This document shows, piece by piece, positions 1 to 64,000 of a stretch of DNA of 64,000 nucleotides. The stretch's first letter is position 1. Every line of letters starts with the position of its first letter. The notes under the pieces are model-generated. The model was not told the DNA's origin. It did no database searches and saw only the letters and a program-made list of their open reading frames with translations. A program made the position numbers and the translations under genes. Origin of the DNA: Thermodesulfobacteriota bacterium (GTDB lineage: Bacteria > Desulfobacterota_D > UBA1144 > Nemesobacterales > Nemesobacteraceae). The DNA is taken from assembly GCA_965243595.1 (NCBI GenBank), contig OZ251569.1, forward strand, positions 1,994,381 through 2,058,380, read 5' to 3'.

Positions 1-636
1 GGAATCGAAGGCTCCAGCGGCGCCGAACTCCACGGCCTTTTCGAGCTTGAATCCGTTCACGTCGGTCGCGAAAACCGCTTCGGCGCCGAGAAACGAAACG
101 TACTGGAGGCAGAGAAGCCCGGTTACGCCGCTTCCGAGGACCAGGACGCTTTCTCCCGGACGGAAACCCGCGGCCCGCACCGCTCTCACCACGCATCCCA
201 GGGGTTCCGCGAAAGACCCGCTCTCGAAGGAGACGCCGTCGGGAAGAAGAAAGGTCCCGCGTTCCACGCTGGGCCGGGCGACGCGAAGATACTGGGAGAA
301 ACCGCCCGGGTCGAAACCCGAGGTCCTTATCGTCGGGCAGTTCGTTTCCCTCTCCATGCGGCAGAGGCGGCACTCGCCGCAGGGAACGTGGTGGGTCGTC
401 GCCACCCTGTCGCCCGCCGCGAAAGCCTCCACCCCTTCGCCCGCCGCGACGATCTCTCCCGCGACCTCGTGACCCAGAACGACGGGCGCCTTCGGAAGGC
501 GGTACCACTCCATGAGATCGCTTCCGCAGATTCCGCTCGCGCGGACCCTGATCAGTATCTCTCCCTCGCCCGGCTCCGGGCGGGGAAACTCCTCGACCCT
601 CACGTCGCTGTTGCTTCGGTAGACGGCGGCAAGCAT
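1..636 (-). CDS. Zn-dependent alcohol dehydrogenase, MDR family (N-terminal part; C-terminus lies beyond window start)
   Basis: Reverse-strand translation from the ATG at 634-636 gives MLAAVYRSNSDVRVEEFPRPEPGEGEILIRVRASGICGSDLMEWY...VLGHEVAGEIVAAGEGV...CGECRLCR...VLVLGSGVTG. It shows the catalytic Zn ligands (C, GHE), the structural-Zn Cys cluster and a Rossmann GxGxxG. It is absent from the ORF track only because it runs off the window edge. Confidence 0.75.
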   Translation of the reverse strand, partial: MLAAVYRSNSDVRVEEFPRPEPGEGEILIRVRASGICGSDLMEWYRLPKAPVVLGHEVAGEIVAAGEGVEAFAAGDRVATTHHVPCGECRLCRMERETNCPTIRTSGFDPGGFSQYLRVARPSVERGTFLLPDGVSFESGSFAEPLGCVVRAVRAAGFRPGESVLVLGSGVTGLLCLQYVSFLGAEAVFATDVNGFKLEKAVEFGAAGAFDS

Positions 637-654
637 GGAAGGTCGCGCCGCCCG

Positions 655-1452
655 TCAGGAATTCCCTCGCACGAGCTCGGTGAAAAGCTCGCGGGCTTGT
701 TTCGGGGTCATGTTCTCGTGGACTATGCCCCGCACGGCCCTTATGATGGCGACGGGGTTGTCGCGCTGCCAGATGTTCCTGCCCATGTCCACCCCGGCCG
801 CGCCCCGCGATATGGCCGCGTGGGTCATTTCGAAAACGTCCGTTTCGGTTTCAAGCTTGGGACCGCCGGCGATCACTACCGGGACGGGACAGCTTTCGGT
901 GACCTTCTCGAAATCCTCGCAGTAGTAGGTCTTCACCACCCGTGCGCCCAGCTCGGCGCATATCCTGCAGCAGAGCGCGAGATACCGCGAATCCCTCTTT
1001 TCGAGCTCCTTGCCCACGGCGGTTATGCCCAGAACGGGTATGCCGTATCTCTCCCCCAGGTTCACGAGCTCGGCAAGGCCCGTGAGGGTCCGCCTTTCGA
1101 ACTCCGTTCCGACGAAGACCGAAAGTCCGACTCCGGCGACGTTGAGCCTTATGGCCTCCTCGAAGTCGGTCGTCACGCTCTCGTCCTCGAGGTGGGGGCC
1201 CACGATGCTCGTTCCCCCCGAGACCCTGAGCACCACGTTGGCCCCGGATTCGGGGTCGACCGAAGTGCGGAGAACTCCCCTCGTGAGCATGATGGTGTCG
1301 GCGTAGGGCAGAAGCGGCGTTATGGTGTCGCGGGGAACCTCGAGACGATGGGTCGGACCCATGAAATAGCCGTGGTCGAGAGCGAGCATGACCGCCCGTC
1401 CGTTTTCCGGCCTTATGATCCTGGCCATCCTGTTTTTCATTCCCCAGCCCAT
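655..1452 (-). CDS. class I aldolase of the DhnA/FbaB family (possibly 2-amino-3,7-dideoxy-D-threo-hept-6-ulosonate synthase, AroA')
   Basis: The 265-aa ORF MGWGMKNRMARIIRPENGRAVMLALDHGYF...VVKTYY...IAGGPK has the length and motif pattern (LALDHG, Schiff-base Lys region VVKTYY) of archaeal-type class I FBP aldolase / ADH synthase. Its stop lies 18 nt upstream of the downstream ADH start on the same strand. Confidence 0.65.
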   Translation of the reverse strand: MGWGMKNRMARIIRPENGRAVMLALDHGYFMGPTHRLEVPRDTITPLLPYADTIMLTRGVLRTSVDPESGANVVLRVSGGTSIVGPHLEDESVTTDFEEAIRLNVAGVGLSVFVGTEFERRTLTGLAELVNLGERYGIPVLGITAVGKELEKRDSRYLALCCRICAELGARVVKTYYCEDFEKVTESCPVPVVIAGGPKLETETDVFEMTHAAISRGAAGVDMGRNIWQRDNPVAIIRAVRGIVHENMTPKQARELFTELVRGNS

Positions 1453-1697
1453 GAGATCACCTCTTCTTTCGCAACGCGGGATGGACTAAACTTTAGAGCA
1501 CTCCCCCCCGAGTGTCAAACCGCGAAGGAGGATGAGCCGTGCCTGAAAAATCACGGCGGCCTGCGCTTTCTTTTCCCGCGAGACCGGGTAATTGTAAGCA
1601 AAGGCTTGAAGGGTAATAGGTCAGAGACAACTTTCATGTCTTGCGGGCATCGGGTGTTATGTCCCGCGTAAAAATATCCCGGAGAGAGGAAATCCCC

Positions 1698-2009
1698 ATG
1701 TCGGAACTGCTGGAACAGAGAATAAGTCATATTGAAAACGACGTAGGCGAGATCAAAGGCACCGTAAAGCAGCTTTCCACCACCGTTGATAGGCTTTCTA
1801 CCACTGTCGACAGGCTTTCCACCACCATCGGGACGCTTTCCACCATCGTCGGGAGAATAGAGACCAAGATAGACGAAAGAGAAAAGGCGATCAAAGACAA
1901 GTTTGAAGACCAGGGAAAAAGAATCGACAGGCTGGGCTTCCGGTTCTGGGCGCTTGTCATCTTAATAATCGGCGGTCTGCTCCCGCTTATCCATAAAGCC
2001 TATTTTTAG
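1698..2009 (+). CDS. small coiled-coil protein with C-terminal transmembrane anchor (haemolysin XhlA-like architecture)
   Basis: ATG at 1698 is preceded by GGAGAGAGGA (Shine-Dalgarno). The product MSELLEQRISHIENDVGEIKGTVKQLSTTVDRLSTTVDRLSTTIGTLSTIVGRIETKI...WALVILIIGGLLPLIHKAYF is a heptad-rich N-terminus plus a single C-terminal TM helix. The longer ORF beginning at 1641 is probably an over-extension. Confidence 0.5.
   Translation: MSELLEQRISHIENDVGEIKGTVKQLSTTVDRLSTTVDRLSTTIGTLSTIVGRIETKIDEREKAIKDKFEDQGKRIDRLGFRFWALVILIIGGLLPLIHKAYF
1773..1856 (+). repeat. four tandem imperfect 21-nt repeats (ctttccaccaccgttgatagg-like) encoding the LSTTVDR/LSTTIGT/LSTIVGR heptads
   Basis: Direct inspection: units at 1773-1793, 1794-1814, 1815-1835 and 1836-1856 share ctttc(c/t)acca(c/t)... 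They lie in frame inside the small coiled-coil gene. Confidence 0.8.
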
Positions 2010-2081
2010 GAAAATTCGCCCGGCGGAACGGAAACGGCGCGAACGGACGCCGGACAAAGAGTTCCCGACACGATTTCCTCC

Positions 2082-3263
2082 CTACATTTCCAGAACCGAT
2101 TTCGCCTCCCCGAAGGCCGAAAGTGCCAGAGACACGTGTTCCTCGGTGTGCGTGGCCATGAGGGAAGCTCTTATCCTGCATTTTCCCTCGGGCACCGAAG
2201 GCGGCCTCACCGCGGGGGTGTACACTCCCTTTTCCCGGAGTTCCGCCGCAAACCGGAGGGTGGATTCCGGTTCTCCCGTAAGCACGGGCACAATCGCCGA
2301 ACTTGAAGGAAGAACGGAGAGTCCCATGCCCCGAAGCCCCGCCTTGAACGACGAAACCATTTTCATGAGATGCCCCCTTCTTTCCGGTTCGCTCTCTATT
2401 ATGCGTATCGCCTCGAGCGAAGCGGCCAGGCAGGCCGGAGGCAGGGACGTGTCGAAGATATAGCTTCTGACCCTGTTTCTTATGAAGTCGACAAGCTTTC
2501 GGCCGCCGGCCACGTATCCGCCGAGCGACCCCACGGCCTTCGACAGCGTGCCCATCACCACGGGAACCCTGCTTTCGACTCCGAAGCTCTCGGTCGCGCC
2601 GCTTCCTTTCGCCCCCAGAACTCCCATGGCGTGGGCCTCGTCTACCATGAGCATGCAACCGTGTCTCTCCGCCACGTCGCAGAGGTCCTCGAGGTTCGCG
2701 AGATCCCCGTCCATGCTGAACACGGTGTCGGTGACTATGAGCTTCTTTCCCCCTCCGCGCGTTCCGGCCGCCATTTCGGAGAGTCTCCCGACGTCCAGGT
2801 GGGGGTAGACCCTCACCGCCGCTCGGGAGAGGCGGCAGCCGTCTATTATGGAAGCGTGGTTGAGCTCGTCGCTGAAAACAGTGTCCCCTTCCCCGACCAG
2901 GGCGGAGATGGTGCCGACGTTGGCGAGGTAGCCGCTCGAAAAAAGAATGGCGGACTCGGTGGACTTGAACTCCGCTATCCTTCGTTCAAGCTCCGCGTGG
3001 AGGTCCGAGTTTCCGCTCACCAGCCTCGACCCCCCGGAACCCGCGCCGTATCTTGCGAGGGCGTTCGAGGCCGCCTCCACCACCCTTGGATCCGTCGCGA
3101 GGCCCAGGTAGCCGTTGGAGGCGAAAAGCAGGTGCTTCCTTCCGTCTATCAGGACTTCCGGATCCTGCCCCGAGGCTATCTCCGTAAGCGTCCTGAAAAG
3201 GTTGCCGTCGCGGATAGCCCTTATCTCGTCGTCTATCCAGGCGAGGGGGTCAGGTCTTTTCAT
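2082..3263 (-). CDS. bioF: 8-amino-7-oxononanoate synthase
   Basis: MKRPDPLAWIDDEIRAIRDGNLFRTL...HASIIDGCRLS...FSMDGD...GTLSKAVGSLGGYV is an AONS-type class II aminotransferase with the PLP-lysine in SKAVG. Its start ATG (3261-3263) overlaps the bioA stop (ATGA). The 662-aa track ORF is an artefactual upstream extension. Confidence 0.85.
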   Translation of the reverse strand: MKRPDPLAWIDDEIRAIRDGNLFRTLTEIASGQDPEVLIDGRKHLLFASNGYLGLATDPRVVEAASNALARYGAGSGGSRLVSGNSDLHAELERRIAEFKSTESAILFSSGYLANVGTISALVGEGDTVFSDELNHASIIDGCRLSRAAVRVYPHLDVGRLSEMAAGTRGGGKKLIVTDTVFSMDGDLANLEDLCDVAERHGCMLMVDEAHAMGVLGAKGSGATESFGVESRVPVVMGTLSKAVGSLGGYVAGGRKLVDFIRNRVRSYIFDTSLPPACLAASLEAIRIIESEPERRGHLMKMVSSFKAGLRGMGLSVLPSSSAIVPVLTGEPESTLRFAAELREKGVYTPAVRPPSVPEGKCRIRASLMATHTEEHVSLALSAFGEAKSVLEM

Positions 3264-4630
3264 CGCTCGTCCTCTGTCCCCGCCGTCACCTCTTTTATGG
3301 AAGCGTACGTGGCCCGCACGAGTTCTCCCAGTTCCTCTTTCGAGATTCCCACCGGAGGCATCAGCACCACCACGTCGCCGAGAGGCCTTATGAGGACCCC
3401 CCGGGAAAGGGCCGCCTCGGCCACCCGCCAGCCGGTTTTTTCCGCCGCGTCGTAGGGCCGGGCGGTCGCCTTGTCCTCGACGAGCTCTATTCCGACCATG
3501 AATCCCTTGTTCCGCACGTTTCCGACGTGGGCGAGCCCCTCGAACTCCCGAAGCTCGTCCTCGAGAAAATCTATTTTTTCCGAAAGGGTTTCCAGGGTGC
3601 TTCTGTTTCGAAAGGCCTCGAGGTTTCCCATCGCCGCCGCGCACGAAAGCGGATTTCCGGCGTAGCTGTGACCGTGAAAGAATGTCTTGTACTCCTCGTG
3701 GTTTCCCAGAAACTCCTCGTATATCTTCTCCGTGGTCACCGTGGCGGAAAGCGGAAGATATCCCCCCGTCATTCCCTTTCCGAGGACCATTATGTCCGGG
3801 GAGACGCCGTCGTGCTCGCAGGCGAACATCTTTCCCGTCCGCCCGAAGCCGGTCGCGACCTCGTCCACTATCATGAGCACATCGTGGCGGTCGCAGTACT
3901 CCCTTATCTTTCGAAGGTACCCGTCGGGAGCGACTATCATTCCCCCCGCGGCCTGAACGCAGGGCTCGAGGATGACGGCCGCTATCTCCGCGCCGTGTTT
4001 CTCGAGCATCTTTCCCGCCTCGTCCGCGCACGCGATTCCGCACCCGGGCCAGGTCTTTCCCAGCGGACACCTGTAGCAGTAGTAGGAAGGAGCCCTGAAG
4101 GTCTTGAAGAGAAGCGGGGAGAACGCCTTGTGGAAAACGTCGATTCCCCCGACTGAAACCGCCCCCAGCGTGTCTCCGTGGTAGCCGTTGTCCAGGCAGA
4201 GAAACGCCTTTTTCCCGTCCCTGCCCTTGTGAGCCCAGTACTGAAAGGCCATCTTGACGGCCACTTCCACGGCGCTGGCCCCGTCGCCCGAGTAAAAGAC
4301 CTTTTTCAGTCCCGGGGGACAGATCTCCGCGATTTCCTTCGCAAGTTCCGCCGCCGGGGGGTTGGTAACTCCGAGCAGGGTGCTGTGGCTCACCAGGTCG
4401 ACCTGCTTTTTTATGGCCTCGTCTATCTCCGCGACGCCGTGGCCGTGCACGTTCACCCAGAGGGAGGAAACGCCGTCTATGTAGCTTCTTCCCTCGGAGT
4501 CTATCAGGCGGCAGCCTTCGGCGCGCTCGATGATTATCGGGTCCTTCTCCTCGTACTCCTTCATCTGGGTGAAGGGGTGCCAGACGAACTCCCTGTCGTA
4601 GGACCCTATCTGTTTCGATCTTTCGGTCAC
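3260..4630 (-). CDS. bioA: adenosylmethionine-8-amino-7-oxononanoate aminotransferase
   Basis: The conserved core EFVWHPFTQMKEY...YSGDGASAVEVAVKMA...DEVATGFGRTGKMFA...HGHSYAGNPL is that of DAPA aminotransferase. The proposed start is GTG at 4628-4630, preceded by GGGAGG about 10 nt upstream. The track ORF extends further into non-coding sequence. Confidence 0.85.
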   Translation of the reverse strand: MTERSKQIGSYDREFVWHPFTQMKEYEEKDPIIIERAEGCRLIDSEGRSYIDGVSSLWVNVHGHGVAEIDEAIKKQVDLVSHSTLLGVTNPPAAELAKEIAEICPPGLKKVFYSGDGASAVEVAVKMAFQYWAHKGRDGKKAFLCLDNGYHGDTLGAVSVGGIDVFHKAFSPLLFKTFRAPSYYCYRCPLGKTWPGCGIACADEAGKMLEKHGAEIAAVILEPCVQAAGGMIVAPDGYLRKIREYCDRHDVLMIVDEVATGFGRTGKMFACEHDGVSPDIMVLGKGMTGGYLPLSATVTTEKIYEEFLGNHEEYKTFFHGHSYAGNPLSCAAAMGNLEAFRNRSTLETLSEKIDFLEDELREFEGLAHVGNVRNKGFMVGIELVEDKATARPYDAAEKTGWRVAEAALSRGVLIRPLGDVVVLMPPVGISKEELGELVRATYASIKEVTAGTEDER

Positions 4631-4633
4631 CGC

Positions 4634-4868
4634 GCCCTGTTCCTCCCGGTCTTCAAACGAGACCGGCCGTGAAAGGATACCTGTATTTGCCGCTTGAACC
4701 TTCGCGCGGGGCCGCAGGCGAGCGCGTCGGAAAAACCGACAAGCGAAATACTTCTTGAAAAAAAACGGCGCTATCCATATACTGTCGTTGTGAATTGTAA
4801 GTGTTGGAATATCGTAAAGCATTAACAACTCACATCAATCCTCATCACATCGTATAAGGAGCGAACAA
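4634..4868. promoter_or_regulatory. divergent AT-rich intergenic region between bioA (-) and the Panacea-domain gene (+); presumably carries promoters for both
   Basis: GC content drops sharply (cttcttgaaaaaaaacggcgctatccatatactgtcgttgtgaattgtaagtgttggaatatcgtaaagcattaac...). A 6-bp-stem hairpin ccggtc-N9-gaccgg abuts the bioA SD. A TGTGA...TCACA pair is present but is not a canonical CRP or BirA site. Confidence 0.3.
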
Positions 4869-5417
4869 GTGTTCAGAGTAGAAACCGCCGGGCAGATGGC
4901 CGCTTGGTTATTGGACAAGCAAGGTGGAAAAATGCCCCACCTGAAACTTATGAAGCTGCTTTATCTGGCTGAAAGAACATATATTCGGAAAAACGGCCAC
5001 CCCTTCTTGGGAGACAAGCTGGTATCAATGGACCACGGTCCTGTCCTGAGCGTTACGCTGAACTACATGCAGGGATACAAAGAACCGGGCAACGGCTGGG
5101 ACAAGTGGGTATCGCCGAAAGAAAATCACGAAGTCTCGCTGGCGAGGCAGTATAACGAGGACGACCTCGGTCTGATGAACGAAGCCATGCTGGAAGTTCT
5201 TGAAGAGATCTGGCGAGAATTCGGTTATATGGACCAATGGAAGATTCGAGATTATACGCACGAATATTGCACGGAGTGGAAAGACCCCAATGGCTCGTCT
5301 AATCCAATCACGTATGAAAATCTCTTAGCCGCGTTGGGGCATGGAGAGATAGAAGCGGCGGAAATGGCGAGGGAGTTCAGGACGCAGCAGGAAGTTACAA
5401 AAGCCCTTTTATCGTGA
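4869..5417 (+). CDS. Panacea (DUF4065) domain protein, SocA/PanA-like putative antitoxin
   Basis: MFRVETAGQMAAWLLDKQGGKMPHLKLMKLLYLAERTYIRKNGHPFLGDKL matches the conserved KLxKLLYxAe N-terminal signature of Panacea-domain proteins. GTG at 4869 is preceded by AAGGAG. The gene is low-GC relative to the flanks. Confidence 0.6.
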   Translation: MFRVETAGQMAAWLLDKQGGKMPHLKLMKLLYLAERTYIRKNGHPFLGDKLVSMDHGPVLSVTLNYMQGYKEPGNGWDKWVSPKENHEVSLARQYNEDDLGLMNEAMLEVLEEIWREFGYMDQWKIRDYTHEYCTEWKDPNGSSNPITYENLLAALGHGEIEAAEMAREFRTQQEVTKALLS

Positions 5418-5441
5418 GTTTTCCGCAAAAAGTTCTCCCGT

Positions 5442-5834
5442 ATGTTTATCCCCGCACCCGGTGTCGCTTTTCTGGCTCCATCCGAACAAGGACCCCATCT
5501 CCATTTCATTCTTACTCCTTCCCTCGACGGGAAAGTTCTGGTGGTTGGTATAACTTCCAGCAGCATTGACCCGGCGTTTACCCTCAACCCGGGCGACCAC
5601 GAATTCATCAGGCACGAAAGTTTCATCAATTACCCGGCCGCGGAGATAATTCCGGTGAAGGAGATTGAAAGAAAGCTGAATTCATCAGACGACCGCGAAA
5701 AATTCATTCCGAAAAAAATGGCGGACGCCGATGTCGTCGAACATCTTCGCCTGGGACTTCTGGAATCCCGATATTCATTGAAAGTCCATAGAGAATTCTA
5801 CAAAAGAGTCCTAAAAGGTCCAAGTTCCAAATAA
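5442..5834 (+). CDS. hypothetical 130-aa protein immediately downstream of the Panacea gene (candidate toxin partner)
   Basis: It lies 25 nt after the Panacea stop on the same strand, in the same low-GC segment, and has no recognisable family (MFIPAPGVAFLAPSEQGPHLHFILTPSLDGKVLVVGITSS...). No obvious SD precedes the ATG, so the start is uncertain. Confidence 0.4.
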   Translation: MFIPAPGVAFLAPSEQGPHLHFILTPSLDGKVLVVGITSSSIDPAFTLNPGDHEFIRHESFINYPAAEIIPVKEIERKLNSSDDREKFIPKKMADADVVEHLRLGLLESRYSLKVHREFYKRVLKGPSSK

Positions 5835-5944
5835 CTCCCGGACAACTTTCAACTTGACGGAAACGCATGAAGGTAAGGTCGCGCGACCCGCAGTGTTGCC
5901 TCTACTTTTGAATCTCCGTCTTGCGGGAGACTGCCGGCGTACCG

Positions 5945-7015
5945 CTAGTTGAGGATTTCCTTCCTGACGGGCATCTCGAGATCGTCGAGCATCCGCAGGT
6001 CTTCCTGCGGCGAGCGTCCGGGCGTCGTGAGGTAGTTTCCGAGAATCATGGCGTTCGCCCCGGCGACAAGACCCATGGCCTGAAGGTCGCGAAGCGTCAC
6101 TTCCCTTCCTCCCGCGGTCATTATTATCTTGTCGGGAAGCACCAGTCTGAAAATCGATATGGTCTTGACCGCCTCGAAGGGCTGTATGGGCGCAAGGTCC
6201 TGAAACGGCGTTCCCGGCCGGGGGTCGAGGAAATTTATCGGCACCCACGTGGGGTCGAGTTCCCTTATCTCGAAGGCGAACTCCATTCTCTGGGCGACGG
6301 TCTCGCCCATGCCAAGTATGCCTCCCGAGCAGAGGTTCATCCCCGTCTCCTTGACGAGGAGAGCGGTCTTGAGCCTGTCGTCGTAGCCGTGCGTTGTGCA
6401 TATGTTCGGAAAATGGCTCCTGCAGGTCTCGACGTTGTGGTTGTATCTCCACACTCCGTGGTCCCGAAGCTCGTATGCCTGCTCCCTGCTGAGGTCGCCC
6501 AGCGAGCAGCCGACCTTGAGGTTCGTCTTCTCGCGCAGAAGGTCCACGGCCTCGAGCACCTTTCCGAATATCCTGGGCGTAGGACCCTTGGCGCTTATCA
6601 CTATGCAGAAGTCCATGGCGCCCATCTTCTCGGCCTGGCGCGCGGCGCCCAGTATCTTCTCCGCCGCCATGAGAGGATGAGCCTCGACCTCGGTGTCGAA
6701 GTGCGCCGACTGGGAGCAGAAGGAGCAGTCCTCGGGGCAGTTGCCAGTCTGGGCGCTTATTATGGAGCGCAGAAACACTCCGTCGCCCTTGTACTTCAGG
6801 GTAACCTTTCTCGCGAGCGATATGAGGTCCGAAACCCTCTCCCTCGGAAGCTCCGTGAGCTCAAGCGCCTCGGGGAAGGTTATGTTCTCCTCTTTTTCGA
6901 GAAGTTTCTCTGAAACTGTGTCTAGAATGTCTATGTCGGGACGCCTCGGAATATCCGGATTCAGGGAAAGGTAAGTTACAGAAACCGAAGGGATTGTCAA
7001 ACGAAACGGCGGCAC
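5945..7015 (-). CDS. bioB: biotin synthase
   Basis: The radical-SAM cluster motif CPEDCSFCSQS, SLGDLSREQAYELRDHG and NLCSGGILGMGE (2Fe-2S region) are typical BioB. The start is uncertain: GTG at 7013-7015 or a TTG a few codons later; the conserved core begins about 30 aa downstream. Confidence 0.85.
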   Translation of the reverse strand: MPPFRLTIPSVSVTYLSLNPDIPRRPDIDILDTVSEKLLEKEENITFPEALELTELPRERVSDLISLARKVTLKYKGDGVFLRSIISAQTGNCPEDCSFCSQSAHFDTEVEAHPLMAAEKILGAARQAEKMGAMDFCIVISAKGPTPRIFGKVLEAVDLLREKTNLKVGCSLGDLSREQAYELRDHGVWRYNHNVETCRSHFPNICTTHGYDDRLKTALLVKETGMNLCSGGILGMGETVAQRMEFAFEIRELDPTWVPINFLDPRPGTPFQDLAPIQPFEAVKTISIFRLVLPDKIIMTAGGREVTLRDLQAMGLVAGANAMILGNYLTTPGRSPQEDLRMLDDLEMPVRKEILN

Positions 7016-7224
7016 CTTGCGGAAAGCGCAAAAGCCGTGCGACAGGGAGTCCTGAAATCCGGTCCCGTCCCGAAACCGGAAGATTTTCCCGCACCCGAAA
7101 ACGCCTTGTCCTCATGCCCGCGAATCAGGTATTTTTCAGGCAACGCGGAATTTTCAAGCGTTGAGACCGGGTCCGCGTTTATTAGGCACTGCGCGCAGCA
7201 ACCAGATTTGGGGGGAAAACCGTT

Positions 7225-8142
7225 ATGAATCGCACTTTGTTCTCAATCGCTTACGACGGGCCGGCGGTTCGCGACGGAGTGATGGAAGTGCGCGACCTGG
7301 CCCCAGCGCTTCTGGCCGTCGGAAAACTCTTTGACGCGGCAAGCAGGGAACTTAACGGCGAAGACATCAAAGTCAACGTCAACGTCAGAGCCACGGAAGC
7401 CGGGTCGTTTGAAGTTCTTCTCGAACTGACCCAGAAACTGGGAGGGCAGCTGGTGGAACTTCTCAGCGGCGACCAGGTTACGGCCGCCGTACAGCTAAGA
7501 GAACTCGCGCTGGGAGGGGCCGCGAGCGCGGCGGGACTCATCTGGCTGATCAAAAAACTCAGGGGACGCAACCCGGACAAGATAGAGAAAACGGACGAAG
7601 GCAGCGTGCGCCTGACAGTCGGCGACGAAAGTTTCGAAGTTCCGACCGAGCTTCTGAGGCTCTACAAAGACATCGCCGTGCGCAAGGCTCTTGAAGAACT
7701 TGTCGAGAAGCCTCTCAAGCGCGACGGCATTGAAAAATTCGAGGTGCGCGGCAAGGACGACCCGTCAAAACCTCCCGAACCGCTGGAAACCGTCTCGAAA
7801 CCGGAATCCGATTACTTCACCATCAGGGAAGGACCCGATGAAAAAGTGCTCGTCGAATCCACAAGGAAAGCCGCCTTTCATATCATTTCGCTCGCATTCA
7901 AAGACGACAACAAGTGGCGACTGACGGACGGCGACGCCCAGATTACCGCGCTCATCACGGATCAGGACTTCCTTCGGCGCGTCAACTCGAACGAGATAGC
8001 GTTTGCCAGAGGGGATGTCCTGATATGCGAGGTGAAGACCATCCAGAAACAGGGAATCGAAGGTCTGAAAACCGAGCATATAGTGCAAAGCGTAAACGAG
8101 CACAAACCCGCGATGCGTCAGCTGGATCTTCCCATCCAGTAA
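7225..8142 (+). CDS. hypothetical protein (305 aa), no recognisable family
   Basis: A clean ORF (MNRTLFSIAYDGPAVRDGVMEVRDLAPALLAVGKLF...) with soluble-protein composition, isolated on the + strand between bioB and a deoxyribosyltransferase-like gene. Confidence 0.55.
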   Translation: MNRTLFSIAYDGPAVRDGVMEVRDLAPALLAVGKLFDAASRELNGEDIKVNVNVRATEAGSFEVLLELTQKLGGQLVELLSGDQVTAAVQLRELALGGAASAAGLIWLIKKLRGRNPDKIEKTDEGSVRLTVGDESFEVPTELLRLYKDIAVRKALEELVEKPLKRDGIEKFEVRGKDDPSKPPEPLETVSKPESDYFTIREGPDEKVLVESTRKAAFHIISLAFKDDNKWRLTDGDAQITALITDQDFLRRVNSNEIAFARGDVLICEVKTIQKQGIEGLKTEHIVQSVNEHKPAMRQLDLPIQ

Positions 8143-8192
8143 CGACCTCCCGAAAACGCCGCGACGGTAGAAAGAAGCAAGGCGGGCGGCCG

Positions 8193-8654
8193 TCAGGTCC
8201 CGAAAATCTCCCCGAGCGCCCCGGGAATCTCCGCCGCGGAGAGAACCACCCTGCCCCCGCTTTTCAATATGAAGTACTCGACCTGGAGATTCACCACGCT
8301 TCCCGGGTTGTCTCCCGTGAGGCGAAAGTCCCCCCTGTAGCCGAGAATCGTCTTTCCCAAGGCGAAGGCATAACCTATTTCTGAAGCCGTTCCGCTGTCG
8401 ACGTCCGTTCCGTCCAGAACGGCCACCACCCCGTCGCAGGAGGCTATGGCGTCGGCGTTCGCCCGTCCCTTGGCCATGTTGAACTCCTCCCAGACCCTCT
8501 TCGGGGAGCCGGCGGCGGGAACCTCGGGGGGAAGGCTCCAGGGGTCAAGCGTCCCGAGACCGCAGCGTCTCAGAAGCGGCAGCAGCTCGCCTTCGTAAAA
8601 ACCGCGGTACGATTCGGAAAACCCCAGGGGGCTCGCCACGTAGACTTTCTTCAT
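8193..8654 (-). CDS. nucleoside 2-deoxyribosyltransferase-like protein
   Basis: MKKVYVASPLGFSESYR...DGVVAVLDGTDVDSGTASEIGYAFALGKTILGYRGD has the Rossmann-like NDT/YtoQ-family pattern: N-terminal (V/I)Y(L/V)A(S/G)P and a conserved E/D in the DSGTASEIG region. Confidence 0.6.
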   Translation of the reverse strand: MKKVYVASPLGFSESYRGFYEGELLPLLRRCGLGTLDPWSLPPEVPAAGSPKRVWEEFNMAKGRANADAIASCDGVVAVLDGTDVDSGTASEIGYAFALGKTILGYRGDFRLTGDNPGSVVNLQVEYFILKSGGRVVLSAAEIPGALGEIFGT

Positions 8655-8692
8655 TTGATTGAGGGGGGCTTTTGGTGGTATAAATATCCAAT

Positions 8693-10165
8693 ATGCCCGA
8701 GACGCCGATAAAGTGCAACCCGTTCATCGACGGAAAGGAGACTCCTCCCGCAGACGGCGGGTACTCGGAGAGGGAAAACCCCGCTACGCAGGAGCCGCTG
8801 GCGCTCGTGGCCAGGGGGGGAGCGAAGGACATGGACGCGGCCGTCGCCGCCGCCGAGAGGGCGTTTCCCGCGTGGTCGGCCGCCCCGGCCTCGAAGCGGG
8901 CGGGACTTCTGCTCCGCATAGCGGAAAAACTCAGGGAAAAAGGCCCCGAGATCGCCCTTCTAAACACCAGGGAGACGGGAAAGCCGCTTCGCGAAAGCCT
9001 CGCGGTCGAAATAGGGGGCTCGGCCAGAACGCTCGAGTACTACTCGGGAGCCCATACGCGTCTGAACGGCGAGACCATCCGGGTGAACGAAAACCAGCTG
9101 TCCCTCACGCTGAGAGAACCCGTGGGGGTAGTCGGACAGATAATCCCGTGGAACTTCCCCCTTCTGCTCTCCTTCTGGAAGATAGCCCCGGCGCTCGCCG
9201 CCGGGTGCACCATAGTGCTCAAGCCCTCGGAACTCACCTCCTGCGCCACGGTCGAGGCGGCGAAGCTCTGCTCCGAGGCGGGACTTCCCGACGGGACGCT
9301 GAACGTCGTCCCGGGAAAGGGGGAGGAAGCGGGGGCGGCGCTCGCCGGACATCCCGGAGTCGCGAAGATCGCGTTTACGGGCTCGACCGGGGTGGGAAAG
9401 ACGGTCATGAGGACCGCCGCGGAGACCGTGAAGAGGGTGTCTCTCGAGCTCGGCGGAAAGGCCCCGTGCCTGGTGTTCGAGGACGCCGACACCGAAGCCG
9501 CCGTGGAGGCGTGCGTCCGCGGAGGCTTTTTCAACCAGGGCGAGAACTGCACCGCGGTGACCAGGCTTCTTCTCCACGAGAAGATATACGACGACTTTCT
9601 CTCCTCCTACCTCGAGAGAATCTCCGGGATAAGAATCGGGAACCCCGAGGACCCGGAGACCGAGTTCGGGGCGGTGATCTCCGGGGAGCACTACGAAAAG
9701 GTGCTGGGCATGGTCGAAAAGGGCGTTTCGGAGGGAGCCGGGGTGGCGGCCGGAGGCGAAAGACCCCCGGGACTCGACAGGGGATACTTCATAGCTCCGA
9801 CCGTGATCGAAAACGCGCGGCCCGGCTCGATTCTCCTGCGCGAGGAGATATTCGGACCGGTGGTCTGCGTCGTGCCCTTCCGCACCGAGGAGCAGGCCGT
9901 CTCGATGGCCAACGACACCGAGTACGGACTCGCGGGCGGGATATGGACGAGGGATATCGACCGCGCGCTTCGGGTCGCGGGAGCCGTCCGCGCGGGCTAC
10001 CTGTGGGTGAACACCTACGGGGGAATAATCCCCGAGACTCCCTACGGGGGCGTCAAGCGGAGCGGCGTGGGAAAGGAGCTGGGGGGAGAGGGAATCGACG
10101 CCTATCTGGAGACGAAGTGCGTGAACGTGTTCACTGGCCGCGGCGCCGGCGGGAGGTCCGGGTGA
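8693..10165 (+). CDS. NAD(P)+-dependent aldehyde dehydrogenase
   Basis: The 490-aa product carries ALDH hallmarks: IIPWNFPLLL, catalytic FFNQGENCTA (Cys), ELGGKAP, and glycine-rich NAD-binding FTGSTGVGK. Confidence 0.9.
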   Translation: MPETPIKCNPFIDGKETPPADGGYSERENPATQEPLALVARGGAKDMDAAVAAAERAFPAWSAAPASKRAGLLLRIAEKLREKGPEIALLNTRETGKPLRESLAVEIGGSARTLEYYSGAHTRLNGETIRVNENQLSLTLREPVGVVGQIIPWNFPLLLSFWKIAPALAAGCTIVLKPSELTSCATVEAAKLCSEAGLPDGTLNVVPGKGEEAGAALAGHPGVAKIAFTGSTGVGKTVMRTAAETVKRVSLELGGKAPCLVFEDADTEAAVEACVRGGFFNQGENCTAVTRLLLHEKIYDDFLSSYLERISGIRIGNPEDPETEFGAVISGEHYEKVLGMVEKGVSEGAGVAAGGERPPGLDRGYFIAPTVIENARPGSILLREEIFGPVVCVVPFRTEEQAVSMANDTEYGLAGGIWTRDIDRALRVAGAVRAGYLWVNTYGGIIPETPYGGVKRSGVGKELGGEGIDAYLETKCVNVFTGRGAGGRSG

Positions 10166-10187
10166 CGGAAGCGCGGACTTCGGATAC

Positions 10188-10265
10188 ATGATCCACGAAA
10201 GGAAGGACGGGGCGGCCTTCGTCACGGTAAACCGCCCCGGGGCGCGAAACGCCTTTCGCGACGTC
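10188..10265 (+). pseudogene. relic N-terminal fragment of an enoyl-CoA hydratase/isomerase (crotonase) gene
   Basis: The first about 25 codons (MIHERKDGAAFVTVNRPGARNAF) reproduce the canonical crotonase N-terminus (..v..itLNRPeklNAl). Similarity then ends and the 75-aa ORF terminates, with a 16-nt perfect palindrome gcgacgggcccgtcgc downstream. Confidence 0.5.
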
Positions 10266-10451
10266 GCGACGCGCGATACGGTCGAGGCGGCGAACGTCGC
10301 GAGGGGAGGAAGGGAACCGATGCCTTTTCGGAGAAAAGACCGCCCGGTTTCCGCTCCGGGGCGAAGCGACGGGCCCGTCGCCGCGTTCTTGAACTATCCG
10401 AATCTTTCCATATAATAGACGGTTTGATAATTTTACGGTTTCCTTGTTCGG

Positions 10452-11393
10452 ATGCAGGACGCGAAGATATTCAGCGGGACTTCGAATCCCCCTCTCGTCG
10501 AGGACGTGTGCTCATACCTCGGGGTCTCCCCGGGGACGATGGAGATAACGCGTTTCAGCGACGGGGAGATCTGCGTCGAGATAGGAGAGAGCGTGAGGGG
10601 GGCGAACGTGTTTCTGGTGCAGTCGACGTGTCCCCCGGTAAACGAGAACCTCATGGAGCTTCTCGTCATAACCGACGCGCTCAAGCGCGCTTCGGCGCGG
10701 GTGATAACGGCCGTGATACCCTACTACGGCTACGCGAGGCAGGACAGGAAGGTCCAGCCCCGGGCGCCCATAAGCGCGAAGCTCGCCGCCGACCTCATAG
10801 TCGTGGCCGGGGCGTCGAAGATAGTGACCATGGACCTCCACGCGGGACAGATACAGGGGTTTTTCGACGTTCCCGTTACCCATCTCTACGCCGTGCCCAC
10901 GATAAGCGACTACCTGCGCAGGAAATACGGCGAGGAGGAGACCGTCATAGTGTCGCCCGACGCGGGAGGGGTGGAGAGGGCCACGGAATTCGCCAACAGG
11001 ACGAACTCCGAGCTCGCCATCTCCTACAAGAGGCGTCCCGCCCCGAACGTGGCGGAGATAAGCAACATAATAGGAGAGGTGGAAGGCAGGCACACGGTGA
11101 TAGTCGACGACCTGGTGGACACCGCGGGAACGGCCACGGCCGCCGCGAAGGTGCTCGTGGAGAGGGGAGCCAGGAGCGTTTCGGTATGCTGCACCCACGG
11201 GGTGCTCTCGGGCCCCGCCATAGACAGGCTCGACGCGTCGGAGATCGACGAAGTGATAGTGACCGACACCATACCCCAGGCCGAAAACGCGAAGCGCACG
11301 GGCAAGATCACGGTGCTCAGCATCGCCGACCTGATCGGAGAAGCCATAAGAAGGACGGCGCGCGGGGAATCCATAAGCGCGCTTTTCAACTGA
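10452..11393 (+). CDS. prs: ribose-phosphate pyrophosphokinase
   Basis: MQDAKIFSGTSNPPLVEDVCSYLGVSPG...RFSDGEICVEI...VIPYYGYARQDRK...DLHAGQIQGFF...VIVDDLVDTAGT shows the PRPP synthetase signature motifs. Confidence 0.95.
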   Translation: MQDAKIFSGTSNPPLVEDVCSYLGVSPGTMEITRFSDGEICVEIGESVRGANVFLVQSTCPPVNENLMELLVITDALKRASARVITAVIPYYGYARQDRKVQPRAPISAKLAADLIVVAGASKIVTMDLHAGQIQGFFDVPVTHLYAVPTISDYLRRKYGEEETVIVSPDAGGVERATEFANRTNSELAISYKRRPAPNVAEISNIIGEVEGRHTVIVDDLVDTAGTATAAAKVLVERGARSVSVCCTHGVLSGPAIDRLDASEIDEVIVTDTIPQAENAKRTGKITVLSIADLIGEAIRRTARGESISALFN

Positions 11394-11412
11394 ACAACCG
11401 GGAGAGAAGAAG

Positions 11413-12042
11413 ATGGTACAGAGCCGACTGAGCGTAAGACCCAGGAAAAGAATAGGAAAAAGCGGGGCGAGGGAAGTGAGGAGAGAAGGAAACATACCCG
11501 CCATACTCTACGGAAGCGGCGTGGAGCCGACGGCCCTTGTGGTGGAGCCCGAGGCGATCAGGCGCGCCCTGTCCAACAGCGCCGGCAGAAACACCGTGCT
11601 CGAGCTCGAGATAGAGGGCGGGGAGAAGCGCTTCTCCATGCTCCGGGAAATCCAGAAGGATCCCCTCGGGGACAGGGTGATCCATCTCGATTTCCTGGCC
11701 ATAGACATGGAAAAGCCCGTGAGGGTCAGCGTTCCCGTGAACACGAACGGAAGGGCGGAAGGAGAGAGAAAGGGCGGGAGGCTCGAAAAGCTCATGAGGA
11801 CGATCGAGATCGAATGCCTGCCCTCGGACATCCCCGACTCGGTGGAAATAGACGTAAGCGGCCTCGACATAGGAGACTCGGTGGACGTGGCCGGCTTGGG
11901 CCTGGCGGAAGGAGCGGCTCCGCTTCGCGGCGGGGACGAGAAGGTCGTGCAGGTGATAGCCGAGAGGGCCGCGGCGGAGGAAGAAGAAGAGACGGAGCAG
12001 GAGGAAGCCGTGGAAGAAGCCGCGGAGGCGGCCGAGGAATAG
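11413..12042 (+). CDS. rplY: 50S ribosomal protein L25 / general stress protein Ctc
   Basis: RKRIGKSGAREVRREGNIPAILYG...VIHLDFLAI...E plus an acidic Glu/Ala-rich C-terminal tail typical of Ctc-type L25, in the conserved prs-ctc-pth arrangement. Confidence 0.9.
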   Translation: MVQSRLSVRPRKRIGKSGAREVRREGNIPAILYGSGVEPTALVVEPEAIRRALSNSAGRNTVLELEIEGGEKRFSMLREIQKDPLGDRVIHLDFLAIDMEKPVRVSVPVNTNGRAEGERKGGRLEKLMRTIEIECLPSDIPDSVEIDVSGLDIGDSVDVAGLGLAEGAAPLRGGDEKVVQVIAERAAAEEEEETEQEEAVEEAAEAAEE

Positions 12043-12055
12043 GGGCGCGGGGTCG

Positions 12056-12625
12056 ATGCGATACCTGGTCGCGGGGCTCGGGAATCCCGGCTCGGCGTAC
12101 GACGGCACGAGGCACAACGTGGGATTCGCGGCGGCGGACCGCGCGGCGGGGCGCCTCGGAGCGGAAATTTCGAGGAGCGGATTCAGGAGCCTGTACGGAG
12201 AGGCGTTTTTTTCCGGCGAAAAACTTCTGATAATGAAGCCCCAGACCTTCATGAACGCGAGCGGCGAGGCTCTAGGCGAGGCGGCGCGGTTCTACGGCAT
12301 ACCGCCGGAGCGCGCGGTGGTCGTGCACGACGAGCTCGACCTTCCCCTCGGAACCCTGAGGATAAGCGAGGGAGGAGGTTCGGCGGGACACAACGGGATA
12401 AGGTCGGTCGCGGCGGCACTGGGTTCGGCGGATTTCGTGAGGGTGAGAATCGGGGTGGGAAAGCCCCTTGGAAAGCGCGACGGGCGGCGCTGGGTGCTGT
12501 CCCGGTTTTCGGAAAAAGAGAGGGACGAGGCGGAAAAAGCGATAGAGAGGGCGGGCGAGGCGGCCCTCGCGGTCGTCGGAGACGGCGTCGCGGCGGCCAT
12601 GAACAGGTTTAACGGAACCGCCTGA
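12056..12625 (+). CDS. pth: peptidyl-tRNA hydrolase
   Basis: [24 protein letters not shown]...MNASGEA...[15 protein letters not shown]...GHNGIRS are canonical Pth motifs. Confidence 0.95.
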
Positions 12626-12662
12626 GAGAAAAGACGGTTACTTACCAGGAGGAACTTCAAAG

Positions 12663-14720
12663 ATGGGTGAACTCATAGCGGGAAAGATAGGAATAGCGGT
12701 CGGCGCGGTCGTTCTTCTGTACGCGTACCTGGTGTACAGGGGAATGAGCGGCCTTCCCGGCGGAAACGACAGGATGAAGGAGATCGCCGCGGCGATTCAC
12801 GAGGGGGCGATGGTGTTTCTCAGAAGGGAATACCAGATAATAGGCGTGTTCGCGGCGGTCGTGTTCGCGCTGCTGTGGGCGTTTCTCGGAGCCGCCACGG
12901 CGGCGGCATACCTCGGCGGAGCGGCCTGTTCGCTCGTGGCGGGGTTCTGCGGCATGAAGGCCGCCACCAAGGCCAACGTGAGGACGGCTCAGGCGGCCGC
13001 TAGCCAGGGGCAGGGACCCGCGCTCGAAACGGCTTTCAAGGGCGGAAACGTCATGGGACTCGCCGTGGCGGGTTTGGGTCTTCTCGGCCTCTCCGTCGTG
13101 TTCTTCGCGGGCATCGGACTCCAGGAAAAGCCCGCCGACGGGGCGCTTCTCACCGACTTTCTCAAAAACTTCGGAGGTATGATAGGCGGGTTCGCCATGG
13201 GGGCCAGCACGGTAGCCCTTTTCGCCAGGATAGGCGGCGGCATATTCACCAAGGCGGCCGACGTGGGAGCCGACCTCGTCGGAAAGGTCGAGGCGGGAAT
13301 TCCCGAGGACGACCCGAGAAACCCGGCCACCATAGCCGACAACGTGGGAGACAACGTGGGAGACGTGGCGGGAATGGGAGCCGACCTCTTCGAGTCCTAC
13401 GTGGGAGCCGTGATCGCGACCATAGTGATCGCGACCAGCATGGCGTCGAACCAGATCGCCATGATGTCCATTCCCGTGATACTGGTCGTCATAGGAAGTC
13501 TCTCCTCGCTCGCGGGCTCGCGGGCCGTGGGGTGGCTCAGGGAGCGCGAGCCGAGCCAGGCCCTCGAAGGGTCCACCATATTCGCCGCGGGGGTCTACTG
13601 CGCGGCATCCCTCGCGGTGCTCTACTATCTGGCGGGCGCCGAGGGTCTCCCCCAGTGGGGCGAGCAGGGATACATGAGCATATGGCTGACATCCATAGCG
13701 GGACTCGCGGCGGGAATCCTCATCGGCAAGGTGACCGAGCATTTCACCTCGGGACCGCCCATACGCAAGATAGCCGACGCGTCGGAGACGGGCGTCGCGA
13801 CCAACATAATCGAGGGGATAGCGGTCGGCATGTACAGCACGGCCTACCCCGTTCTCATAATCGCCGCGGCCATAGTTCTCTCCCACTGGCTCACGGGACT
13901 TTACGGAATAGGAATAGCGGCGGTGAGCATGCTGGCCACGATAGGAATAACCATGTCGGTCGACGCCTACGGTCCGGTGGCCGACAACGCGGGCGGCATA
14001 GCCGAGATGTCCGAGCTCGGGGAGGACGTGAGAAAGATCACCGACAAGCTCGACTCCCTCGGAAACACCACCGCGGCCATCGGCAAGGGATTCGCCATCG
14101 GTTCGGCCGCCCTCTCGGCGCTGGCCCTCTTCGCGGCCTACACCAACGCCGTGGGACTCACGTCCATCGACATCACCCGCCCCGCGGTCGTGGCCGGAAT
14201 GCTCATAGGCGGAGCGATACCGTTTCTGATAGGGTCGCTCACCATGGGGTCGGTGGGACGCTCCGCGCAGAAGATGGTCGAGGAGGTGAGAAGGCAGTTC
14301 CGCGAGATAACGGGGCTTCTGGAAGGAACATCAAGGCCCGACTACTCAAGGTGCGTGAAGATAAGCACCGACGCTTCCCTCAAGGAAATGGTGCTGCCGG
14401 GCGTGACCGCGGTCGTGATACCGCTTCTCATAGGCTTCGCCCTCGGCAAGGAGGCACTCGGAGGATTTCTCGCCGGGGCGGTCGTCGCGGGAGTCATGCT
14501 CGCGCTCATGATGGCCAACTCCGGAGGGGCGTGGGACAACGCCAAGAAATTCATAGAGGAAGGAAACAAGGGAGGAAAGGGATCCGACGCCCACAAGGCG
14601 GCGGTCGTCGGAGACACGATAGGCGACCCGTTCAAGGACACGTCGGGACCGGCCATGAACATCCTGATAAAGCTCATGTCCATAGTGTCGCTCGTCGTGG
14701 CCCCTCTTCTCATCGGCTGA
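12663..14720 (+). CDS. hppA: membrane-bound proton/sodium-translocating pyrophosphatase
   Basis: 685 aa with many TM helices and conserved V-PPase motifs: [77 protein letters not shown]. Confidence 0.95.
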
Positions 14721-14726
14721 CGAGGC

Positions 14727-14772
14727 GCGGAGGAGGGACGCCGCGGGATTGCGTCCCTCCTCCGCGTATTTA
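14727..14772 (+). terminator. probable intrinsic terminator after hppA
   Basis: Perfect 15-bp inverted repeat gcggaggagggacgc (14727-14741) / gcgtccctcctccgc (14751-14765) with a 9-nt loop, 7 nt after the hppA stop and followed by a gtattta U-rich stretch. Confidence 0.55.
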
Positions 14773-14864
14773 CACAGTTCGGGAAAATCGGATATAATGC
14801 GTCTTTTGTCGCTCCGGCGCTTCGGGCTGCCGGGGCCGAAGACCGAGACAGGAGGCTTTCAGCC

Positions 14865-15281
14865 ATGGCCACCGGGCCCAGGAAGTACGAGACTCTTTAC
14901 CTTCTCAGACCCGACATATCCCCCGAGGACGTCTCCACCATCCTGACCAGGATCGAGCAGAGCGTCGAGAACAACAACGGGAAAGTCATAAGGTCGGAGA
15001 AGTGGGCGGAGAGGGACCTCGCCTATCCCATAAACAACTACACCAGGGGGCTGTACCACATAATGGTCTACTCGGCGGAGCCGGGAGCCGTGACGGACAT
15101 AGAGAAGTATTTCACCCTTTCGAAAAACAACGTCCTGCGGTTCATGACCGTGAACTACCTCGAGCCGCGGGAGAGCGGAAGCGGCGGGGCCGACGCGCCC
15201 AGGCCGCCGGAAAATTCGCCGCGGGACGACCAGAGCGGTTTTTCCGCTCCGGCCCCCTCCGACGGAGGTGCGAAGCAATGA
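14865..15281 (+). CDS. rpsF: 30S ribosomal protein S6
   Basis: [69 protein letters not shown], with SD CAGGAGGC upstream and an acidic/Pro-rich C-terminal tail. Confidence 0.9.
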
Positions 15282-15532
15282 GCGCTAGAAGAGCCGGGGG
15301 CGGCGGGAGGAGATTCTACTCGCGGCGCAGGAAACCCAGAAACCTCGCCAAGGAAGGCAAGAGCATAGACTACAAGGACACCGAGCTTCTCTCCCAGTTC
15401 ATAACCGAGAGAAAGAAGATACTGCCCAAGAGAAGCACGGGGCTCTGCAGAAAGGAGCAGAGAAAGGTGGCCATCGCGATAAAGAGGGCCCGCTTCATGG
15501 CCCTTCTGCCCTACACCGTGACTCACAAGTAG
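15278..15532 (+). CDS. rpsR: 30S ribosomal protein S18
   Basis: [79 protein letters not shown]. The ATG overlaps the rpsF stop (ATGA). Confidence 0.9.
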
Positions 15533-15555
15533 CGCGAGGCGCCGGAGGTGAAGAG

Positions 15556-16017
15556 ATGAAAGTGATCCTGATTTCCGACGTCGACAACGTGGGAAGCGTG
15601 GGAGACGTGAAGGAAGTTAAGACGGGGATGGCGAGGAATTTTCTCATTCCCCGCAAGCTGGCCGTCGAGGCGAGCGACGCGAACCTCAGGGCGTGGGAAA
15701 AGAGAATCGAGGCCGCGAGGCTTCGGAGAACGGAAATCCTCGAAAACGCGAGGGCCCTCGGCGAACGCCTCGGGGAAGTCGAGATCTCCATACGGGCCAG
15801 GTCGGGGGAAGGCGACCGGCTGTTCGGGTCCGTGACCTCGCAGAACATCTCCGACGCGCTGGCGGAGAAGGGATTCGAAATCGAGAGAAGGAACATAGGG
15901 CTCGAGGGCACGATAAAGGCTCTCGGAACCTACAAGGTGGCCGTGAAGCTTCACCCCGAAGTGACCGAGCGGATAACCGTGAACGTGGTGGAGGAGAGCG
16001 AACCCGGCGAGGGCTGA
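15556..16017 (+). CDS. rplI: 50S ribosomal protein L9
   Basis: MKVILISDVDNVGSVGDVKEVKTGMARNFLIPRKLAVEAS...KLFGSVTSQNISDALAEKGFEIER is canonical L9. Confidence 0.9.
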   Translation: MKVILISDVDNVGSVGDVKEVKTGMARNFLIPRKLAVEASDANLRAWEKRIEAARLRRTEILENARALGERLGEVEISIRARSGEGDRLFGSVTSQNISDALAEKGFEIERRNIGLEGTIKALGTYKVAVKLHPEVTERITVNVVEESEPGEG

Positions 16018-16053
16018 CCGGCCCCGCGCACATTTTCCGGAGGAAAACCCCGT

Positions 16054-16863
16054 ATGGCAGACAGCATGAAGACCCCGAAGTTCGCTCCCGTGGGAGAAAA
16101 GGAAGTCACGCGAGCGATAGTCGAAGGCTTTTCCGAAGAATTCGGCGAGTACATCACAAGCGACGTCGTGATCGTCGGGGCGGGTCCCAGCGGACTCGTC
16201 GCGGCCAAGGACATAGCCAGGAAGAAGTACAAGGTCCTCCTGGTCGAGAGAATGAACTATCTCGGCGGCGGGTTCTGGATCGGCGGATACCTGATGAACA
16301 AGGTCACCGTGCGCGCCCCGGGCCAGACGGTGCTCGACGAAATCGAGGTGCCCTACGAAGAGGTCTCCGAAGGACTTTTCGTCGCCGACGGCCCCTACGC
16401 GTGCTCGAAGCTCATCGCCACGGCGTGCGAGGCGGGGGCCAAGGTGAGAAACATGACGATGTTCGACGACCTGGTCTACAGGGAGAACGGAAGGGTCGCC
16501 GGAATCGTGATCAACTGGACCCCGATAGCCAACATGCCGAAGGAGATAACGTGCCTGGACCCCGTGGCCATAGAGTCGAAGCTCGTGATAGACGCCACGG
16601 GCCACGACGCCTACTGCGTCTCCAGGCTGTCCCAGCAGGGACTCTACAGGAAGCTTCCCGGCCACGGGTCCATGTGGGTGGAAAAGTCAGAAGAGGCGCT
16701 TGTCGAGTACACAGGAGAAGTGCACCCTGGACTGCTGGCCTGCGGAATGTCGGTCAACACCACCTTCGGACTTCCCAGGATGGGACCCACTTTCGGGGGA
16801 ATGCTGCTTTCCGGCAAAAAGGCGGCGGAAGTGGCCGTGAGCATACTGGACGAAACGGGATAG
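16054..16863 (+). CDS. thi4: thiazole synthase of the Thi4 family (archaeal-type thiamine thiazole biosynthesis enzyme)
   Basis: [22 protein letters not shown] (FAD/NAD dinucleotide fold), [20 protein letters not shown] and [12 protein letters not shown] follow the Thi4/THI1 pattern. Confidence 0.75.
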
Positions 16864-16888
16864 GGCCGGCCGGGCAAGCCCGCCTCGT

Positions 16889-17650
16889 TCACCGGGACCG
16901 CGCTATCGCGGCTATCTCTCCCGCGCACTCCGCGCACGGCTCTCCGCCGTACTGGACGTCGAGAACCTCCCGCTGCCAGTGGGAATTGAAAAGCGCGCAT
17001 CCGCCGTCGGCGCAGAATTCCTTTCCGGCGAGGTTGTGAAGAAGGGGCTGGAGCGCGTAGGAGCAGGCTATTCGGGTGATTCTCCCGTCGTCGCGGGAGA
17101 CGAACTTTCCGCGGTAAATTTCGTCAGCCTCCCCGGGGTCCCCGCCCGCCGCGGCCAGTTCGGCCCTCATGAAATAGTACTCCCTCGGTCTCGCGGGACC
17201 CTCGACTATCCCCGCGGCGGAAACGAAGGACGGAAATCCCGAGAGAACGGTCCTTGCGTGATACCTTCTCCGGCCGAAGGTGCCGAGGAGCCTGCCGGTG
17301 AGAACGACGTGAAACCCGCCTTCGCAAAGAGCGGCGGGAAACCTCCCGAGAAACAGCTTCGCGAATATCCTCTGCGCCCAGAAGCCGTCGTAGAGCTCGG
17401 GTTCGAACGCTCCTTCCGGGACGGGCTCCTGCGCGTCGCGAAGAATCTCCACCGGGGTTTCCACGTCCAGCACCCTGGCGCCCGAGAGAAGGGAATCGAG
17501 CCGCGCGGCGTTTTCCCGCCCCGCGGAAAGGAACCGCAGGAAATCCCCGCGGAACTCGGCGCGAAGTCCGAACCGCCGCAGAAAGTCCGCGACTTTTTCC
17601 GCCGCGAGGCTTGCCGGGAGATCGTCCGAATAGACGGATATGGACGGCAT
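16889..17650 (-). CDS. hypothetical protein (253 aa) with C-terminal Cys-rich motif
   Basis: No family recognised. The C-terminus has CADGGCALFNSHWQ...CAECAG, suggestive of a metal-binding site. Confidence 0.4.
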   Translation of the reverse strand: MPSISVYSDDLPASLAAEKVADFLRRFGLRAEFRGDFLRFLSAGRENAARLDSLLSGARVLDVETPVEILRDAQEPVPEGAFEPELYDGFWAQRIFAKLFLGRFPAALCEGGFHVVLTGRLLGTFGRRRYHARTVLSGFPSFVSAAGIVEGPARPREYYFMRAELAAAGGDPGEADEIYRGKFVSRDDGRITRIACSYALQPLLHNLAGKEFCADGGCALFNSHWQREVLDVQYGGEPCAECAGEIAAIARSR

Positions 17651-17662
17651 GGGCGGGGAACT

Positions 17663-18142
17663 TCAGAAGGAGACGGCCTCGGGAGAAACCTCGGCCACGA
17701 TCTCTATTTCCACCGGGGAGCCCAGCGGAAGTTCGAAGACGCCGACCGCGACCCTCGAGTGCTTTCCGTTTTCAAGGAACGTCCGGGAGAAAAACTCGGA
17801 AGCCCCGTCGACCACCCTGTGCTGCTCGCGGAAACCCGGGGCGCTCGCCACGTAGCCCGTCACCCTGAGAATTCTTCGGAGCCTGTCGAGACCTCCCAGG
17901 ACGTGGTTCATGGCCGAAAGACCGTTGAGGGCCGCGAGTTCCGCGGCCTCGCGTCCCTGCTCCACCGTCAGTTCCGCCCCGACCCTGCCCCTGTAGACAA
18001 GCTCGCCGTCGCGGACCGGCAGCTGGCCGGAAACGAAAACGGGCCTCCCCGAACCCGCCGCGATCGCCGGAACGTAGCCCCCCGCGGGGACCGCGGGCTC
18101 CGGAAGCTCTATTCCCAGCTCCCTGAGTCTCTGCTCTATCAT
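17663..18142 (-). CDS. ridA: RidA/YjgF family reactive-intermediate deaminase
   Basis: MIEQRLRELGIELPEPAVPAGGYVPAIAAGSGRPVFVSGQLP...VEQGREAAELAALNGLSAMNHVLGGL...SRVAVGVFELPLGSPVEIEIVAEV is the YjgF/chorismate-mutase-like fold consensus. The start ATG (18140-18142) abuts the htrA stop. The 366-aa track ORF is an upstream over-extension into htrA. Confidence 0.8.
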   Translation of the reverse strand: MIEQRLRELGIELPEPAVPAGGYVPAIAAGSGRPVFVSGQLPVRDGELVYRGRVGAELTVEQGREAAELAALNGLSAMNHVLGGLDRLRRILRVTGYVASAPGFREQHRVVDGASEFFSRTFLENGKHSRVAVGVFELPLGSPVEIEIVAEVSPEAVSF

Positions 18143-19539
18143 CCTCCGCCACCGCCGTTCCTGATGCCCATGTAGAGGGTTCTGCCTCGCCGCTCCACCA
18201 GGAAAAGCAGGGTCTTTCTCTCCCCCGACCCGGCGAGGATCTTCTTGTAGTCCGAAAGCCCCTTCACGGAATTTCCGTTTATCTCGAGCACGAGGTCGCC
18301 CGCCCGAAGCCCCGCTTCGGACGCGACGCTTCCCGGGGCCACTCCGACGACCACCACGCCCTCGGATCTTTTGATGCCGAGGCGGCTTCTGAGCGTCTGG
18401 GTTATGTCGCTCGCCTCGATCCCGAGTCCCCGCTCGACTCCGCGCGACGCCTCCGCCTCCCCGGACTTCTGGTTGTCGGGATGTTCGACGAGCTTTACGG
18501 AGTAGGTACTCTCTCGGCCGTCCCTCACCACCACGAATTCCGTCGGGACGCCGGGTTCGAGAAGCGCGAGCTTCCTGGCGAGCGCGGAGGCGTCGGCGAT
18601 CTTCTCGCCGTTTACGGAAACCACCACGTCGCCTCTCCTGATGCCCGCCCCGTCGGCCGGACTTCCTTCCCTGACCTCCGATATGAGACCGCCTTCCCTG
18701 CGCTCTATGCCCAGCGCCTCGGAGATTTCGGGAGTTACGTCCTGGATCATCACTCCGAGCCACGCCCTCACCACCCTTCCGTGGGTCTTCAGCTGCTCGA
18801 CCACCATGCTCGCCATGTTGATCGGTATGGCGAAACCGAGTCCCTGCCCCCTGGCGATTATCGCGGTGTTTATCCCCACGACCTCGCCCGCGAAGTTAAA
18901 CAGCGGACCTCCGCTGTTTCCCGGGTTTATCGCCGCGTCGGTCTGGATGAAGTTGTCGTACTGCCCGATGCCCAGAGCCCTGCCCTTGGCGCTCACTATC
19001 CCGGTCGTGACCGTGTGGCCGAGACCGAACGGGTTGCCTATGGCCAGCACCCTGTCGCCTATCTCAAGGGCCGAAGAGTCGCCCATGCGTACGGCGGGAA
19101 GGGGCTTTTCGGCCTCTATCTTGAGAAGCGCGAGATCGGTCTTGGGATCCTTGCCCACTATGCTCGCGCCGTACCTGTCGCCGTTTTGAAGTATCACCTC
19201 TATTTCCTCGGCCCTGCTCACGACGTGGTTGTTGGTGAGTATGTAGCCGTCGGGACTCAGTATGAAGCCCGAGCCCAGTCCTTTCTTGCGAAACTCCCTT
19301 CCGGGAAACTGCTCGCTGAAGAACCTGTCGAAAAACTTCTTGAAGTACTCGTCCTGGTACGGCGAGCCGAACGGCTCGATCCTGGTCACGTTCGTAGTGC
19401 TTATGTTCACGACCGACGGGGAAAGACGCTTCACCATCGGAGAAACGGATCCCGGGTCCTGCGCGCCCGCCCCGGCGGCGAAGACCGAGAGGGCGACCGC
19501 GAAAACGGCCGGGAAAAGAAAACGTCCTGCGGATTTCAT
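18139..19539 (-). CDS. htrA: periplasmic serine endoprotease HtrA/DegP family with two PDZ domains
   Basis: Signal peptide MKSAGRFLFPAVFAVALSVFAAGAGAQ; catalytic triad motifs TNNHVV, DLALLKI and GNSGGPL; two PDZ-like C-terminal segments. Confidence 0.9.
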   Translation of the reverse strand: MKSAGRFLFPAVFAVALSVFAAGAGAQDPGSVSPMVKRLSPSVVNISTTNVTRIEPFGSPYQDEYFKKFFDRFFSEQFPGREFRKKGLGSGFILSPDGYILTNNHVVSRAEEIEVILQNGDRYGASIVGKDPKTDLALLKIEAEKPLPAVRMGDSSALEIGDRVLAIGNPFGLGHTVTTGIVSAKGRALGIGQYDNFIQTDAAINPGNSGGPLFNFAGEVVGINTAIIARGQGLGFAIPINMASMVVEQLKTHGRVVRAWLGVMIQDVTPEISEALGIERREGGLISEVREGSPADGAGIRRGDVVVSVNGEKIADASALARKLALLEPGVPTEFVVVRDGRESTYSVKLVEHPDNQKSGEAEASRGVERGLGIEASDITQTLRSRLGIKRSEGVVVVGVAPGSVASEAGLRAGDLVLEINGNSVKGLSDYKKILAGSGERKTLLFLVERRGRTLYMGIRNGGGGG

Positions 19540-19591
19540 CTGAAAGTCACGCTCCTTGAAAGCAACAATTCTAACGCCGCGCCGGGCTCCG

Positions 19592-20788
19592 TCAAATGGG
19601 ATCCTTGAGCATGTCGTCCCAGTACCTGAAGAAAAGCCGCTCGCCGGAAAATATCTTCATGGCGCGGTTCCGCAGCGCGGAGAGAGCCCCGCTTTCGGTG
19701 TACATGAACTTTCCCACGAGCCTCGACTGGTTCTGCACCTTCTCCACCCTGCTCCTCCTCCGCGACTCGTAGCGCTCGAGCGCCGAGGCGAGATGCGCCG
19801 AATCGGTCCTGCAAAGCTCCTCGGCCAGCACGGCCGCGGACTCCATGGCCATGGACGCTCCCGTCCCCGCGCTGGGCAGCACGGCGTGAGCCGAGTCTCC
19901 GACCAGCACCACCCTGCCCCGCGACCAGCGCTTCATGCGAAGGTCGCTGTACTCGTCGTAGTGGATGTCGCGCGGATCGCCCAGGCCGCGGAGAATGTCG
20001 GGCACCACTCCCCCGAACCCGGCGAAAGCGCGGCGGATGTTCTCCGCCCTCGCCTCGACGCGGTCCCGCGACCCCCGGGCGGTCCTCACGCTCGTAAAAA
20101 CCGCGATACGGCCCCGGGTCGGCCAGATTCCGAGAAACCTGCCCCTTCCCCAGTACTCCGCTATGCCGTCGTCGGTCCCGCAGATGTCGGGACTCACCCA
20201 GAACCCCCACCCGGACATGCCGCTGTAGGCGAGAGGCACCTCTCCGAACGCCGCCCCGCGCACGGCCGACCTTATTCCGTCGCAGCCGACCACCAGGTCG
20301 TACTCCTCCCTGGTCCCGTCGCCGAAAACCGCCGTGACGCCGTCTTCGTCCTGGGCGATCGAGACCACCCGCGTGGCCATCCTGATCGAACCGGGGCTCA
20401 CGGCCTCCTTCAGTATGTTTATGAGGTCCGGCCTGTAGACGCTTATCACGGGACCGTATTTTTCGACCACGGGGTCCACCGAGCAGCGGTTTATTATCTC
20501 TCCGGCCGAATTCGAGATGTTGTAGCTCGTAAAGCAGCGGCCCGCGTCCCGAAGCTTTTCGTAAAGACCGAGACCCTTGAGTATCCTCGAGCCGGACGGC
20601 CAGACGACTATGACGTAGCCCACGCTTCCGAACCCCGGGGCCCTCTCCGCCAGCACGGGCGAAAAGCCCCTGCGCTCGAGAAGCCCGCAGAGAGTGAGCC
20701 CGGCGACCCCGCCGCCCGCTATGAGAATCTTCATGTCCGGACCGTAGCGCACGCGACGCGGCGCGGACGGGCCGCTTCCGTTTTTCAT
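19592..20788 (-). CDS. FAD-dependent monooxygenase (UbiH/salicylate-hydroxylase-like)
   Basis: MKILIAGGGVAGLTLCGLLERRG (GxGxxG FAD fold), DLVVGCDGIRSAVR and GRVVLVGDSAHAVLPSAGTGASMAMESA (FAD-binding GD motif). The start is either ATG 20788 (preceded by GAGGGGAAAAGGGA) or the MKIL ATG at 20734. Confidence 0.8.
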   Translation of the reverse strand: MKNGSGPSAPRRVRYGPDMKILIAGGGVAGLTLCGLLERRGFSPVLAERAPGFGSVGYVIVVWPSGSRILKGLGLYEKLRDAGRCFTSYNISNSAGEIINRCSVDPVVEKYGPVISVYRPDLINILKEAVSPGSIRMATRVVSIAQDEDGVTAVFGDGTREEYDLVVGCDGIRSAVRGAAFGEVPLAYSGMSGWGFWVSPDICGTDDGIAEYWGRGRFLGIWPTRGRIAVFTSVRTARGSRDRVEARAENIRRAFAGFGGVVPDILRGLGDPRDIHYDEYSDLRMKRWSRGRVVLVGDSAHAVLPSAGTGASMAMESAAVLAEELCRTDSAHLASALERYESRRRSRVEKVQNQSRLVGKFMYTESGALSALRNRAMKIFSGERLFFRYWDDMLKDPI

Positions 20789-20833
20789 TCCCTTTTCCCC
20801 TCGCTTGCAAAAAATCCGGGCGTCACGGGTAAA

Positions 20834-22327
20834 TCATAAACCATTTTCGAAAAATTTCCCGACGTTTTTTTTCACGACCTTCCCCATGGAGTTTCTGGGG
20901 AGGGAAGAGACCAGCGCGAACCCGCGCGGAAGCTTGTAGCGCGCGAGCCTTCGCGACGCCCAGTCCCGAAGCTCTCCCGTTTCGAGGGAGCATCCGTCTT
21001 TCGGGACCACGGCGGCGCAGACCCTCTCTCCCCACCGCGGGTCGGAAATCCCCACCACCGCGCATTCGCCGACGGCGGGGTGGCCCAGAAGAGCGGCTTC
21101 GACTTCCAGAGCGGATATCTTGTACCCCCCGGACTTTATTATGTCCACCGAGCGGCGGCCGAGTATCCTGTGGGAACCGTCGGGGTCCCGCACGGCCACG
21201 TCTCCCGTCATGAACCACCCGTCGCGAAAGGCCGCCCGGGTTTCCGCGGGCTTTCCCCAGTACTCGAGAAACACTCCCTCCCCCTTAACCCCTATCTCTC
21301 CCGCGACTCCGTCCGGAGCGGGCGCCCCGTCCCCGCCGAAAATTCCGACCTCGACCCCCGGCATCGGAAACCCCACGCTTCCGGCGACCCTCTCCCCCTC
21401 CAGGGGATTCGAGAGGATCATCCCCGCCTCCGTCATTCCGTACCTCTCGAGAAGCGGACGGCCGCTTATCTCCCTCCACCTCTCGAAAAGGGGAACGGGA
21501 AGAGCCGCGGAGCCGCACACCATGAGGCGAAGTCCGCGCAGGGAGGCGCTCATCCGCCTTCTCCCGCCCTCTCCCGCGCCTTCCCACAAATCCGCGAGCT
21601 TCGAGTAGATCGTCGGAACGCCCATAAAAAGGGTCAGGTCTTTTTTCATGAACCTTCTCCATACCGCCGCCGCGTCGAACCCGTCCATCATTTCGCACCT
21701 GGCCCCAGACCACAGGGAGCAGAGAAGCACGTTGAGTATGCCGTGGAGGTGGTGCAGGGGAAGAACGTTGAGTATGGAATCTTCGCCGCTCCACTTCCAC
21801 GCCCCGGTCATGGACCCTATCTGGGCCTTTACTCCGCGGTGGGTGGAAACGACTCCCTTGGGCTCGGCCGTGGTGCCGCTTGTGTATATGATCATGGCCC
21901 TGGAAGTCTCGCGGACGCTGGGAAGGCGGCCGCGGGTTCCGGCCAGAACCTCGGAGACCGGCGCCAGCCTGACGGAGCCGGAAACCCCTTCGAGCCTGTC
22001 CGAAAAGTCCGGGTGAAAAACGACCGTGTCCGCCCCGCTGTCCCTCACCGCGCGTTCGATCTCCCACGGCGAATGGTCCGGGGAGAGGGGAACGGTCACG
22101 CCCCCGGCCATCCACGTTCCGAGAGTGACGGCCGCGTAGCCGAACCGGGGAGGGAGAAGGAAGGCGACCCTGGCCTCCGACAGGTGTTCCCTTCCCCCGA
22201 GAAGATTGAGCGCGGCGAAACCCGACGAGCGGAAAAGGCGGTCGTAGGTGTAGCTTCCGCCGGGGTCGACGACCGCGGTCCCGTTCCCGAAGCTTCCGAC
22301 CCTTTCCGTGAGTTCCACCCGTTCCAT
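20834..22327 (-). CDS. acyl-CoA synthetase / AMP-dependent ligase
   Basis: AMP-binding motif IIYTSGTTAEPKGVVSTH, plus YGMTE, MTGDVAVRDPDGSHRILGRRSVDIIKSGGYKI and a C-terminal LPRNSMGKVVK. The start is placed at MERVELTER (ATG 22325-22327); the longer track ORF reads through non-coding sequence. Confidence 0.8.
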   Translation of the reverse strand: MERVELTERVGSFGNGTAVVDPGGSYTYDRLFRSSGFAALNLLGGREHLSEARVAFLLPPRFGYAAVTLGTWMAGGVTVPLSPDHSPWEIERAVRDSGADTVVFHPDFSDRLEGVSGSVRLAPVSEVLAGTRGRLPSVRETSRAMIIYTSGTTAEPKGVVSTHRGVKAQIGSMTGAWKWSGEDSILNVLPLHHLHGILNVLLCSLWSGARCEMMDGFDAAAVWRRFMKKDLTLFMGVPTIYSKLADLWEGAGEGGRRRMSASLRGLRLMVCGSAALPVPLFERWREISGRPLLERYGMTEAGMILSNPLEGERVAGSVGFPMPGVEVGIFGGDGAPAPDGVAGEIGVKGEGVFLEYWGKPAETRAAFRDGWFMTGDVAVRDPDGSHRILGRRSVDIIKSGGYKISALEVEAALLGHPAVGECAVVGISDPRWGERVCAAVVPKDGCSLETGELRDWASRRLARYKLPRGFALVSSLPRNSMGKVVKKNVGKFFENGL

Positions 22328-22421
22328 CCGGCTTTCCTGTAATCTCCCCGCGTTTTGTTCTATAATAATAAGCCCCGCGGGAGAAACTCTCAATTCCGGC
22401 GCGGACGCGCGGGGAGAAAAC

Positions 22422-23003
22422 ATGGCCGAAGAACGCGAGATAGCGGAACTTGGAAACCCCGTGCTGAGACGCAGGGCCGCGGAGGTCGAAGACCCGGGCG
22501 AGCCGCGGGTACAGGAGCTCATAGACGACATGATAGCCACGGCCGCGGGGGCGCAGGGAGTCGGAATCGCGGCTCCGCAGGTCTCCGAGCCCCTTCGCGT
22601 CTTCGTGATCGCCGGCGCGGCGAGCGAGCGCTACCCCGGGCAGTCCGAGACGGAGCCTAGGGTCGTGATAAACCCCGAGATAGTGTCGGTGTCGGAAGAG
22701 ACGGAAAAAGGGTGGGAAGGATGTCTCAGCATACCGGGAATCAGGGGACTCGTCCCCAGGCGCGTCTCGCTTCGCGCGGTCTACAGGGACAGGAGCGGAA
22801 ACCCCGTGGAAGAGAGCTTTTCGGGCTTTTCGGCGAGGGTGTTCCAGCACGAGTACGATCACCTAAACGGCGTCGTGTTTCTCGACAGGGTTGAAAGCTC
22901 CGCGGAAATAATCACGGAAAACGAGTACGAAAAGCTCCTGGCCGGGCAGGCCGGAGAGCGCGGCGCCCGACGCGAGGGCCCCGCGGGAGGAGAATCCCCA
23001 TGA
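22422..23003 (+). CDS. def: peptide deformylase
   Basis: MAEEREIAELGNPVLRRRAAEV...GVGIAAPQV, EGCLSIPG and QHEYDHLNG are the three PDF motifs; it is followed by an acidic/Gly-rich tail. Confidence 0.9.
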   Translation: MAEEREIAELGNPVLRRRAAEVEDPGEPRVQELIDDMIATAAGAQGVGIAAPQVSEPLRVFVIAGAASERYPGQSETEPRVVINPEIVSVSEETEKGWEGCLSIPGIRGLVPRRVSLRAVYRDRSGNPVEESFSGFSARVFQHEYDHLNGVVFLDRVESSAEIITENEYEKLLAGQAGERGARREGPAGGESP

Positions 23004-24304
23004 GCGAATATCCCGAAGGACTCGACCTTGCGGTCGAGCACAGTTTCTACGACGCGGTCTTCCAGAGAAGATCCCGGCGCTTCGGCCTCGGAATGGAAAT
23101 AGAGAAGGGACCCCTGGCGTACAAGTCGAGGCACGCTCCGGTGCCTCTCTCGGAACTCGAAGAAGCCATGCTGGTGTGGACGGGTCTGGGGATAAAGAAC
23201 ATAAACCTCTCGGACTTTCCCCCGCACGTGGGACTCGACCTGGAGATGCAGTTCACGAGCAAGACCATTCCCGCCCTGGGCGACGTGCACAGAACGGAGC
23301 TTTTCTACACCAACGACGAAGGTCTCTACATGATAAAGATGCACGACAAGCGTCCGGAGGATTTCGAGGGTCTGGAGAAAATGACCCGCCGGGAGAGAAC
23401 CGACCGCATGCTGGAGCTGTTTCGCGAATCCAGGATCAGGCTTTCCGACGGAAGGGCGGACCTTCCCTCCAAGCCCCCCGGAATCGCCGCCCACAATCTG
23501 TGGAACGTGAACAAGCCGGGAACCACGGTTTTCATGCCCGTGACCGATCTTTCGGCGTGCATAATCAACCTCTACTTCTTCTACATGAGGCCCGACCACA
23601 GGTTCAACTTCGTCGACGAGCTCCACGGCCTGAGGCCGCCGGGAACGGCGGGATGGCTCGAAAAGGGCTTTCTCGACGCCTCGAAAAGAATGCCTCTCGT
23701 GGAGGCGGAGCTTCGGTTCGCCAACGGCTACATAGCCGAGCAGGCGTTCATGGGACAGAACATGGTGCTGGCCCTCCAGACCCTGGGACTCGGCGGGTGG
23801 CTTTTCAGCGGATTCGCCAGCATGTTCATGCTGGGCGGAACCCCGTTTAACAGGGGACTGGGATTCCGGTTCGCCACCCCGAAAATACGGGGCGACGCGG
23901 GAAACCCCAATCCCGTGGCGGTGGGAAGGGACGACCTTTTCCAGGCGTTCTGCCCTCCCTACTACGAGGACATGGGCGAGGCGGTGGAGGCGTTCAACGA
24001 CATGAAATGGACCAACTGGGAGTCGCACAAGCTGCCCTACAAGGACCCGACCGGAGTTCTGGGGGAAATAGAGAGGCCCGGCAGGGACGAAATCCAGGTG
24101 GTGAAAGACATCTGCAACTACGTCTACGACACCTACGGGAGATTCCCCGCCTTTTCCGACCCCATGTTCCTGCGCTTCATGGTCCAGGCCCATCACCTCG
24201 ACCTGGATTTCTACGACAGGTACTACCCGCCCGGGGCGTACACCGAGGCGCACAGAAACCATTTCAAGAACTGGCACCCCGAGATTCCCGATCCTTTCTC
24301 GTGA
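23000..24304 (+). CDS. hypothetical protein (434 aa); N-terminus faintly nitroreductase/SagB-like
   Basis: Its ATG overlaps the def stop (ATGA), implying co-transcription. AVFQRRSRRFGLG...PLSELEEAMLVWTGLG...HRTELFYTNDEGLYMI resembles the RRSxRxF / GlY signature of nitroreductase-fold dehydrogenases, but this is from memory only and unverified. Confidence 0.5.
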   Translation: MSEYPEGLDLAVEHSFYDAVFQRRSRRFGLGMEIEKGPLAYKSRHAPVPLSELEEAMLVWTGLGIKNINLSDFPPHVGLDLEMQFTSKTIPALGDVHRTELFYTNDEGLYMIKMHDKRPEDFEGLEKMTRRERTDRMLELFRESRIRLSDGRADLPSKPPGIAAHNLWNVNKPGTTVFMPVTDLSACIINLYFFYMRPDHRFNFVDELHGLRPPGTAGWLEKGFLDASKRMPLVEAELRFANGYIAEQAFMGQNMVLALQTLGLGGWLFSGFASMFMLGGTPFNRGLGFRFATPKIRGDAGNPNPVAVGRDDLFQAFCPPYYEDMGEAVEAFNDMKWTNWESHKLPYKDPTGVLGEIERPGRDEIQVVKDICNYVYDTYGRFPAFSDPMFLRFMVQAHHLDLDFYDRYYPPGAYTEAHRNHFKNWHPEIPDPFS

Positions 24305-24662
24305 CGGTCCGAGGCGCCCCGCCCGACTACGGTCGGGTCTTCCCCGGACCGCGGGTTCGCGTCCTTCCGGGGTTCAGCCGGCTTTTTTTCCGAAAAGCCG
24401 CCTGAACGGGCAGCCGAGAAGAAAGAAAAGAACCCTGAAGTTCAAAAGCACCCCGGCGAAGCTCACAAGGTCCGACGGCTTCATGTGGATCTTCGAGTCC
24501 CAGACTCCCATCTGTCCGCTTATCACCACGCAGCCGTCTTCGACCGACGATTCCCTGACCGTTATCTCGAAGTCCCCGGCGGGACTGGTCACTTTCATGA
24601 GAAACTCTCCCTGGCGGGTCCTTTAAACCCCCGCAACAGTGTAAACGGAAAATCCCGCCGAG

Positions 24663-25520
24663 TCACCGGGACGAGAGAAGAATATCTCTCATGGCCTCGA
24701 CGGGGGCGTCGCGGCCCGTCCATATCGAAAAGGCGTCCGCTCCCTGGTAAAGGAGCATGCCGAGGCCGGATTCCGCCCGAAGCCCCAGCGCCCGGGCGTC
24801 TCTCACGAGCGGAGTCTCGAGGGGCTCGTACACGAGGTCGTAGACGGCGGAGTCCTTCGAAAGCAGGTCGAGGGAAAGAGCGAGGGGATCGAAATCTCCC
24901 ATTCCGGCGCAGGAGGCGTTTATCACCATGTCGGCCTCCCGGATCATCTCCGCCGTCCGACCGGCGTCGCCCACGGCGGCCGCGGAGAAGCGGACTTCGG
25001 GGAAGCGGGAGGAGAACTCCCCGCAAAGCTCCTCCGCGCGCGCGGGGGTCCTGTTGGCGACGGACACCGCCCGCGCCCCGCCCGAGCACATCCCCGCCGC
25101 GACCGCCCGGGCCGCTCCTCCCGCCCCGACGAGGAAGACGCTTTTTCCCCTGGGGTCGAACCCGAGCTCGGAGGAAAGCACCCGCAGGAGTCCCGAGACG
25201 TCGGTGTTGTGGCCCGTGAGCCTTCCGTCCTCGTTCGCCACTGTGTTGACCGCTCCGGCCAGGGACGCTTCGGGGGAGATTTCGTCCAGGTGAGCCATGA
25301 CCGAGCGCTTGTGAGGGACGGTGACGTTCACGCCGCGGATGCCGAGCGCCCTCACGGAATTCACGGCCGCCCCCACGTCGCGGGGGTCCACGTCGAACGC
25401 CAGGTAGACGCAGTCCATCCCCAGCAGGGAGAACGCCCGGTTATGCATGGCCGGAGAGAGGCTCTGGGACACCGGATGGCCGAAGATGCCGTATATCCCC
25501 GTGGTCGCTTTTATTTCCAA
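24663..25520 (-). CDS. aroE: shikimate dehydrogenase
   Basis: GIYGIFGHPVSQSLSPAMHNRAF...NVTVPHK...LVGAGGAARAVA...NRT is the classic AroE pattern. Confidence 0.9.
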   Translation of the reverse strand: MEIKATTGIYGIFGHPVSQSLSPAMHNRAFSLLGMDCVYLAFDVDPRDVGAAVNSVRALGIRGVNVTVPHKRSVMAHLDEISPEASLAGAVNTVANEDGRLTGHNTDVSGLLRVLSSELGFDPRGKSVFLVGAGGAARAVAAGMCSGGARAVSVANRTPARAEELCGEFSSRFPEVRFSAAAVGDAGRTAEMIREADMVINASCAGMGDFDPLALSLDLLSKDSAVYDLVYEPLETPLVRDARALGLRAESGLGMLLYQGADAFSIWTGRDAPVEAMRDILLSSR

Positions 25521-26452
25521 ATCCGTTCGTCCTTCGGGCGGGAGGAGAGAATCCCGCTCACTTTGCGCACGTCCCGCCCTATCTGCTCCACGAGCCGCTC
25601 CGCGCTTTCGAAACGCCGTTCGTCCCTTATCCTCTCGACGAAGTTCACCCTCACCCGCTCGCCGTAGAGGTCGCCGTCGAAGCCGAACACATGGGTCTCC
25701 ACCACAAGCGCGCTTTCCCCGAAAGTGGGCCGGACCCCTATGTTGGTCACGCTTCCGTGAAAGCCGTCGGCAAGACGGACGTAGGTCGCGTACACTCCCG
25801 GGGCGGGAAGAAGCTCCCAGCCGGTTTCGACGTTGAGCGTCGGAAAGCCTATTTTCCTTCCCCTCCTGCGCCCTTCCACGACGACGCCCCGCAGGTAGTA
25901 GTCGTAGCCCAGAAGACGGCCCGCGCGGCCGACCTCCCCCCGCGCCACGAGATCCCTGACCAGGCTGCTGCTCACGGTCTCGCCGTCCACGCGCGCGGGC
26001 TCGGCCACCACGGTCTCGAACCCGTGAGATGCTCCCATGGAACTTAGAAGATCGGCGTCGCCCTCCCTGCCGCGCCCGAAGAAGAACCCCGGGCCGACGA
26101 CCACCGTCCTCACCCGAAGACGACCGACCAGGACGTCTTTCACGAACCGTTCCGCGCCGACCCGCGAGAGCTCCTCGGTGAAGGTCAGGCGGACGACCGC
26201 GTCCACTCCCGAGGACGCGAGCAGCTCGAGGCGCTCTTCGGCCGGATGGATCAGGGAGAAGCCGCTTTTGCCCAGAACCTTCTGGGGATGGGGGTCGAAG
26301 GTGACGACGCAGGAGCGCGCGGCGTTTTGCTCCGCACGGCGCCTGGCGGCGTCTATTATCTTTCTGTGTCCCAGGTGGAGACCGTCGAAATTTCCGATGC
26401 CGGCCGAGGTCTCGAAATCGAGAGGCCCGGCGGGGTCAGTTATGATCCTCAT
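25511..26452 (-). CDS. ribF: bifunctional riboflavin kinase / FMN adenylyltransferase
   Basis: IGNFDGLHLGHRKII (HxGH nucleotidyltransferase), VVTFDPHP, and a C-terminal riboflavin-kinase region GFPTLNV...G.YATYV; the gene overlaps the aroE start by 10 nt. Confidence 0.9.
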   Translation of the reverse strand: MRIITDPAGPLDFETSAGIGNFDGLHLGHRKIIDAARRRAEQNAARSCVVTFDPHPQKVLGKSGFSLIHPAEERLELLASSGVDAVVRLTFTEELSRVGAERFVKDVLVGRLRVRTVVVGPGFFFGRGREGDADLLSSMGASHGFETVVAEPARVDGETVSSSLVRDLVARGEVGRAGRLLGYDYYLRGVVVEGRRRGRKIGFPTLNVETGWELLPAPGVYATYVRLADGFHGSVTNIGVRPTFGESALVVETHVFGFDGDLYGERVRVNFVERIRDERRFESAERLVEQIGRDVRKVSGILSSRPKDERIWK

Positions 26453-26712
26453 CGTCCGAGAAAACCGCCGCGCGAAACGCCAGCCGGGGGCGAAACGGCG
26501 AAGAGCCGAAACGCCGCGACGGACATACGGTTATCTTACATTCAGTTGGGGGGATTTTCAAAGACTCCTCTCCTCCCCTCCCGCCGGATATTCCGGCAAA
26601 GACGGTAAGGAATTCGAGCCGCCGGGCGGCCGCCCGGGACATGAACGACGACATATCGCGTTTTGGCCGTTCGGATCGAATTCCTCCGGAATTCCCCCGC
26701 AGGAGGACATTT

Positions 26713-27627
26713 TCAACCGCCAAAGTCGGGAACGGCTTTTTTTGCTTCCTGCGTCCATTCGCGAATTTCCAACAGCGGTTTCTCAGGAAGGTCAGAAGAG
26801 TGCTCGACCAGACGGCATCGGTCAAAAAGTATACCCGCAGAAATACCGACATCCTCCCAGCACGCCCTGTTCACAGCTTCGGCGACGCAAAACGCTCTCA
26901 CCGGTTCGACAACAAGATTTCTTTCCATGTATTTGTCCATAAAATTTCGTGGCTGCAGTTCTGAGCAGGAATCAGTCCAATTCGTACCGGTTTTGCATTG
27001 GGCAAAGACGATCAGTTGACCCGGCTGACCGTCCGCAAACGGAATCCAGGCGACCACGTCAAGCTTTCCGTCCCGCGTACGGACGGAAATCCCGCTTTTA
27101 TTCTGAAATCCGGAGCCTTCGCGGAGAGCCAGGCACAATTCTCCGACCTTGTCTTCAAACGAATCTTTGGCGGATGTCCCGAAAACACGGGATTCGGCCT
27201 TCTTCCGCCCGAGATAGCTTCCGATAGCGTGTGCGGAAAGAGGTTCCAAGAGCGTCGCGCCGTCAATCTTCAGATGTCTGCGGGGGTCCGTCATGTTGAG
27301 ACGGGTGGCGAGCAGCAGGTAAAGGTAGACCGCCGACTGCGCTTTTTCGGGTTCGGGTTCGGAACATCTGAGAAAACCTCCATGCGGACCAAGAACAAAC
27401 GGGTAACCCGAACCGCATGCCCGCTCTCTGCGTTCGATCTCCGTCATCACGTCCTCAACCAAGTCGGCGTTTCTGTCTTCGCTGTCATCGCAACCCGCAT
27501 CGTCCTCGTTATCGTCAATTCGTCCAAGATAGCTGAGAATTTGTCCGACGGAAACGCTTCCGCTCTTCCAGCACTTGAGTTCGGCGAAATCCGCCAGTTC
27601 ATTAGTTTCCGCCCTAGGAGACGGCAA
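26713..27627 (-). CDS. hypothetical protein (304 aa) with possible PD-(D/E)xK nuclease-like motif; candidate restriction component
   Basis: It is the last gene of a low-GC three-gene operon (MTase-ParB-this). The segment DGKLDVVAWIPFADGQPGQLIVFAQCKTG fits a D...(E/Q)xK arrangement. Its size is compatible with small type II REases, but no family was recognised with certainty. Confidence 0.4.
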   Translation of the reverse strand: MPSPRAETNELADFAELKCWKSGSVSVGQILSYLGRIDDNEDDAGCDDSEDRNADLVEDVMTEIERRERACGSGYPFVLGPHGGFLRCSEPEPEKAQSAVYLYLLLATRLNMTDPRRHLKIDGATLLEPLSAHAIGSYLGRKKAESRVFGTSAKDSFEDKVGELCLALREGSGFQNKSGISVRTRDGKLDVVAWIPFADGQPGQLIVFAQCKTGTNWTDSCSELQPRNFMDKYMERNLVVEPVRAFCVAEAVNRACWEDVGISAGILFDRCRLVEHSSDLPEKPLLEIREWTQEAKKAVPDFGG

Positions 27628-27648
27628 ATCGGGAAGTTTGAACAGCGC

Positions 27649-28785
27649 TCAACCCTCCGTCCTTCGGTTTCTGCGGGCGGCAGGAGACTTTTTGAGCTCC
27701 ATCTCCCTGTATATGTCATCGGCTAGGTCGGCGATTGTCACAGCCACGCGCAGAAGTTCTTCGGACCCGTCGTATCCCGTCGTCATGTAACCGCGTGCGC
27801 GCTGAAGCTCGTGCTTGGCTTTGTGAAGAGATTCCTGAAGAACCGCCTCGGGAGGACGGCCCAGTTCAAGAGCGAGCGACAGTTCCTTCCCCCCTCGAAG
27901 AGCCGTCACGGCTTCCTTGCTCTTGAGTACTTCGTCGAGCTGGCGGAGGTGAGGATTCTGTTTTTTTACGACGGGGGGAATCTCTCGTTTCTTGTCCCCG
28001 TACAGCCAGACGCACAACTCCCCGAGCTTCTCTATCTTGTCCCCAGGTACGGGTTCTGGATTTTCAGGGTCTACCGATTCCAATGACAAAAATTCTGTTA
28101 CTCCTTCGTACCCCAATCCGGTGTAAAGATGAGAAAAGGAAAACCTCTTGTGGAAACGGTTTTCCCGGTCATAGACTTTTTTCCTTTCAGCCTGCTCAAG
28201 CACAACCAGACCGCGATAGAGACGTTGCACCGTTTTGTGTCCGTCGCCGATCTGGCGGGCGATGTCTTCAAGAGGTATCCCGTATTCCCTATGGACATCG
28301 GCGATGTATTTCGCTTTCGCGTAACTGGTCCATTTGGCGAGGCCGTTAACGTGCTTGAAGCCGAGATAACGCCAGGAAGCCTCCCGACCGGGGGAGATTC
28401 TCGCGGGGAGATTCTTAAGATTCGAAAGAGATTGTTCGTCAAGCTTCGAGACCTTCCAGCCTTTGTCTTTCGAAGATGCCGGACCGAGCAACAGCGCTTT
28501 CACGGCCGCGAGCCTACGGTTCCCCTCTATGACGACCTTTTTCCCGTTCTCTTCTATCACTATCAAGGGTTCGTGCGGAAAATACCCGCTCGAGGTTATG
28601 GACTGCACGAGTTCCTCGATGTCCATCGTGTCCCACAGCAACGAGATGATGTCTTCATCGCTCGAGGTTTCTGCGATTCCGTATTCCGCGAGACGCGGGT
28701 TCCTGCTGTCAAAGTGCAGGTTGTCGGTGGGCAGCAGCTTTATACCTTCGTTTTCAGGCATCCTTGTCCTCCTACGCGGCGACAC
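27649..28785 (-). CDS. ParB/Srx (ParB N-terminal nuclease-like) domain protein
   Basis: The N-terminus IKLLPTDNLHFDSRNPRL...HEPLIVIEENGKKVVIEGNRRLAAVKALLLG carries the ParB-box GxRR motif and the KxxxL..R arrangement of ParB N-domains; the C-terminal about 250 aa is unassigned. It overlaps the MTase gene by 14 nt. Confidence 0.65.
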   Translation of the reverse strand: MSPRRRTRMPENEGIKLLPTDNLHFDSRNPRLAEYGIAETSSDEDIISLLWDTMDIEELVQSITSSGYFPHEPLIVIEENGKKVVIEGNRRLAAVKALLLGPASSKDKGWKVSKLDEQSLSNLKNLPARISPGREASWRYLGFKHVNGLAKWTSYAKAKYIADVHREYGIPLEDIARQIGDGHKTVQRLYRGLVVLEQAERKKVYDRENRFHKRFSFSHLYTGLGYEGVTEFLSLESVDPENPEPVPGDKIEKLGELCVWLYGDKKREIPPVVKKQNPHLRQLDEVLKSKEAVTALRGGKELSLALELGRPPEAVLQESLHKAKHELQRARGYMTTGYDGSEELLRVAVTIADLADDIYREMELKKSPAARRNRRTEG

Positions 28786-29653
28786 TCAAGGGCTTTTCGT
28801 CTCCGGCGACGTCAAACGAAACGGCGACGTTGCCGGGCGAGATGATCAGTTCGCGGGCATCGCGCTTGGTCTGCAGCGTGTAGCGGACGGGCAACAGGTT
28901 CACTTCGCATTCGCCGTAAAGGTCCCTGATGAGTTCGTCGTCGTCGTAAGACATGATCCACGGCAACGACCTCTGGGAAAGAACGTATTTCGCCAGTTCC
29001 ACATGATCCCGCCTTCCGTAAGCATTAAGGTAAAGGCGCTTGCCGTTGTTCACGTAAGGCGGATCGAGATAGACGAAAACATTTTTTCTGCCGCGCCCTC
29101 CGGGCAGACTGTCCTTGAGAAATCTGACCGCATCCTCGTTGAACGCGCGTATCCGCCCGCGCTTTTCGCCGAGTTTGAGAACGCGGCGCGCCAGCGACCC
29201 GCGATTGAAGCGGGCATCCATTTTCCACGAACCTTCCTGCCCGTAGCCGCCGATCGGTCCGGAACCGTCCAGCACTCCGGACCTGTTGCAGCGGTTCATG
29301 TAGAACGCGGCGAATCCTACGTCGAAAATATCGTAACGGTCCGGATTGGAGCAGATTTCCTTCTGTCTTCTCCACTCGCTCACGGTGAGCGGCACTTCCT
29401 CTATGCATTTTGCGAAACGCCTGGAATCATGGAGAACCGCGCGCCAGAACGCGTAGATTCTTTCGTCGGCGTCGTTGATGCGGATGTCGGAAACAACTCC
29501 CGCGTCGAGCAGCTTCAGGGCCGCGCCCGCGCCTCCCGCGTAAGGCTCGAAGTAAACGCATCCCCGTAGACCGTTGAGGTCGATAACCTTCGTAAGAAAC
29601 CCCGAAAGCGACGCCTTGCCTCCCGGGTATCGAAGCGGGCTGGGATGTCTCAT
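28772..29653 (-). CDS. DNA adenine N6-methyltransferase, D12 (Dam-like) class
   Basis: LRYPGGKASL (motif X), FEPYAGGAGAA (motif I, SAM binding), YLDPPYV (motif IV, DPPY) and NDADE form the gamma-class Dam order of motifs. Confidence 0.85.
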   Translation of the reverse strand: MRHPSPLRYPGGKASLSGFLTKVIDLNGLRGCVYFEPYAGGAGAALKLLDAGVVSDIRINDADERIYAFWRAVLHDSRRFAKCIEEVPLTVSEWRRQKEICSNPDRYDIFDVGFAAFYMNRCNRSGVLDGSGPIGGYGQEGSWKMDARFNRGSLARRVLKLGEKRGRIRAFNEDAVRFLKDSLPGGRGRKNVFVYLDPPYVNNGKRLYLNAYGRRDHVELAKYVLSQRSLPWIMSYDDDELIRDLYGECEVNLLPVRYTLQTKRDARELIISPGNVAVSFDVAGDEKPLSVAA

Positions 29654-29828
29654 CTGCAGTCTCCAAACGAATTGCGGAAAGTTAATTTCAAACCCCTTCC
29701 TTGGAAAAAAGATACCGGATTGCAGGATTATTCAAATTCCGCGAAACGCCGCAAGCCCCTGCCCGTAACGCGAATCTCCGCCGGTTCGCGTCGTCTTTCG
29801 ATACTGATATTCCCTCGCGCTCCTTCGC

Positions 29829-31286
29829 CTAGGTCTTCCAGAAAGACGGAGTGAAGAGCACGAGCACCGTGTAGAGCTCGAGCCTCCCTGCTATCATCGC
29901 CGCGGAGAGCACGACCTTGGTCGCCGAACCCAAGGACGCGTAGCTGCTCGCCGGGCCCACCTCGTCGAATCCCGGCCCGACGTTCGTTATCGCCGCCGCG
30001 GCCGCCGAGACCGCCGATTCGAGCGAAAGATCCTCGAGCATGAGCACCGCGAGAGTGAGAAACGCGAAGACGAACACGTAGAGAATGAAAAAGCTCGTGA
30101 CGCCGGAGACCGCCTTTTCGCTCACGGCCTTTCCGTCTATCTTTATGGGGGACACGAGGCTCGGATAGACGAGCCGTCTGAGTTCCCTGTGACCCTTCTT
30201 GAAAAGCACCATGAGCCGCACGGCCTTGACCGACCCGGAAGTGGAGCCGGCGCACGCCCCGAAGAACATGAGCAGAAAAAGTATCCACTTCACAAACGGG
30301 GGCCACGCGTCGAAGTCCGTCGTGGTGAATCCCGTCGTCGTGATGATCGAGACCACCTGGAAGGAGCCGTAGCGAAGCGCCTCGGAGAAGGTTTCGTAGA
30401 CGTCGGTCTGGCGAAGCTCGAGCGCTATGAAAATCGTGGCCGCGAGCGTGAAGAACAGGTAGAAGCGGAACTCGGAGCTTCGAAGAAACATCCTCGGCCG
30501 CCCCGAAAACAGGTGGTAGTGGAGCACGAAGCTCGTTCCCCCGAGAAACATGAAAAGGGTGATCATTCCCTGCACGTAGACGCTGTCGTAGGCCCCGACG
30601 CTCGCGTCCCTGCAGGAAAACCCCCCGGTGGCTATGGTGCTGAACGAGTGAGTGAGGGCGTCGAAGAAGCTCATTCCGCCGAAGAGGAGAAGGACGCAGA
30701 GAATGGCGGTGAGGGCGATGTACATGACCCAGAGCTTTTTCGCTGTCTCGGCGATCTTCGGGGCGAACTTCTCGGTGCTGGGCCCCGGGGCCTCGAGTCC
30801 CACGAGCTGCACCCCGCCCGCGAAAAGTCGCGGAAGTATGGCGACGCCCAGCACTATCATTCCCATGCCCCCGAGCCACTGGGTGAAGTTTCTCCAGAAA
30901 AGCATCCCCTTCGGAAGACCCTCTATGGACGAAAGCGCCGTGGCCCCCGTGGTGGTGAATCCCGCCGTCGATTCGAAGACGGCGTCCACGGGATTTTCGA
31001 AAACGCCGTGGAGAAAGTAGGGAAGAGCGCCGAAGACGCTTGCGAACACCCAGCAGAGGGTGGCTATCAGGAAGCCGTCGCGCCTTCGCATCTCGGCGGG
31101 GGCTTCGGGAACGCGGAACGCAATCGCGAGGGCCGCTCCCGCAAGCGAGGTCGCCGCGGCGGAAACGAGGAAGGCGCGCAGGTCCTCCCCGCCGTAGAGA
31201 ACGGAGCAGAGCGCCGGGGCCAGCATCAGAAGCCCCAGACACACGACGAACTTCCCCGTCACGTGAAAGGAGAACCGGAGATTCAC
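29829..31286 (-). CDS. trkH: Trk-type K+ uptake membrane subunit
   Basis: The 485-aa polytopic protein has repeated pore-loop-like segments (TTTGFTT, ATGGFS, FSTIATGGFS, TTTGFTTTD) characteristic of TrkH/KtrB. Confidence 0.85.
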   Translation of the reverse strand: MNLRFSFHVTGKFVVCLGLLMLAPALCSVLYGGEDLRAFLVSAAATSLAGAALAIAFRVPEAPAEMRRRDGFLIATLCWVFASVFGALPYFLHGVFENPVDAVFESTAGFTTTGATALSSIEGLPKGMLFWRNFTQWLGGMGMIVLGVAILPRLFAGGVQLVGLEAPGPSTEKFAPKIAETAKKLWVMYIALTAILCVLLLFGGMSFFDALTHSFSTIATGGFSCRDASVGAYDSVYVQGMITLFMFLGGTSFVLHYHLFSGRPRMFLRSSEFRFYLFFTLAATIFIALELRQTDVYETFSEALRYGSFQVVSIITTTGFTTTDFDAWPPFVKWILFLLMFFGACAGSTSGSVKAVRLMVLFKKGHRELRRLVYPSLVSPIKIDGKAVSEKAVSGVTSFFILYVFVFAFLTLAVLMLEDLSLESAVSAAAAAITNVGPGFDEVGPASSYASLGSATKVVLSAAMIAGRLELYTVLVLFTPSFWKT

Positions 31287-32617
31287 TAAACCATCATCTC
31301 TTCTACTTTTTTAACCGCCCCCGGAACGGAAAACACCACCAGGCGGTCTCCCGTCTGGGCCACGAAGTCCCCTCTCGGAAAAATCGGCTTCTCGTCCCTC
31401 ACGCAGACCCCTATCACCGAGCCCCGCGGCATCGGGTTCTCGCCGAGGGGCGTTCCCAGTATCCTCGTGCTCTCCCCGACGTCGAACTCGCGCACCTCGC
31501 CCGCGCCCTCGTAGAGAAGCGAGACGTTGGCCTCCCCGCCCAGGTGAAGCGAGCCGAGGATGCCGTTCGCCACGGCCATGCGCACGCTTATGGCCCTGTC
31601 TATTCCTATGGCCTCGAGCACCCCGGCGTAGTCGGGATTGGAGTAAAGAACCATGGAGCGCTCCACTCCGAGGTTCTTTCCCAGAAGGGCGCTGAGCACG
31701 TTGTTCTCGTCGTCTCCCGTAAGGGCGAACAGGTAGTCGCTGCGCTCCACCCCCGCTTCCCGGAGCACGTCGAGATCCGTCCCGTCCCCCTCGAACACCA
31801 TCACGCCCAGAAGCTCCTCGGCGGCCGCCCGGGCCTTTTCGCGGTCGCTCTCCACGAGCCTCACCGAGAGCCCCTTTTCGTGCAGGCTCGAGGCCGTCTG
31901 GCATCCCACCTTCCCGCCGCCCACTATGATGACGGTGTTTATCTTCTCTATCCTGAGGTTGAAGAGGCTCTCTAGCTTCTCGAGGGCGGAATGCATTCCC
32001 AGGGCGAACACGAGATCGCCCTCGCGAAGTTCCGTCTCCCCGTCGGGAATGGTGATCCTGTGGTCTCTCTGCACCCCGACGAATATCCAGTGCCTGAAAG
32101 TATCATCGGCGAGGTTCCTGAGCTTGGTGTTTATGACCGGGGCGCCGCGCTCGACCCGCAGCTTTAGAAGCTCCACCTTTCCGCTGGCGAAAAACTCCAC
32201 CCTGCCCGCGAACGGCGCTCCCACAAGCGCGTTCACATGCTCGGAGATTATCCGCCCGGGGCTGACGACGGTGACGGGAGAGCCGCCCATCATGCCCGCG
32301 TACTCGGCGTAGGAGGGGTCGCGAAGCGTGGTAACTATCTTCTCGACCCCGCAGGAGCGGGCGACCAGGGAGGCGAGAACGTTGGTCTTGTCGTCGCCCG
32401 TCACGGCGACCACGACGTCGGCCTTTTCCACCTGCGCCCGGCGAAGCACCGCGGGTACGGCCCCGCTTCCCTCGAAGACGAGGATGTCCTGCGTCTCCCT
32501 CACCTTGCTTATCAGCTCGGGGTCGCTCTCCACGGCCACGATTTCCTGGCTCCCGCAAAGCTCCCCGGAGAGAAACGCCCCGACCTGCCCGAGACCTATT
32601 ATCAGGATTCTTCGCAT
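31286..32617 (-). CDS. trkA: Trk system NAD-binding subunit (two RCK/KTN domains)
   Basis: MRRILIIGLGQVGAFL and a second VIIVGGGKVGCQTA Rossmann repeat in a 443-aa tandem RCK layout; the stop overlaps the trkH start. Confidence 0.85.
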   Translation of the reverse strand: MRRILIIGLGQVGAFLSGELCGSQEIVAVESDPELISKVRETQDILVFEGSGAVPAVLRRAQVEKADVVVAVTGDDKTNVLASLVARSCGVEKIVTTLRDPSYAEYAGMMGGSPVTVVSPGRIISEHVNALVGAPFAGRVEFFASGKVELLKLRVERGAPVINTKLRNLADDTFRHWIFVGVQRDHRITIPDGETELREGDLVFALGMHSALEKLESLFNLRIEKINTVIIVGGGKVGCQTASSLHEKGLSVRLVESDREKARAAAEELLGVMVFEGDGTDLDVLREAGVERSDYLFALTGDDENNVLSALLGKNLGVERSMVLYSNPDYAGVLEAIGIDRAISVRMAVANGILGSLHLGGEANVSLLYEGAGEVREFDVGESTRILGTPLGENPMPRGSVIGVCVRDEKPIFPRGDFVAQTGDRLVVFSVPGAVKKVEEMMV

Positions 32618-32623
32618 GGGAAG

Positions 32624-33379
32624 CTATCCTCGCGCGCGCGTCCCGCGGGCGGGAAAGCGGGTCCGGAGGAGCATCGCGCCGAAAACCGCGACCAGGACGA
32701 CGCACGCGAGCTGCGCCTGGGAAATCCCCTCGATGAAGCTCGGGGTGGTTTCCCGGAGAAGCTCGGCGGCGAACCTCTGCGTCCCGAGCGCCACGAAGCC
32801 CACCGAGGCGAGCCATCCCGCCGGGGCGGGCCTTTTCCTGATCCTCCAGAGAACGGCGAAGAGCACGGCCATGGAAAGCGTGTCGTAGAGCTGCGAGGGG
32901 TGAACGTTCACGGCCCTCTCGGAGAAGGTGAGGGCCCACGGGAGGTCGCACTCAACGCCGTAGTCGCAGCCGTTCAGGAAGCACCCTATCCTCCCCACCC
33001 CGTAGCCGGCGACCAGCGCCGGGCAGACCACGTCGAGGAGCTGCCCGTAGGCGATTTTCCTCGCCTTGGAGAGCAGGGCCAGGCCCAGGAATATTCCGAA
33101 AATCCCGCCCGCCGAGGAGTATCCCGAAACGAAGTAGCGGGGGGTGTCGGCCAGAAACTCCGCGAGCGTGGCGTTCTGGTAGAGAAAAAGAAGCTTGGCC
33201 CCGATCACGCCTCCGGCGAAGCAGGCGAGCAGAAAAGCGGGTCCGAGCTCGGGGTCCATTTTCCTCCGCCCGATCTCGCTTCGCGCCGCGGCGTAGGCCA
33301 CCAGATAGCCCGCCGCGAAAAACACCGAGTAGGACGTCAGGTAGAAATCCTCTCCGAACCTCAGAAGTACGGGATACAT
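32624..33379 (-). CDS. lgt: prolipoprotein diacylglyceryl transferase
   Basis: Multi-TM protein with the Lgt signature GRIGCFLNGCDYG and conserved Y/G-rich helices. Confidence 0.8.
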   Translation of the reverse strand: MYPVLLRFGEDFYLTSYSVFFAAGYLVAYAAARSEIGRRKMDPELGPAFLLACFAGGVIGAKLLFLYQNATLAEFLADTPRYFVSGYSSAGGIFGIFLGLALLSKARKIAYGQLLDVVCPALVAGYGVGRIGCFLNGCDYGVECDLPWALTFSERAVNVHPSQLYDTLSMAVLFAVLWRIRKRPAPAGWLASVGFVALGTQRFAAELLRETTPSFIEGISQAQLACVVLVAVFGAMLLRTRFPARGTRARG

Positions 33380-33398
33380 GGGCGCGGACCTCCCTGCC

Positions 33399-34286
33399 TC
33401 ACTCCTTGACGAGAGAGTTCACGTCTATGAACGGCACCGCGCCGCCTCCCGAGAACCTGGGAAGCGTGCCGTCCCACTTCTCCGCCACGCGCAGCTGTAT
33501 TATCTGCGGGTTGTTGCGAAGCGCCCGGGCCTCCCTCTCTATGGCGTCGGCCCTGGCCTTGGACGCCACCTCTATCTCGAACGCGCGGGCTCCGGCCGCG
33601 AGCTTTTTCTCCTCGGCGGCGGCTTCCGCCTGCGTCACCCTTCTTATCTTCTCGTTCTTGGCCTGCAGGGCTTCCTGCTCGGCCTTCACCTTGAGCTCGA
33701 TGGCCCTGTTGAACTCCTCGGAGAAGTCGAAGTCGGTTATGGCCACGTTGGCGATCCGAAGCGCGGTGGGAGATATGTCCTTTTCGGCCAGCGTGACGGA
33801 TATGAACTTGTTTATCGCCTCCTGTATCTCGACCTTCACCTCGGCCCTCTTGGTGACGAGCTGCTCGGCGGTGTACTTCGCGGTGATGGCCTTTACCGAC
33901 TCCTGTATCGCGGGCTCTATGAGCGTGAGCGACACGGTGTTTCTCTTTCCTATCTTCTGGAATATGAGCGGGGCGAGATCCCCCGTGATCGAGTACTGGA
34001 GCGTGACCTGGGTCTGCACGGTCTGCAGGTCCTTCGAGGCGGAAACGGCCTTGGCTACGGCGGCGGTGAGACGTATGTCTATCTGCTCGATCTTGTCCAT
34101 GAAGGGCTTTTTGAGATGAAACCCTTCTTGGAGGGCCTTGGGCTGCACGGCCCCGAGCGTCCTCACGACCCCGACGTGCCCGCTCTCCACTATGACGAAA
34201 ACCCCCGTGACGACAAAGAATATGAGAATGAATATCACCGGGTAGAAAATGTTCAGCCTTGGAAGCTGTCTTTTTACTCTCATCAA
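33399..34286 (-). CDS. SPFH/band-7 (prohibitin/HflC-like) membrane protein
   Basis: N-terminal TM (IFYPVIFILIFFVVTGVFVIV), SPFH core ESGHVGVVRTLGAV...QTVQTQVTLQYSI and a long Ala/Glu/Gln coiled-coil tail. Confidence 0.8.
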   Translation of the reverse strand: MMRVKRQLPRLNIFYPVIFILIFFVVTGVFVIVESGHVGVVRTLGAVQPKALQEGFHLKKPFMDKIEQIDIRLTAAVAKAVSASKDLQTVQTQVTLQYSITGDLAPLIFQKIGKRNTVSLTLIEPAIQESVKAITAKYTAEQLVTKRAEVKVEIQEAINKFISVTLAEKDISPTALRIANVAITDFDFSEEFNRAIELKVKAEQEALQAKNEKIRRVTQAEAAAEEKKLAAGARAFEIEVASKARADAIEREARALRNNPQIIQLRVAEKWDGTLPRFSGGGAVPFIDVNSLVKE

Positions 34287-34359
34287 TGTACCTCCGTTAA
34301 GTACTTCCGTTGCGGTGTATTATACTCGGATACCCCGGCAAACATAAGCGCGGCGCGGA

Positions 34360-36069
34360 TCAGGACTCCGCCGCCCTCGCGTCCCGCACGAAAAGCCGGG
34401 TTCTCCTCCTGCCTCTCCATTCCTCGGAGCGCGCGGCGAAAACCATATCCATTTTCGCGGGAAGTTCCACGACCGGGGAGTCGAACCACACGCAGCGAAG
34501 CGAAGCGCCGTCCGCCCCGGCGTCGAAGGAGACGTGGCGCTCCTTCATGACCCTCGCGTTTTCCACCTCGACCGCCCTCGCGAGAAAAAGCGGCTCGGGA
34601 TTTCCCTCTCCGAAAGGAGCGAGCCTCCCGACCTGGGAGACGAGTTCGTCCGTGAGGGAAGAGAGGTCGATTTCGCAGTCCACCTCCAGCGCGGCCTCGG
34701 GTCTCGGGCCGGTCTTGGAAAGCTCCGCGCAGAATCTTTTCCTGAAAGGGTCGACCGAGTCCCCTCCGATCGAGATTCCGGCGGCGAACCTGTGTCCCCC
34801 GAACGCGGACAGCAGTTCCGCGCACTTCGAAAGCGGCGTGAATATGTCCGCTCCCGCGAACGACCTTCCGCTCCCCCTGCCCTCTCCGTTTCCGTCGACC
34901 GATATGAGAAACACGGGTTTTTCGTAGAGCTCGCAGAGAGACGAAGCCACGATTCCCAGAACCCCCCTGTGCCACCCGGGCGAGCAGAGAACCAGCGCGG
35001 GGTCGTCCGCCGGACCCCCGTCGGCCTCGACCATCGAGACGGCCTCTGTGCGTATCCGCTCCTCGATTTCCTTTCTCTTCGAGTTTCGCCGGTCGAGACT
35101 TTCGGCGAGCGAGGCGGCCTCGGCGGGGTCTTCGCAGACCAGAAGCGAGACGGCGTCGGAGGCGGAGCCGAGTCTTCCCGCGGCGTTTATCCTGGGACCG
35201 AGGCGGAAACCGAGGTCGAAGGTCTCCACGGGGGCGCCCACGCCGCTTACCTTCATGAGGGCCGCGAGCCCCGGCCGCTTCGGGGAGGCCATCCTCAGAA
35301 GACCTTCGCGGAGCATCGTCCTGTTCACTCCCGAAAGCGGCACGCAGTCCGAAACCGTTCCGAGCGACACGAGGTCGAGGAAGTCGCCGAGGTTGGGTTC
35401 GCCGCCCCGGAAAAATCCCTCTTCCCTGAGAGTCCTTCTGAGTCCCAGAGCGAGGTTGAAGGCCACTGCGACTCCCGCGACGTTCTTGTCCGGGTAGTTG
35501 CAGCCGGGCCGCTTGGGATTGAGGACGGCCGCGGCTTCGGGAAGTTCGCCGCTGATGCTGTGGTGGTCGGTCACCACGAAATCCATCCCGAGCTCTTTCG
35601 CCTCCCTCACCTCCTCCGCGGCGGTTATGCCGCAGTCGACGGAAACCACAAGCTGCGTCCCGCCTCCGCGGAGCCCGCGGAGGGCGTCCGAATTCACGCC
35701 GTACCCCTCGGAGAACCTGTCGGGGATGTAGTACTCGACGTCGCACCCGAGCGCGGAGAGAAAGCTCCAGAGAAGTGACGTTCCCGCGACGCCGTCCACG
35801 TCGAAGTCCCCGTAGACCGCGATTTTTTCTTTTTCGTAGACGGCTTTTTTGAGCCTCTCCACGGCTTCGTCCATCCCCTTCATGAGAAACGGGGAGGGAA
35901 GGTCGGAGAGCGCCGGGGAGAGAAACGTCTCCGCCTCCTCGACCGTGCGTATTCCCCTGTTTGCCAGCAGCAGGGCCGCGATGGGAAGAATCCCGAGCTT
36001 TTTCGAGATTTTCTCGGCGGGACCCTTGGCCGTCTTCGCCACCTTCCATTTTCTTGCCGGCTTGTTCAC
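34360..36069 (-). CDS. recJ: single-stranded-DNA-specific exonuclease RecJ
   Basis: DHH motifs IAVYGDFDVDGVAGTSLL, TDHH and DCGITA, plus a DHHA1 C-terminal region, in 569 aa. Confidence 0.85.
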   Translation of the reverse strand: MNKPARKWKVAKTAKGPAEKISKKLGILPIAALLLANRGIRTVEEAETFLSPALSDLPSPFLMKGMDEAVERLKKAVYEKEKIAVYGDFDVDGVAGTSLLWSFLSALGCDVEYYIPDRFSEGYGVNSDALRGLRGGGTQLVVSVDCGITAAEEVREAKELGMDFVVTDHHSISGELPEAAAVLNPKRPGCNYPDKNVAGVAVAFNLALGLRRTLREEGFFRGGEPNLGDFLDLVSLGTVSDCVPLSGVNRTMLREGLLRMASPKRPGLAALMKVSGVGAPVETFDLGFRLGPRINAAGRLGSASDAVSLLVCEDPAEAASLAESLDRRNSKRKEIEERIRTEAVSMVEADGGPADDPALVLCSPGWHRGVLGIVASSLCELYEKPVFLISVDGNGEGRGSGRSFAGADIFTPLSKCAELLSAFGGHRFAAGISIGGDSVDPFRKRFCAELSKTGPRPEAALEVDCEIDLSSLTDELVSQVGRLAPFGEGNPEPLFLARAVEVENARVMKERHVSFDAGADGASLRCVWFDSPVVELPAKMDMVFAARSEEWRGRRRTRLFVRDARAAES

Positions 36070-36145
36070 CTGGAAGTCTCCGGAAGTTTCCTGCGCGGGT
36101 CAGAATCCGCCGGCCGCACGGAGCGCAACATCTCCGGCCGCGCCC

Positions 36146-37546
36146 TCATGCTTCCGCACGAAGAGTCTCCGGGGCCACAAGTCCGTTTCCCCTGAAACGC
36201 CGGGAGCGCTCTTTTCCCGATTTTCCTTTCGCGGCTTCGGAAACATTCAGGGTTCCGAAGGGCCGTCTCACCGAAGAAAGGCTTATTCCGTTCTTGATGG
36301 AGTTGAGAACTCCGGCGGCCTCAAGATAGTTCTCCACCCTGACGAACTGCCCCGCGGCCCAGGGAAGCTCGCCCAGGTCGTTTCTCATCAGGTTTCTGTT
36401 TTCCCTCACCGCCACAACCTTGATCCCCTGCTCGAGGGCCGCCAGCGTGGGAAGACCCAGGCAGCCGTCCGGAACGACCAGGCAGGAGACGTCCTTCGCG
36501 GAAATTATGCCGTCGCAATTAAACACTTCGGGATCCGCAACGATCCCGGGACTTCCGTGAAGCCCCTTGAGAACGCAGTGAAAGAAGGTGTTGGAGACGG
36601 CTTCCGCCGACATTCTCGCTTCGACGACTCCGGGGTCCATGTTGGAGATTTCGGGGGATTCGAACATCGGAGAATGGGCGGAAGGAACGTCGAAGCCGTA
36701 GGAAACGGCGTGGGTGAGCATGGCCTCGACCCCTCCCCATGGGTTGACCATCTCTCCCCCGCTGCGGAAGTAGTCAAGATGATAGCTCTCGGGGACCTTT
36801 ATCACGGAGGAGATGGCGACCGCGTCGTAGCTTCCCTCGCGCTCTCTCAGAACGGAGAACAGGTTGTCGACGCCTTCGATGACGCCGACCGCCCTGCTTG
36901 AAGACGAATACTCGGACCTCATGGTTACGGAAGGACTCATCCTCACTATGCCGGAACACTCCATTCCCAGAGTCGCCCGGGCGGCGTTGACGGAATTGAC
37001 GGCGGCGTTCTCAAAGACTTCGTGTTCGTTCTCGTCTATGACGGCCAGAACCCGGTTGGACCTTACGGGCCGCAGTCCCGCCGAGCCCATCATCAGGCGG
37101 CAGATGGCGCTGCCTTCGACGTAAAGACTGTTCTCTGGCATTTCGTTTATGTCCGAGGCGTTGAACACGTTCGGGTGGGTTATGAGATTGTCGCAGCACG
37201 AAGACAGCAGCCTGGCCACGGGGGTGGCGTCTCCGGCGTGGCCGCCTATTTCGCAGCCGATTCCCGTGGGAACCAGGAAAACGACGTTGAACTCCCTGGT
37301 GCTCTCAAACTTGCGCTTCTCGAACCTGAACAGCGCCGCGGGGTCTTCGAGACCGTTTATTCCCGCCCCGCCCAGAACGCCGACTTCGCACCTGTAATCC
37401 GGGCCGGAGCTGTCGGTGACGGCGATTCTCACCGGCAGCAGACCTTCTCCGCCCAGACGGGAGGACACCTGTCTTTCAATGTACGACAGCGGGCTCCCGT
37501 CGCCCCGAATCTTGGGAAAAGACATTTCTTTTTCCGTGAATCTCAT
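36146..37546 (-). CDS. hypothetical protein (466 aa), co-oriented and adjacent (3-nt gap) with the nspC-like decarboxylase
   Basis: Clean ORF with no family recognised (…NVVFLVPTGIGCEIGGHAGDATPVARLLSSCCDNLITHPNVFNASD…). The start may be Met8 (MSFPKI). Confidence 0.5.
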   Translation of the reverse strand: MRFTEKEMSFPKIRGDGSPLSYIERQVSSRLGGEGLLPVRIAVTDSSGPDYRCEVGVLGGAGINGLEDPAALFRFEKRKFESTREFNVVFLVPTGIGCEIGGHAGDATPVARLLSSCCDNLITHPNVFNASDINEMPENSLYVEGSAICRLMMGSAGLRPVRSNRVLAVIDENEHEVFENAAVNSVNAARATLGMECSGIVRMSPSVTMRSEYSSSSRAVGVIEGVDNLFSVLREREGSYDAVAISSVIKVPESYHLDYFRSGGEMVNPWGGVEAMLTHAVSYGFDVPSAHSPMFESPEISNMDPGVVEARMSAEAVSNTFFHCVLKGLHGSPGIVADPEVFNCDGIISAKDVSCLVVPDGCLGLPTLAALEQGIKVVAVRENRNLMRNDLGELPWAAGQFVRVENYLEAAGVLNSIKNGISLSSVRRPFGTLNVSEAAKGKSGKERSRRFRGNGLVAPETLRAEA

Positions 37547-37549
37547 GAT

Positions 37550-38707
37550 TTAACCCCCGTAACGGTTTGCGTATTCTTCAAAGGTGAAGCTTTTCACTTT
37601 TTTCATTTCTCCGCCGTCCTCGACGCAGTAGACGTCGGGAAGATTGATGCCGTTGAACGTGTGCGCCTTGACCAGGGAGTAGCCCCCGACCCTTTCGAAA
37701 AGCACCCTGGAACCCACCCGCAGTTCTTCTCCGAAGCGGTACGCGCCGAAAACATCCCCGGCCAGGCAGCTGCTACCCGCCAGTATGTACTCGTTTTCAC
37801 AAGACGGGTCGTCTCCGAAAACATCGGGCCTGTACTGGTATTCGAAAACTTCGGGGAGATGGTTCACGGTAGTGTCCAGAACGGCTATGTCCTTGCCGTC
37901 CCTTCTGAAAAGGTCGACTACGGAAGAAACCAGGCATCCGCTGTCTCTGACCAGGAAAGCGCCGGGTTCGATCATTATCTCTTCGAAACCGTAATCGTCG
38001 TTGAGTTCGTCCGCGAGCTCGTGGAAAAGAGACAGGTTTTCGGATTCGTCGAAGAAGTAGCCGCCGCCCAGATTGATCCACCTGAACTTCCGGAGTTCGC
38101 CGGAAAGCTCGATCTTCAGTCTGGAGATGGTTTCCGCAAGCTGGGAAAAATCCTTGCTCTCGCAGTTCGTGTGCAGATGTATTCCCTCTATCTTTTCCGA
38201 GAAATCCGGGTCGGAGGAAACTTTGTCCCTGACCTGGTCCGCCGGAACGCCGAGCTTTGAGAACTCGCGGCACGGATTGTACCTGCGGTCCTCGACGAAA
38301 GAAACCCGGGGATTGACTCTTATTCCGTAGCTCTGCTCCCCGAGCCTGGATTCGAAACGGGAAAACTGCTCCAGAGAATTAAACGTCAGGTACTCGACCG
38401 CGCCTGAAATGTCCTCCCATTGCCCGTCCCTGATTCCGGGACTGACGAAGTGAATCTTCTTTCCGCCGCCGCAGGTCTTCTCCGCCAGCCTGGCTTCGAA
38501 AAGAGAGCTTGCGGAAAAACCGTCCAGAGAACCCATCTCCTCGAGAATCCTGCACAGGGGCAACGCCTTTAGCGAATAGAGAACCTTGCAGTTCGACCTG
38601 TCCCTTATCAGGCGAAGGGTCTCCAGTCTTTTTCTTATTTCGCCCAGATTGTAGACGAAGGCGGGCGTTGCGGAAGGCTCGCGATTCAGCGGGAAGGAGC
38701 TTTCCAT
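37550..38707 (-). CDS. nspC: PLP-dependent decarboxylase of the Orn/DAP/Arg decarboxylase fold, carboxynorspermidine-decarboxylase-like
   Basis: 385 aa; PLP-Lys region KVLYSLKALP, GIHLHTNCES (compare HxHT.CE of CANSDC), GGGYFFDE and EPGAFLV. Length and motif order fit NspC better than LysA. The start ATG overlaps the stop of the upstream HNH gene (TGATG). Confidence 0.55.
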   Translation of the reverse strand: MESSFPLNREPSATPAFVYNLGEIRKRLETLRLIRDRSNCKVLYSLKALPLCRILEEMGSLDGFSASSLFEARLAEKTCGGGKKIHFVSPGIRDGQWEDISGAVEYLTFNSLEQFSRFESRLGEQSYGIRVNPRVSFVEDRRYNPCREFSKLGVPADQVRDKVSSDPDFSEKIEGIHLHTNCESKDFSQLAETISRLKIELSGELRKFRWINLGGGYFFDESENLSLFHELADELNDDYGFEEIMIEPGAFLVRDSGCLVSSVVDLFRRDGKDIAVLDTTVNHLPEVFEYQYRPDVFGDDPSCENEYILAGSSCLAGDVFGAYRFGEELRVGSRVLFERVGGYSLVKAHTFNGINLPDVYCVEDGGEMKKVKSFTFEEYANRYGG

Positions 38708-39474
38708 CAGATAAGTCCTTTCTTTCTGAAATAGAATCTGGCGAACCCCGAAAATTCGCTGTGCCGGGAAATGTATTTGCTCAGACGCTTGCTAGCCCTG
38801 CCCTTGTTGTCTTTCAGACCTGCCCAAAGCTCATATTCCTCAAAATTTTCAAGTTTGCTCGCTCTTTCCTGCATCATATATCTATTGTTTATTCCCGTCA
38901 GTTTGCTGACTGTTTTTTGCCCGCGCTCGCATTTTCCAACGGCCTTCACCATCAATTTCTTGGATAGACCGTCTTCTGTACACTCCTCTATATCTTCTTC
39001 AAAAAGATCGTATTCTATAAATTCCTCTGGATTTTCTTCAATAGGGTTGATCAGAATTGGTTTTTCTTTCTCAAGGTCACAATCTTCCGGGTCAAGTCTC
39101 TCTGACCCGGGTTCCAGTGGAAATTTGGCCCCCTTTTTTATGTTGCATGTCTCGCAAGCCAAAAGCAGGTTCTCCCAACTGTAAGCAAGCCACCAGTAAC
39201 CCGGATGGTCTTCGACTTCTTCAACCTTCGTTTTGGGGCGAAAATGCTCTACGTGAGCTTCTCCCATGGGTAATCTCCTCTCGCAGTAACAGCATTTCCC
39301 ATGTTGAGGTTTGTAAAGCAACTCTTTGAACTCCCGCCACAATTTTCCGTTTTTAAAATCATCGGACTTCAATTTTCCACAGCTTGCCAATTCTCTAATT
39401 CTCTGGAGCTCTTTTTTTCTCCTCTCGGCTAAACCGGGATCTTCCGGGATTTCCCTGCACTCAATCTTTATCAT
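38707..39474 (-). CDS. ptuB: HNH endonuclease, Septu PtuB-like (copy 1)
   Basis: 255 aa with a His-Me finger: GKCCYCERRL...AHVEHFRPK...WENLLLACETCNIKKG (CxxC...H-EH...N...CxxC...N). Low GC (about 43%). It sits 3 nt downstream of a P-loop ATPase gene on the same strand. Confidence 0.7.
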   Translation of the reverse strand: MIKIECREIPEDPGLAERRKKELQRIRELASCGKLKSDDFKNGKLWREFKELLYKPQHGKCCYCERRLPMGEAHVEHFRPKTKVEEVEDHPGYWWLAYSWENLLLACETCNIKKGAKFPLEPGSERLDPEDCDLEKEKPILINPIEENPEEFIEYDLFEEDIEECTEDGLSKKLMVKAVGKCERGQKTVSKLTGINNRYMMQERASKLENFEEYELWAGLKDNKGRASKRLSKYISRHSEFSGFARFYFRKKGLI

Positions 39475-39477
39475 AAG

Positions 39478-40764
39478 TTAGGATTCGTCCGTTTGATTCT
39501 TAAGCAGTTCGATTAATTCGGCTCTTTGTATTTTTTCCTGTGCGTTATCCCACATAGGCAGGCCTTTCAGCTCTTCTTCAATTTCCTGGAGAAGTTCCTC
39601 TTCTTCAGGATCTCTTTCGTCCTTTTCCACAAGATATATTTCCGCGTACTCTTCCAGCCTCTTTTCTATGTAGTCGCTCCTTGTATCCGTAAGGCCAAAA
39701 ATCCTTGAGGTTAGTATCTGATCAGACCTGTAGCCTTTAAATTCCTTTCTGATGTCAAATTCCTCGACCTCGCTATGGCCGTTTACATAAGCAACCTTGA
39801 ATAGACGGGATTCGCATTCCACTAGGTCGGTCAGCCCCAAAGCGCATATGGGAGTATGCGTGCTGCATATGAACTGCATTTTCGGAAACTGGTCCGAAAG
39901 AGTTTTTATTATTTTTCTTTGCCACCTCGGGTGAAGATGCTGCTCCAGTTCATCAATGATGAAAATCCCCGAAAGATCCTTCAAGCTGAAATTCTCAAAC
40001 TTATGCACACGATTCCAACCCAGAAAATCCATAACAACAGAGGTCAGCGACTTGTATCCGTCGCTCATTGTGCCGAAGGCACCCTCTCCCCGACTAGTCT
40101 TGAAGTACAGCCCCGTTATTTTCAAAAAAATTTCATCTTCTTCTTCCATCATTAAGATTTTTTTCAAGGCATCCTGAAGGTTTTCCCATTCCTCGCCGGG
40201 GTGGCCTTGAATTCTCCTCGCACACAATTCCGCTTTCTGCAAAGGCCGTTCATATTTAAAAAGCGTGTACAAAGCGTCGACCAAGGTATATTCCTCATGA
40301 GACTCCGTCGTACCCGTCACAGACCTGCCCGCACCGTAAGCCACCGCGAAGATATCCTTTCTTTTCTTGAAATTTTTTATTCTACTCTTACCATTCTTCC
40401 CGTCACATTCACCAACGCAATCACCTTGGAAAACATCCTGATTTGAAATAGATTCTTTGTCGCCCTCCCGTTTTATGCGAGTTCTGATTGTATATTTCTT
40501 GCCGTTGGAATCCCCTAAACAAACCTCAATAGAGCCTTCCTTCTTCTTCCATCTCAAAAATCCATCCAGCTCCGACAGAAGAGAGGCCGCCCAGTCGTCG
40601 TCGCAAAGCCCCATGGCAAGACTTCTGAGAATCGTCGTTTTCCCCTGTCCGTTATCCCCCACAAGAAGAGACCAGTTTCTAGCACCGCCGTCAACAGACT
40701 CGAACGGGATTTCAACTTCCTTGAAACACTTAATGTTTACAAGGCGCAACTTAAGTATTTTCAT
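39478..40764 (-). CDS. ptuA: ABC/RecF-like AAA ATPase (AAA_15/AAA_21-type), Septu PtuA-like (copy 1)
   Basis: Walker A LLVGDNGQGKTTILRSL, Walker B/Q IIDELEQHLHP and H-loop ICSTHTP in a 428-aa protein with a long helical insert. The two-gene ATPase+HNH arrangement matches the Septu (PtuAB) architecture. Confidence 0.7.
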   Translation of the reverse strand: MKILKLRLVNIKCFKEVEIPFESVDGGARNWSLLVGDNGQGKTTILRSLAMGLCDDDWAASLLSELDGFLRWKKKEGSIEVCLGDSNGKKYTIRTRIKREGDKESISNQDVFQGDCVGECDGKNGKSRIKNFKKRKDIFAVAYGAGRSVTGTTESHEEYTLVDALYTLFKYERPLQKAELCARRIQGHPGEEWENLQDALKKILMMEEEDEIFLKITGLYFKTSRGEGAFGTMSDGYKSLTSVVMDFLGWNRVHKFENFSLKDLSGIFIIDELEQHLHPRWQRKIIKTLSDQFPKMQFICSTHTPICALGLTDLVECESRLFKVAYVNGHSEVEEFDIRKEFKGYRSDQILTSRIFGLTDTRSDYIEKRLEEYAEIYLVEKDERDPEEEELLQEIEEELKGLPMWDNAQEKIQRAELIELLKNQTDES

Positions 40765-41250
40765 TATTCGTCAGCCCTCCACCGGCATCACGATCTTTCC
40801 GAAAAACTGAAAAACCAGCAACTCTACTGAAAACCCGCGATGAGAAAAGATAGCAACAACCTCTAGTAACTCCTCGGGAAATTATACAGGAAAAACTCCC
40901 GAGGGCGTAATTCCCCCGCTAGCTTGTCGTCTGGATGTTTCGTCACACAGAAAACAGCATATATGTCGCATCAGGAAGAGAGCTTACCAACAATGATCAC
41001 TTGACTTCCACCTCCAGTCACATGCTTGCTCCACGCAATATTCAAGTCCACGCACTTGCCCTTAATGAAACGAATTTCCGCCTTTCACGTCAGCTTTACA
41101 AGGATGCGGAGTAGAAGTACATTCGCAAGAAACAACGCAACAGAATCTCTACAAGGTCAAAGAATTGAATACGACAATCTCACCCAAATTGTAAACAAAC
41201 GCAGGCAAGACCATAGTTCTCCATCTTAACGAGAAAAAATTTGCCAATTC

Positions 41251-41991
41251 TTAAAAACATCCCATCTTCTTGAAGTAGAATCTCGCGAATCCTGAAAACG
41301 GACTGCAGCTGGAAGTGTATTCATGCAGGCACCTCTCCGCCTCTGCCCTTAATTCATCGCCTTCGCCATTACTCAAGGACAACGCGCACATCCTATAATA
41401 TTTGATTTTCTTTGCCCTCTTGTTCATCACCTGCATGTCGTTTATTCCCGTGAGTTCATCGACCGTTCTTTTGCCTCGCTCGCATTTTCCGACGGCTTTG
41501 CCCATGAACCGCGGATTCTCCGTATCGTAATCTACAAACATCTCAGGGTCTTCTTCCAACGGATTTATCAGAATCGGTTTTTCTTCGTCAAGGGCGGAAT
41601 TTTCCTCGCAAGCTCTTTTCGACCCGGGTTTCAGAGGAAATTTCGATTTCTTGTATTCCTGATTGCATGTCTTGCAGGCTATTAGCAGGTTTTCCCAGCT
41701 ATAGGCAAGCCACCAGTAGCCTGTATGGTCTTCGGCTCCTTCAACTTCGGCCTTGGGTCGAAAATGCTCCACATCGCTTACCCTCTTTTCATCTTGTTTC
41801 CTCTCGCAGTAACAGCACTTGCCGTGTTGGGACCTGTGAAGGAATTTCTTGACCTTACGGTCGGACCATAAGGTCTCAAAGCGGTAAGGCTTCCCCGATT
41901 TTACCGCTTTTCTGATTTTTTGGAGCTCCTTTTCCCTCCTCCCGTCCAGTTTGTTGCCTTTCGGAGGTTTCCCGCGCTCAATCTTTATCAT
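41251..41991 (-). CDS. ptuB: HNH endonuclease, Septu PtuB-like (copy 2, diverged paralogue)
   Basis: 246 aa; GKCCYCERKQ...VEHFRPK...WENLLIACKTCNQEYK, same N- and C-terminal framework (MIKIE..., ...FSGFARFYFKK) as copy 1, but by eye only about 55-60% identical. Confidence 0.7.
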   Translation of the reverse strand: MIKIERGKPPKGNKLDGRREKELQKIRKAVKSGKPYRFETLWSDRKVKKFLHRSQHGKCCYCERKQDEKRVSDVEHFRPKAEVEGAEDHTGYWWLAYSWENLLIACKTCNQEYKKSKFPLKPGSKRACEENSALDEEKPILINPLEEDPEMFVDYDTENPRFMGKAVGKCERGKRTVDELTGINDMQVMNKRAKKIKYYRMCALSLSNGEGDELRAEAERCLHEYTSSCSPFSGFARFYFKKMGCF

Positions 41992-43262
41992 TGATAAGAC
42001 TTCTTCTCCTGCCTCTCAAACAACTCCATCAGCCTGTCCGTCCGTCTTTTGTCTTCTTCGTCATCCCACATAGGCAAGTATTTCAACTCCTCTTCAATTT
42101 CCATGAGACGTCGCTTTTCTTTGGAGTTTCTTTTGTCCTCTTCCTTAAGATATATTTTTCTGTATTCCTTCAGCTTGTCTTGAGCAGAAACGCTTCTCGT
42201 GCTTTCAAGATCAAAGATGTCCGAGGTCAATATCTGGTCGGTTCTGTAACACTTAAATTCCTCTCTCAGGTCAAATTCCTCAACCTCGCTATGATTGTTC
42301 ACATGAGCAACCTTGAAGAGACGGGATTCGCATTCCAGATCGCTGAGGCCCAAGGCGCAGATGGGAGTATGCGTACTGCATATGAACTGCACCTTCGGGA
42401 ACTGGTCCGAAAGGATTTTTACTATCTCTCTTTGCCACTTGGGGTGAAGATGCTGCTCAAGCTCGTCAATAAGGAGAATTCCCGAGATATTCCTCGAACT
42501 GAAATCCTCAAGCCTACGCATCAGATTCCAACACAGGAAGTCCACGACGACAGAGGTCAAGGACTTATATCCGTCGCTCATTGTATCGAAAACACCTTCC
42601 CCGCGACGAGTCTTGAAATACAACCCCGTTATTTCCAGAGAAATTTCATCTTCTTCTTCCATCATCAAGATTTTTTTCAGGGCATTCCACAGGTTTTCCC
42701 GTTCTTCCTCAGAATGGAATTCTATTCTTCTCGCGCCCAGTTCCGCATTCTGCAAGGACTGTTCATATCTAAAAAGAGTGTACAAAGCGTCAACCAGTCT
42801 GTACTCCTCGTAAGATTCCGTGCCCGACACGGACCTGCCCGCACCGTAAGCCACCGCAAAAATCCTGTTCCTCCTAAAATCTTTTGCTTCTTTATGCTTA
42901 CCCTTTTTATTGACGCAATCACCTTGAAAAACATCCTGAGAGATGGATTCGTTGTTGCCCTCCAGTTTTATGCGGGTTCGGACTGTATATTTTTTACCGT
43001 CGGAATCCGCCAGACAGACTTCAATAGACCCCTTGCTCGCACCCCATCCCAAAAATTCTCCGTGCAATTCCGACCGAAGAGCCGCCGCCCAGTCGTCGTC
43101 GCAAAGCCCCATGGCCAAGCTCCTGAGAATCGTCGTTTTCCCCTGTCCGTTATCCCCGACAAAGAGAGACCAGTTTCTGGCACTCCCGTCGACAGACTCA
43201 AATGGAATTTCAATGTCCTTGAAACACTTAATGTTCTCGAGTCTCAGTTTCAGTATCTTCAT
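41988..43262 (-). CDS. ptuA: ABC/RecF-like AAA ATPase, Septu PtuA-like (copy 2)
   Basis: 424 aa. The N-terminal about 70 aa are nearly identical to copy 1 (MKILKLRLENIKCFKDIEIPFESVDGSARNWSLFVGDNGQGKTTILRSLAMGLCDDDWAA). Walker B LIDELEQHLHP and H-loop CSTHTP are present, and the stop overlaps the HNH start (ATGA). Confidence 0.7.
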   Translation of the reverse strand: MKILKLRLENIKCFKDIEIPFESVDGSARNWSLFVGDNGQGKTTILRSLAMGLCDDDWAAALRSELHGEFLGWGASKGSIEVCLADSDGKKYTVRTRIKLEGNNESISQDVFQGDCVNKKGKHKEAKDFRRNRIFAVAYGAGRSVSGTESYEEYRLVDALYTLFRYEQSLQNAELGARRIEFHSEEERENLWNALKKILMMEEEDEISLEITGLYFKTRRGEGVFDTMSDGYKSLTSVVVDFLCWNLMRRLEDFSSRNISGILLIDELEQHLHPKWQREIVKILSDQFPKVQFICSTHTPICALGLSDLECESRLFKVAHVNNHSEVEEFDLREEFKCYRTDQILTSDIFDLESTRSVSAQDKLKEYRKIYLKEEDKRNSKEKRRLMEIEEELKYLPMWDDEEDKRRTDRLMELFERQEKKSYQ

Positions 43263-43582
43263 TTCTCAATCCCCCGCGGTGCCACAACTCACCGCGAACC
43301 GAAAAAATTCCGCATTAATTTTAATCTGGCTACAGAAGTAAAATCGTAAAAATCCCACCCGAGCTAAAGTATACAGAAGCGAAAGAACCGGGCAAGACGC
43401 CGCGGCGGAGACTGCGGATTGAATCGGAAATTTCGGGCACGGTAGCCGGAAATCCATATCGCTGTGGCAATATCGCGCATCAATCGCTTCTCACCGACCG
43501 CCTGTTTGTAGCACGTTGGTTGTCCGGTTTTCGTTCTACCCCCGGCGACCCCGAGGGGCTGCAAACGGAACAAACCGCCGCT

Positions 43583-44155
43583 TCACTCCCCGCGGCCGAC
43601 CTCGAAATCCAGTATCTCGATTTCATACCTGATGCCGAGAATTTTGTTCCCGGACAGGTAAAAAGAGTAGAAGGGAACGGCGTTTCCGGGCTGCACGTCG
43701 AGGTTGGCCGACGCCGGCGCGTCCGCGAAAACCGCCAGGTCGTCCCCGCCCTTCCTTCCGAGTTTTCCTAGCAGGTAATCGACGTCGGCGTTTTTCAGGT
43801 CCCTCGCAGACAGCGTGTTGCCGCAGTAGAGCTCCTGGACTCCCAGACCGCGCCCCGAGACGTGAAAGACGCTTTTCAGCTTCACGTAGCTTACCGGGGC
43901 GTCTCCCTGGTTCATGACCTCGCCTCGCACCAGGAAAAGGTAGCCCTTCTTGGTGCTTATCCACCGGGACTCGGTGTTTCTCACGACAAGCTCGCGGGAA
44001 ACCTCGTCGCTTTTCCAAAACGGCGCGTCCGTGAAAAAGCCGAACCTGAGAAGAACGAAACCGGCCGCGACGACCGCCGCCGCCAAAAACAGCTTGGAGG
44101 GAAACCTTCTCCTTTTCTTCCTGGCTATGCCGTAGAATATCTTTTCCGCGTCCAT
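43583..44155 (-). CDS. hypothetical membrane-anchored protein (N-terminal TM helix plus about 150-aa extracytoplasmic domain; DUF3426-like?)
   Basis: KKRRRFPSKLFLAAAVVAAGFVLLRFGFF forms a signal-anchor followed by a beta-rich domain; the family assignment is tentative and from memory. Confidence 0.45.
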   Translation of the reverse strand: MDAEKIFYGIARKKRRRFPSKLFLAAAVVAAGFVLLRFGFFTDAPFWKSDEVSRELVVRNTESRWISTKKGYLFLVRGEVMNQGDAPVSYVKLKSVFHVSGRGLGVQELYCGNTLSARDLKNADVDYLLGKLGRKGGDDLAVFADAPASANLDVQPGNAVPFYSFYLSGNKILGIRYEIEILDFEVGRGE

Positions 44156-44318
44156 GAAATTTCACCGAAACCCGAAGAAGTCGTGAAAACCGGGATTGTC
44201 CGCCCGCAAACGCGACATCCCCGTTTTCGGACAAGCCGGCCGGTCGGCTGAATTTTACAACGGCGGGCAGTTCCTGTAAATTTATCCAGACGGCGAGAAC
44301 GCCCGAAGGAAAAGTATA

Positions 44319-45155
44319 TTGAAAAGACGGCGGGAAATCATTTCGCGAAGCGTTGTAACGGTTTTTTTCTTCCTCGCGGCCGTGGCGACGGTTCCGGCGT
44401 CCTCGGGCGACGCGCTCGCCCAGAGCGGCCGTTTTTACGTCGGTGCCTCGGCCGATGTCGACTACCTCAGGGTCAAGTACGGAAAAACCGTCGCGAACGC
44501 CGACGTGCCCGCCCTTCCCGAAAGAGGCGAGACGTACCGCGACGGCGACTCCGCGGACAAGGCGGCGTTCGGCGGGGGTCTGCTCGCGGGCTACAGGCTC
44601 GGTTTCGGCGAAGGAGGCGGCTTTTACGTGAGCGCGGAGGTCGACGGGCAGGTCCACGCCCGCTCCGCCAGCGGAGCTTTCGCGGGAAAAGGAGAGTCGC
44701 AGGGACGCAACCAGCTCGGGGAGAGCTGGCCCGACGCGTGGAATCTCAAGAGAAGATACAGCTTCGGGGCGACCGTCAAGCTGGGCGGAGCCGCGGAGTT
44801 TCTGGGTTCCGGTTCCAGCGTCTACGTTCTAGGCGGCGCTCGGCGGCTCAAAACCAGGCTCAGTGTGAACTACTTCGGATGTCTCAATCCTCCGGACACG
44901 AGAGTTCCGTGCCGGACCGATCAGTTCGAGGCGGGCAGCTACTCCCGCGACCGCTCCTTCTGGGGATGGACCGCGGGAGCCGGAATGGAGAAGATGCTCG
45001 CCGACAGGGTCGGAATACGCGGCGAAATTCGCCACACCAGGTACGAGAAGCTGAAACGGACTCCCTTCAGCCTCGTTGACGGAAACCTAAACGTCCGCAC
45101 TTCGCTCGAAGCCAACGAAACCGACTTTTCGCTGAGCGCGGTCGTCTATTTCTAG
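44319..45155 (+). CDS. outer-membrane beta-barrel protein (OMP_b-brl/OmpW-like), copy 1
   Basis: Signal peptide VVTVFFFLAAVATVPASSGDALAQ; alternating amphipathic strands (FYVGASADVDYLRV, GFYVSAEVDG, YSFGATVKLG, VYVLGGARRL, WGWTAGAGME, GIRGEIRHTRYE); terminal beta-signal SAVVYF. Confidence 0.7.
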   Translation: MKRRREIISRSVVTVFFFLAAVATVPASSGDALAQSGRFYVGASADVDYLRVKYGKTVANADVPALPERGETYRDGDSADKAAFGGGLLAGYRLGFGEGGGFYVSAEVDGQVHARSASGAFAGKGESQGRNQLGESWPDAWNLKRRYSFGATVKLGGAAEFLGSGSSVYVLGGARRLKTRLSVNYFGCLNPPDTRVPCRTDQFEAGSYSRDRSFWGWTAGAGMEKMLADRVGIRGEIRHTRYEKLKRTPFSLVDGNLNVRTSLEANETDFSLSAVVYF

Positions 45156-45360
45156 GCCGCTTCGAAAAAACCCGCCGGACGGTCTTTCCCGTCATCTTTC
45201 CCGCGCGGGTCTTTTCGCCTCCGTCTCCTCTGGCCCCGCGTTGAGGGAGACGGAACATTCCGGACAAAAGACGCGGCGATGCCAGACCGCCGAAGTTTAC
45301 AGAGTCCTGCGCGCCGTGTAGATTTGCACGACAGCCGAAAATGCCGGGAGGACGAAAAGC

Positions 45361-46188
45361 ATGAACGAACCGCAGAAACTCATACGCCGAAATCTGAAAA
45401 CGGTTCTTGTATTTTTTCTAGTCGCGGCCGCGGGGCTCGGGTTTGCGACAAGCGACGCATTCGCTCAGGGCGGCGGTTTCTACGTCGGCTTCACGTCCGA
45501 CATCGACTACATCAGAGTCAAGCACAGAAAGTCCACCATAAACAACCCGAACACCGGCGCCCTGCACGAGGGCAAGACCTTCCACGACAGCGATTCGGCA
45601 AGCAGGGTCGCGTTCGGCGGTGGCCTGCTCGCGGGCTACAGGCTGAACCTCGGCGAAACCGGTGCCTTCTACGTGAGCGCGGAGCTCGACGGACAGCTCG
45701 ACGCCCGCTCCGTGAGCGGAACTCTTCCCGGACAGGGAGATACGCCCACCGATCACAGGCAGAGCGGCGCAAGCTGGCCGGACGATTGGAACCTCGAGAG
45801 AAAATACAGCTACGGAGCTACTATCAAGCTGGGCGGCACCGCGGAATTTCTGGGTTCCGGTTCCAGCGTCTACGTTCTAGGCGGCGCGCGCCGGGTCAGA
45901 ACCAGACTCAAGGTGGATTATCTCGGATGCCCCATGTTCGACAAACCGTGCACCAGCAGCGATCAATACAGAGCGGGAAGCTATTCGCAAAACGATTCCC
46001 TGTGGGGATGGACCGCGGGAGCCGGAGTGGAGAAGATGATCGCGGACAGGGTGGGAATACGCGGAGAAATACGCCACACCAGATACGAAAAAGTGAAGCG
46101 GCTCGATGTTCTCAGAACTCTCAGGGTCCCGGCCTCAAACGAGCACAACGAGACAGGCCTTTCGCTGGGTGCAGTGGTATACTTCTGA
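45361..46188 (+). CDS. outer-membrane beta-barrel protein, copy 2 (tandem paralogue)
   Basis: About 65% identical to copy 1 over the full length (…GGGFYVGFTSDIDYIRV…GSGSSVYVLGGARRVRTRL…WGWTAGAGVEKMIADRVGIRGEIRHTRYEK…GAVVYF). Confidence 0.7.
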   Translation: MNEPQKLIRRNLKTVLVFFLVAAAGLGFATSDAFAQGGGFYVGFTSDIDYIRVKHRKSTINNPNTGALHEGKTFHDSDSASRVAFGGGLLAGYRLNLGETGAFYVSAELDGQLDARSVSGTLPGQGDTPTDHRQSGASWPDDWNLERKYSYGATIKLGGTAEFLGSGSSVYVLGGARRVRTRLKVDYLGCPMFDKPCTSSDQYRAGSYSQNDSLWGWTAGAGVEKMIADRVGIRGEIRHTRYEKVKRLDVLRTLRVPASNEHNETGLSLGAVVYF

Positions 46189-46325
46189 GCCGTTCGCAAG
46201 ACCCTTCCCGCAGTTCTTGCAAGGCATCCTTAAATGAAGACGAATAGTTGCGTTCCGCCTGGCGCTTTAGCGAACTGAAAACCTGAATCAGCCCGACAAT
46301 CCGTTGTGAAATCTGTCTTTCTCAA

Positions 46326-46610
46326 TCAGAAGCTGTCCGGCCATCTGCGGGACATGTGCATGACCGCGAGGATCAGCATGCGGTTTCTCCTAACCGTGTA
46401 GGGCAGGATAAAAGGCAGAGCAGAAACCACAAGCTCGCGCGTGTTGGAAACGCGACCTGGCCTTCCGATCGACGGAAAGTCGGCCAAATCACCTGCCGCC
46501 TTCAAAAGAGTACTTCCAACTCTGGCAGCCACTACGGGATTTCGTTCGGCGATATAAAAGCGCACGTGTTCAAGATGCGCCAGAGCACGCCTCGTCCACA
46601 GAACTTTCAT
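46326..46610 (-). CDS. parE: type II toxin, ParE/RelE superfamily
   Basis: MKVLWTRRALAHLEHVRFYIAERNPVVAARVGSTLLKAAGDLADFPSIGRPGRV..RELVV...PYIL.Y.V......ILAVMH is the ParE consensus; it overlaps the upstream antitoxin gene by 4 nt. Confidence 0.8.
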   Translation of the reverse strand: MKVLWTRRALAHLEHVRFYIAERNPVVAARVGSTLLKAAGDLADFPSIGRPGRVSNTRELVVSALPFILPYTVRRNRMLILAVMHMSRRWPDSF

Positions 46611-46870
46611 TCGGGGATTTTGCCTTCGTCACTCGAACCCCACGATTTGAGCCACTCGCCAACATCGTCATGGTCAACCAGCCGTCCGGCTTTGACATCC
46701 TCAAGACCCTTATTGATTTCCTCAATTTGCCAAGCGTGCAGCTCAAGATATTCCCTCACGGCCTCTTTGATGTGCCACGATTTCGGCCTGTCGGTCGCTT
46801 TTGCAAGCTCCCCCAGCCGTCTCTCCATTTCCCTGTCCGTTCGGAACGAGACCATTGCTGAATCTGACAT
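46607..46870 (-). CDS. parD: ParD-type (CC2985-family RHH) antitoxin
   Basis: MSDSAMVSFRTDREMERRLGELAKATDRPKSWHIKEAVREYLELHAWQIEEINKGLEDVKAGRLVDHDDV matches the ParD/CC2985 antitoxin pattern (SFRTD...ATDRPKSW...REYL...W....I..G..D...GR). The start is taken at the internal MSDSAM rather than track ORF Met1. Confidence 0.75.
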   Translation of the reverse strand: MSDSAMVSFRTDREMERRLGELAKATDRPKSWHIKEAVREYLELHAWQIEEINKGLEDVKAGRLVDHDDVGEWLKSWGSSDEGKIPE

Positions 46871-47091
46871 TGAGACCTCGCTTTTTGTATTGCGCAGTAT
46901 GGCAATAGCATACAATATCGAATTTTACAAAACAAGATAAGAAACTAAGGACGAAAAACAGCGATTACGGTCGCCAATCAGCACCGCAAAAAACAGTCTA
47001 CATACAAAGATTCCAAGGACACGAACAGGTACATTGGTCCGAGGATTCCAAGCGGTTTGCGCTGTTATAGCTCACTGAAGTTCCAACAAGT

Positions 47092-47811
47092 TTATCGGTC
47101 TTCGTCCCGAAGAACCTTTGTCAACGCCGCGGCGATGATCCCCGACGGTACTGCCACTATTCCCAGTCCGCAGAGAACGGTAACCGAACTGAAGAGTTTA
47201 CCCCAAGTTGTTTCAGGATGAACATCTCCGTAGCCTACAGTTGTCAATGTGGCAACCGCCCACCATAAACCGTCAAACACCGTTTTAAAATTTCCGTCGG
47301 GGTTCCCTGACTCGAAATAATAGACACCTACTCCTGAAATGCATATAAGCATAAATACCACCATCAGAAAAAGGAGCAGTTCTTCCTTCGTGCTGGAGAT
47401 AGCTTTGCCGAATCTGTCAAGCGCCTTGTTATATCGGCCGACCTTCATAATGCGGAAAATCCGCAGGAACCGAAGAACTCGGATGACGGCGAACTCCGCA
47501 TCCTGCCCCGCACCCGTCCACGGAGAAAGGCAGAACGGCAGTATGGAAAGAAGGTCGACGACGCCGTAAAAACTAAAAACATACTCCGTTTTCCGCTCTG
47601 CCACGACAAAGCGCAGGACGTATTCGACCGTGAACAGAATCACTATGATCACCTGAAATTTGTCAAGCACCTGCGCCGTGGCGGACGACAGTCCGGGCAC
47701 CCCTTCCGCGAAAAGCAGTGCAATGGAAACCAATACAAGAGAAAGCACTACGTAATCAAACGTTCGCCCCGCTCCGGTGTCGGACTTCTGAACTATATCG
47801 CTTATCTTCAT
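47092..47811 (-). CDS. voltage-gated-type K+ channel (6TM, ion_trans family)
   Basis: S4-like RVLRFLRIFRIMKVGR, pore helix plus selectivity filter TLTTVGYGDV, and six predicted TM helices in 239 aa; low GC. Confidence 0.8.
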   Translation of the reverse strand: MKISDIVQKSDTGAGRTFDYVVLSLVLVSIALLFAEGVPGLSSATAQVLDKFQVIIVILFTVEYVLRFVVAERKTEYVFSFYGVVDLLSILPFCLSPWTGAGQDAEFAVIRVLRFLRIFRIMKVGRYNKALDRFGKAISSTKEELLLFLMVVFMLICISGVGVYYFESGNPDGNFKTVFDGLWWAVATLTTVGYGDVHPETTWGKLFSSVTVLCGLGIVAVPSGIIAAALTKVLRDEDR

Positions 47812-48014
47812 TGATGGAGACCCCCTGACTAATCTCTGTTCTGACCGGAAGATTATTCACTATAGGCGATTCGCATTCAATCTCCGGAAGGCGAAGCAAG
47901 ACCGGGGAAAACCCCGCGGGCGGAAGCCGCCCCGGACGCCCGCGTCAACAACGGATTGAAAAAAACATCCGCTTGTGTCATAATAGCAGGCACTGCTTTT
48001 TTCAGGAGTGGAGA

Positions 48015-48971
48015 ATGAATCCCGAAAATCCTTTCGCTTCCCTTAGGGAAGAAATGGACAAGCACGTAGTCGGACACGATGATGTCAAAACCGCTCTTCT
48101 TCTAGGAATAATCTCGAGAGAACACATCTACATAGAAGGACCTCCGGGCACGGCGAAGACCATGCTTTCGGAAATCGTCTCCAAGGCCGCCCAGCTCAAT
48201 TTCTTTTTCTACCAGCTCCACAGGGACACGAGGCTCTCGGAGCTTGTCGGGGACCTCACGATAGTGAAGGAACAGACCGACGCGGGGGAAAGAATAAGAC
48301 AGGACATCGTGAAGGGCGGCATACTGACTTCCGAGATATGCCTTCTAGACGACATATCTCGCGCCCCCGGCGAGTCGCTGAACATCCTCCTCCGGATACT
48401 GAACGAGAGGAAGTTCTTCAACGAACCCATCCCTCTTCTGACGGCGATAGCAACCAGCAACCCCACGGCCGACGAGTACTACAACGAGCCCCTGGACCCC
48501 GCCAACCTCGACAGGTTCGTCCTGCAGGTGAAGGCTCTGGGCATCTCCTACGGAAGAAAATGGGACGAGGCCAGAAAGGTGATCGAGCTTTACTCCGAGA
48601 AGCCGTTTGAGGAGAAGATACCGAAGCGGGTGAGCAAGAAGCTTTTCGACAAAAGCTACAAGCATCTGGAGAAGATCGGGATTCCCTCCGAAGTGCAGGA
48701 CGGTCTCGCGAGTTTCGCGACGATGATGGTCGAAGAGTTCGGGCTCAACGAAACCAACTCGCTTATCTCCGACAGGACGTTTTTCGTGAAAGCTCTCAAG
48801 CTCATCAGGTCCCACGCCCTGCTGAACGAACGCGAGGTCTGCACCAGAGAAGACCTGGAGGTGCTGAGGTACATGACGGCGTTTCGCGTTCCTCCTGATG
48901 TCTACGAACAGATGGACGAGATACTGAGGAAGATCTCCGCGGATAAAAAAAAAAGCCGGAAGATAAGCTGA
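48015..48971 (+). CDS. MoxR-family AAA+ ATPase
   Basis: Walker A IYIEGPPGTAKTMLSE and Walker B ICLLDDISRAPGESLNILLRILNER (the MoxR/AAA_3-5 pattern). The ATG at 48015 follows GGAGTGGAGA; the track ORF starts earlier at 47973. Confidence 0.75.
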   Translation: MNPENPFASLREEMDKHVVGHDDVKTALLLGIISREHIYIEGPPGTAKTMLSEIVSKAAQLNFFFYQLHRDTRLSELVGDLTIVKEQTDAGERIRQDIVKGGILTSEICLLDDISRAPGESLNILLRILNERKFFNEPIPLLTAIATSNPTADEYYNEPLDPANLDRFVLQVKALGISYGRKWDEARKVIELYSEKPFEEKIPKRVSKKLFDKSYKHLEKIGIPSEVQDGLASFATMMVEEFGLNETNSLISDRTFFVKALKLIRSHALLNEREVCTREDLEVLRYMTAFRVPPDVYEQMDEILRKISADKKKSRKIS

Positions 48972-49150
48972 GTCCGAACCCGGACCAGGAACCCCAGTCT
49001 GAATTCGACCAGGACTTTTCCCAAGAACCCAGGGGAGAGATTCCCGACGAGCGGTCCGACAAGGAAACGGAAAATCCCCTGGACGAAGCCAGAAAGACTT
49101 TCTTCGACGCGCTTCGCGACCTGAAGCAGAACCTGAACGACCAGAGCGAA

Positions 49151-50143
49151 ATGGCTCCTCCCGAAGGCCAGGACGTGCCGAACGACCCTACCGGAAACCC
49201 CCAGGACAGCGGAAACACCGAGAGGGAAGACAAGTCCGCTCGGGCTTACATGAGCAGCAAGTCCGACAAGGCCGGCGAAGACGACGAAACGGTGATTCCC
49301 GGCAGGGGAAACAACGAAACCGCGGAGAACATAAAACGCATCATGAAGGTTCTCGAAGGCAACTTCCAGAAAAGCATGGCGAAAAAGGCGGCCCACCCGG
49401 GCGGCTCGCCCAGGAAATGGAAGCGGATGAGCTCCTTCGACGAACTTGAGGACATAGACCCGGTCGAGGCGTTCATCTGGTCGCAGAACGCATCTCCGAG
49501 GCTTCCGCGCGTCCACATGCGCGAAAAGGAAATACTGGGAGGAGAGATAGCGATACTCAGGGACATAAGCACCTCGATGATGGGAAGTTACAGCGAGTGG
49601 TCGTCGTCGGTGGTGAAGGGAGTGATAGAGCTTGCCAGAAGAAAGAGGATGAGAGTCGGCTACCTGGAATTCAACCACAAGTACATAAAGCACCAGAAGA
49701 ATTCGCGGTTTTTCACCAGGGACTACAGGTGGATGGAGAAGCTGGCGGAGAAAACCGACTGCTCGGGCAACACAAACTACGAAGAGGCCCTGAGAGAAGC
49801 CCTCAAGGAGTTTCGGGGAAGGGGTCTTCGAAACAAGCACATACTGTTCATAACCGACGGAATCCCCACCACGGGAGATCCGAAAGTCTCAAACGAAAGG
49901 CTGCGCGCCAAGAGCATAGGAGTGTGCATACACTCCATATTCATCGGAGAGAGAAACTACCCTCATATACTCGACCAGATTTCAAGGGAAACTTCCGGGA
50001 CCCAGTTCAAGGCGTCCCGCGGCCGGGACGAAGTGATAAGAATAGAGAGAAAGGACAAGGCATTTATCGAAGCCGAGAAGGAAAGGCTCGCGAGGTCGCC
50101 GCTTGACGGTTTCGCGAGAGCGTTTGAGAGTTCACGGCCCTAG
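49151..50143 (+). CDS. von Willebrand factor A (VWA) domain protein, MoxR partner
   Basis: IAILRDISTSMMG is the MIDAS DxSxS-like motif (DISTS); the domain sits about 120 aa from the C-terminus, typical of MoxR-coupled VWA proteins. The reading frame is open all the way back to the moxR stop (see findings), so the true start may be upstream of ATG 49151. Confidence 0.65.
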   Translation: MAPPEGQDVPNDPTGNPQDSGNTEREDKSARAYMSSKSDKAGEDDETVIPGRGNNETAENIKRIMKVLEGNFQKSMAKKAAHPGGSPRKWKRMSSFDELEDIDPVEAFIWSQNASPRLPRVHMREKEILGGEIAILRDISTSMMGSYSEWSSSVVKGVIELARRKRMRVGYLEFNHKYIKHQKNSRFFTRDYRWMEKLAEKTDCSGNTNYEEALREALKEFRGRGLRNKHILFITDGIPTTGDPKVSNERLRAKSIGVCIHSIFIGERNYPHILDQISRETSGTQFKASRGRDEVIRIERKDKAFIEAEKERLARSPLDGFARAFESSRP

Positions 50144-50212
50144 TTTCTCCGTTCGGACGACATGTTGAAACGGTTCGCCAAGGGGCGCTCTCCGCATCGA
50201 CAATGAATTTCC

Positions 50213-50509
50213 TCACTCCGGCGGCGGTTCATAGTAGCGATCGACCTTGATCTCGTCCTCGCGTTCTCGAGCCCGCGCTATATCGTAGGCAGTCTGCAAT
50301 TGTATCCAGGTCCTCGCCGTAAAGGCGAAGGCTTTTTCCAAACGAACGGCCATTTCGACGGACATTCGGGACTTGCCGTTGACCAGATTCGAAAGCGCCT
50401 GCCTGCTTACGCCGAGCGCCCTTGCGCCTTCCGCGACGCTGATGCCCAGCGGTTCCAGACAGGACACGCGCACCACTTCGCCGGGATGCGGCGGGTTCTT
50501 CATGCGCAT
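50213..50509 (-). CDS. higA: HigA-family HTH antitoxin (copy without intact toxin)
   Basis: MRMKNPPHPGEVVRVSCLEPLGISVAEGARALGVSRQALSNLVNGKSRMSVEMAVRLEKAF...TWIQLQTAYDIA is the XRE-HTH HigA pattern; it is about 75% identical to the downstream copy. Confidence 0.8.
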   Translation of the reverse strand: MRMKNPPHPGEVVRVSCLEPLGISVAEGARALGVSRQALSNLVNGKSRMSVEMAVRLEKAFAFTARTWIQLQTAYDIARAREREDEIKVDRYYEPPPE

Positions 50510-50529
50510 AACAACCTCCTGTTGCCGTT

Positions 50530-50700
50530 AGCAGTCAATCGCGTTCCTCATAGAACTTCCCCGCCCGCTCTTCTTCCGCCCCGAAACAGTTTCTTAATAA
50601 CCGCATGGCGAAAAATTGATTCGTCAGCTCAAACAGCTTCGCGGCAAGACCCGCCGAGAGTCCATCCGAGTTTCCCCGGTCTCCCGGAAAACCAGTCGCG
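50530..50700 (-). pseudogene. decayed higB-like toxin remnant upstream of the first higA
   Basis: The reverse strand reads ...GLSAGLAAKLFELTNQFF...KFYEERD* ending 23 nt before higA. It preserves the identical caacaggaggttgttatg junction seen at the intact higB-higA pair, but lacks the conserved YKLHxLKGDR...W.ITV core and has in-frame disruption upstream. Confidence 0.4.
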
Positions 50701-50718
50701 GGCATCAATCAAAATTCC

Positions 50719-51012
50719 TCATATCAACCGGGGTCTGTATTTCTCAATCTTGACCTTGTCTTCGAATTCCGCAGACTTCGCGACATCGTAGAGAGCCTGC
50801 AACCGTATCCAGGTTCCCGTGGTGGAACCGAAGGCTTTAGTCAGACGGATCGCCATATCTATGGACATGCCGGCTTTGCCGTTCACCAAGTTTGAAAGCG
50901 CCTGTCTGCTGACCCCCAGAATCTTCGCGCCTTCAGCAACGCTCAGACCGAGCGGCTTCAGGCAAGTCACGCGTACTACTTCTCCAGGATGCATCGGATT
51001 CTTCATGCACAT
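50719..51012 (-). CDS. higA: HigA-family HTH antitoxin
   Basis: MCMKNPMHPGEVVRVTCLKPLGLSVAEGAKILGVSRQALSNLVNGKAGMSIDMAIRLTKAFGSTTGTWIRLQALYDVA. Confidence 0.85.
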   Translation of the reverse strand: MCMKNPMHPGEVVRVTCLKPLGLSVAEGAKILGVSRQALSNLVNGKAGMSIDMAIRLTKAFGSTTGTWIRLQALYDVAKSAEFEDKVKIEKYRPRLI

Positions 51013-51049
51013 AACAACCTCCTGTTGCGGTTACAATTATGCCCGTCAA

Positions 51050-51328
51050 CTAATGGTAGTCAATCATTTCCACATCGTAGGCATTCCCGTTCTCAAAGCG
51101 AAAGATTATGCGCCAGTTTCTGTTCACGGTCACCGACCAGTAATTCTTCCGGTCTCCCTTGAGCCTGTGCAGCTTGTATTTGGCAACGCGCATCCCCTCA
51201 GGAGAGTCCGCGGCATCGAGCAAATTCAGAACAGACCGCGCTTGCTTTTGCAAGTCGGGTCTAATAAGACTCCGGTCGTCGAGCTCGTAAAGACGCTTAA
51301 GCCCCTTGTGTCGAAAACTCTTTATCAT
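51050..51328 (-). CDS. higB: HigB toxin (RelE/ParE superfamily mRNA interferase)
   Basis: MIKSFRHKGLKRLYELDDRS...AKYKLHRLKGDRKNYWSVTVNRNWRIIFRFENGNAYDVEMIDYH closely follows the canonical HigB sequence pattern (MIKSF.HKGL...LKGDR.GYWSI.V..NWRI.F.F..GDAY....DYH). Confidence 0.85.
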   Translation of the reverse strand: MIKSFRHKGLKRLYELDDRSLIRPDLQKQARSVLNLLDAADSPEGMRVAKYKLHRLKGDRKNYWSVTVNRNWRIIFRFENGNAYDVEMIDYH

Positions 51329-51435
51329 TAATTTTTCGAGCAGATCACCCAGACCATGAAAGCCGATCGCAATGCGTCAACCGTTGCTTGTCAAGAAAGC
51401 AGCAAGCGATTTTCTTGAGAAGGCATACGCAAGAC

Positions 51436-52428
51436 CTACTTTTTTCTGATCATCCTGTTCACCGCGTTCACGTGGTCCCTGTACCTGCGCGAGAAAAAGT
51501 GGGAACCGTCTCCCATGGAGACGAAGTAAAGATAGTCCGCGTCGGCGGGACCTATGGCCGCTCGCAGGGAATCGAGTCCCGGGGCGGCTATGGGACCAGG
51601 GGGAAGCCCCTTGGACACGTACGTATTGTAGGGCGAAGGAAAATCAAGGTCCTTTCTGGTCAGGTCTCCCGTGAACTTTTCGCCCAGAGCGTAAATCACG
51701 GTCGGGTCGAATTCAAGCCTCATACCCCTGCGAAGCCTGTTGCGTATCACGGCCGAGATGAGCGGTCTTTCCCCGGGGATGGAGCTTTCCTTCTCTATCA
51801 TCGAGGCGATCGTGACGACTTCCTTCATCCCGAGACCCGATTCCGCCTTTCGAAGGGTTGAATAAGCCTTTCGGAATCTTGAGAGCATCGTTTCTATCGC
51901 TTTTTCCGCCCCGGCGTCTTTTTCGAAAAAATACGTGTCGGGAAACAGAAATCCCTCGAGGCTCGGAACGTCGATTCCCAGTTTCCGGGAGGCGTATCCT
52001 CCGTCGGATGCAAGGCCGAGAAATTCCTCCCGGGAAGCCACCGCGGAAGTTTCGAGAATCTCCGCCATGCGCGAAAGCGCGATCCCCTCGGGAAAGGTGA
52101 CCTTTCTCAGCACTCTCTCTCCCCCGACGAGCTTGCGGCGGACGGAGCCGGGGGTCGCACCCGGGGAAAACCCGTATTCCCCCGACTTGAGCCTCGCCTG
52201 ATCTCCGCCCAGAACCACGAGAAGGGAGAAAATCTCCGCTTTTCTCACCACCCCTTCGTTCTCGAGCTTCCGCGCGATTTCGAAAAGGCCGAGTCCCCTC
52301 GGTATCTCGACCGTCTTCTCCCGCCCGCAGAACCCGTCCAGAAAGAACAGAAACGCGAGCGAACCCGCCGATATGAAAACCAGCATGGCCAGCCAGAGAA
52401 ACGCCTTGAAAAAACCGGAAACTCTCAT
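51436..52428 (-). CDS. mltG: endolytic murein transglycosylase MltG (YceG family)
   Basis: N-terminal TM anchor, then an ...YLYFVSMGDGSHFFSRRYRDHVNAVNRMIRKK C-terminus and central FPEGIALSRMAEI / GLASMIEKES motifs typical of YceG/MltG. Confidence 0.7.
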   Translation of the reverse strand: MRVSGFFKAFLWLAMLVFISAGSLAFLFFLDGFCGREKTVEIPRGLGLFEIARKLENEGVVRKAEIFSLLVVLGGDQARLKSGEYGFSPGATPGSVRRKLVGGERVLRKVTFPEGIALSRMAEILETSAVASREEFLGLASDGGYASRKLGIDVPSLEGFLFPDTYFFEKDAGAEKAIETMLSRFRKAYSTLRKAESGLGMKEVVTIASMIEKESSIPGERPLISAVIRNRLRRGMRLEFDPTVIYALGEKFTGDLTRKDLDFPSPYNTYVSKGLPPGPIAAPGLDSLRAAIGPADADYLYFVSMGDGSHFFSRRYRDHVNAVNRMIRKK

Positions 52429-53606
52429 GCGTCCCTAGAAAGTATCACCATCTCGTTTCTGTGAATGACCTCGTCGCTGTACCTGTACCCCAGTATCTCC
52501 TCTATCTGCGACGACTTTTTCCCGAGGATCTTCCTCACCTCGGAAGAACCGTAGGAACTGAGACCCCTGCATATCTCGACCGAGGAGGGAGAAAAGCAAC
52601 TCACGGGCTCTCCTATCTCGAACTCCCCCTCCACTTCCCTTATGCCGGAAGGAAGCAGGCTTCGCCCTTTCCTGGTCACCGCGTCCGACGCCCCTTCGTC
52701 GAGCAGGAGACGTCCCCTAGGCGTGAGCGTGTAGGCGATCCAGTGCTTTCTGCCCCGAAGCCTTTCCCCGACCGGAAGCACGAGCGTTCCGTACTCCCCG
52801 CCGTCAAAGACTCTTTCCAGGGAATTGCCGTTCTTTCCGTTGGCGATTATAGTGGGCACTCCGAAAGCGGCGGCCGATTTCGCGGCCCATATCTTCGTTC
52901 TCATGCCCCCCGAAGTGGTTTTGCCGAAAGTGTCTCCGGCAAAGGACTCTATTCTCGAATCTATTTCGCCGATCGTGGAAAGCAGCTCCGCGTCGGGATT
53001 TTTCGCCGGGTCCTTGTCGAAAAATCCCTCGACGTCGCTCAGAAGCACCAGCATGTCGGCCTCGACAAGCGAAGTCACGAGCGCCGCCAGGCTGTCGTTG
53101 TCGCCGAACATTATCTCCTCGAACGAAACCGTGTCGTTTTCGTTTATGACGGGAATTATCTCCATCTCGAGAAGCCGCCTTATGGTCTTCCTGGCGTTGA
53201 GAAACCTCTTCCTGTCGGAAAACCCGTCGCGCGTGAGGAGAACCTGGGCCACGCTCATTGCGAACTCCGAGAACGCGTCCTCGTAATACCTGATAAGCTC
53301 CGTCTGGCCGAAAGCGGAAATAGCCTGTCTCACGTCAAGCTCCCTAGGTTTCTCGGAAAGACCGAGCTTCTTCATCCCCGAGGCTATGGCTCCCGAGGAA
53401 ACTATTATGGTCCTCACCCCCCTTCGGACGAGACCGTGAACCTGCTTCGCGATCTCCCTGAAAACGGGTTCGAAGAGACGGCCTTCGCCGTCGGTGAGCA
53501 TGCTGCTTCCTATCTTGACGACGGCCAGCCGCACGCCGCCTATCAGTTCCTTTCTCTCCGCCGCGCCCATGGCGACCGTTATTCTACCCAATAAAAAGTC
53601 CGGCAC
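52425..53606 (-). CDS. proB: glutamate 5-kinase with C-terminal PUA domain
   Basis: LAVVKIGSSMLTDGEGRL, IPVINENDTV, LLSDVEGFFDKDP and a C-terminal PUA-like VSCFSPSSVEICRGLSSYGSSEV. The start may be the internal MGAAERK; the stop overlaps the mltG start. Confidence 0.85.
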   Translation of the reverse strand: MPDFLLGRITVAMGAAERKELIGGVRLAVVKIGSSMLTDGEGRLFEPVFREIAKQVHGLVRRGVRTIIVSSGAIASGMKKLGLSEKPRELDVRQAISAFGQTELIRYYEDAFSEFAMSVAQVLLTRDGFSDRKRFLNARKTIRRLLEMEIIPVINENDTVSFEEIMFGDNDSLAALVTSLVEADMLVLLSDVEGFFDKDPAKNPDAELLSTIGEIDSRIESFAGDTFGKTTSGGMRTKIWAAKSAAAFGVPTIIANGKNGNSLERVFDGGEYGTLVLPVGERLRGRKHWIAYTLTPRGRLLLDEGASDAVTRKGRSLLPSGIREVEGEFEIGEPVSCFSPSSVEICRGLSSYGSSEVRKILGKKSSQIEEILGYRYSDEVIHRNEMVILSRDA

Positions 53607-53656
53607 TATTTGACAACGCCGCCGCGTCTTGATAGCTTTTTGCTTCGCTTGATCTT

Positions 53657-53733
53657 GCGGGAATAGCTCAGTCGGCTAGAGCGTCTCCTTGCCAAGGAGA
53701 AGGTCGCGGGTTCGAATCCCGTTTCCCGCTCCA
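53657..53733 (+). tRNA. tRNA-Gly (anticodon GCC)
   Basis: gcgggaatagctcagtcggctagagcgtctccttgccaaggagaaggtcgcgggttcgaatcccgtttcccgctcca folds with a 7-bp acceptor stem gcgggaa/ttcccgc, D-arm gctc/gagc, anticodon stem tctcc/ggaga with loop ttGCCaa, T-arm gcggg-ttcgaat-cccgt, and an encoded CCA. Confidence 0.9.
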
Positions 53734-53739
53734 GCGGTC

Positions 53740-54477
53740 CTACAGTCCGGTTTTTTCGAAAAACTCCCCGATTTTCCCCCGAACCGCCATGTCCGCCTCG
53801 TCGTCGAAAGGCGTGTCCGCGAGGTTTATTATCACGAGGGCGGCGCCGTTAGAAAGAGCCAGGCGCGGAAGTCCGCTCGCGGGAGCGACGAGGAGCGAGG
53901 AGCCGAGAACCAGAAGAAGGCCGCAGTCCCCGACAAGGTCGACCGCCCTCTCCCACGGCTCCCGCGGAAGCGCTTCTCCGAAAAAGACGGCGTCAGGCTT
54001 GAGTATCCCTCCGCACCCCTCGCAAGGAGGGGGATTCTCGCCTTCCTCCACCCTCTTCATCGTCTCTTCCATGGGATAGACGGCCCGGCACCCGAGACAC
54101 GCGACGCGCCTCGCGCAGCCGTGAAGCTCGCAGACGTTTCGCGAACCCGCCGCCAGGTGAAGTCCGTCCACGTTCTGGGTGACGACCCCCGCGAGACGGC
54201 CGTCTTTTTCCAGACGCGCGAGCGCGAGGTGAGCGGCGTTGGGCCTCGCCGCGACTCTCGCGGGCCAGGTTTCCATGGCGTACGAATAGTAGTTTTGAGG
54301 ATTCTTCATGAACCCCGAGAGGGACACGACCGACTGGTCCATCTTCTCCCACAGGCCCGTCCCGGGAGAGCGGTAGTCGGGTATTCCCGATTCCGTGCTC
54401 ACTCCCGCGCCCGTGAACGCGACGGCGTTTTCCGTTTTTTCCAGAAGCTCGAGAAAAAGCCCGACCCGATCGTCCAT
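53740..54477 (-). CDS. NAD-dependent protein deacylase, Sir2/CobB family
   Basis: AVAFTGAGVSTESGIPDYRS (GAG(I/V)S, GIPDFR), VVTQNVDGLH, and the Zn-ribbon pairs C..C (CLGCRAV) and CEGCGG. Confidence 0.85.
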   Translation of the reverse strand: MDDRVGLFLELLEKTENAVAFTGAGVSTESGIPDYRSPGTGLWEKMDQSVVSLSGFMKNPQNYYSYAMETWPARVAARPNAAHLALARLEKDGRLAGVVTQNVDGLHLAAGSRNVCELHGCARRVACLGCRAVYPMEETMKRVEEGENPPPCEGCGGILKPDAVFFGEALPREPWERAVDLVGDCGLLLVLGSSLLVAPASGLPRLALSNGAALVIINLADTPFDDEADMAVRGKIGEFFEKTGL

Positions 54478-54481
54478 GACG

Positions 54482-55087
54482 CTAGGGCGAAAACGGAAGA
54501 AAGTTCTCCGTGGCCTCGACGGAGGCGCACCATCTTTCGACCGAGGGATAGGGCTCGAGCGAAAAACCCCCTTCCCCGCAGAGCATTACGTAGGGATAGC
54601 AGGCGATGTCGGCTATCGAGTAGTCGCGGCAGAGAAACTCCGTTTCCGAGAGGCGGGCGTCCAGTATCCCGAGCGCCTCGTTTCCCTGGGCGTGGAGTTT
54701 CTCCACTGCCCCCGGCGGCACCTGGTCGGGCGGAAGGAACTTCACGAAGTACCTGGCCAGGGCGAGGTTGGGATCCACGGTCGTCTTTCCGAAGAAGACC
54801 CACTGCGAGACGAGACCGAACCGCTCGGGGCCGTCGGGCAGGTAGGGGTTGGGGGAGAACTTTTTCGCCAGGTAGAACAGGATGGCGTTGGACTCCCACA
54901 TGACGAAATCCCCGTCCTCCAGAACCGGGATCTTGCGGTTGGGATTGAGACGCGAAAACTCCTCCTCCCTGTGCTCCCCCGCGAATATGTCCACCGTCAC
55001 GCTCTCGTACCCGACCGAAAGCTGGTGGAGCAGAAGCCTCGCCTTGTAGGCGTTTCCCGAAAGCGGATGATCGTAGAGTCTTATCAT
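54482..55087 (-). CDS. glutathione S-transferase
   Basis: MIRLYDHPLSGNAYKARLLL...RLNPNRKIPVLEDGDFVMWESNAILFYLAKKF is the thioredoxin-like GST N-domain with a helical C-domain. Confidence 0.8.
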   Translation of the reverse strand: MIRLYDHPLSGNAYKARLLLHQLSVGYESVTVDIFAGEHREEEFSRLNPNRKIPVLEDGDFVMWESNAILFYLAKKFSPNPYLPDGPERFGLVSQWVFFGKTTVDPNLALARYFVKFLPPDQVPPGAVEKLHAQGNEALGILDARLSETEFLCRDYSIADIACYPYVMLCGEGGFSLEPYPSVERWCASVEATENFLPFSP

Positions 55088-55088
55088 T

Positions 55089-55584
55089 TCAGTCTCCCGC
55101 GTACCTGAGGAATTTCTCGCCCAGGCGTTTTTCCCCGAGCACGCCCGCGAGAGTTTTCTTTTTCGGAATGAAATAGGTCACCGCGGCCTTCGTAAGACAT
55201 TCGCCCCCGTCTCCGTTTATCACGGAATCCACGACGACGCGCCGCCCCTCGACGCTTCTCACCCTGGCCCTCACGTCGAGAATCTCTCCGCTGGGCACCT
55301 TCTTCGAGTAGGTGATCTCTATTTTCGCGGTAAGGGCGATCTTTCGGATTTCGTCGAACATGGCCCAGAAGGACACCTCGTCGACGAGAGCGCACTGAAC
55401 TCCCCCGTGGACTATTCCCGGCCAGCCGGAAAAATGCTCCTTCGGCGCGAAGGTGGTGAAGACCTCTCCCGTCTCGTCGTCGGCGAAAAACCGCAGGCGG
55501 AGTCCGTGCTCGTTTCTCGGACCGCACGCGAAGCAGTTGTAGTCCGGAAAATCGGAAAAGACGTTTTCTATCTCCCTCGGCATC
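55089..55584 (-). CDS. hotdog-fold thioesterase (PaaI/YbgC-like)
   Basis: [33 protein letters not shown]...GIVHGGVQCALVDEVSF shows HGG and D..S/T hotdog motifs. The start is taken at MPREIEN (ATG about 55582-55584); the N-terminal 250 aa of the track ORF is an out-of-frame read of gyrA. Confidence 0.7.
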
Positions 55585-58015
55585 AGTCCTTCTCGGCGAT
55601 CCTGGCCACGGCGGCCACGAGTTCGTCCCGCTCGAGGTTTATGACCTTGACGCCCTGGGAGGCGCGCCCGGTACTTCGGATCTGCGAAACGCTCGTTCTT
55701 ATGACTTTCCCACCGAGGTTGCTTATGAGCATTATCTCCGCGTCGTCGGTCACCTGGAAAGCCCCTACCACCTTTCCGTTCTTCTCCGTCACGCTCACCG
55801 TCTTGACCCCCACTCCTCCCCTCTTCGTAAGCCTGTACTCCGAGACCACGGTACGCTTTCCAAAGCCCATCTCCGTCACGGTGAGCACCTGGGCTTCGGG
55901 GTTCTTTATGACCTCGAGGCTGACCACGTAGTCGTCTCCCCGAAGCCTTATGCCCTTCACTCCCATGGACGCCCTGCCGGTGTTTCTCACTTCGTCGCCC
56001 CCGAACCTTATCGCCTGGCCGTTTCTGGACGTGAGAAGCACCTCGTCCTCCGCGGAGGCGAGCGACGCCCCGACGAGTTCGTCCCCTTCGCGTATCCTGA
56101 GCGCTATGATTCCCCCGGTACGCGGGCGGGAATAGGCCGAAAGCTCCGTTTTCTTGACCACTCCCTTTCTCGTGGCCATGACGATGGAGAGATCCTCCTC
56201 GAACTTCTGGACCGGAAGCACCGCGGCCACGCTCTCTCCCTTTTCGAGATTGAGAAGGTTGACCATGGCTTTTCCCCGCGCCGCGGGACCGGCCTCGGGA
56301 ACCTGGTAGACCTTGAGCCAGTAGCATTTGCCGAGGGTCGAGAAAAACAGTATGTGGTTGTGGCGGGACGCTATGAACAGGTCGTTTACGAAATCGGTCT
56401 CCTTGGTGCCCATTCCCCTTCTTCCCTGGCCTCCCCTTCTCTGGTTCCTGTAGACGCTGAGCGGCACGCTCTTTATGTAGCCCTCGTAGGTCGTGGTGAC
56501 CACCATGTCCTCGTCGGTTATGAGGTCCTCGATCGATATCTCCTCCACGTCCTCCACTATCTCGGTTCTTCTCCCGTCCGCGAAGCGCTCCCTGATCTCG
56601 CCGAGCTCCTCGACGGCCAGGTCGAGTATGAGCTTTTCGCTCGAGAGTATCTCCCGAAGCCTCCTCACGGTTTCGAGAAGCTCCCGTCTCTCCTCGAGTA
56701 TCTTGTCCCTCTCGAGCGCCGTGAGCCTCTGGAGGCGCATCTCCAGGATGGCCTGCGCCTGTCTTTCCGAAAGCGAGAACGTCCGCACGAGACCTTCCCT
56801 GGCGGCCGCCGGACTCTCCGACGCCTTTATGAGCTCGACCACTTCGTCGAGGTTGTCGAGGGCTATCTTGAACCCCTCGAGAATGTGGAGGCGCTCCTCG
56901 GCCTTTCGAAGCTCGTACTGGGTCCTCCTGGTGATGACTTCCTTTCTGTGGTCTATGAAGCTTGCGAGAAGCTCCTTGAGGGTGAGAACCCTGGGCTGGT
57001 TTCTCACGAGCGCGAGCATTATGATCCCGAAGGAGGTGTACATCTGCGTGTGCTTGTAGAGCTGGTTGAGCACCACCTGGGCGTGCTCTCCGGCCTTCAC
57101 GTCGATCACGAGCCTGATGCCCTCCCTGTCCGATTCGTCCCTTATGTCCGTTATGCCGGTTATCTTGTCTTCCTTCACAAGCTCGGCGATCTTCTCCGCG
57201 AGCCGCGCCTTGTTCACCTGGTAGGGAAGCTCCGTGACTATGATCACGTCCTTTCCCCCCTTTTTCTGCTTCTCTATCCTGACCCTGGCCCTGACCCTGA
57301 CTATCCCCCTTCCGGTGGCGTAGGCCGATCGGATGTCCCGCCTTCCGCTCACGAACCCCCCGGTGGGAAAATCAGGCCCCGGCAGGCGCTCCATGAGCTC
57401 GTCCACGGTGATGTCGGGGTTTTTTATCTGGGCGACCGCGGCGTCGAGCAGCTCGCCGAGGTTGTGGGGAGGGATGTTGGTCGACATGCCGACCGCTATT
57501 CCCGAGGAGCCGTTCAGAAGCAGGTTCGGCACCTTGGTCGGAAGGACGCTCGGCTCGAGCTCTCCCCCGTCGTAGTTCGGATAGAACTCGACCGTCTCCT
57601 TGTCGAGGTCGTCGAGCATCTCCGAGGAGATCCTGGCGAGCCTGACCTCGGTGTACCTCATGGCCGCCGGGCTGTCCCCGTCGATCGAGCCGAAGTTGCC
57701 CTGACCGTCGACGAGCGGAATTCTCATGGAGAAATCCTGGGCCATCCTCACCAGCGAGTCGTAGATGGCGGAGTCGCCGTGAGGGTGATACTTCCCCATC
57801 ACGTCTCCCACCACTCTCGCGGACTTCTTGTAGGGACGGTTCCACGCGTTGGACGCCTCGTGCATGCCGTAGAGGATCCTCCTGTGGACGGGCTTCAGGC
57901 CGTCGCGCGCGTCGGGAAGCGCCCTTCCCACTATCACGCTCATCGAATAGCTGAGATAGGACTCCTTCATCTCGTCTTCGATGTTGACTGTCTGCACTCT
58001 GGGGGAAACGTCCAT
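55583..58015 (-). CDS. gyrA: DNA gyrase subunit A
   Basis: 810 aa with ...[33 protein letters not shown]..., active-site region AAMRYTE, a GyrA-box-like QRRGGQG motif and C-terminal beta-pinwheel repeats. Confidence 0.95.
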
Positions 58016-58150
58016 CGCTGAAAAGCCCTCCGGTTAAAGGGAACGGTTGCGAAACGAGCCGGTTGGAGGGATAGTTTACCCGAACGGGACGCCGTTTTCC
58101 AGCGCGGCGGGGGCGGGCGGTGGAAAGGCCGCGGGGACCGGGACTTCGAA

Positions 58151-58696
58151 ATGCGCGTGCTTACCGGAGAATCGAAGGGAAAAAGGCTCAGGGTTCCGGG
58201 AGGAGGCGCGAGGCCGACCGCGGGACGGGTGAGGAAGTCGATTTTCGACGCGCTCGGGGCGCGAAGCGAGGGCGCCTCGGTTCTCGATCTTTTTTCGGGC
58301 TCCGGGAGCCTCGGAATCGAGGCCCTCTCCCGCGGGGCGGCCTTCTGCGCGTTTGTCGACGACGACCCCGCCGCGGCCGGGGCGATACGGGCGAATCTCC
58401 GCTTCTGCGGCTACGCGGAGCGGGCGAGAATCCTCAACTTTGATTTCAGAAGGGCATTGAGTATTTTAAGGGCGGAGGGGCTTGCGTTCGACCTGGTCTT
58501 CGCCGACCCTCCTTACGGTTTCTACGACGCGACGCGGCCGGGCGAGCTTGTGCGGAAAATCCGGGACGTTCTGCGCGGGGAAGGAACCGCGATAGTCGAA
58601 CACCCGTCCCGGGACGCCGCGGAGGCGGGCGGGTTCGAAACCAGGACCAGGAAATACGGAGGCACTTCGGTGAGCTTTTTCAGGAGACGCGATTGA
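58151..58696 (+). CDS. rsmD: 16S rRNA (guanine966-N2)-methyltransferase RsmD
   Basis: MRVLTGESKGKRLRVPGGGARPTAGRVRKSIFDAL...VLDLFSGSGSLGIEALSRGA...VFADPPYG is the RsmD pattern with the DPPY catalytic motif. Confidence 0.85.
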   Translation: MRVLTGESKGKRLRVPGGGARPTAGRVRKSIFDALGARSEGASVLDLFSGSGSLGIEALSRGAAFCAFVDDDPAAAGAIRANLRFCGYAERARILNFDFRRALSILRAEGLAFDLVFADPPYGFYDATRPGELVRKIRDVLRGEGTAIVEHPSRDAAEAGGFETRTRKYGGTSVSFFRRRD

Positions 58697-59184
58697 GCTC
58701 GAGGACGGTAATCTATCCAGGGTCTTTCGACCCCTTCACGAACGGACACCTGAACATAATCTCCCGGGCGGCCGGCGTTTTCGACGCGATAGTCGTGGCC
58801 GTGGGGAGAAACGAGTCGAAAAGGACCACCCTTTCCATGGACGAGAGGGTCTCGGTGATCGCCGAGGTGCTGGGGGACTACGAAAACGTCGAGGTGGAAA
58901 GCTTCGGGGGACTGCTGGTGGACCACATGAGAAAACGAAACATAACAACGATGCTTCGCGGAATGAGGACCCATTCCGACTTCGAATACGAACTGCAGAT
59001 GGCGACGGCCAACAGGCTCATGAACGACGAGGTGGAAACGCTTTTCATGGTGACCGACAGCAGGTTCTCCCACATAAGCTCGTCCCTCATAAAGGAGATC
59101 GTCTCCCTGGGGGGCCCGGCCGGGGACCTCGTGCCGCCCGCGGTGGAGAAAAAACTCGCGGAGAAGCTTCTTCCGCGGTCATAA
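58693..59184 (+). CDS. coaD: phosphopantetheine adenylyltransferase
   Basis: VIYPGSFDPFTNGHLNII (T/HxGH), then RGMR....FEYE and ISSSLIKE; the start overlaps the rsmD stop. Confidence 0.9.
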   Translation: MSSRTVIYPGSFDPFTNGHLNIISRAAGVFDAIVVAVGRNESKRTTLSMDERVSVIAEVLGDYENVEVESFGGLLVDHMRKRNITTMLRGMRTHSDFEYELQMATANRLMNDEVETLFMVTDSRFSHISSSLIKEIVSLGGPAGDLVPPAVEKKLAEKLLPRS

Positions 59185-59201
59185 AGAACGGAGGTGACCG
59201 G

Positions 59202-60398
59202 TTGATGAAACTTTCAGGCAGGGTGAGAAACCTCAAGCCCTCGGCGACGCTTTCCATAACGGCCAAGGCCAAGGCGCTTCGCGCGGGCGGAGTGGACGTC
59301 ATAGGCTTCGGGGCGGGAGAGCCCGATTTCGACACTCCCGATAACGCAAAGAAAGGCGGCGTGGAGGCGATCGAAAGCGGCTTCACCAAGTACACGGCCG
59401 TGGGGGGAATCGACGAGCTAAAGGACGCCATCATAGAATCCCTGAAAAAGGACCATTCCCTTGAGTACTCGAGGGACGAGATACTGGTCTCCTGCGGGGC
59501 CAAGCACTCGATATACAACCTGACCCAGGCGCTTTTCGAACCCGGAGACGAAGTCCTGATTCCCGCCCCCTACTGGGTCTCCTACCCGGACCAGGTGGCT
59601 CTCGCGGGAGCGACTCCCGTGACAATGGAGACAGAAGAGCGGGATCTTTTCAAGATAACCCCCCGGGACCTCGAGCGGGCGACAACCGGACGCACGCGCG
59701 CCCTCGTCCTGAACTACCCCTCGAACCCGACGGGAACCACCTACTCGCGGGAGGATCTGGAAAAAATAGTGGAGACCGCCCTGGACGCGGGTCTGGTGAT
59801 AATCTCCGACGAGATATACGAAAAGATAGTCTACGGGGACGCCGAGCACGTTTCGGTGTGCTCCCTTTCGGAGAAGGCGAAGCGTTCCACGATACTCGTA
59901 AACGGGGTCTCGAAGTCCTACTCGATGACCGGATGGCGCATAGGCTACGCCGCGGGCGACAGAAACGTCATAAGCGCGATGTCGAAGCTCCAGGGACAGT
60001 CTACCTCGAACCCCTCTTCCATATCGCAGATGGCCGCCGTGGAGGCGCTTCGCGGTCCCCAGGACGTTCTCGAGAAAAGACGGGGAGAATTCGAGAAAAG
60101 GAAAGACTTCATAGTGAAGAGGCTCAACGAGATTCCCGGAATGACCTGCTTCGACCCCATGGGAGCGTTCTACGTGTTTCCGAGCATAAGCGGGCTTGCG
60201 GGGAAGAAATGGGAACACGGGGAAATAGACGGATCGATCTCGTTCACGGAGTTTCTGCTCGAAGAGGCCAAGGTCGCCGTGGTGCCGGGAATAGCCTTCG
60301 GAAAGGAAAACCATCTCAGGATATCCTACGCCACGTCCATGGAGAACATAGAGGAAGGAATGGACAGGATCGAGCGGGCGGTGGGAACGCTCATTTAG
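59202..60398 (+). CDS. class I/II PLP aminotransferase (aspartate/aromatic aminotransferase-like)
   Basis: GEPDFDTP, NYPSNPTGT, ISDEIYE and the PLP-lysine SKSYSMTGWRIGY. Confidence 0.85.
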   Translation: MMKLSGRVRNLKPSATLSITAKAKALRAGGVDVIGFGAGEPDFDTPDNAKKGGVEAIESGFTKYTAVGGIDELKDAIIESLKKDHSLEYSRDEILVSCGAKHSIYNLTQALFEPGDEVLIPAPYWVSYPDQVALAGATPVTMETEERDLFKITPRDLERATTGRTRALVLNYPSNPTGTTYSREDLEKIVETALDAGLVIISDEIYEKIVYGDAEHVSVCSLSEKAKRSTILVNGVSKSYSMTGWRIGYAAGDRNVISAMSKLQGQSTSNPSSISQMAAVEALRGPQDVLEKRRGEFEKRKDFIVKRLNEIPGMTCFDPMGAFYVFPSISGLAGKKWEHGEIDGSISFTEFLLEEAKVAVVPGIAFGKENHLRISYATSMENIEEGMDRIERAVGTLI

Positions 60399-60465
60399 AC
60401 TTCCGACCCGGTTCCCGAAAACCTTCCGCACCCGCGGGCCCCGTCGCGGACGCTCCGCGGGAACG

Positions 60466-60492
60466 GTTCCGCAACCGGGTTTTTTCTTCGCA
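60466..60492 (+). terminator. possible weak intrinsic terminator after the aminotransferase
   Basis: The short hairpin cggtt-ccgc-aaccg is followed by gggtttttt; the stem is only 5 bp, so this is a weak call. Confidence 0.3.
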
Positions 60493-60560
60493 ACCGGCGT
60501 TGATTAAGCAAGAAAAACATGGTAAATTTCTGACATTCATCGGCAAGACGAGGCGGAGAC

Positions 60561-61196
60561 ATGAGCGGCACGAGCGACAGAATCATAAAAAGGATATCCT
60601 CGAACGACAACGAAAGATGGGTATGCACTCCCAAGGACTTTCTCGACCTGGGAAGCCGCGCGGCCGTCGACCAGTCTCTCTCGCGCCTGGTCAGGTCCGG
60701 CAGGCTGCGCCGGGTCGGCCGGGGTCTGTACGACATCCCCAGGCCCAGCACCATCCTCAAGGGACCCAGGCCGGTCGATATCTACTCGGCCATAGATGCG
60801 GTCGCGAGACGGGACGGCGTGCGGATAATGCCCGACGGCATGGTGCCCGCGAACCGGCTCGGTCTGACGACCGGGGTGCCCGCCCAGGCATGGTACGTGA
60901 CGGACGGCCGTTCGAAAACGGTCGATATCGACGGAATGACCGTCCGGTTCAAGCATGCCGCGCCGAGCGTCATGTGGTGGACGGGACGGCCGGCTGCTCC
61001 CGTGGCCCAGGCTCTGAGGTGGCTCGGTCCGCATCTCGGGACGAAAGCGAAGGAAGAGACGATTTCGATTCTGAGGGACGTTCTCCCGGACTACGTGAAA
61101 CTCGACCTGCTGAAAAACTGCCGGCACCTTCCGGCCTGGGCGATCCCCGTCGCGCGCTGCGTCGCGGACGGCGGGACGGTTGAAGAAAGTGAATAA
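60561..61196 (+). CDS. abiEi: AbiEi-type antitoxin-like transcriptional regulator (type IV TA / abortive infection AbiE)
   Basis: wHTH-like N-terminus followed by ...LSRLVRSGRLRRVGRGLYDIPRPS..., the conserved AbiEi_4 motif (RGxY). It overlaps the downstream AbiEii-like ORF by 17 nt, as usual for abiEi-abiEii. Confidence 0.6.
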   Translation: MSGTSDRIIKRISSNDNERWVCTPKDFLDLGSRAAVDQSLSRLVRSGRLRRVGRGLYDIPRPSTILKGPRPVDIYSAIDAVARRDGVRIMPDGMVPANRLGLTTGVPAQAWYVTDGRSKTVDIDGMTVRFKHAAPSVMWWTGRPAAPVAQALRWLGPHLGTKAKEETISILRDVLPDYVKLDLLKNCRHLPAWAIPVARCVADGGTVEESE

Positions 61197-61605
61197 ATCC
61201 TTTGAATCCTTTCTGGCCCTCCCGGAGGGGGAAAGACGGGACGCGATCGAAGCGGTGGCAATCAGTCTCAGCGCTTTGGCCGTACATGTGGAGAAAGATT
61301 TCTGGGTCTGCCTGGTCCTCGACATGCTCTACAATCGGCTGCCCGGCGGCCATCCGAAGCTTCTCTTCAAGGGCGGAACCCGCCTGTCGAAGGTCTTCGA
61401 ACTCATTCAGCGGTTCTCCGAAGACATCGACATCGTGGTCCACAGAGACGATCTGGGATTCAAAGACGACCGCGACCCGACGGCGACGGACAACCTCTCG
61501 AACAAGAAAATCCTTTTCACGTTGGAAAATTCTTCAACACGGTATTCAGACACTATCTTCACCTGTTTTTCACTCCGATTCGTCAGCTTTCCGATCTGCT
61601 TTTAG
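61180..61605 (+). pseudogene. truncated AbiEii/AbiGii-family nucleotidyltransferase toxin gene
   Basis: The N-terminal 100 aa carry the family signature LLFKGGTRLSKVFELIQRFSEDIDIVV (GG..L......RFSEDID), but the ORF ends at 141 aa (about 280 aa expected). From about 61500 the DNA becomes AT-rich and the translation turns to nonsense (…TIFTCFSLRFVSFPICF*). Confidence 0.55.
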
Positions 61606-62058
61606 TGATTCTTCCATGATTTTTTCCGGGGATTTGCTCTGAATCGAGCACTTTTTCTCAACGGCATTCTGACGTAAAGCCTCGTACTCTCCCTTCATCT
61701 GGGCGTACTCATTGGCTTCCTGTGAATTTTTACCTTCCAAGAAGAGCAGGCTGGGCCAAAATACGAGAAGTCCAAGTATTCCTTGCCACCTGTCGGTATC
61801 GCTTTCGTGTTTCAGGCGCCTGTACAACTCCTGAGTTCTTCTGCCGACATGGTCCATTTCCATCGCGATTTGGTCGCAGTCATGCTTCGCATATTTCAAC
61901 GGAGACACGTAAATTGCTTCTATTTTCTTCGGGGAGACAGCACAGGCTGACAATAGGGAAGACGTAACTACCGTAATTACGAAAAGTTTAAACTTTCTTC
62001 TGGTGATTGAATTCCGACTGCACCTCAAACGAGAAACACGTTCACCCCTCGCCCTCAT
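61570..62058 (-). CDS. hypothetical lipoprotein encoded on an AT-rich insert
   Basis: …RRKFKLFVITVVTSSLLSAC|AVSPKK is a lipobox (LLSAC) after an n-region and h-region; the rest is Lys/Glu-rich. The start is uncertain (ATG at about 62058 or a TTG 9 codons later). GC is about 45%. Confidence 0.45.
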   Translation of the reverse strand: MRARGERVSRLRCSRNSITRRKFKLFVITVVTSSLLSACAVSPKKIEAIYVSPLKYAKHDCDQIAMEMDHVGRRTQELYRRLKHESDTDRWQGILGLLVFWPSLLFLEGKNSQEANEYAQMKGEYEALRQNAVEKKCSIQSKSPEKIMEESLKADRKADESE

Positions 62059-62168
62059 TTTCAAGACGGCTCGCAATAAATGCATCCTAACACCTCCTCC
62101 GTAAATTTCCAACAGACTGGAAAGCATACTTAAAACTGCAACATAACAAAAAACCGCAAGCGGAAAAT

Positions 62169-62624
62169 TCAGGAACTCGTTCCCTCTTTTCTAATGTGTT
62201 CAACCAGCCCCAGAAGCCCCAGGTAGTAGCTCTCCGCCCCGAAACCCGAAACGACCCCGAGCGACACTCCGGAGACGAAAGATTTGTGCCTGAAGTCCTC
62301 CCTGCGGTATATGTTGGAGAGATGAATCTCGACCGCGGGCAGTCCCGTCGAGAGGATGGCGTCCCTTATGGCGACGCTCGTGTGCGTGTAGGCGGCAGGG
62401 TTTATGATAAGCCCGTCGAACTTTCCGCGGGCCTGCTGTATCGCGGTGACTATTTCCCCTTCCGAGTTCGACTGGAAGAAGGAAAGGCTGACGTCGCCGT
62501 CCGCAACCTCGGTTCTGGAAACCAGGAAGGATTCGATCTCCCCGAGCGTGAGGCTTCCGTAGAGCTCGGGCTCCCTTTTGCCGAGCATGTTCAGATTCGG
62601 ACCGTTTACGACGATTATCTTCAT
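62169..62624 (-). CDS. aroQ: type II 3-dehydroquinate dehydratase
   Basis: [23 protein letters not shown]...[11 protein letters not shown]...[17 protein letters not shown]...VEIHLSNI is the canonical AroQ pattern. The real start is the ATG at 62622-62624; the 305-aa track ORF is an over-extension. Confidence 0.9.
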
Positions 62625-62677
62625 GGGCGCGCACCCGCGACGGTAATGATAATTAAACGGCCCGAAAAACCAAGCGG

Positions 62678-63376
62678 TCAGGCGTCCCGCCGGGCGGACA
62701 TGATAGCCCGTATCTCTTCGCGCTTCCGGCGGCAGGAGTCGTTTTCGGGGTCGCGGGCAAGGAGAGTCTCCAGCATCCCGAGAGCGTCCTCGTAGAGTCC
62801 CTGAGACACGTAGAGGTTCAGCATGGCGTCGGTTTCGAAAAGTCCGCCTTTCGGTTTTTTCTCCCTCTCGGCCTCCGCGCGGAGCCGCTCGAGCTCGGAG
62901 ACCTCGGCGGCGGAGACGGCCCTTCCCCCCGAAGCGGAGTGAAGCGCGGACGCGACCTCGTGGGCCCGGTCGAACTTCCCCGCGCTTCTGCATATCCTTA
63001 TAATAAGGAGGGAGGCTTCCTCGTGCCCCGGCTCGAGCTTGAGGGCCTTTTCCAGTTCCTCTTCGGCCGAAACGGTCTTCCAGCACATGAGATGCGCCTT
63101 GGCGAGAACGACTCTCGCCCCCGCGCGGTCTCCCTTCTTCGCGGTGAAATCGCGGACAGCCCGCCTGGCGGACCTCACTTCCCCCGAGGCGAGGAGAACC
63201 TCCGCCAGCAGAAGAAGCGAATCGGAGTCGGGAAACGTTTTCGCCGTGTACTCGTATCTTTCCCGAAGCGCGGCAAGTTGTTCCGAGCTCGGGGGATTTT
63301 TTTTCTTCATCGGAAGTCTCGGCCTTTTTCCTCCGCCGCGTTCATCCAGAATACCGAAAGGACCCTCGGGGAACAA
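62678..63376 (-). CDS. tetratricopeptide-repeat protein
   Basis: Repeated A/L/E-rich 34-residue helical pairs (…[23 protein letters not shown]…, …[25 protein letters not shown]…); the likely start is MKKKNPP (about 63310). Confidence 0.55.
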
Positions 63377-63382
63377 GAGGCG

Positions 63383-64000
63383 TCATCTCTTCCTCCCGCC
63401 GGGGAAGAACACGCGCGTCTCTCCCACTCCCAGCGCCCGGCAGACCGCGAAGTAGAAGGCTACGCCCGAGACGACCGCGGCCGCCATCCACAGTCCCTTG
63501 GAAAGGGAAAGTCCCGTCTCGTTCCAGGAAGAGAACCCCGCCACCCCTGCCGCCAGAAATCCCGTCGCGGCGGAAACCGCGAGAATTTTGAGAAAAAACC
63601 GGAGAACGTCCCGCGAGAGAAACCGCCCCAGCCTGCCGTTCAGGAGATACAGAAGCGCGAGGAAGTTCACGGCCGAGGAAATCGAGCTCGCAAGCGCGAG
63701 GCCGAAGTGGTCGAGGGAGAACGAAAACCCCAGGACGTAACCCAGCGAGGCGTTGAGAACGAAGGCGAAAAACGCGACGACCACCGGGGTCTTCGTGTCC
63801 TGCAGGGCGAAAAATGCGGGCACAGTCACCCTGATTCCCGCGACGGCGAAAAGTCCCGCGCCGTAGCCCAGAAGAGCGTCGGCGGTGTTCACGACCGCCG
63901 CGTAGTCGAATTCGCCGTGCTGGTAGAGAAAGTTGCATATCGGAATCCGAAGCGCCACGAGCCCCGCCATCGCGGGCACGATCACAAACAGCATCCGCCG
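63383..64000 (-). CDS. murJ: lipid II flippase MurJ-like polytopic membrane protein (C-terminal part; N-terminus beyond window end)
   Basis: A series of TM helices with …PAFFALQDTKTPVVVAFFAFVLNASLGYVL… and a C-terminal basic tail, resembling the MurJ/MviN C-terminal lobe; assigned from memory. Confidence 0.5.
   Translation of the reverse strand, partial: RRMLFVIVPAMAGLVALRIPICNFLYQHGEFDYAAVVNTADALLGYGAGLFAVAGIRVTVPAFFALQDTKTPVVVAFFAFVLNASLGYVLGFSFSLDHFGLALASSISSAVNFLALLYLLNGRLGRFLSRDVLRFFLKILAVSAATGFLAAGVAGFSSWNETGLSLSKGLWMAAAVVSGVAFYFAVCRALGVGETRVFFPGGRKR

What the first reader, a model, noticed from the sequence alone, without database searches (positions are those of the whole stretch)
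38707..43262. Asymmetric divergence of the duplicated pairs: ATPases conserved, HNH effectors diverged
By eye the two ATPases are about 90% identical over the first 70 residues and clearly alignable throughout. The two HNH proteins keep the catalytic scaffold but differ extensively (MIKIECREIPEDPGLAERRKKELQRIRELASCGKL... versus MIKIERGKPPKGNKLDGRREKELQKIRKAVKSGKP...). Faster evolution of the nuclease than of the sensor/ATPase suggests diversifying selection on the effector, for example escape from phage inhibitors or altered target preference, rather than neutral decay of a duplicate.
Basis: seen in the sequence. Interest (0 to 1): 0.5.

Follow-up and report, generated by a model that had tools for sequence, protein, structure and literature searches.

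The report
Tandem Septu defence modules with swapped effector cassettes
Two neighbouring copies of a known anti-phage system (Septu: an ATPase plus an HNH nuclease) share a related ATPase body, but the ATPase tail that docks the nuclease and the nuclease itself have separate ancestry and were exchanged by recombination, so the nuclease has not simply evolved faster.

Summary
Both pairs are Septu PtuA/PtuB modules in a low-GC island. PtuA copies are 72% identical (87-92% over the first 60-70 residues). PtuB copies are 50-54% identical.

The proposed cause does not hold.
- Pairwise dN/dS is the same for both genes (0.18 versus 0.18-0.20), and synonymous divergence is also higher in PtuB.
- Relative-rate tests show no acceleration of either PtuB.
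- The change in divergence lies inside ptuA, near codon 336, not at the gene boundary. PtuA residues 1-340 are 77% identical; residues 341-428 are 52%, like PtuB.
- In trees, the PtuA C-terminus follows PtuB, not the PtuA N-terminus. B2 has 81-83% relatives in single-module alleles at the same chromosomal site in sister strains.
- In solved Septu and retron complexes, the PtuA C-terminal helices are the PtuB docking site.

So the diverged unit is a "PtuA docking tail plus PtuB" cassette. Homologous recombination exchanges it at a polymorphic defence hotspot. Gene conversion between the tandem ptuA copies also occurs.

Neutral decay is rejected, because all four genes are intact and constrained. 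The B1-type lineage has a raised ω (about 0.65). My site test for positive selection on it was not specific, because a housekeeping control also scored.

The parts
42276..43262 (-). ptuA-up (A2), ATPase body, about codons 1-330: ABC/AAA_15/AAA_21 ATPase with Walker A GDNGQGKT, Walker B ILLIDE and H-loop STHT.
   Evidence: This part is 77% identical to the matching part of A1 and follows the locus-specific (A-like) tree at 99% bootstrap.
41988..42275 (-). ptuA-up (A2), linker plus three-helix C-terminal domain. This is the PtuB-docking tail and belongs to the 'up' cassette.
   Evidence: It is 52% identical to the A1 tail. In trees it groups with P0069 and P0074 at 97-99%, as B2 does. Boundary by alignment to A1 codon ~336.
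41251..41991 (-). ptuB-up (B2), HNH nuclease (TIGR02646/PtuB family). Its start overlaps the ptuA-up stop by 4 nt.
   Evidence: It is 81-83% identical to the PtuB of single-module alleles L013 and L015, but only 54% to B1.
40765..41250 (-). Spacer between the two modules. It contains a terminator-like hairpin at 40900-40918 followed by a TATAAT-like hexamer, so the modules are probably separate transcription units.
   Evidence: It does not align with the region upstream of A2. It is 89-98% conserved in the sister contigs L001 and L003.
39760..40764 (-). ptuA-dn (A1), ATPase body, about codons 1-335: Walker A GDNGQGKT, Walker B IFIIDE and H-loop STHT.
   Evidence: Foldseek's best hits for the AlphaFold model are solved PtuA chains 9nnb_D and 8eea_D.
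39478..39759 (-). ptuA-dn (A1), linker plus C-terminal three-helix domain (helices 364-377, 386-399, 408-427). This is the PtuB-docking tail and belongs to the 'dn' cassette.
   Evidence: model. Searches align it to the Eco7/Ec78 PtuA linker and CTD. It follows the B-like tree (dn clade 80-88%). Recombination breakpoints against L003 map to codons ~270-336.
38707..39474 (-). ptuB-dn (B1), HNH nuclease with a helical C-terminal domain. Its stop overlaps the start of the Orn/DAP decarboxylase gene by 1 nt.
   Evidence: The AlphaFold model has pLDDT 88.8, and its best PDB hits are PtuB chains 9vhl_F and 9e90_B. It belongs to a separate PtuB lineage supported at 100% bootstrap.
37550..38707 (-). 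Orn/DAP/Arg decarboxylase-family housekeeping gene. It is the conserved right-hand flank where nucleotide identity to sister strains recovers, so it serves as the homology arm for cassette exchange.
   Evidence: (synteny).

Best explanation
The region holds two complete Septu (PtuA ATPase / PtuB HNH nuclease) modules in tandem, at a polymorphic defence hotspot next to a conserved decarboxylase-DUF3326-recJ block. Each module is a mosaic of two parts that are inherited separately. The first part is the PtuA ATPase body, roughly the first 270-340 residues. The second part is a cassette made of the PtuA linker and three-helix C-terminal tail plus the whole of PtuB. In solved PtuAB complexes those two pieces form the physical docking interface.

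The two ATPase bodies in this window are sister lineages within this locus. They arose by an old duplication, by gene conversion between the tandem copies, or both. The two cassettes belong to anciently separated lineages that circulate among strains. They are swapped by homologous recombination whose left breakpoints fall in the 3' third of ptuA (mapped at codons ~267-386), most of them in or beside the highly conserved Walker B / H-loop stretch. The right breakpoints fall in the conserved downstream DNA. This explains why the ATPases look conserved and the HNH proteins diverged: the two parts have different coalescence depths, not different substitution rates.

Shown here: the mosaic structure, the incongruent trees, the breakpoints, equal dN/dS, equal relative rates, and one gene-conversion tract.

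Inferred: that distinct tail/PtuB pairs keep the two co-resident systems from cross-assembling and diversify effector properties, and that cassette diversity is maintained by phage-driven selection.
For: Identity and family: PADLOC PtuA/PtuB hits at 1e-42 to 1e-62; fold matches to solved PtuA and PtuB.

Synteny: the two-module array sits at the same site in L001-L006. Single-module alleles sit at the same site in L013, L014 and L015. L013's housekeeping genes are 94-97% identical to the window's, yet its PtuA is only 70% and 58% identical to A2 and A1.

Trees: all syntenic PtuA except L006up form one clade (100%). PtuB splits into lineages that each group at 100% with PtuBs of other alleles. 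PtuA 1-270 keeps the A-like topology (99%). PtuA 271-428 and 341-428 adopt the B-like topology (97-99% and 80-88%).

Segment statistics: A1/A2 residues 1-340 are 77% identical (pN 0.12, pS 0.49). Residues 341-428 are 52% (pN 0.265, pS 0.73). PtuB is 54% (pN 0.265-0.27, pS 0.67-0.69).

Change point: between the window's own two modules it lies at ptuA codon ~336.

Recombination seen directly: W and L003 are ~95% identical across the locus except from ptuA-dn codons ~270-336 to the ptuB-dn stop, where identity is 55-75%. L014 and L015 are 100% identical up to codon ~316-333 and ~30% different after it. W-up versus L013 shows the reverse pattern, from codon ~267. L006-dn changes at codon ~386 (0 of 200 permutations in every case).

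Gene conversion: in L003, ptuA-up codons ~121-140 are 100% identical in nucleotides to its own ptuA-dn, where the window's copies are 53% identical.

No rate effect: dN/dS is equal; Tajima counts are equal; family-wide, the PtuA N-part and the PtuB HNH part diverge equally (0.38 versus 0.39).

Interface: PtuB's C-terminal domain is sandwiched by the C-terminal extensions of a PtuA dimer in a nine-helix bundle (PMC12819146, PMC12673091). The A1 model ends in three helices at 364-427.
Against: Most comparison loci are short-read metagenome scaffolds from one project. Strain-chimeric assembly at conserved stretches could imitate some breakpoints and the L003 conversion tract.

Trees are neighbour-joining on 88-270 columns. 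No maximum-likelihood trees or formal recombination tests (GARD, PHI) could be run.

Synonymous divergence between the cassettes is near saturation, so depth estimates are rough. The four-fold-site difference is only marginal (p = 0.052).

Coupling of the PtuA tail and PtuB is not absolute. W and L001 have identical PtuA tails but differ in the last ~45-95 PtuB residues.

Across unrelated genomes the coupling is only moderately stronger than coupling to the N-part (partial r 0.59 versus 0.48).

The order of events, duplication then cassette swap versus two acquisitions then homogenisation, is not resolved.

No functional data exist for these proteins.
Confidence: 0.75

Rival explanations
1. 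One duplication copied the whole ptuA-ptuB pair. Afterwards the HNH nuclease accumulated amino-acid changes faster than the ATPase under diversifying selection, for example to escape phage inhibitors or to change targets.
For: The pair is an outlier for PtuB divergence given its PtuA divergence. Within the B1-type lineage, gene-wide ω is 0.63-0.66 against 0.11-0.34 for the other genes. M2a beats M1a (LRT 13.7-15.6, p ~0.001), with candidate sites at B1 residues 16, 206, 210 and 240. Close comparisons among L004, L005 and L006 give ω of 0.6-0.86.
Against: dN/dS for the paralog comparison is equal (0.177 versus 0.176), and synonymous divergence is also higher in PtuB. Relative-rate tests show no acceleration. 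The change point lies inside ptuA at codon ~336. The PtuA tail follows the PtuB tree. B2 is 81-83% identical to PtuBs whose PtuA is only 70% identical to A2. The B2-type lineage shows ω of 0.25 and no M2a signal. The M2a test also scored on a housekeeping control (DUF3326, four taxa, LRT 15.1), so it is not specific here.
Confidence: 0.08
2. Ordinary rate difference. PtuB is simply under weaker purifying selection than PtuA across the whole family, so any pair of Septu modules shows a more diverged nuclease.
For: Family-wide, PtuB is somewhat more divergent than PtuA (mean 0.44 versus 0.38; ratio 1.1-1.25 at comparable depth). Its C-terminal domain is the most variable part (0.53).
Against: The PtuA N-part and the PtuB HNH part diverge equally across the family (0.38 versus 0.39). 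Against the L006 upstream module, the dN ratio of B to A is ~1.0. The window pair lies 2.3 sd above the family expectation and beyond its maximum. A rate difference cannot produce strongly supported conflicting topologies.
Confidence: 0.05
3. Two unrelated Septu modules were acquired independently. Their ptuA 5' portions were later partly homogenised by gene conversion between the tandem copies (concerted evolution), while the tails and ptuB were too diverged, or were selected, to stay distinct. This shares the mosaic conclusion with the best explanation but reverses the order of events.
For: A conversion tract between tandem ptuA copies is seen directly in L003. L006's downstream ptuA has an up-type body (97% identical to the L004 ptuA-up N-part) joined to a dn-type tail, as expected from crossover between tandem copies. 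The upstream non-coding regions of the two modules do not align.
Against: The up and dn subclades of the PtuA body are each conserved across all host groups, and their synonymous distance is ~0.8. So there has been no recent or continuing whole-body homogenisation. No long tract of near-identity exists between A1 and A2 in the window. Cassette replacement in otherwise near-identical backgrounds is seen directly (W versus L003; L014 versus L015).
Confidence: 0.3
4. Artefact. The apparent mosaics arise from chimeric metagenome assemblies that switch between co-existing strains, or between the tandem copies, at conserved stretches of ptuA.
For: L001, L003-L005, L007 and L013-L015 are scaffolds from one short-read metagenome project. 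The breakpoints coincide with the most conserved DNA, which is where assemblers switch haplotypes.
Against: The window's own modules show the step at codon ~336 without reference to any other contig. Mosaic combinations also occur on contigs whose names suggest long-read assembly: L002 (hifiasm-style 'ptg' name, 138 kb) and L006. A complete 2.08-Mb chromosome (L008) carries the same locus. The same cassette lineages recur in many independent samples with consistent trees. Additional swap cases come from unrelated contigs (P0025 and P0047).
Confidence: 0.05

Closest known systems
Septu anti-phage system (PtuA ABC-type ATPase plus PtuB HNH nuclease; E. coli PtuAB structures 8EE4, 8EE7, 8EEA)
   Same: Two-gene ATPase/HNH operon. 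Strong PADLOC PtuA and PtuB profile hits. Walker A, Walker B, H-loop and HNH/zinc-finger motifs are present. Predicted folds match solved PtuA and PtuB best. PtuA has a C-terminal three-helix tail, as in solved complexes.
   Different: Only 16-20% sequence identity to the solved proteins. Two modules lie in tandem rather than one. The modules are mosaics in which the PtuA tail plus PtuB is exchanged as a unit between alleles, a property I found no description of in three literature searches. The host is an uncultured lineage; the closest GTDB record is labelled Thermodesulfobacteriota.
Type I-A retrons (Ec78/Eco7, Ec83), which use PtuAB as effector
   Same: Homologous PtuA and PtuB with the same docking geometry, the PtuA C-terminal extension binding the PtuB C-terminal domain. 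Published trees already note that PtuB is 'scattered' while PtuA clusters cleanly (PMC12819146). That is the same kind of A/B incongruence at a much broader scale.
   Different: There is no reverse transcriptase gene and no retron ncRNA in or near the island (-20 gene tables). PtuA lacks the retron-specific N-terminal extension: it is 424-428 aa against ~550 aa. NCBIfam retron-PtuA and retron-PtuB equivalog scores are far below their cut-offs.
C-terminal toxin / immunity cassette displacement in polymorphic toxin systems (CdiA-CT/CdiI, Rhs-CT/RhsI). This comparison is from general knowledge and was not tested here.
   Same: A conserved N-terminal body is joined to a variable C-terminal piece that is co-inherited with the adjacent partner gene. 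Exchange happens by homologous recombination at a conserved junction. Many cassette types segregate among close strains.
   Different: The proteins, function and junction motif are unrelated. Here the co-transferred partner is the effector nuclease itself, not an immunity protein. The variable tail is a docking domain, not a toxin.

Membership tests
Septu (PtuAB) | PtuA: ABC/SMC-like P-loop ATPase (AAA_15/AAA_21) with Walker A, Walker B and H-loop. | tested here: met
   Pfam AAA_15, AAA_21 and AAA_23 are above their cut-offs. PADLOC PtuA hits at 2.5e-60 and 1.6e-62. Motifs GDNGQGKT, IFIIDE/ILLIDE and STHT are present. Foldseek's top hits are solved PtuA chains at E ~1e-15.
Septu (PtuAB) | PtuB: HNH nuclease of the TIGR02646 type with a zinc-finger cysteine pair and a catalytic His. 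| tested here: met
   Pfam HNH: B1 scores 23.5 bits, above the 21.4 cut-off; B2 scores 20.5, just below it. PADLOC PtuB hits at 3e-42 and 7e-54. TIGR02646: 54.5 bits for B2 (cut-off 52.15) and 50.5 for B1. CCYCE...EHFRPK and W.NL..AC..CN motifs are present. Fold hits to PtuB chains 9vhl_F and 9e90_B.
Septu (PtuAB) | ptuA immediately followed by ptuB on the same strand, as one operon. | tested here: met
   A2 and B2 overlap by 4 nt. A1 and B1 are separated by 3 nt. The same arrangement occurs in all related loci.
Septu (PtuAB) | PtuA C-terminal helical extension that docks the PtuB C-terminal domain. | tested here: inconclusive
   The predicted PtuA1 ends in three helices (364-427; pLDDT only 42-81) and PtuB1 has C-terminal helices at 183-251. 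Sequence alignment places A1 residues 364-428 opposite the Eco7 CTD. The contact itself was not modelled or measured.
Septu (PtuAB) | Protection against phage infection. | not testable with these tools
The context is a defence hotspot, with AbiE, pAgo and toxin-antitoxin neighbours in related loci.
Type I-A retron (Ec78/Ec83-like) | Reverse transcriptase gene and msr/msd ncRNA next to ptuAB. | tested here: not met
   No RT domain appears in any neighbouring called gene in the syntenic loci. No Rfam family lies in the island; the only hit in the window is a tRNA at 53657-53730. PADLOC retron I-A profiles score far below the Septu profiles.
Type I-A retron (Ec78/Ec83-like) | Retron-type PtuA with an N-terminal extension (~550 aa), reaching the NCBIfam equivalog score. 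| tested here: not met
   PtuA is 424-428 aa. NF041760 scores 115 bits against a cut-off of 500, and NF041761 scores 50-55 against 150.
Simple tandem gene duplicates (whole-module paralogs of one age) | Both genes of the two modules coalesce at the same node, giving congruent trees and equal synonymous depth. | tested here: not met
   The PtuA N-part supports a sister relationship for the two modules at 99-100%. For PtuB and the PtuA C-part that support is 0%, with 97-100% for conflicting clades. pS is 0.49 for PtuA 1-340 against 0.67-0.73 for the PtuA tail and PtuB.

The most novel reading that the evidence does not exclude
The PtuA C-terminal tail and PtuB form orthogonal 'plug and socket' pairs. 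Two Septu systems with related ATPase bodies could then coexist in one cell without cross-assembly. The conserved Walker B / H-loop stretch of ptuA would act as a recombination handle, so effector cassettes could be exchanged between strains and between tandem copies. That would be a defence-system counterpart of CT/immunity cassette displacement in polymorphic toxins, maintained by frequency-dependent selection from phage anti-Septu factors.
Probability: 0.3. Interest if true: 0.65.

Novelty: new variant of a known kind. Interest (0 to 1): 0.45.

Why it matters
Septu is a well-studied defence system, but how its diversity arises has not been described. This locus gives a concrete answer: the exchanged unit is the structurally defined docking interface (PtuA tail) together with the nuclease, not the gene.

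That has three consequences. First, gene-level comparisons of 'sensor' against 'effector' conservation can mislead when breakpoints lie inside genes. Second, it predicts which PtuA and PtuB chimeras should assemble, which is useful for engineering and for testing cross-talk between co-resident systems. Third, it offers a natural allelic series at one chromosomal site for studying how phage pressure maintains effector diversity: at least four cassette lineages, one or two modules per strain, and also decayed copies.

For the scan itself, the lesson is that asymmetric divergence of duplicated defence pairs needs a recombination check before selection is invoked.

Tried and rejected
- Aligning the two upstream non-coding regions to define the duplication unit: they do not align.
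- NG86 dS for the deep comparison: near saturation, so I added four-fold sites. That result is only marginal (p = 0.052).
- Scan of GTDB genomes with the PtuA alignment: only one close relative (L008) and four distant or fragmentary hits. The comparative work therefore rests on metagenome contigs found by exact protein look-up.
- Biopython bootstrap: timed out. I replaced it with a numpy implementation.
- Long-branch attraction as an explanation for B1's basal position: rejected. Relative-rate counts are equal, and the independent PtuA C-terminal segment gives the same groupings.
- Site-model test for positive selection (my own M1a/M2a code): significant for the B1 lineage, but also for a housekeeping control in one configuration. 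I do not rely on it.
- Retron association: no RT gene and no ncRNA.
- Literature searches for Septu cassette exchange or mosaicism: nothing specific. 'Septu' also matches 'septum', which added noise.
- One search was an empty script run by mistake.

Full report
WHAT IS THERE. The interval contains four intact minus-strand genes: ptuA-up (A2, 41988-43262), ptuB-up (B2, 41251-41991), ptuA-dn (A1, 39478-40764) and ptuB-dn (B1, 38707-39474). A 486-bp spacer separates the two pairs. The island is about 45% G+C in a window that is otherwise about 60%. Pfam finds AAA_15, AAA_21 and AAA_23 in the large proteins and HNH in the small ones. PADLOC assigns both pairs to Septu PtuA/PtuB with E-values of 1e-42 to 1e-62. 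AlphaFold models of A1 and B1 match solved PtuA chains (9nnb_D, 8eea_D) and PtuB chains (9vhl_F, 9e90_B) best. No reverse transcriptase gene or retron RNA is present, so these are stand-alone Septu modules and not type I-A retrons. A terminator-like hairpin at 40900-40918 in the spacer suggests two transcription units.

THE OBSERVATION. It is correct. A1 and A2 are 71-72% identical (92% over residues 1-60 and 87% over the first 70). B1 and B2 are 50-54% identical. ATPase and HNH motifs are intact in all four proteins. Across 44 paired PtuA/PtuB modules from other contigs, pairs whose PtuA divergence is 0.25-0.30 have a PtuB divergence of 0.33 +/- 0.056 (maximum 0.445). This pair has 0.278 and 0.458, so the asymmetry is unusually large.

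WHY THE RATE EXPLANATION FAILS.
- A codon-aware comparison gives the same dN/dS for both gene pairs (0.177 and 0.176). dN and dS are both about twofold higher in ptuB. At four-fold sites within conserved residues, ptuA differs at 0.38 and ptuB at 0.55.
- The same pattern holds for the tandem pairs in three of the four sister contigs that carry two complete modules (L001, L002, L003: dN ratios 1.9-2.2, dS ratios 1.9-2.3, ω about 0.16-0.24). In L006 it is weaker (dN ratio 1.34, dS ratio 1.16).
- Tajima relative-rate counts for B1 against B2 with four distant outgroups are equal: 19/17, 23/24, 21/22 and 25/20.
- Family-wide, the PtuA N-terminal part and the PtuB HNH part are equally divergent (0.38 and 0.39). 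Against the L006 upstream module, the dN ratio of B to A is about 1.0.

PtuB is therefore not intrinsically faster, and neither PtuB copy accelerated.

THE LOCUS IN RELATIVES. Exact-protein look-ups recovered the same chromosomal site, flanked by an Orn/DAP decarboxylase gene, DUF3326 and recJ, in other metagenome assemblies.
- Six contigs carry two modules (L001-L006). In L001 the upstream ptuB is frameshifted. In L004 and L005 it is reduced to a remnant of about 70 codons.
- Three contigs carry a single module (L013, L014, L015).
- Two have deletions that remove the downstream module and the decarboxylase (L007, L008).
- Neighbouring defence genes differ between contigs: AbiE in several, and a long pAgo-like protein in L006.
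- Host genes show these are close relatives. Housekeeping proteins are 84-97% identical to the window's. Septu content nevertheless differs sharply. L013's host genes are 94-97% identical to the window's, but it has one module whose PtuA is 70% and 58% identical to A2 and A1, and whose PtuB is 81% identical to B2.

INCONGRUENT HISTORIES. In bootstrapped neighbour-joining trees, all syntenic PtuA proteins except L006-up form one clade (100%), with up and dn subclades as sisters. PtuB proteins never form that clade (0%). Instead they form four groups, each at 100%:
- B2-type sequences group with the PtuBs of single-module alleles L013 and L015.
- The downstream PtuBs of L002 and L003 group with those of L014 and P0058.
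- B1-type sequences form a separate lineage.
- L006-up groups with P0026 and P0070.

Splitting PtuA resolves the conflict. Residues 1-270 keep the PtuA-like topology (99%). Residues 271-428 or 341-428 take the PtuB-like topology (97-99% for the up group with P0069 and P0074; 80-88% for the dn group including L006-dn). In the window itself, PtuA residues 1-340 are 77% identical (pN 0.12, pS 0.49). Residues 341-428 are 52% identical (pN 0.265, pS 0.73), indistinguishable from PtuB (54%; pN 0.265-0.27; pS 0.67-0.69). A maximum chi-square scan along the two modules places the single best change point at ptuA codon ~336, not at the gene boundary (0 of 200 permutations reach it).

RECOMBINATION SEEN DIRECTLY.
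- W and L003 are about 95% identical in nucleotides from the outer-membrane protein genes through ptuA-up, ptuB-up, the spacer and the first two-thirds of ptuA-dn. Identity then falls to 55-75% until the ptuB-dn stop and recovers at the first base of the decarboxylase gene.
- L014 and L015 are 100% identical up to ptuA codon ~316-333 and about 30% different afterwards.
- W-up against L013 shows the reverse pattern, from codon ~267. L006-dn switches at codon ~386.
- An unrelated pair, P0025 and P0047, shows the same signature.
- Finer mosaics exist. The last ~45 residues of L001's ptuB-dn are of the L003 type.
- Gene conversion between the tandem copies is visible in L003. Codons of about 121-140 of ptuA-up are 100% identical to its own ptuA-dn, where the window's copies are 53% identical, while the flanks remain 97-98% like the window's ptuA-up.
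- L006's downstream ptuA has an up-type body, 97% identical to the L004 ptuA-up N-part, joined to a dn-type tail. That is what a crossover between tandem copies would produce.

WHY THIS UNIT. [quoted passage not shown] The authors describe these elements as conserved in stand-alone Septu PtuAB, and deleting them reduces defence or toxicity (PMC12819146, PMC12673091). HMM alignment puts A1 residues of about 364-428 opposite the Eco7 PtuA CTD. The A1 model ends in three helices at 364-377, 386-399 and 408-427. The co-inherited unit is therefore the docking tail plus its partner. My inference is that keeping the two together preserves a matched interface when cassettes move, and that different tail/PtuB pairs in one array would limit cross-assembly. 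The breakpoints at codons ~267-336 lie in or beside the most conserved stretch of ptuA (residues 271-340, 86% identical between A1 and A2, containing Walker B and the H-loop). That stretch is a natural substrate for homologous recombination. The L006-dn breakpoint at codon ~386 lies further downstream, inside the tail.

IS THERE SELECTION ON THE EFFECTOR? Within cassette lineages, where saturation is not a problem, my own implementation of codon models gave these gene-wide ω values:
- B2-type PtuB: 0.25
- PtuA bodies: 0.18 and 0.34
- Flanking housekeeping genes: 0.11 and 0.16
- B1-type PtuB: 0.63-0.66

M2a fits the B1-type lineage better than M1a (LRT 13.7-15.6), with candidate sites at residues 16, 206, 210 and 240. 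However, DUF3326 from the same four genomes gave an LRT of 15.1, so the site test is not specific in these small, recombining data sets. The raised ω in the B1 lineage is real. It may reflect relaxed constraint, positive selection or both. It does not explain the B1/B2 gap, which predates these lineages.

CAVEATS. Most comparison contigs are short-read metagenome scaffolds from one project, so chimeric assembly could mimic some junctions. Three things argue against this. The window's own step at codon ~336 needs no other contig. Mosaics also occur on contigs with long-read-style names (L002, L006) and the locus on a complete chromosome (L008). Cassette lineages recur across many samples. Trees are distance-based. 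No ML trees or formal recombination tests could be run. The order of events is unresolved: duplication followed by cassette replacement, or two acquisitions followed by homogenisation of the ATPase bodies.

VERDICT. The system is a bona fide Septu. What appears to be new is a modular mode of evolution, exchange of a 'PtuA docking tail plus PtuB' cassette at a polymorphic hotspot, with tandem modules sharing related ATPase bodies.

Noticed in passing
L007:5931-6605 and L008:5001-6534: Two independent assemblies, one of them a complete 2.08-Mb chromosome (OZ242012.1), carry deletions that remove the downstream Septu module, the Orn/DAP decarboxylase gene and most of DUF3326. In L007 a truncated ptuB (about 166 codons) is fused in frame to the last ~55 codons of DUF3326. 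In L008 ptuB is gone entirely. The putative polyamine genes therefore seem dispensable in this lineage.
   Followed up: partly
L001:6767-7509; L004:7528-8001; L005:3183-3660: The upstream ptuB is frameshifted in L001 and reduced to a remnant of about 70 codons in L004 and L005. The upstream ptuA stays intact and constrained (ω 0.20; its tail is still up-type, 75-78% identical to the W and L013 tails). An orphan PtuA retained without its nuclease is unexplained.
   Followed up: partly
window 38707 (also L001:10067, L002:10025, L013:9009): The ptuB-dn stop codon overlaps the start codon of the Orn/DAP decarboxylase gene by one base in every locus. The low-GC defence cassette therefore abuts a housekeeping gene with no spacer, and nucleotide identity to sister strains recovers at that base.
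   Followed up: partly
L006:1906-5268; L002:459-3663; L004:2706-5788; L014:3-3064; L015:3401-6486: The left flank of the Septu array varies between relatives and carries other defence genes. L006 has a 1120-aa SLFN_AlbA_2 plus Piwi (long pAgo-like) protein. Several contigs have AbiEi/AbiEii pairs. The site behaves as a defence-island hotspot.
   Followed up: no
window 44319-45155 and 45361-46188 (+): Two tandem paralogous outer-membrane beta-barrel genes (OMP_b-brl, 278 and 275 aa) lie just beyond the Septu array. This is a second tandem duplication in the window, and it is conserved in L001, L003, L007 and L013.
   Followed up: no
window 46326-46915 (-): A small RelB/RHH antitoxin gene (102 aa) and a ParE-like toxin gene (94 aa) with overlapping reading frames. 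The toxin gene is called in L007 and L013 but not in L001 or L003, where only the antitoxin-like gene is listed.
   Followed up: no
window 43583-44155 (-): A conserved 190-aa ORF with no Pfam or NCBIfam match lies directly upstream of ptuA-up on the same strand. It is present in all relatives that have the OMP-type left flank (L001, L003, L007, L013). Its relation to Septu is unknown.
   Followed up: partly
L011:4998-9290: A contig labelled Rhodothermales carries a ~70-residue PtuA fragment, a remnant of the decarboxylase gene and a frameshifted DUF3326 gene in the same order. This is a decayed copy of the locus in a record labelled as a different phylum, which suggests either horizontal transfer or mis-binning.
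   Followed up: no

What the first reader, a model, noticed from the sequence alone, without database searches (positions are those of the whole stretch)
38690..38725. The defence island is translationally coupled to a housekeeping decarboxylase operon (TGATG junction)
On the minus strand the stop codon of HNH copy 1 and the start codon of the nspC-like PLP decarboxylase share a base (ctgATGgaaagc, read as TGA and ATG). The low-GC Septu genes are therefore fused seamlessly into the high-GC transcription unit continuing through the 466-aa unknown protein and recJ. Either the island inserted precisely at an operon 5' end and captured its expression signals, or the downstream genes now depend on read-through from the island promoter.
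Basis: seen in the sequence. Interest (0 to 1): 0.5.

Follow-up and report, generated by a model that had tools for sequence, protein, structure and literature searches.

The report
Septu fused to amine-synthesis operon
The one-base stop/start overlap is real but ordinary in itself; it is the internal joint of a four-gene cluster (Septu ATPase, Septu HNH nuclease, an amine-forming decarboxylase and a DUF3326 protein) that recurs in at least six bacterial phyla, which points to an apparently undescribed tie between a phage-defence system and polyamine-type metabolism.

Summary
Observation confirmed. On the minus strand, the ptuB-1 stop (TGA, 38709-38707) and the only possible start of the nspC-like decarboxylase (ATG, 38707-38705) share base 38707. 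An AGGA sits 8 nt upstream, inside ptuB. GC3 falls from 0.70 to 0.48 across the joint.

The "island landed on a housekeeping operon" reading is not supported. The same ptuA-ptuB-decarboxylase-DUF3326 block, with stop and start overlapping or at most about 60 nt apart, occurs in every close relative found (TGATG conserved). It also occurs in Dadabacteria at 72% identity (TAATG) and in MAGs of five further phyla, once between integrase genes. Starting from PtuA instead, 12 of 16 assessable loci of this PtuA clade carry a decarboxylase and/or DUF3326 after ptuB, against 1 of 35 others. In many of them a pyruvoyl AdoMetDC-like decarboxylase replaces the PLP enzyme. PtuA and DUF3326 distances co-vary (Mantel r 0.85-0.90).

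Within the window's clade the Septu half is a swapped cassette. Synonymous divergence is about tenfold higher than in the flanks, and its edges lie inside ptuA (about codon 10) and ptuB (last ~25 codons). A 24-codon nspC relic follows ptuB-2.

Co-transcription, translational coupling and any functional link are inferred, not shown.

The parts
38705..38709 (-). TGATG joint: ptuB-1 stop TGA (38709-38707) and nspC-like start ATG (38707-38705) share base 38707
   Evidence: conserved in L001-L006 and L170, TAATG in L007/L009
38716..38721 (-). Shine-Dalgarno-like AAAGGA inside the last codons of ptuB-1, 8 nt before the nspC ATG
   Evidence: GAAAGGA / GAAGGA kept in all Dadabacteria-clade junctions. 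Function inferred.
38707..38785 (-). Conserved 3' end of ptuB-1 (last ~25 codons, ...SEFSGFARFYFRKKGLI*). Right-hand homology arm: nucleotide identity to relatives jumps from ~0.5-0.65 to ~0.9 here, not at the gene border
   Evidence: (90-nt windows)
38707..39474 (-). ptuB-1, Septu HNH nuclease (255 aa)
   Evidence: PADLOC PtuB E 3e-42, Pfam HNH
39478..40764 (-). ptuA-1, Septu ABC/SMC-type ATPase (428 aa)
   Evidence: PADLOC PtuA E 2.5e-60, Pfam AAA_15/AAA_21/SMC_N
40765..41250 (-). 486-nt spacer between the two Septu copies. Apart from the relic below it has no recognisable homology. It contains a terminator-like hairpin (40918-40900) followed by TATAAT.
   Evidence: same spacer in L170
41176..41247 (-). 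Relic of an nspC 5' end, 24 codons in frame and 3 nt after the ptuB-2 stop: TTG GCA AAT ... CCT GCG TTT GTT TAC AAT TTG GGT GAG ATT (PAFVYNLGEI is 10/10 identical to nspC residues 15-24)
   Evidence: tblastn E 2e-4; longest exact run 10 aa against at most 6 in 300 shuffles
41251..41991 (-). ptuB-2, second Septu HNH nuclease (246 aa)
   Evidence: PADLOC PtuB E 7e-54; frameshifted in relative L170
41988..43262 (-). ptuA-2, second Septu ATPase (424 aa), overlaps ptuB-2 by 4 nt
   Evidence: PADLOC PtuA E 1.6e-62; dN/dS 0.15 against L170
43230..43400 (-). Left homology arm: conserved promoter-like TTGCCC-16-TATACT (43395-43368), ~105-nt leader and the first ~10 codons of ptuA-2. At least 0.9 identical to L001 and conserved in L003/L004 although their upstream genes differ.
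   Evidence: Promoter function inferred. No Rfam match, and the fold is not better than shuffles.
37550..38707 (-). nspC-like fold-III PLP decarboxylase (385 aa)
   Evidence: Pfam Orn_Arg_deC_N + Orn_DAP_Arg_deC; TIGR01047 273.7 bits, below the 409 cut-off; best PDB relatives are carboxynorspermidine decarboxylases, E 5e-65
36146..37546 (-). DUF3326 protein (466 aa), 3 nt after the decarboxylase stop. The conserved partner in all versions of the module.
34360..36069 (-). recJ, 76 nt downstream. Possibly co-transcribed here but not a conserved member of the cluster.
   Evidence: TIGR00644 543.9 bits; other genes intervene in L003/L004, and different neighbours in L007-L009

Best explanation
The TGATG is the internal joint of an old, widely distributed four-gene operon: ptuA - ptuB - decarboxylase - DUF3326. 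It is not the scar of an island insertion.

Shown:
(i) The four genes are packed at 3, -1 and 3 nt in the window.
(ii) The same order and near-zero spacing recur in every close relative, in Dadabacteria at 72% identity, and in MAGs labelled Bdellovibrionales, Nitrospirota, Verrucomicrobiota, Syntrophales, Planctomycetota and Gammaproteobacteria. In one case the block lies between integrase and relaxase genes.
(iii) The PtuA clade concerned is specifically followed by a decarboxylase and/or DUF3326. The decarboxylase can be either the PLP nspC-like enzyme or a pyruvoyl AdoMetDC-like enzyme.
(iv) PtuA and DUF3326 distances co-vary.
(v) Within the window's clade the Septu genes are divergent alleles sitting between conserved arms. 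The left arm is the promoter/leader plus about 10 codons of ptuA. The right arm is the last ~25 codons of ptuB plus nspC.

Inferred:
- The Septu cassette is replaced by homologous recombination in those arms. This brings in lower-GC alleles and leaves the joint untouched.
- A failed or unequal exchange left two cassettes and a 24-codon nspC relic after ptuB-2.
- One promoter upstream of ptuA (plus perhaps one in the 486-nt spacer) transcribes all four genes.
- nspC translation starts from the AGGA buried in ptuB's last codons, helped by termination-reinitiation at TGATG.
- The decarboxylase makes a diamine or decarboxylates a carboxy-amine, and DUF3326 carries out the partner step to a polyamine-like product, by analogy with PavA/PavB.

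Most speculative step (about 0.4-0.45): the product is functionally tied to PtuAB, as a regulator or cofactor of the ATPase-nuclease or as a metabolite whose disturbance by phage is sensed, rather than merely being co-expressed.
For: Joint, unique start and SD.
Septu identity: and 91 for distant loci.
Conserved junction in relatives.
Same block in other phyla. On a mobile element.
Reverse test: 12 of 16 against 1 of 35, Fisher p 1.3e-7.
AdoMet_dc replacing nspC.
Co-divergence: Mantel r 0.85-0.90, p 2e-4.
Cassette exchange: between window and L001, dS is 2.5 for ptuA and 1.45 for ptuB, against 0.26 for nspC, 0.16 for DUF3326 and 0.18 for hyp190. Identity steps lie at ~38785 and ~43230. The window's PtuA is as close to PtuA of L009 (66-68%) as to that of L001 (62-65%), although nspC is 72% against 95%.
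Relic.
Conserved promoter-like leader.
Amine-synthesis role of the pair: pavettamine preprint 10.64898/2026.06.12.731819; Gln-synt and GSP_synth neighbours in Septu-free loci; PDB relatives.
Defence-island company: AbiE, KwaB.
No insertion hallmarks.
Against: - The nspC-DUF3326 pair exists without PtuAB in 32 of 41 assessable species-level loci, mostly Chloroflexota, and there it sits in polyamine-metabolism contexts.
- PtuAB of the same clade exists without the pair in 4 of 16 loci.
- ptuA is broken by an IS in L008 and L011 and frameshifted in L007, while the two downstream genes stay intact. The pair therefore neither needs PtuA nor, apparently, uninterrupted transcription from the ptuA promoter.
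- No gene fusions link the two halves.
- Weak promoter-like sites occur inside ptuB-1 (38901-38873 and 39041-39012).
- No transcript or protein data exist.
- All comparison genomes are MAGs or metagenome contigs.
- The PtuA-anchored test is partly circular, because the queries came from linked loci.
Confidence: 0.7

Rival explanations
1. First reader's model. A foreign, low-GC Septu island inserted precisely at the 5' end of a resident housekeeping nspC operon in this lineage, creating the TGATG by chance or by selection and capturing or replacing the operon's expression signals.
For: Sharp GC3 drop at the joint. Septu genes are typical mobile defence cargo.
Against: The same joint and order occur in all close relatives and at 72% identity, and the same block occurs in six phyla. 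The divergence boundary lies inside ptuB, not at the joint. There is no tRNA, integrase or direct repeats. The ptuB-1 C-terminus is full length and matches the family motif, so nothing was truncated or extended at an insertion point. PtuA and DUF3326 co-diverge.
Confidence: 0.05
2. Pure hitch-hiking. The decarboxylase-DUF3326 pair is an autonomous polyamine operon. An ancestral Septu pair became wedged between its promoter and its first gene, and the block has since travelled together vertically and by HGT. It is retained because a clean deletion would have to preserve promoter and RBS. There is no biochemical interplay.
For: The pair occurs alone in many genomes beside polyamine enzymes. It stays intact when ptuA is destroyed. 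PADLOC has no model for either protein. There are no fusions. Co-divergence is equally expected for passive linkage.
Against: The linkage survives non-orthologous replacement of the decarboxylase, PLP enzyme against pyruvoyl AdoMetDC-like. It survives deep divergence (PtuA 31-37%, DUF3326 46-55% identity) across six phyla and transfer on a mobile element. It also survives repeated exchange of the Septu cassette itself within the window's clade, always by another Septu allele and never by loss or by another system. Twelve of 16 loci of the clade keep it.
Confidence: 0.4
3. No expression dependence. nspC-DUF3326 are transcribed mainly from a promoter inside ptuB or in the 486-nt spacer, and are translated from their own SD. 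The overlap is then only compact gene packing.
For: Promoter-like sites at 38901-38873 and 39041-39012, and TATAAT at about 40886 after a terminator-like hairpin. IS-interrupted ptuA with intact downstream genes in L008 and L011. A good AGGA at optimal spacing could act alone.
Against: The candidate internal promoters lie in the hypervariable part of ptuB and are weak (9 of 12 matches). Ten such sites were found in the 10-kb region, against 4.7 +/- 1.7 in shuffles. The only conserved non-coding element is upstream of ptuA.
Confidence: 0.3
4. The site upstream of nspC is simply a recombination hotspot (defence-island landing pad) that happens to hold Septu here.
For: Alleles differ strongly between strains with conserved arms. 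Neighbouring defence genes vary: AbiE, Kiwa.
Against: Every occupant found at this position, in every lineage, is Septu of one clade. A generic hotspot would hold varied systems.
Confidence: 0.1

Closest known systems
Septu (PtuA ATPase + PtuB HNH nuclease; Doron et al. 2018 class, PADLOC septu type I)
   Same: Both window copies and the distant linked copies match PADLOC PtuA/PtuB models over their full length (E 1e-45 to 1e-67 and 1e-26 to 1e-56). Walker A/B and the HNH motif are intact. ptuA is directly followed by ptuB.
   Different: Canonical Septu is a two-gene system. Here two further genes (decarboxylase, DUF3326) are welded on with -1 and 3 nt spacing and co-diverge with PtuA. No paper in the searched library mentions such a form, and PADLOC has no model for the extra genes.
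Type I-A retrons (Ec78/Eco7): PtuAB co-opted as effector of another module
   Same: A precedent that the PtuAB pair is a portable ATPase-nuclease unit wired to an unrelated partner module that controls it (abstracts of PMC12819146 and PMC12673091). The window proteins hit NCBIfam retron-type PtuA/PtuB weakly.
   Different: No reverse transcriptase or ncRNA here. The partner module is enzymatic (amine synthesis) and lies downstream, not upstream. The NCBIfam scores are far below the cut-offs (115 against 500; 54.5 against 150).
PavA/PavB of the pavettamine cluster (bioRxiv 10.64898/2026.06.12.731819)
   Same: A decarboxylase of the Orn/DAP/Arg (nspC-like) type next to a DUF3326 protein. Both are required for a triamine intermediate. 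The Ca. Paraburkholderia schumanniana locus L022 matches the window proteins at 45% and 54% identity.
   Different: The window decarboxylase is a stand-alone 385-aa protein without the Rieske and racemase-like domains. There is no JmjC PavC. The product is unknown, and there is no Septu at the Paraburkholderia loci.
Carboxynorspermidine dehydrogenase/decarboxylase (CANSDH/CANSDC, NspC) pathway
   Same: The closest solved structures and the best NCBIfam model are CANSDC/NspC. Fold-III PLP enzyme with invariant K47.
   Different: Scores below the equivalog cut-off (273.7 against 409). The partner is DUF3326, not a saccharopine-dehydrogenase-like CANSDH. In sister loci it is replaced by a pyruvoyl AdoMetDC-like enzyme.
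Ordinary translationally coupled operon genes with 1- or 4-nt stop/start overlaps
   Same: TGATG overlap with an SD inside the upstream gene, same strand. A second example (trkA/trkH, TAGTG) lies in the same window.
   Different: The overlap joins a fast-swapping defence cassette to slowly evolving metabolic genes, and the swap boundary lies just upstream of it.

Membership tests
Septu (PtuA/PtuB) | ABC/SMC-like ATPase with Walker A/B matching PtuA profiles | tested here: met
   PADLOC PtuA E 2.5e-60 (copy 1) and 1.6e-62 (copy 2); Pfam AAA_15/AAA_21/SMC_N; invariant GxxGxGK and DE in alignment A2
Septu (PtuA/PtuB) | HNH nuclease PtuB encoded immediately downstream of ptuA | tested here: met
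   PADLOC PtuB E 3e-42 and 7e-54; Pfam HNH; 3-nt gap in copy 1 and 4-nt overlap in copy 2
Septu (PtuA/PtuB) | Self-contained two-gene system | tested here: not met
   Two further genes are attached at -1 and 3 nt and recur with this PtuA clade
Septu (PtuA/PtuB) | Protects against phage | not testable with these tools
   Needs phage challenge of cells expressing the two-gene and four-gene constructs
Carboxynorspermidine decarboxylase NspC (TIGR01047 equivalog) | Score at or above the curated equivalog cut-off | tested here: not met
   273.7 bits against cut-off 409.05
Carboxynorspermidine decarboxylase NspC (TIGR01047 equivalog) | Fold-III PLP decarboxylase domains and PLP lysine | tested here: met
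   PF02784 + PF00278; K47 invariant; best PDB matches are CANSDC, E 5e-65
Carboxynorspermidine decarboxylase NspC (TIGR01047 equivalog) | Paired with carboxynorspermidine dehydrogenase | tested here: not met
   The adjacent gene is DUF3326 in the window and in 50+ related loci. The rest of the genome was not examined.
PavA/PavB-type decarboxylase + DUF3326 amine-synthesis pair | DUF3326 (PF11805) protein adjacent to an Orn/DAP/Arg-type decarboxylase | tested here: met
   PF11805 306.8 bits, 3 nt after the decarboxylase; homologous to the Ca. P. schumanniana locus L022
PavA/PavB-type decarboxylase + DUF3326 amine-synthesis pair | Rieske domain on the decarboxylase and JmjC partner (PavC) | tested here: not met
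   The 385-aa protein has only the two decarboxylase domains, and no cupin gene is nearby
PavA/PavB-type decarboxylase + DUF3326 amine-synthesis pair | Produces a polyamine | not testable with these tools
   Needs metabolite analysis. Context in Septu-free loci (Gln-synt, GSP_synth neighbours) is only suggestive.
Translationally coupled gene pair | Stop and start overlap or abut on the same strand, with no alternative start | tested here: met
Translationally coupled gene pair | SD for the downstream gene inside the upstream ORF at 5-10 nt | tested here: met
   AGGA at 38719-38716, 8 nt from the ATG; conserved in the clade
Translationally coupled gene pair | Downstream translation depends on upstream translation | not testable with these tools
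   Needs reporter fusions with and without a premature stop in ptuB
Integrated genomic island | Integrase, tRNA/att site or flanking direct repeats; absent from close relatives | tested here: not met
   No tRNA in 30000-50000. The only repeats are the two Septu copies. The cassette is present in all relatives found.

The most novel reading that the evidence does not exclude
This is a previously undescribed four-gene Septu subtype. In it the PtuAB ATPase-nuclease is functionally wired to a dedicated amine-synthesis pair: a PLP or pyruvoyl decarboxylase plus DUF3326, an enzyme family with no solved relative. The polyamine-like product would restrain, license or localise the nuclease, or its depletion or sequestration during phage DNA replication and packaging would be the infection signal. 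Phages that carry their own AdoMetDC-DUF3326 pair (seen on IMG/VR contigs) would then be countering or exploiting exactly this axis.
Probability: 0.3. Interest if true: 0.8.

Novelty: new variant of a known kind. Interest (0 to 1): 0.6.

Why it matters
Septu is one of the commonest anti-phage systems, and its trigger is still debated (ATP level, retron msDNA, tRNA-Tyr cleavage). A clade of Septu that has kept a small-molecule biosynthetic pair welded to its 3' end across phyla offers a concrete, testable candidate for a metabolite input or cofactor. It also gives DUF3326, an uncharacterised family also present in cyanobacteria, plants and phages, a genetic handle. Independently of function, the locus is a clean natural example of how a defence cassette can be exchanged by homologous recombination with breakpoints inside its own first and last codons. 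The promoter, the RBS and the coupled start of the downstream genes are never disturbed. This also explains a sharp GC step without any insertion event.

Tried and rejected
- Exact look-ups of the window's own nspC and DUF3326 proteins found no contig, so the source genome could not be named. The nearest named relatives are Ca. Dadabacteria.
- A profile HMM of nspC against the 486-nt spacer gave only a weak hit. Only the 24-codon relic is credible, not a longer pseudogene. A second tblastn match in the spacer (P0064, residues 31-76, E 6e-4) was not reproduced by the HMM and was dropped.
- The donor of the relic could not be assigned: about 58% nucleotide identity to all clades.
- Simple tandem duplication was rejected. 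Homology between the two copies stops exactly at the ptuA start codons, and the spacer does not match the conserved leader.
- Rfam found nothing in 36000-44400, and the leader does not fold better than shuffles (z -0.88).
- No PtuA/PtuB fusions with the decarboxylase or DUF3326 were found among longer homologues.
- DUF3326 is absent from PLSDB plasmids and INPHARED phages.
- One literature search was wasted because 'septu' matched 'septum'. Later whole-word searches found no paper linking Septu to polyamines, nspC or DUF3326.
- My greedy ORF caller mis-calls genes in high-GC loci, so counts of overlaps in the window are only rough.
Full report
**1. The observation**

Read on the minus strand, 38725-38690 is ...AGA AAG AAA GGA CTT ATC TGA overlapping ATG GAA AGC TCC.... 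The 255-aa ORF 38707..39474 ends with TGA at 38709-38707. The 385-aa ORF 37550..38707 begins with ATG at 38707-38705. The two share base 38707.

The start is not in doubt. In the decarboxylase frame there is no other ATG, GTG or TTG between the upstream stop (TAG, 38794) and codon 14. An alignment of 23 homologues shows T14, P15, F17 and the PLP lysine K47 to be invariant. The N-terminus ME(S/D/G)SF(P/L)L is shared down to 72% identity.

An AGGA lies 8 nt before the ATG, encoded by the Lys-Lys-Gly codons of the upstream gene.

The composition step is real. GC is about 0.44 upstream and 0.55-0.59 downstream. GC3 is 0.48/0.51 in ptuB-1/ptuA-1 and already 0.70 in the first 60 codons of the decarboxylase.

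A one-base overlap is not remarkable by itself. trkA and trkH in the same window overlap in the same way (TAGTG at 31286), and ptuA-2/ptuB-2 overlap by four bases.

**2. The genes**

All genes below are on the minus strand.

| Gene | Coordinates | Identification |
|---|---|---|
| ptuA-2 | 41988-43262 | PADLOC PtuA, E 1.6e-62 |
| ptuB-2 | 41251-41991 | PADLOC PtuB, E 7e-54 |
| spacer | 40765-41250 | 486 nt |
| ptuA-1 | 39478-40764 | PADLOC PtuA, E 2.5e-60 |
| ptuB-1 | 38707-39474 | PADLOC PtuB, E 3e-42; Pfam HNH |
| decarboxylase | 37550-38707 | fold-III PLP decarboxylase |
| DUF3326 | 36146-37546 | PF11805, 306.8 bits |
| recJ | 34360-36069 | 76 nt after DUF3326 |

Beyond recJ lie a Band-7 gene, lgt, trkA and trkH.

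The decarboxylase is nearest to carboxynorspermidine decarboxylases: TIGR01047 at 273.7 bits, and PDB CANSDC at E 5e-65. It falls below the equivalog cut-off of 409.

Spacing within the block is 3 nt (ptuA-1 to ptuB-1), -1 nt (ptuB-1 to decarboxylase) and 3 nt (decarboxylase to DUF3326).

**3. Close relatives**

Homologues of the decarboxylase at 90-95% identity lie on metagenome contigs L001-L006. Every one has PtuA-PtuB-decarboxylase-DUF3326, with the PtuB end coordinate equal to the decarboxylase start. The sequence ...GAAAGGA(C/T)TTAT(C/T)TGATGGAAAG... is conserved.

- L001 is syntenic with the window on both sides but has one Septu pair.
- L170, 93% identical over 16 kb, has the same two-copy layout and the same spacer. 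Its ptuB-2 is frameshifted.
- Other genes sit between DUF3326 and recJ in L003 (helicase, DprA) and L004 (DprA). recJ is therefore not a fixed member of the unit.

**4. The Septu half is a swapped cassette**

Among these relatives the decarboxylase and DUF3326 are 88-95% identical in protein. PtuA is only 61-84% identical and PtuB 54-81%.

Synonymous divergence between the window and L001:

| Gene | dS |
|---|---|
| nspC-like decarboxylase | 0.26 |
| DUF3326 | 0.16 |
| upstream 190-aa gene (hyp190) | 0.18 |
| ptuA | 2.5 |
| ptuB | 1.45 |

A tenfold excess at silent sites cannot come from positive selection in place. The alleles have separate histories.

The window's PtuA copies are as similar to the PtuA of Dadabacteria L009 (66-68%) as to that of L001 (62-65%), although the decarboxylase is 72% against 95%.

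Sliding-window identity places the right edge of the variable segment about 60-80 nt before the decarboxylase ATG, at roughly 38785 and inside the last ~25 codons of ptuB. The left edge is at roughly 43230, about ten codons into ptuA-2.

Upstream of that, some 135 nt are conserved in L001, L003 and L004 even where the upstream genes differ. This stretch includes an invariant TTGCCC-16-TATACT (43395-43368).

I infer that the cassette is exchanged by homologous recombination within these arms. That accounts for the lower GC of the Septu genes and for the survival of the joint. There is no tRNA, integrase or flanking direct repeat.

Between the window and L170 the cassettes are orthologous. Both ptuA copies are under purifying selection, with dN/dS 0.12-0.15.

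**5. A relic after ptuB-2**

Three nucleotides after the ptuB-2 stop, the "spacer" reads TTG GCA AAT TTT TTC TCG TTA AGA TGG AGA ACT ATG GVC... in frame with ...CCT GCG TTT GTT TAC AAT TTG GGT GAG ATT (41247-41176).

- This aligns codon for codon with residues 1-24 of the decarboxylase: 12 of 24 identical, with PAFVYNLGEI matching 10 of 10.
- All differences within that decapeptide are at synonymous positions.
- The longest exact run in 300 shuffles of the spacer was 6 residues, usually 4.
- The rest of the spacer is unrecognisable and is not related to the conserved leader.

ptuB-2 therefore also once abutted an nspC start. The two-copy state looks like an imperfect exchange rather than a simple tandem duplication.

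**6. The same block far beyond this clade**

A scan of one genome per species with the decarboxylase alignment and tblastn of the flanks gave 41 assessable loci with decarboxylase + DUF3326.

- Nine have PtuA-PtuB directly upstream. Three are Dadabacteria/Thermodesulfobacteriota. One each is labelled Bdellovibrionales, Nitrospirota, Verrucomicrobiota, Syntrophales, Planctomycetota and Ca. Oxydemutatoraceae (Gammaproteobacteria). That makes six phyla.
- Of the 32 without PtuAB, 25 are Chloroflexota.
- Three further loci reached through homologues at 52-60% identity all carry the four genes. L167 has the block between relaxase/integrase genes on one side and an integrase on the other.

PADLOC confirms PtuA/PtuB in these distant loci.

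The distance from the PtuB stop to the next start:

| Spacing | Loci |
|---|---|
| -4 nt | L167 |
| -1 nt (TGATG or TAATG) | window clade, L007, L009, L168 |
| 0 nt | L008, L019 |
| 5-65 nt | the remaining loci |

**7. The reverse test**

A metagenome scan was run with a PtuA alignment.

- Of the 16 assessable loci whose PtuA scores at least 150 bits against linked-clade PtuAs, 12 have a decarboxylase and/or DUF3326 just after ptuB.
- Of the 35 lower-scoring loci, 1 does (Fisher p 1.3e-7).

The test is partly circular, because the queries came from linked loci. It does show that the link belongs to one PtuA clade.

In eight of these loci the gene between ptuB and DUF3326 is not the PLP enzyme. 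It is a 121-158-aa AdoMet_dc (PF02675) pyruvoyl decarboxylase.

Pairwise distances of PtuA and DUF3326 over 17 linked loci correlate with r 0.90, or 0.85 without the close clade (p 2e-4).

**8. What the downstream pair does**

DUF3326 has no PDB relative by sequence. A confident AF2 model (pLDDT 80, pTM 0.82) finds only generic Rossmann-like matches.

The one functional report in the searched library is the pavettamine preprint. There a decarboxylase-domain protein (PavA) and a DUF3326 protein (PavB) are both required for a triamine intermediate. The Ca. Paraburkholderia schumanniana locus is among my hits (L022).

In Septu-free loci the pair neighbours glutamine-synthetase-like and glutathionylspermidine-synthase-like genes.

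AdoMetDC homologues are known to have become ornithine/arginine decarboxylases (PMC10407285).

I therefore infer a two-step synthesis of a polyamine-like amine. The product is unknown.

**9. Expression**

Shown:
- There is no intergenic space before nspC.
- An SD lies inside ptuB.
- A promoter-like leader is conserved only upstream of ptuA.
- No terminator-like site lies between ptuB-1 and recJ on the coding strand.

Inferred: one transcript, with coupled or SD-driven initiation at the joint.

Against strict dependence:
- Weak promoter-like sites lie inside ptuB-1.
- A hairpin followed by TATAAT lies in the spacer.
- ptuA is split by an IS in L008 (rve type) and L011 (DDE_3 type) and frameshifted in L007, while the two downstream genes remain intact.

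**10. Interpretation and comparison with what is known**

The insertion scenario and the "housekeeping" label do not hold.

The best-supported description is a conserved ptuA-ptuB-decarboxylase-DUF3326 operon whose Septu half turns over by recombination. Whether the amine pair is functionally coupled to PtuAB or merely linked is open. I put the functional link at about 0.4-0.45.

For a functional link:
- The linkage survives replacement of the decarboxylase by an unrelated enzyme.
- It survives replacement of the Septu alleles.
- It survives inter-phylum transfer.
- The block keeps defence-island company: AbiE, Kiwa KwaB, Vsr, integrases.

Against a functional link:
- Each half exists alone.
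- The pair outlives ptuA.
- There are no fusions.

PADLOC has no model for the two extra proteins. Searches of the paper library found nothing connecting Septu with polyamines, nspC or DUF3326. The nearest precedent for PtuAB being attached to another module is the type I-A retron.

**11. Verdict**

- Observation: confirmed.
- Interpretation: partly supported.
- Novelty: a new variant of a known kind, a Septu clade with an attached amine-synthesis pair.
- Interest: 0.6. The joint itself is ordinary. The conserved four-gene architecture, its recombination anatomy and the phage-borne copies of the same pair are not.

Noticed in passing
window 41176-41247 (-): A 24-codon in-frame relic of an nspC 5' end lies 3 nt after the ptuB-2 stop (PAFVYNLGEI identical to the live gene, start codon now TTG). 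It is also present, slightly drifted (PTFVY), in relative L170.
   Followed up: yes
window 43263-43400 (-); L001 7845-7980; L003/L004 ~7790-7990: About 135 nt upstream of ptuA are conserved across relatives whose upstream genes differ. The stretch includes an invariant TTGCCC-16-TATACT and a CGCGG...CCGCG hairpin just before the RBS. No Rfam match, and the fold is not better than shuffles.
   Followed up: partly
window 31284-31288 (-): trkA stop TAG and trkH start GTG share one base (TAGTG). This is a second one-base overlap in the same window, in a bona fide housekeeping operon.
   Followed up: yes
L008 5549-6517; L011 5599-6621; L007 ~6860: ptuA is interrupted by an IS in two unrelated genomes (rve-type transposase in a Dadabacteria-like chromosome, DDE_3-type in a Bdellovibrionales MAG) and frameshifted in a third. 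The decarboxylase and DUF3326 stay intact in all three.
   Followed up: partly
L093, L099, L101, L104, L111, L112, L129, L089 (between ptuB and DUF3326): A small AdoMet_dc (PF02675) pyruvoyl decarboxylase takes the place of the PLP nspC-like enzyme. L089 carries two DUF3326 genes.
   Followed up: partly
L172-L176 (IMG/VR contigs, e.g. L173 5622-7302, L174 5570-7287): AdoMetDC-like + DUF3326 pairs without PtuAB sit on predicted viral contigs, including ones of 173 and 241 kb. In L173 a major head protein gene (phrog_10, E 1e-47) lies about 600 nt downstream. PHROGs v4 has no family for DUF3326, and INPHARED phages gave no hit.
   Followed up: partly
L167 1-10617: The four-gene block lies between relaxase/HTH_17/integrase genes on one side and HTH_17/integrase genes on the other. 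It is apparently cargo of an integrative mobile element.
   Followed up: no
L007 10592-12081 (and L008, L009 equivalents): Directly after DUF3326 come a ~175-197-aa protein with no Pfam hit and a KwaB-like protein (Kiwa defence system). sucC lies upstream of ptuA.
   Followed up: no
L170 4701-5443: In the other two-copy strain, ptuB-2 carries a 2-nt insertion and has lost a conserved histidine of the HNH motif (VEHFRPK to VELFQPK). ptuA-2 is still under purifying selection there.
   Followed up: partly
window 40881-40918 (-): In the inter-copy spacer a GC-rich hairpin with a T-run is followed immediately by TATAAT. This may be a terminator for copy 2 and a promoter for copy 1 and the downstream genes.
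   Followed up: no
L012-L075 (Chloroflexota loci), e.g. L017 6564-7922, L073 6796-7956: Where the decarboxylase-DUF3326 pair lacks Septu, it is often followed or preceded by glutamine-synthetase-like or glutathionylspermidine-synthase-like genes. In some Dehalococcoidia the gene order is inverted (DUF3326 first).
   Followed up: partly
[not shown]
   Followed up: partly
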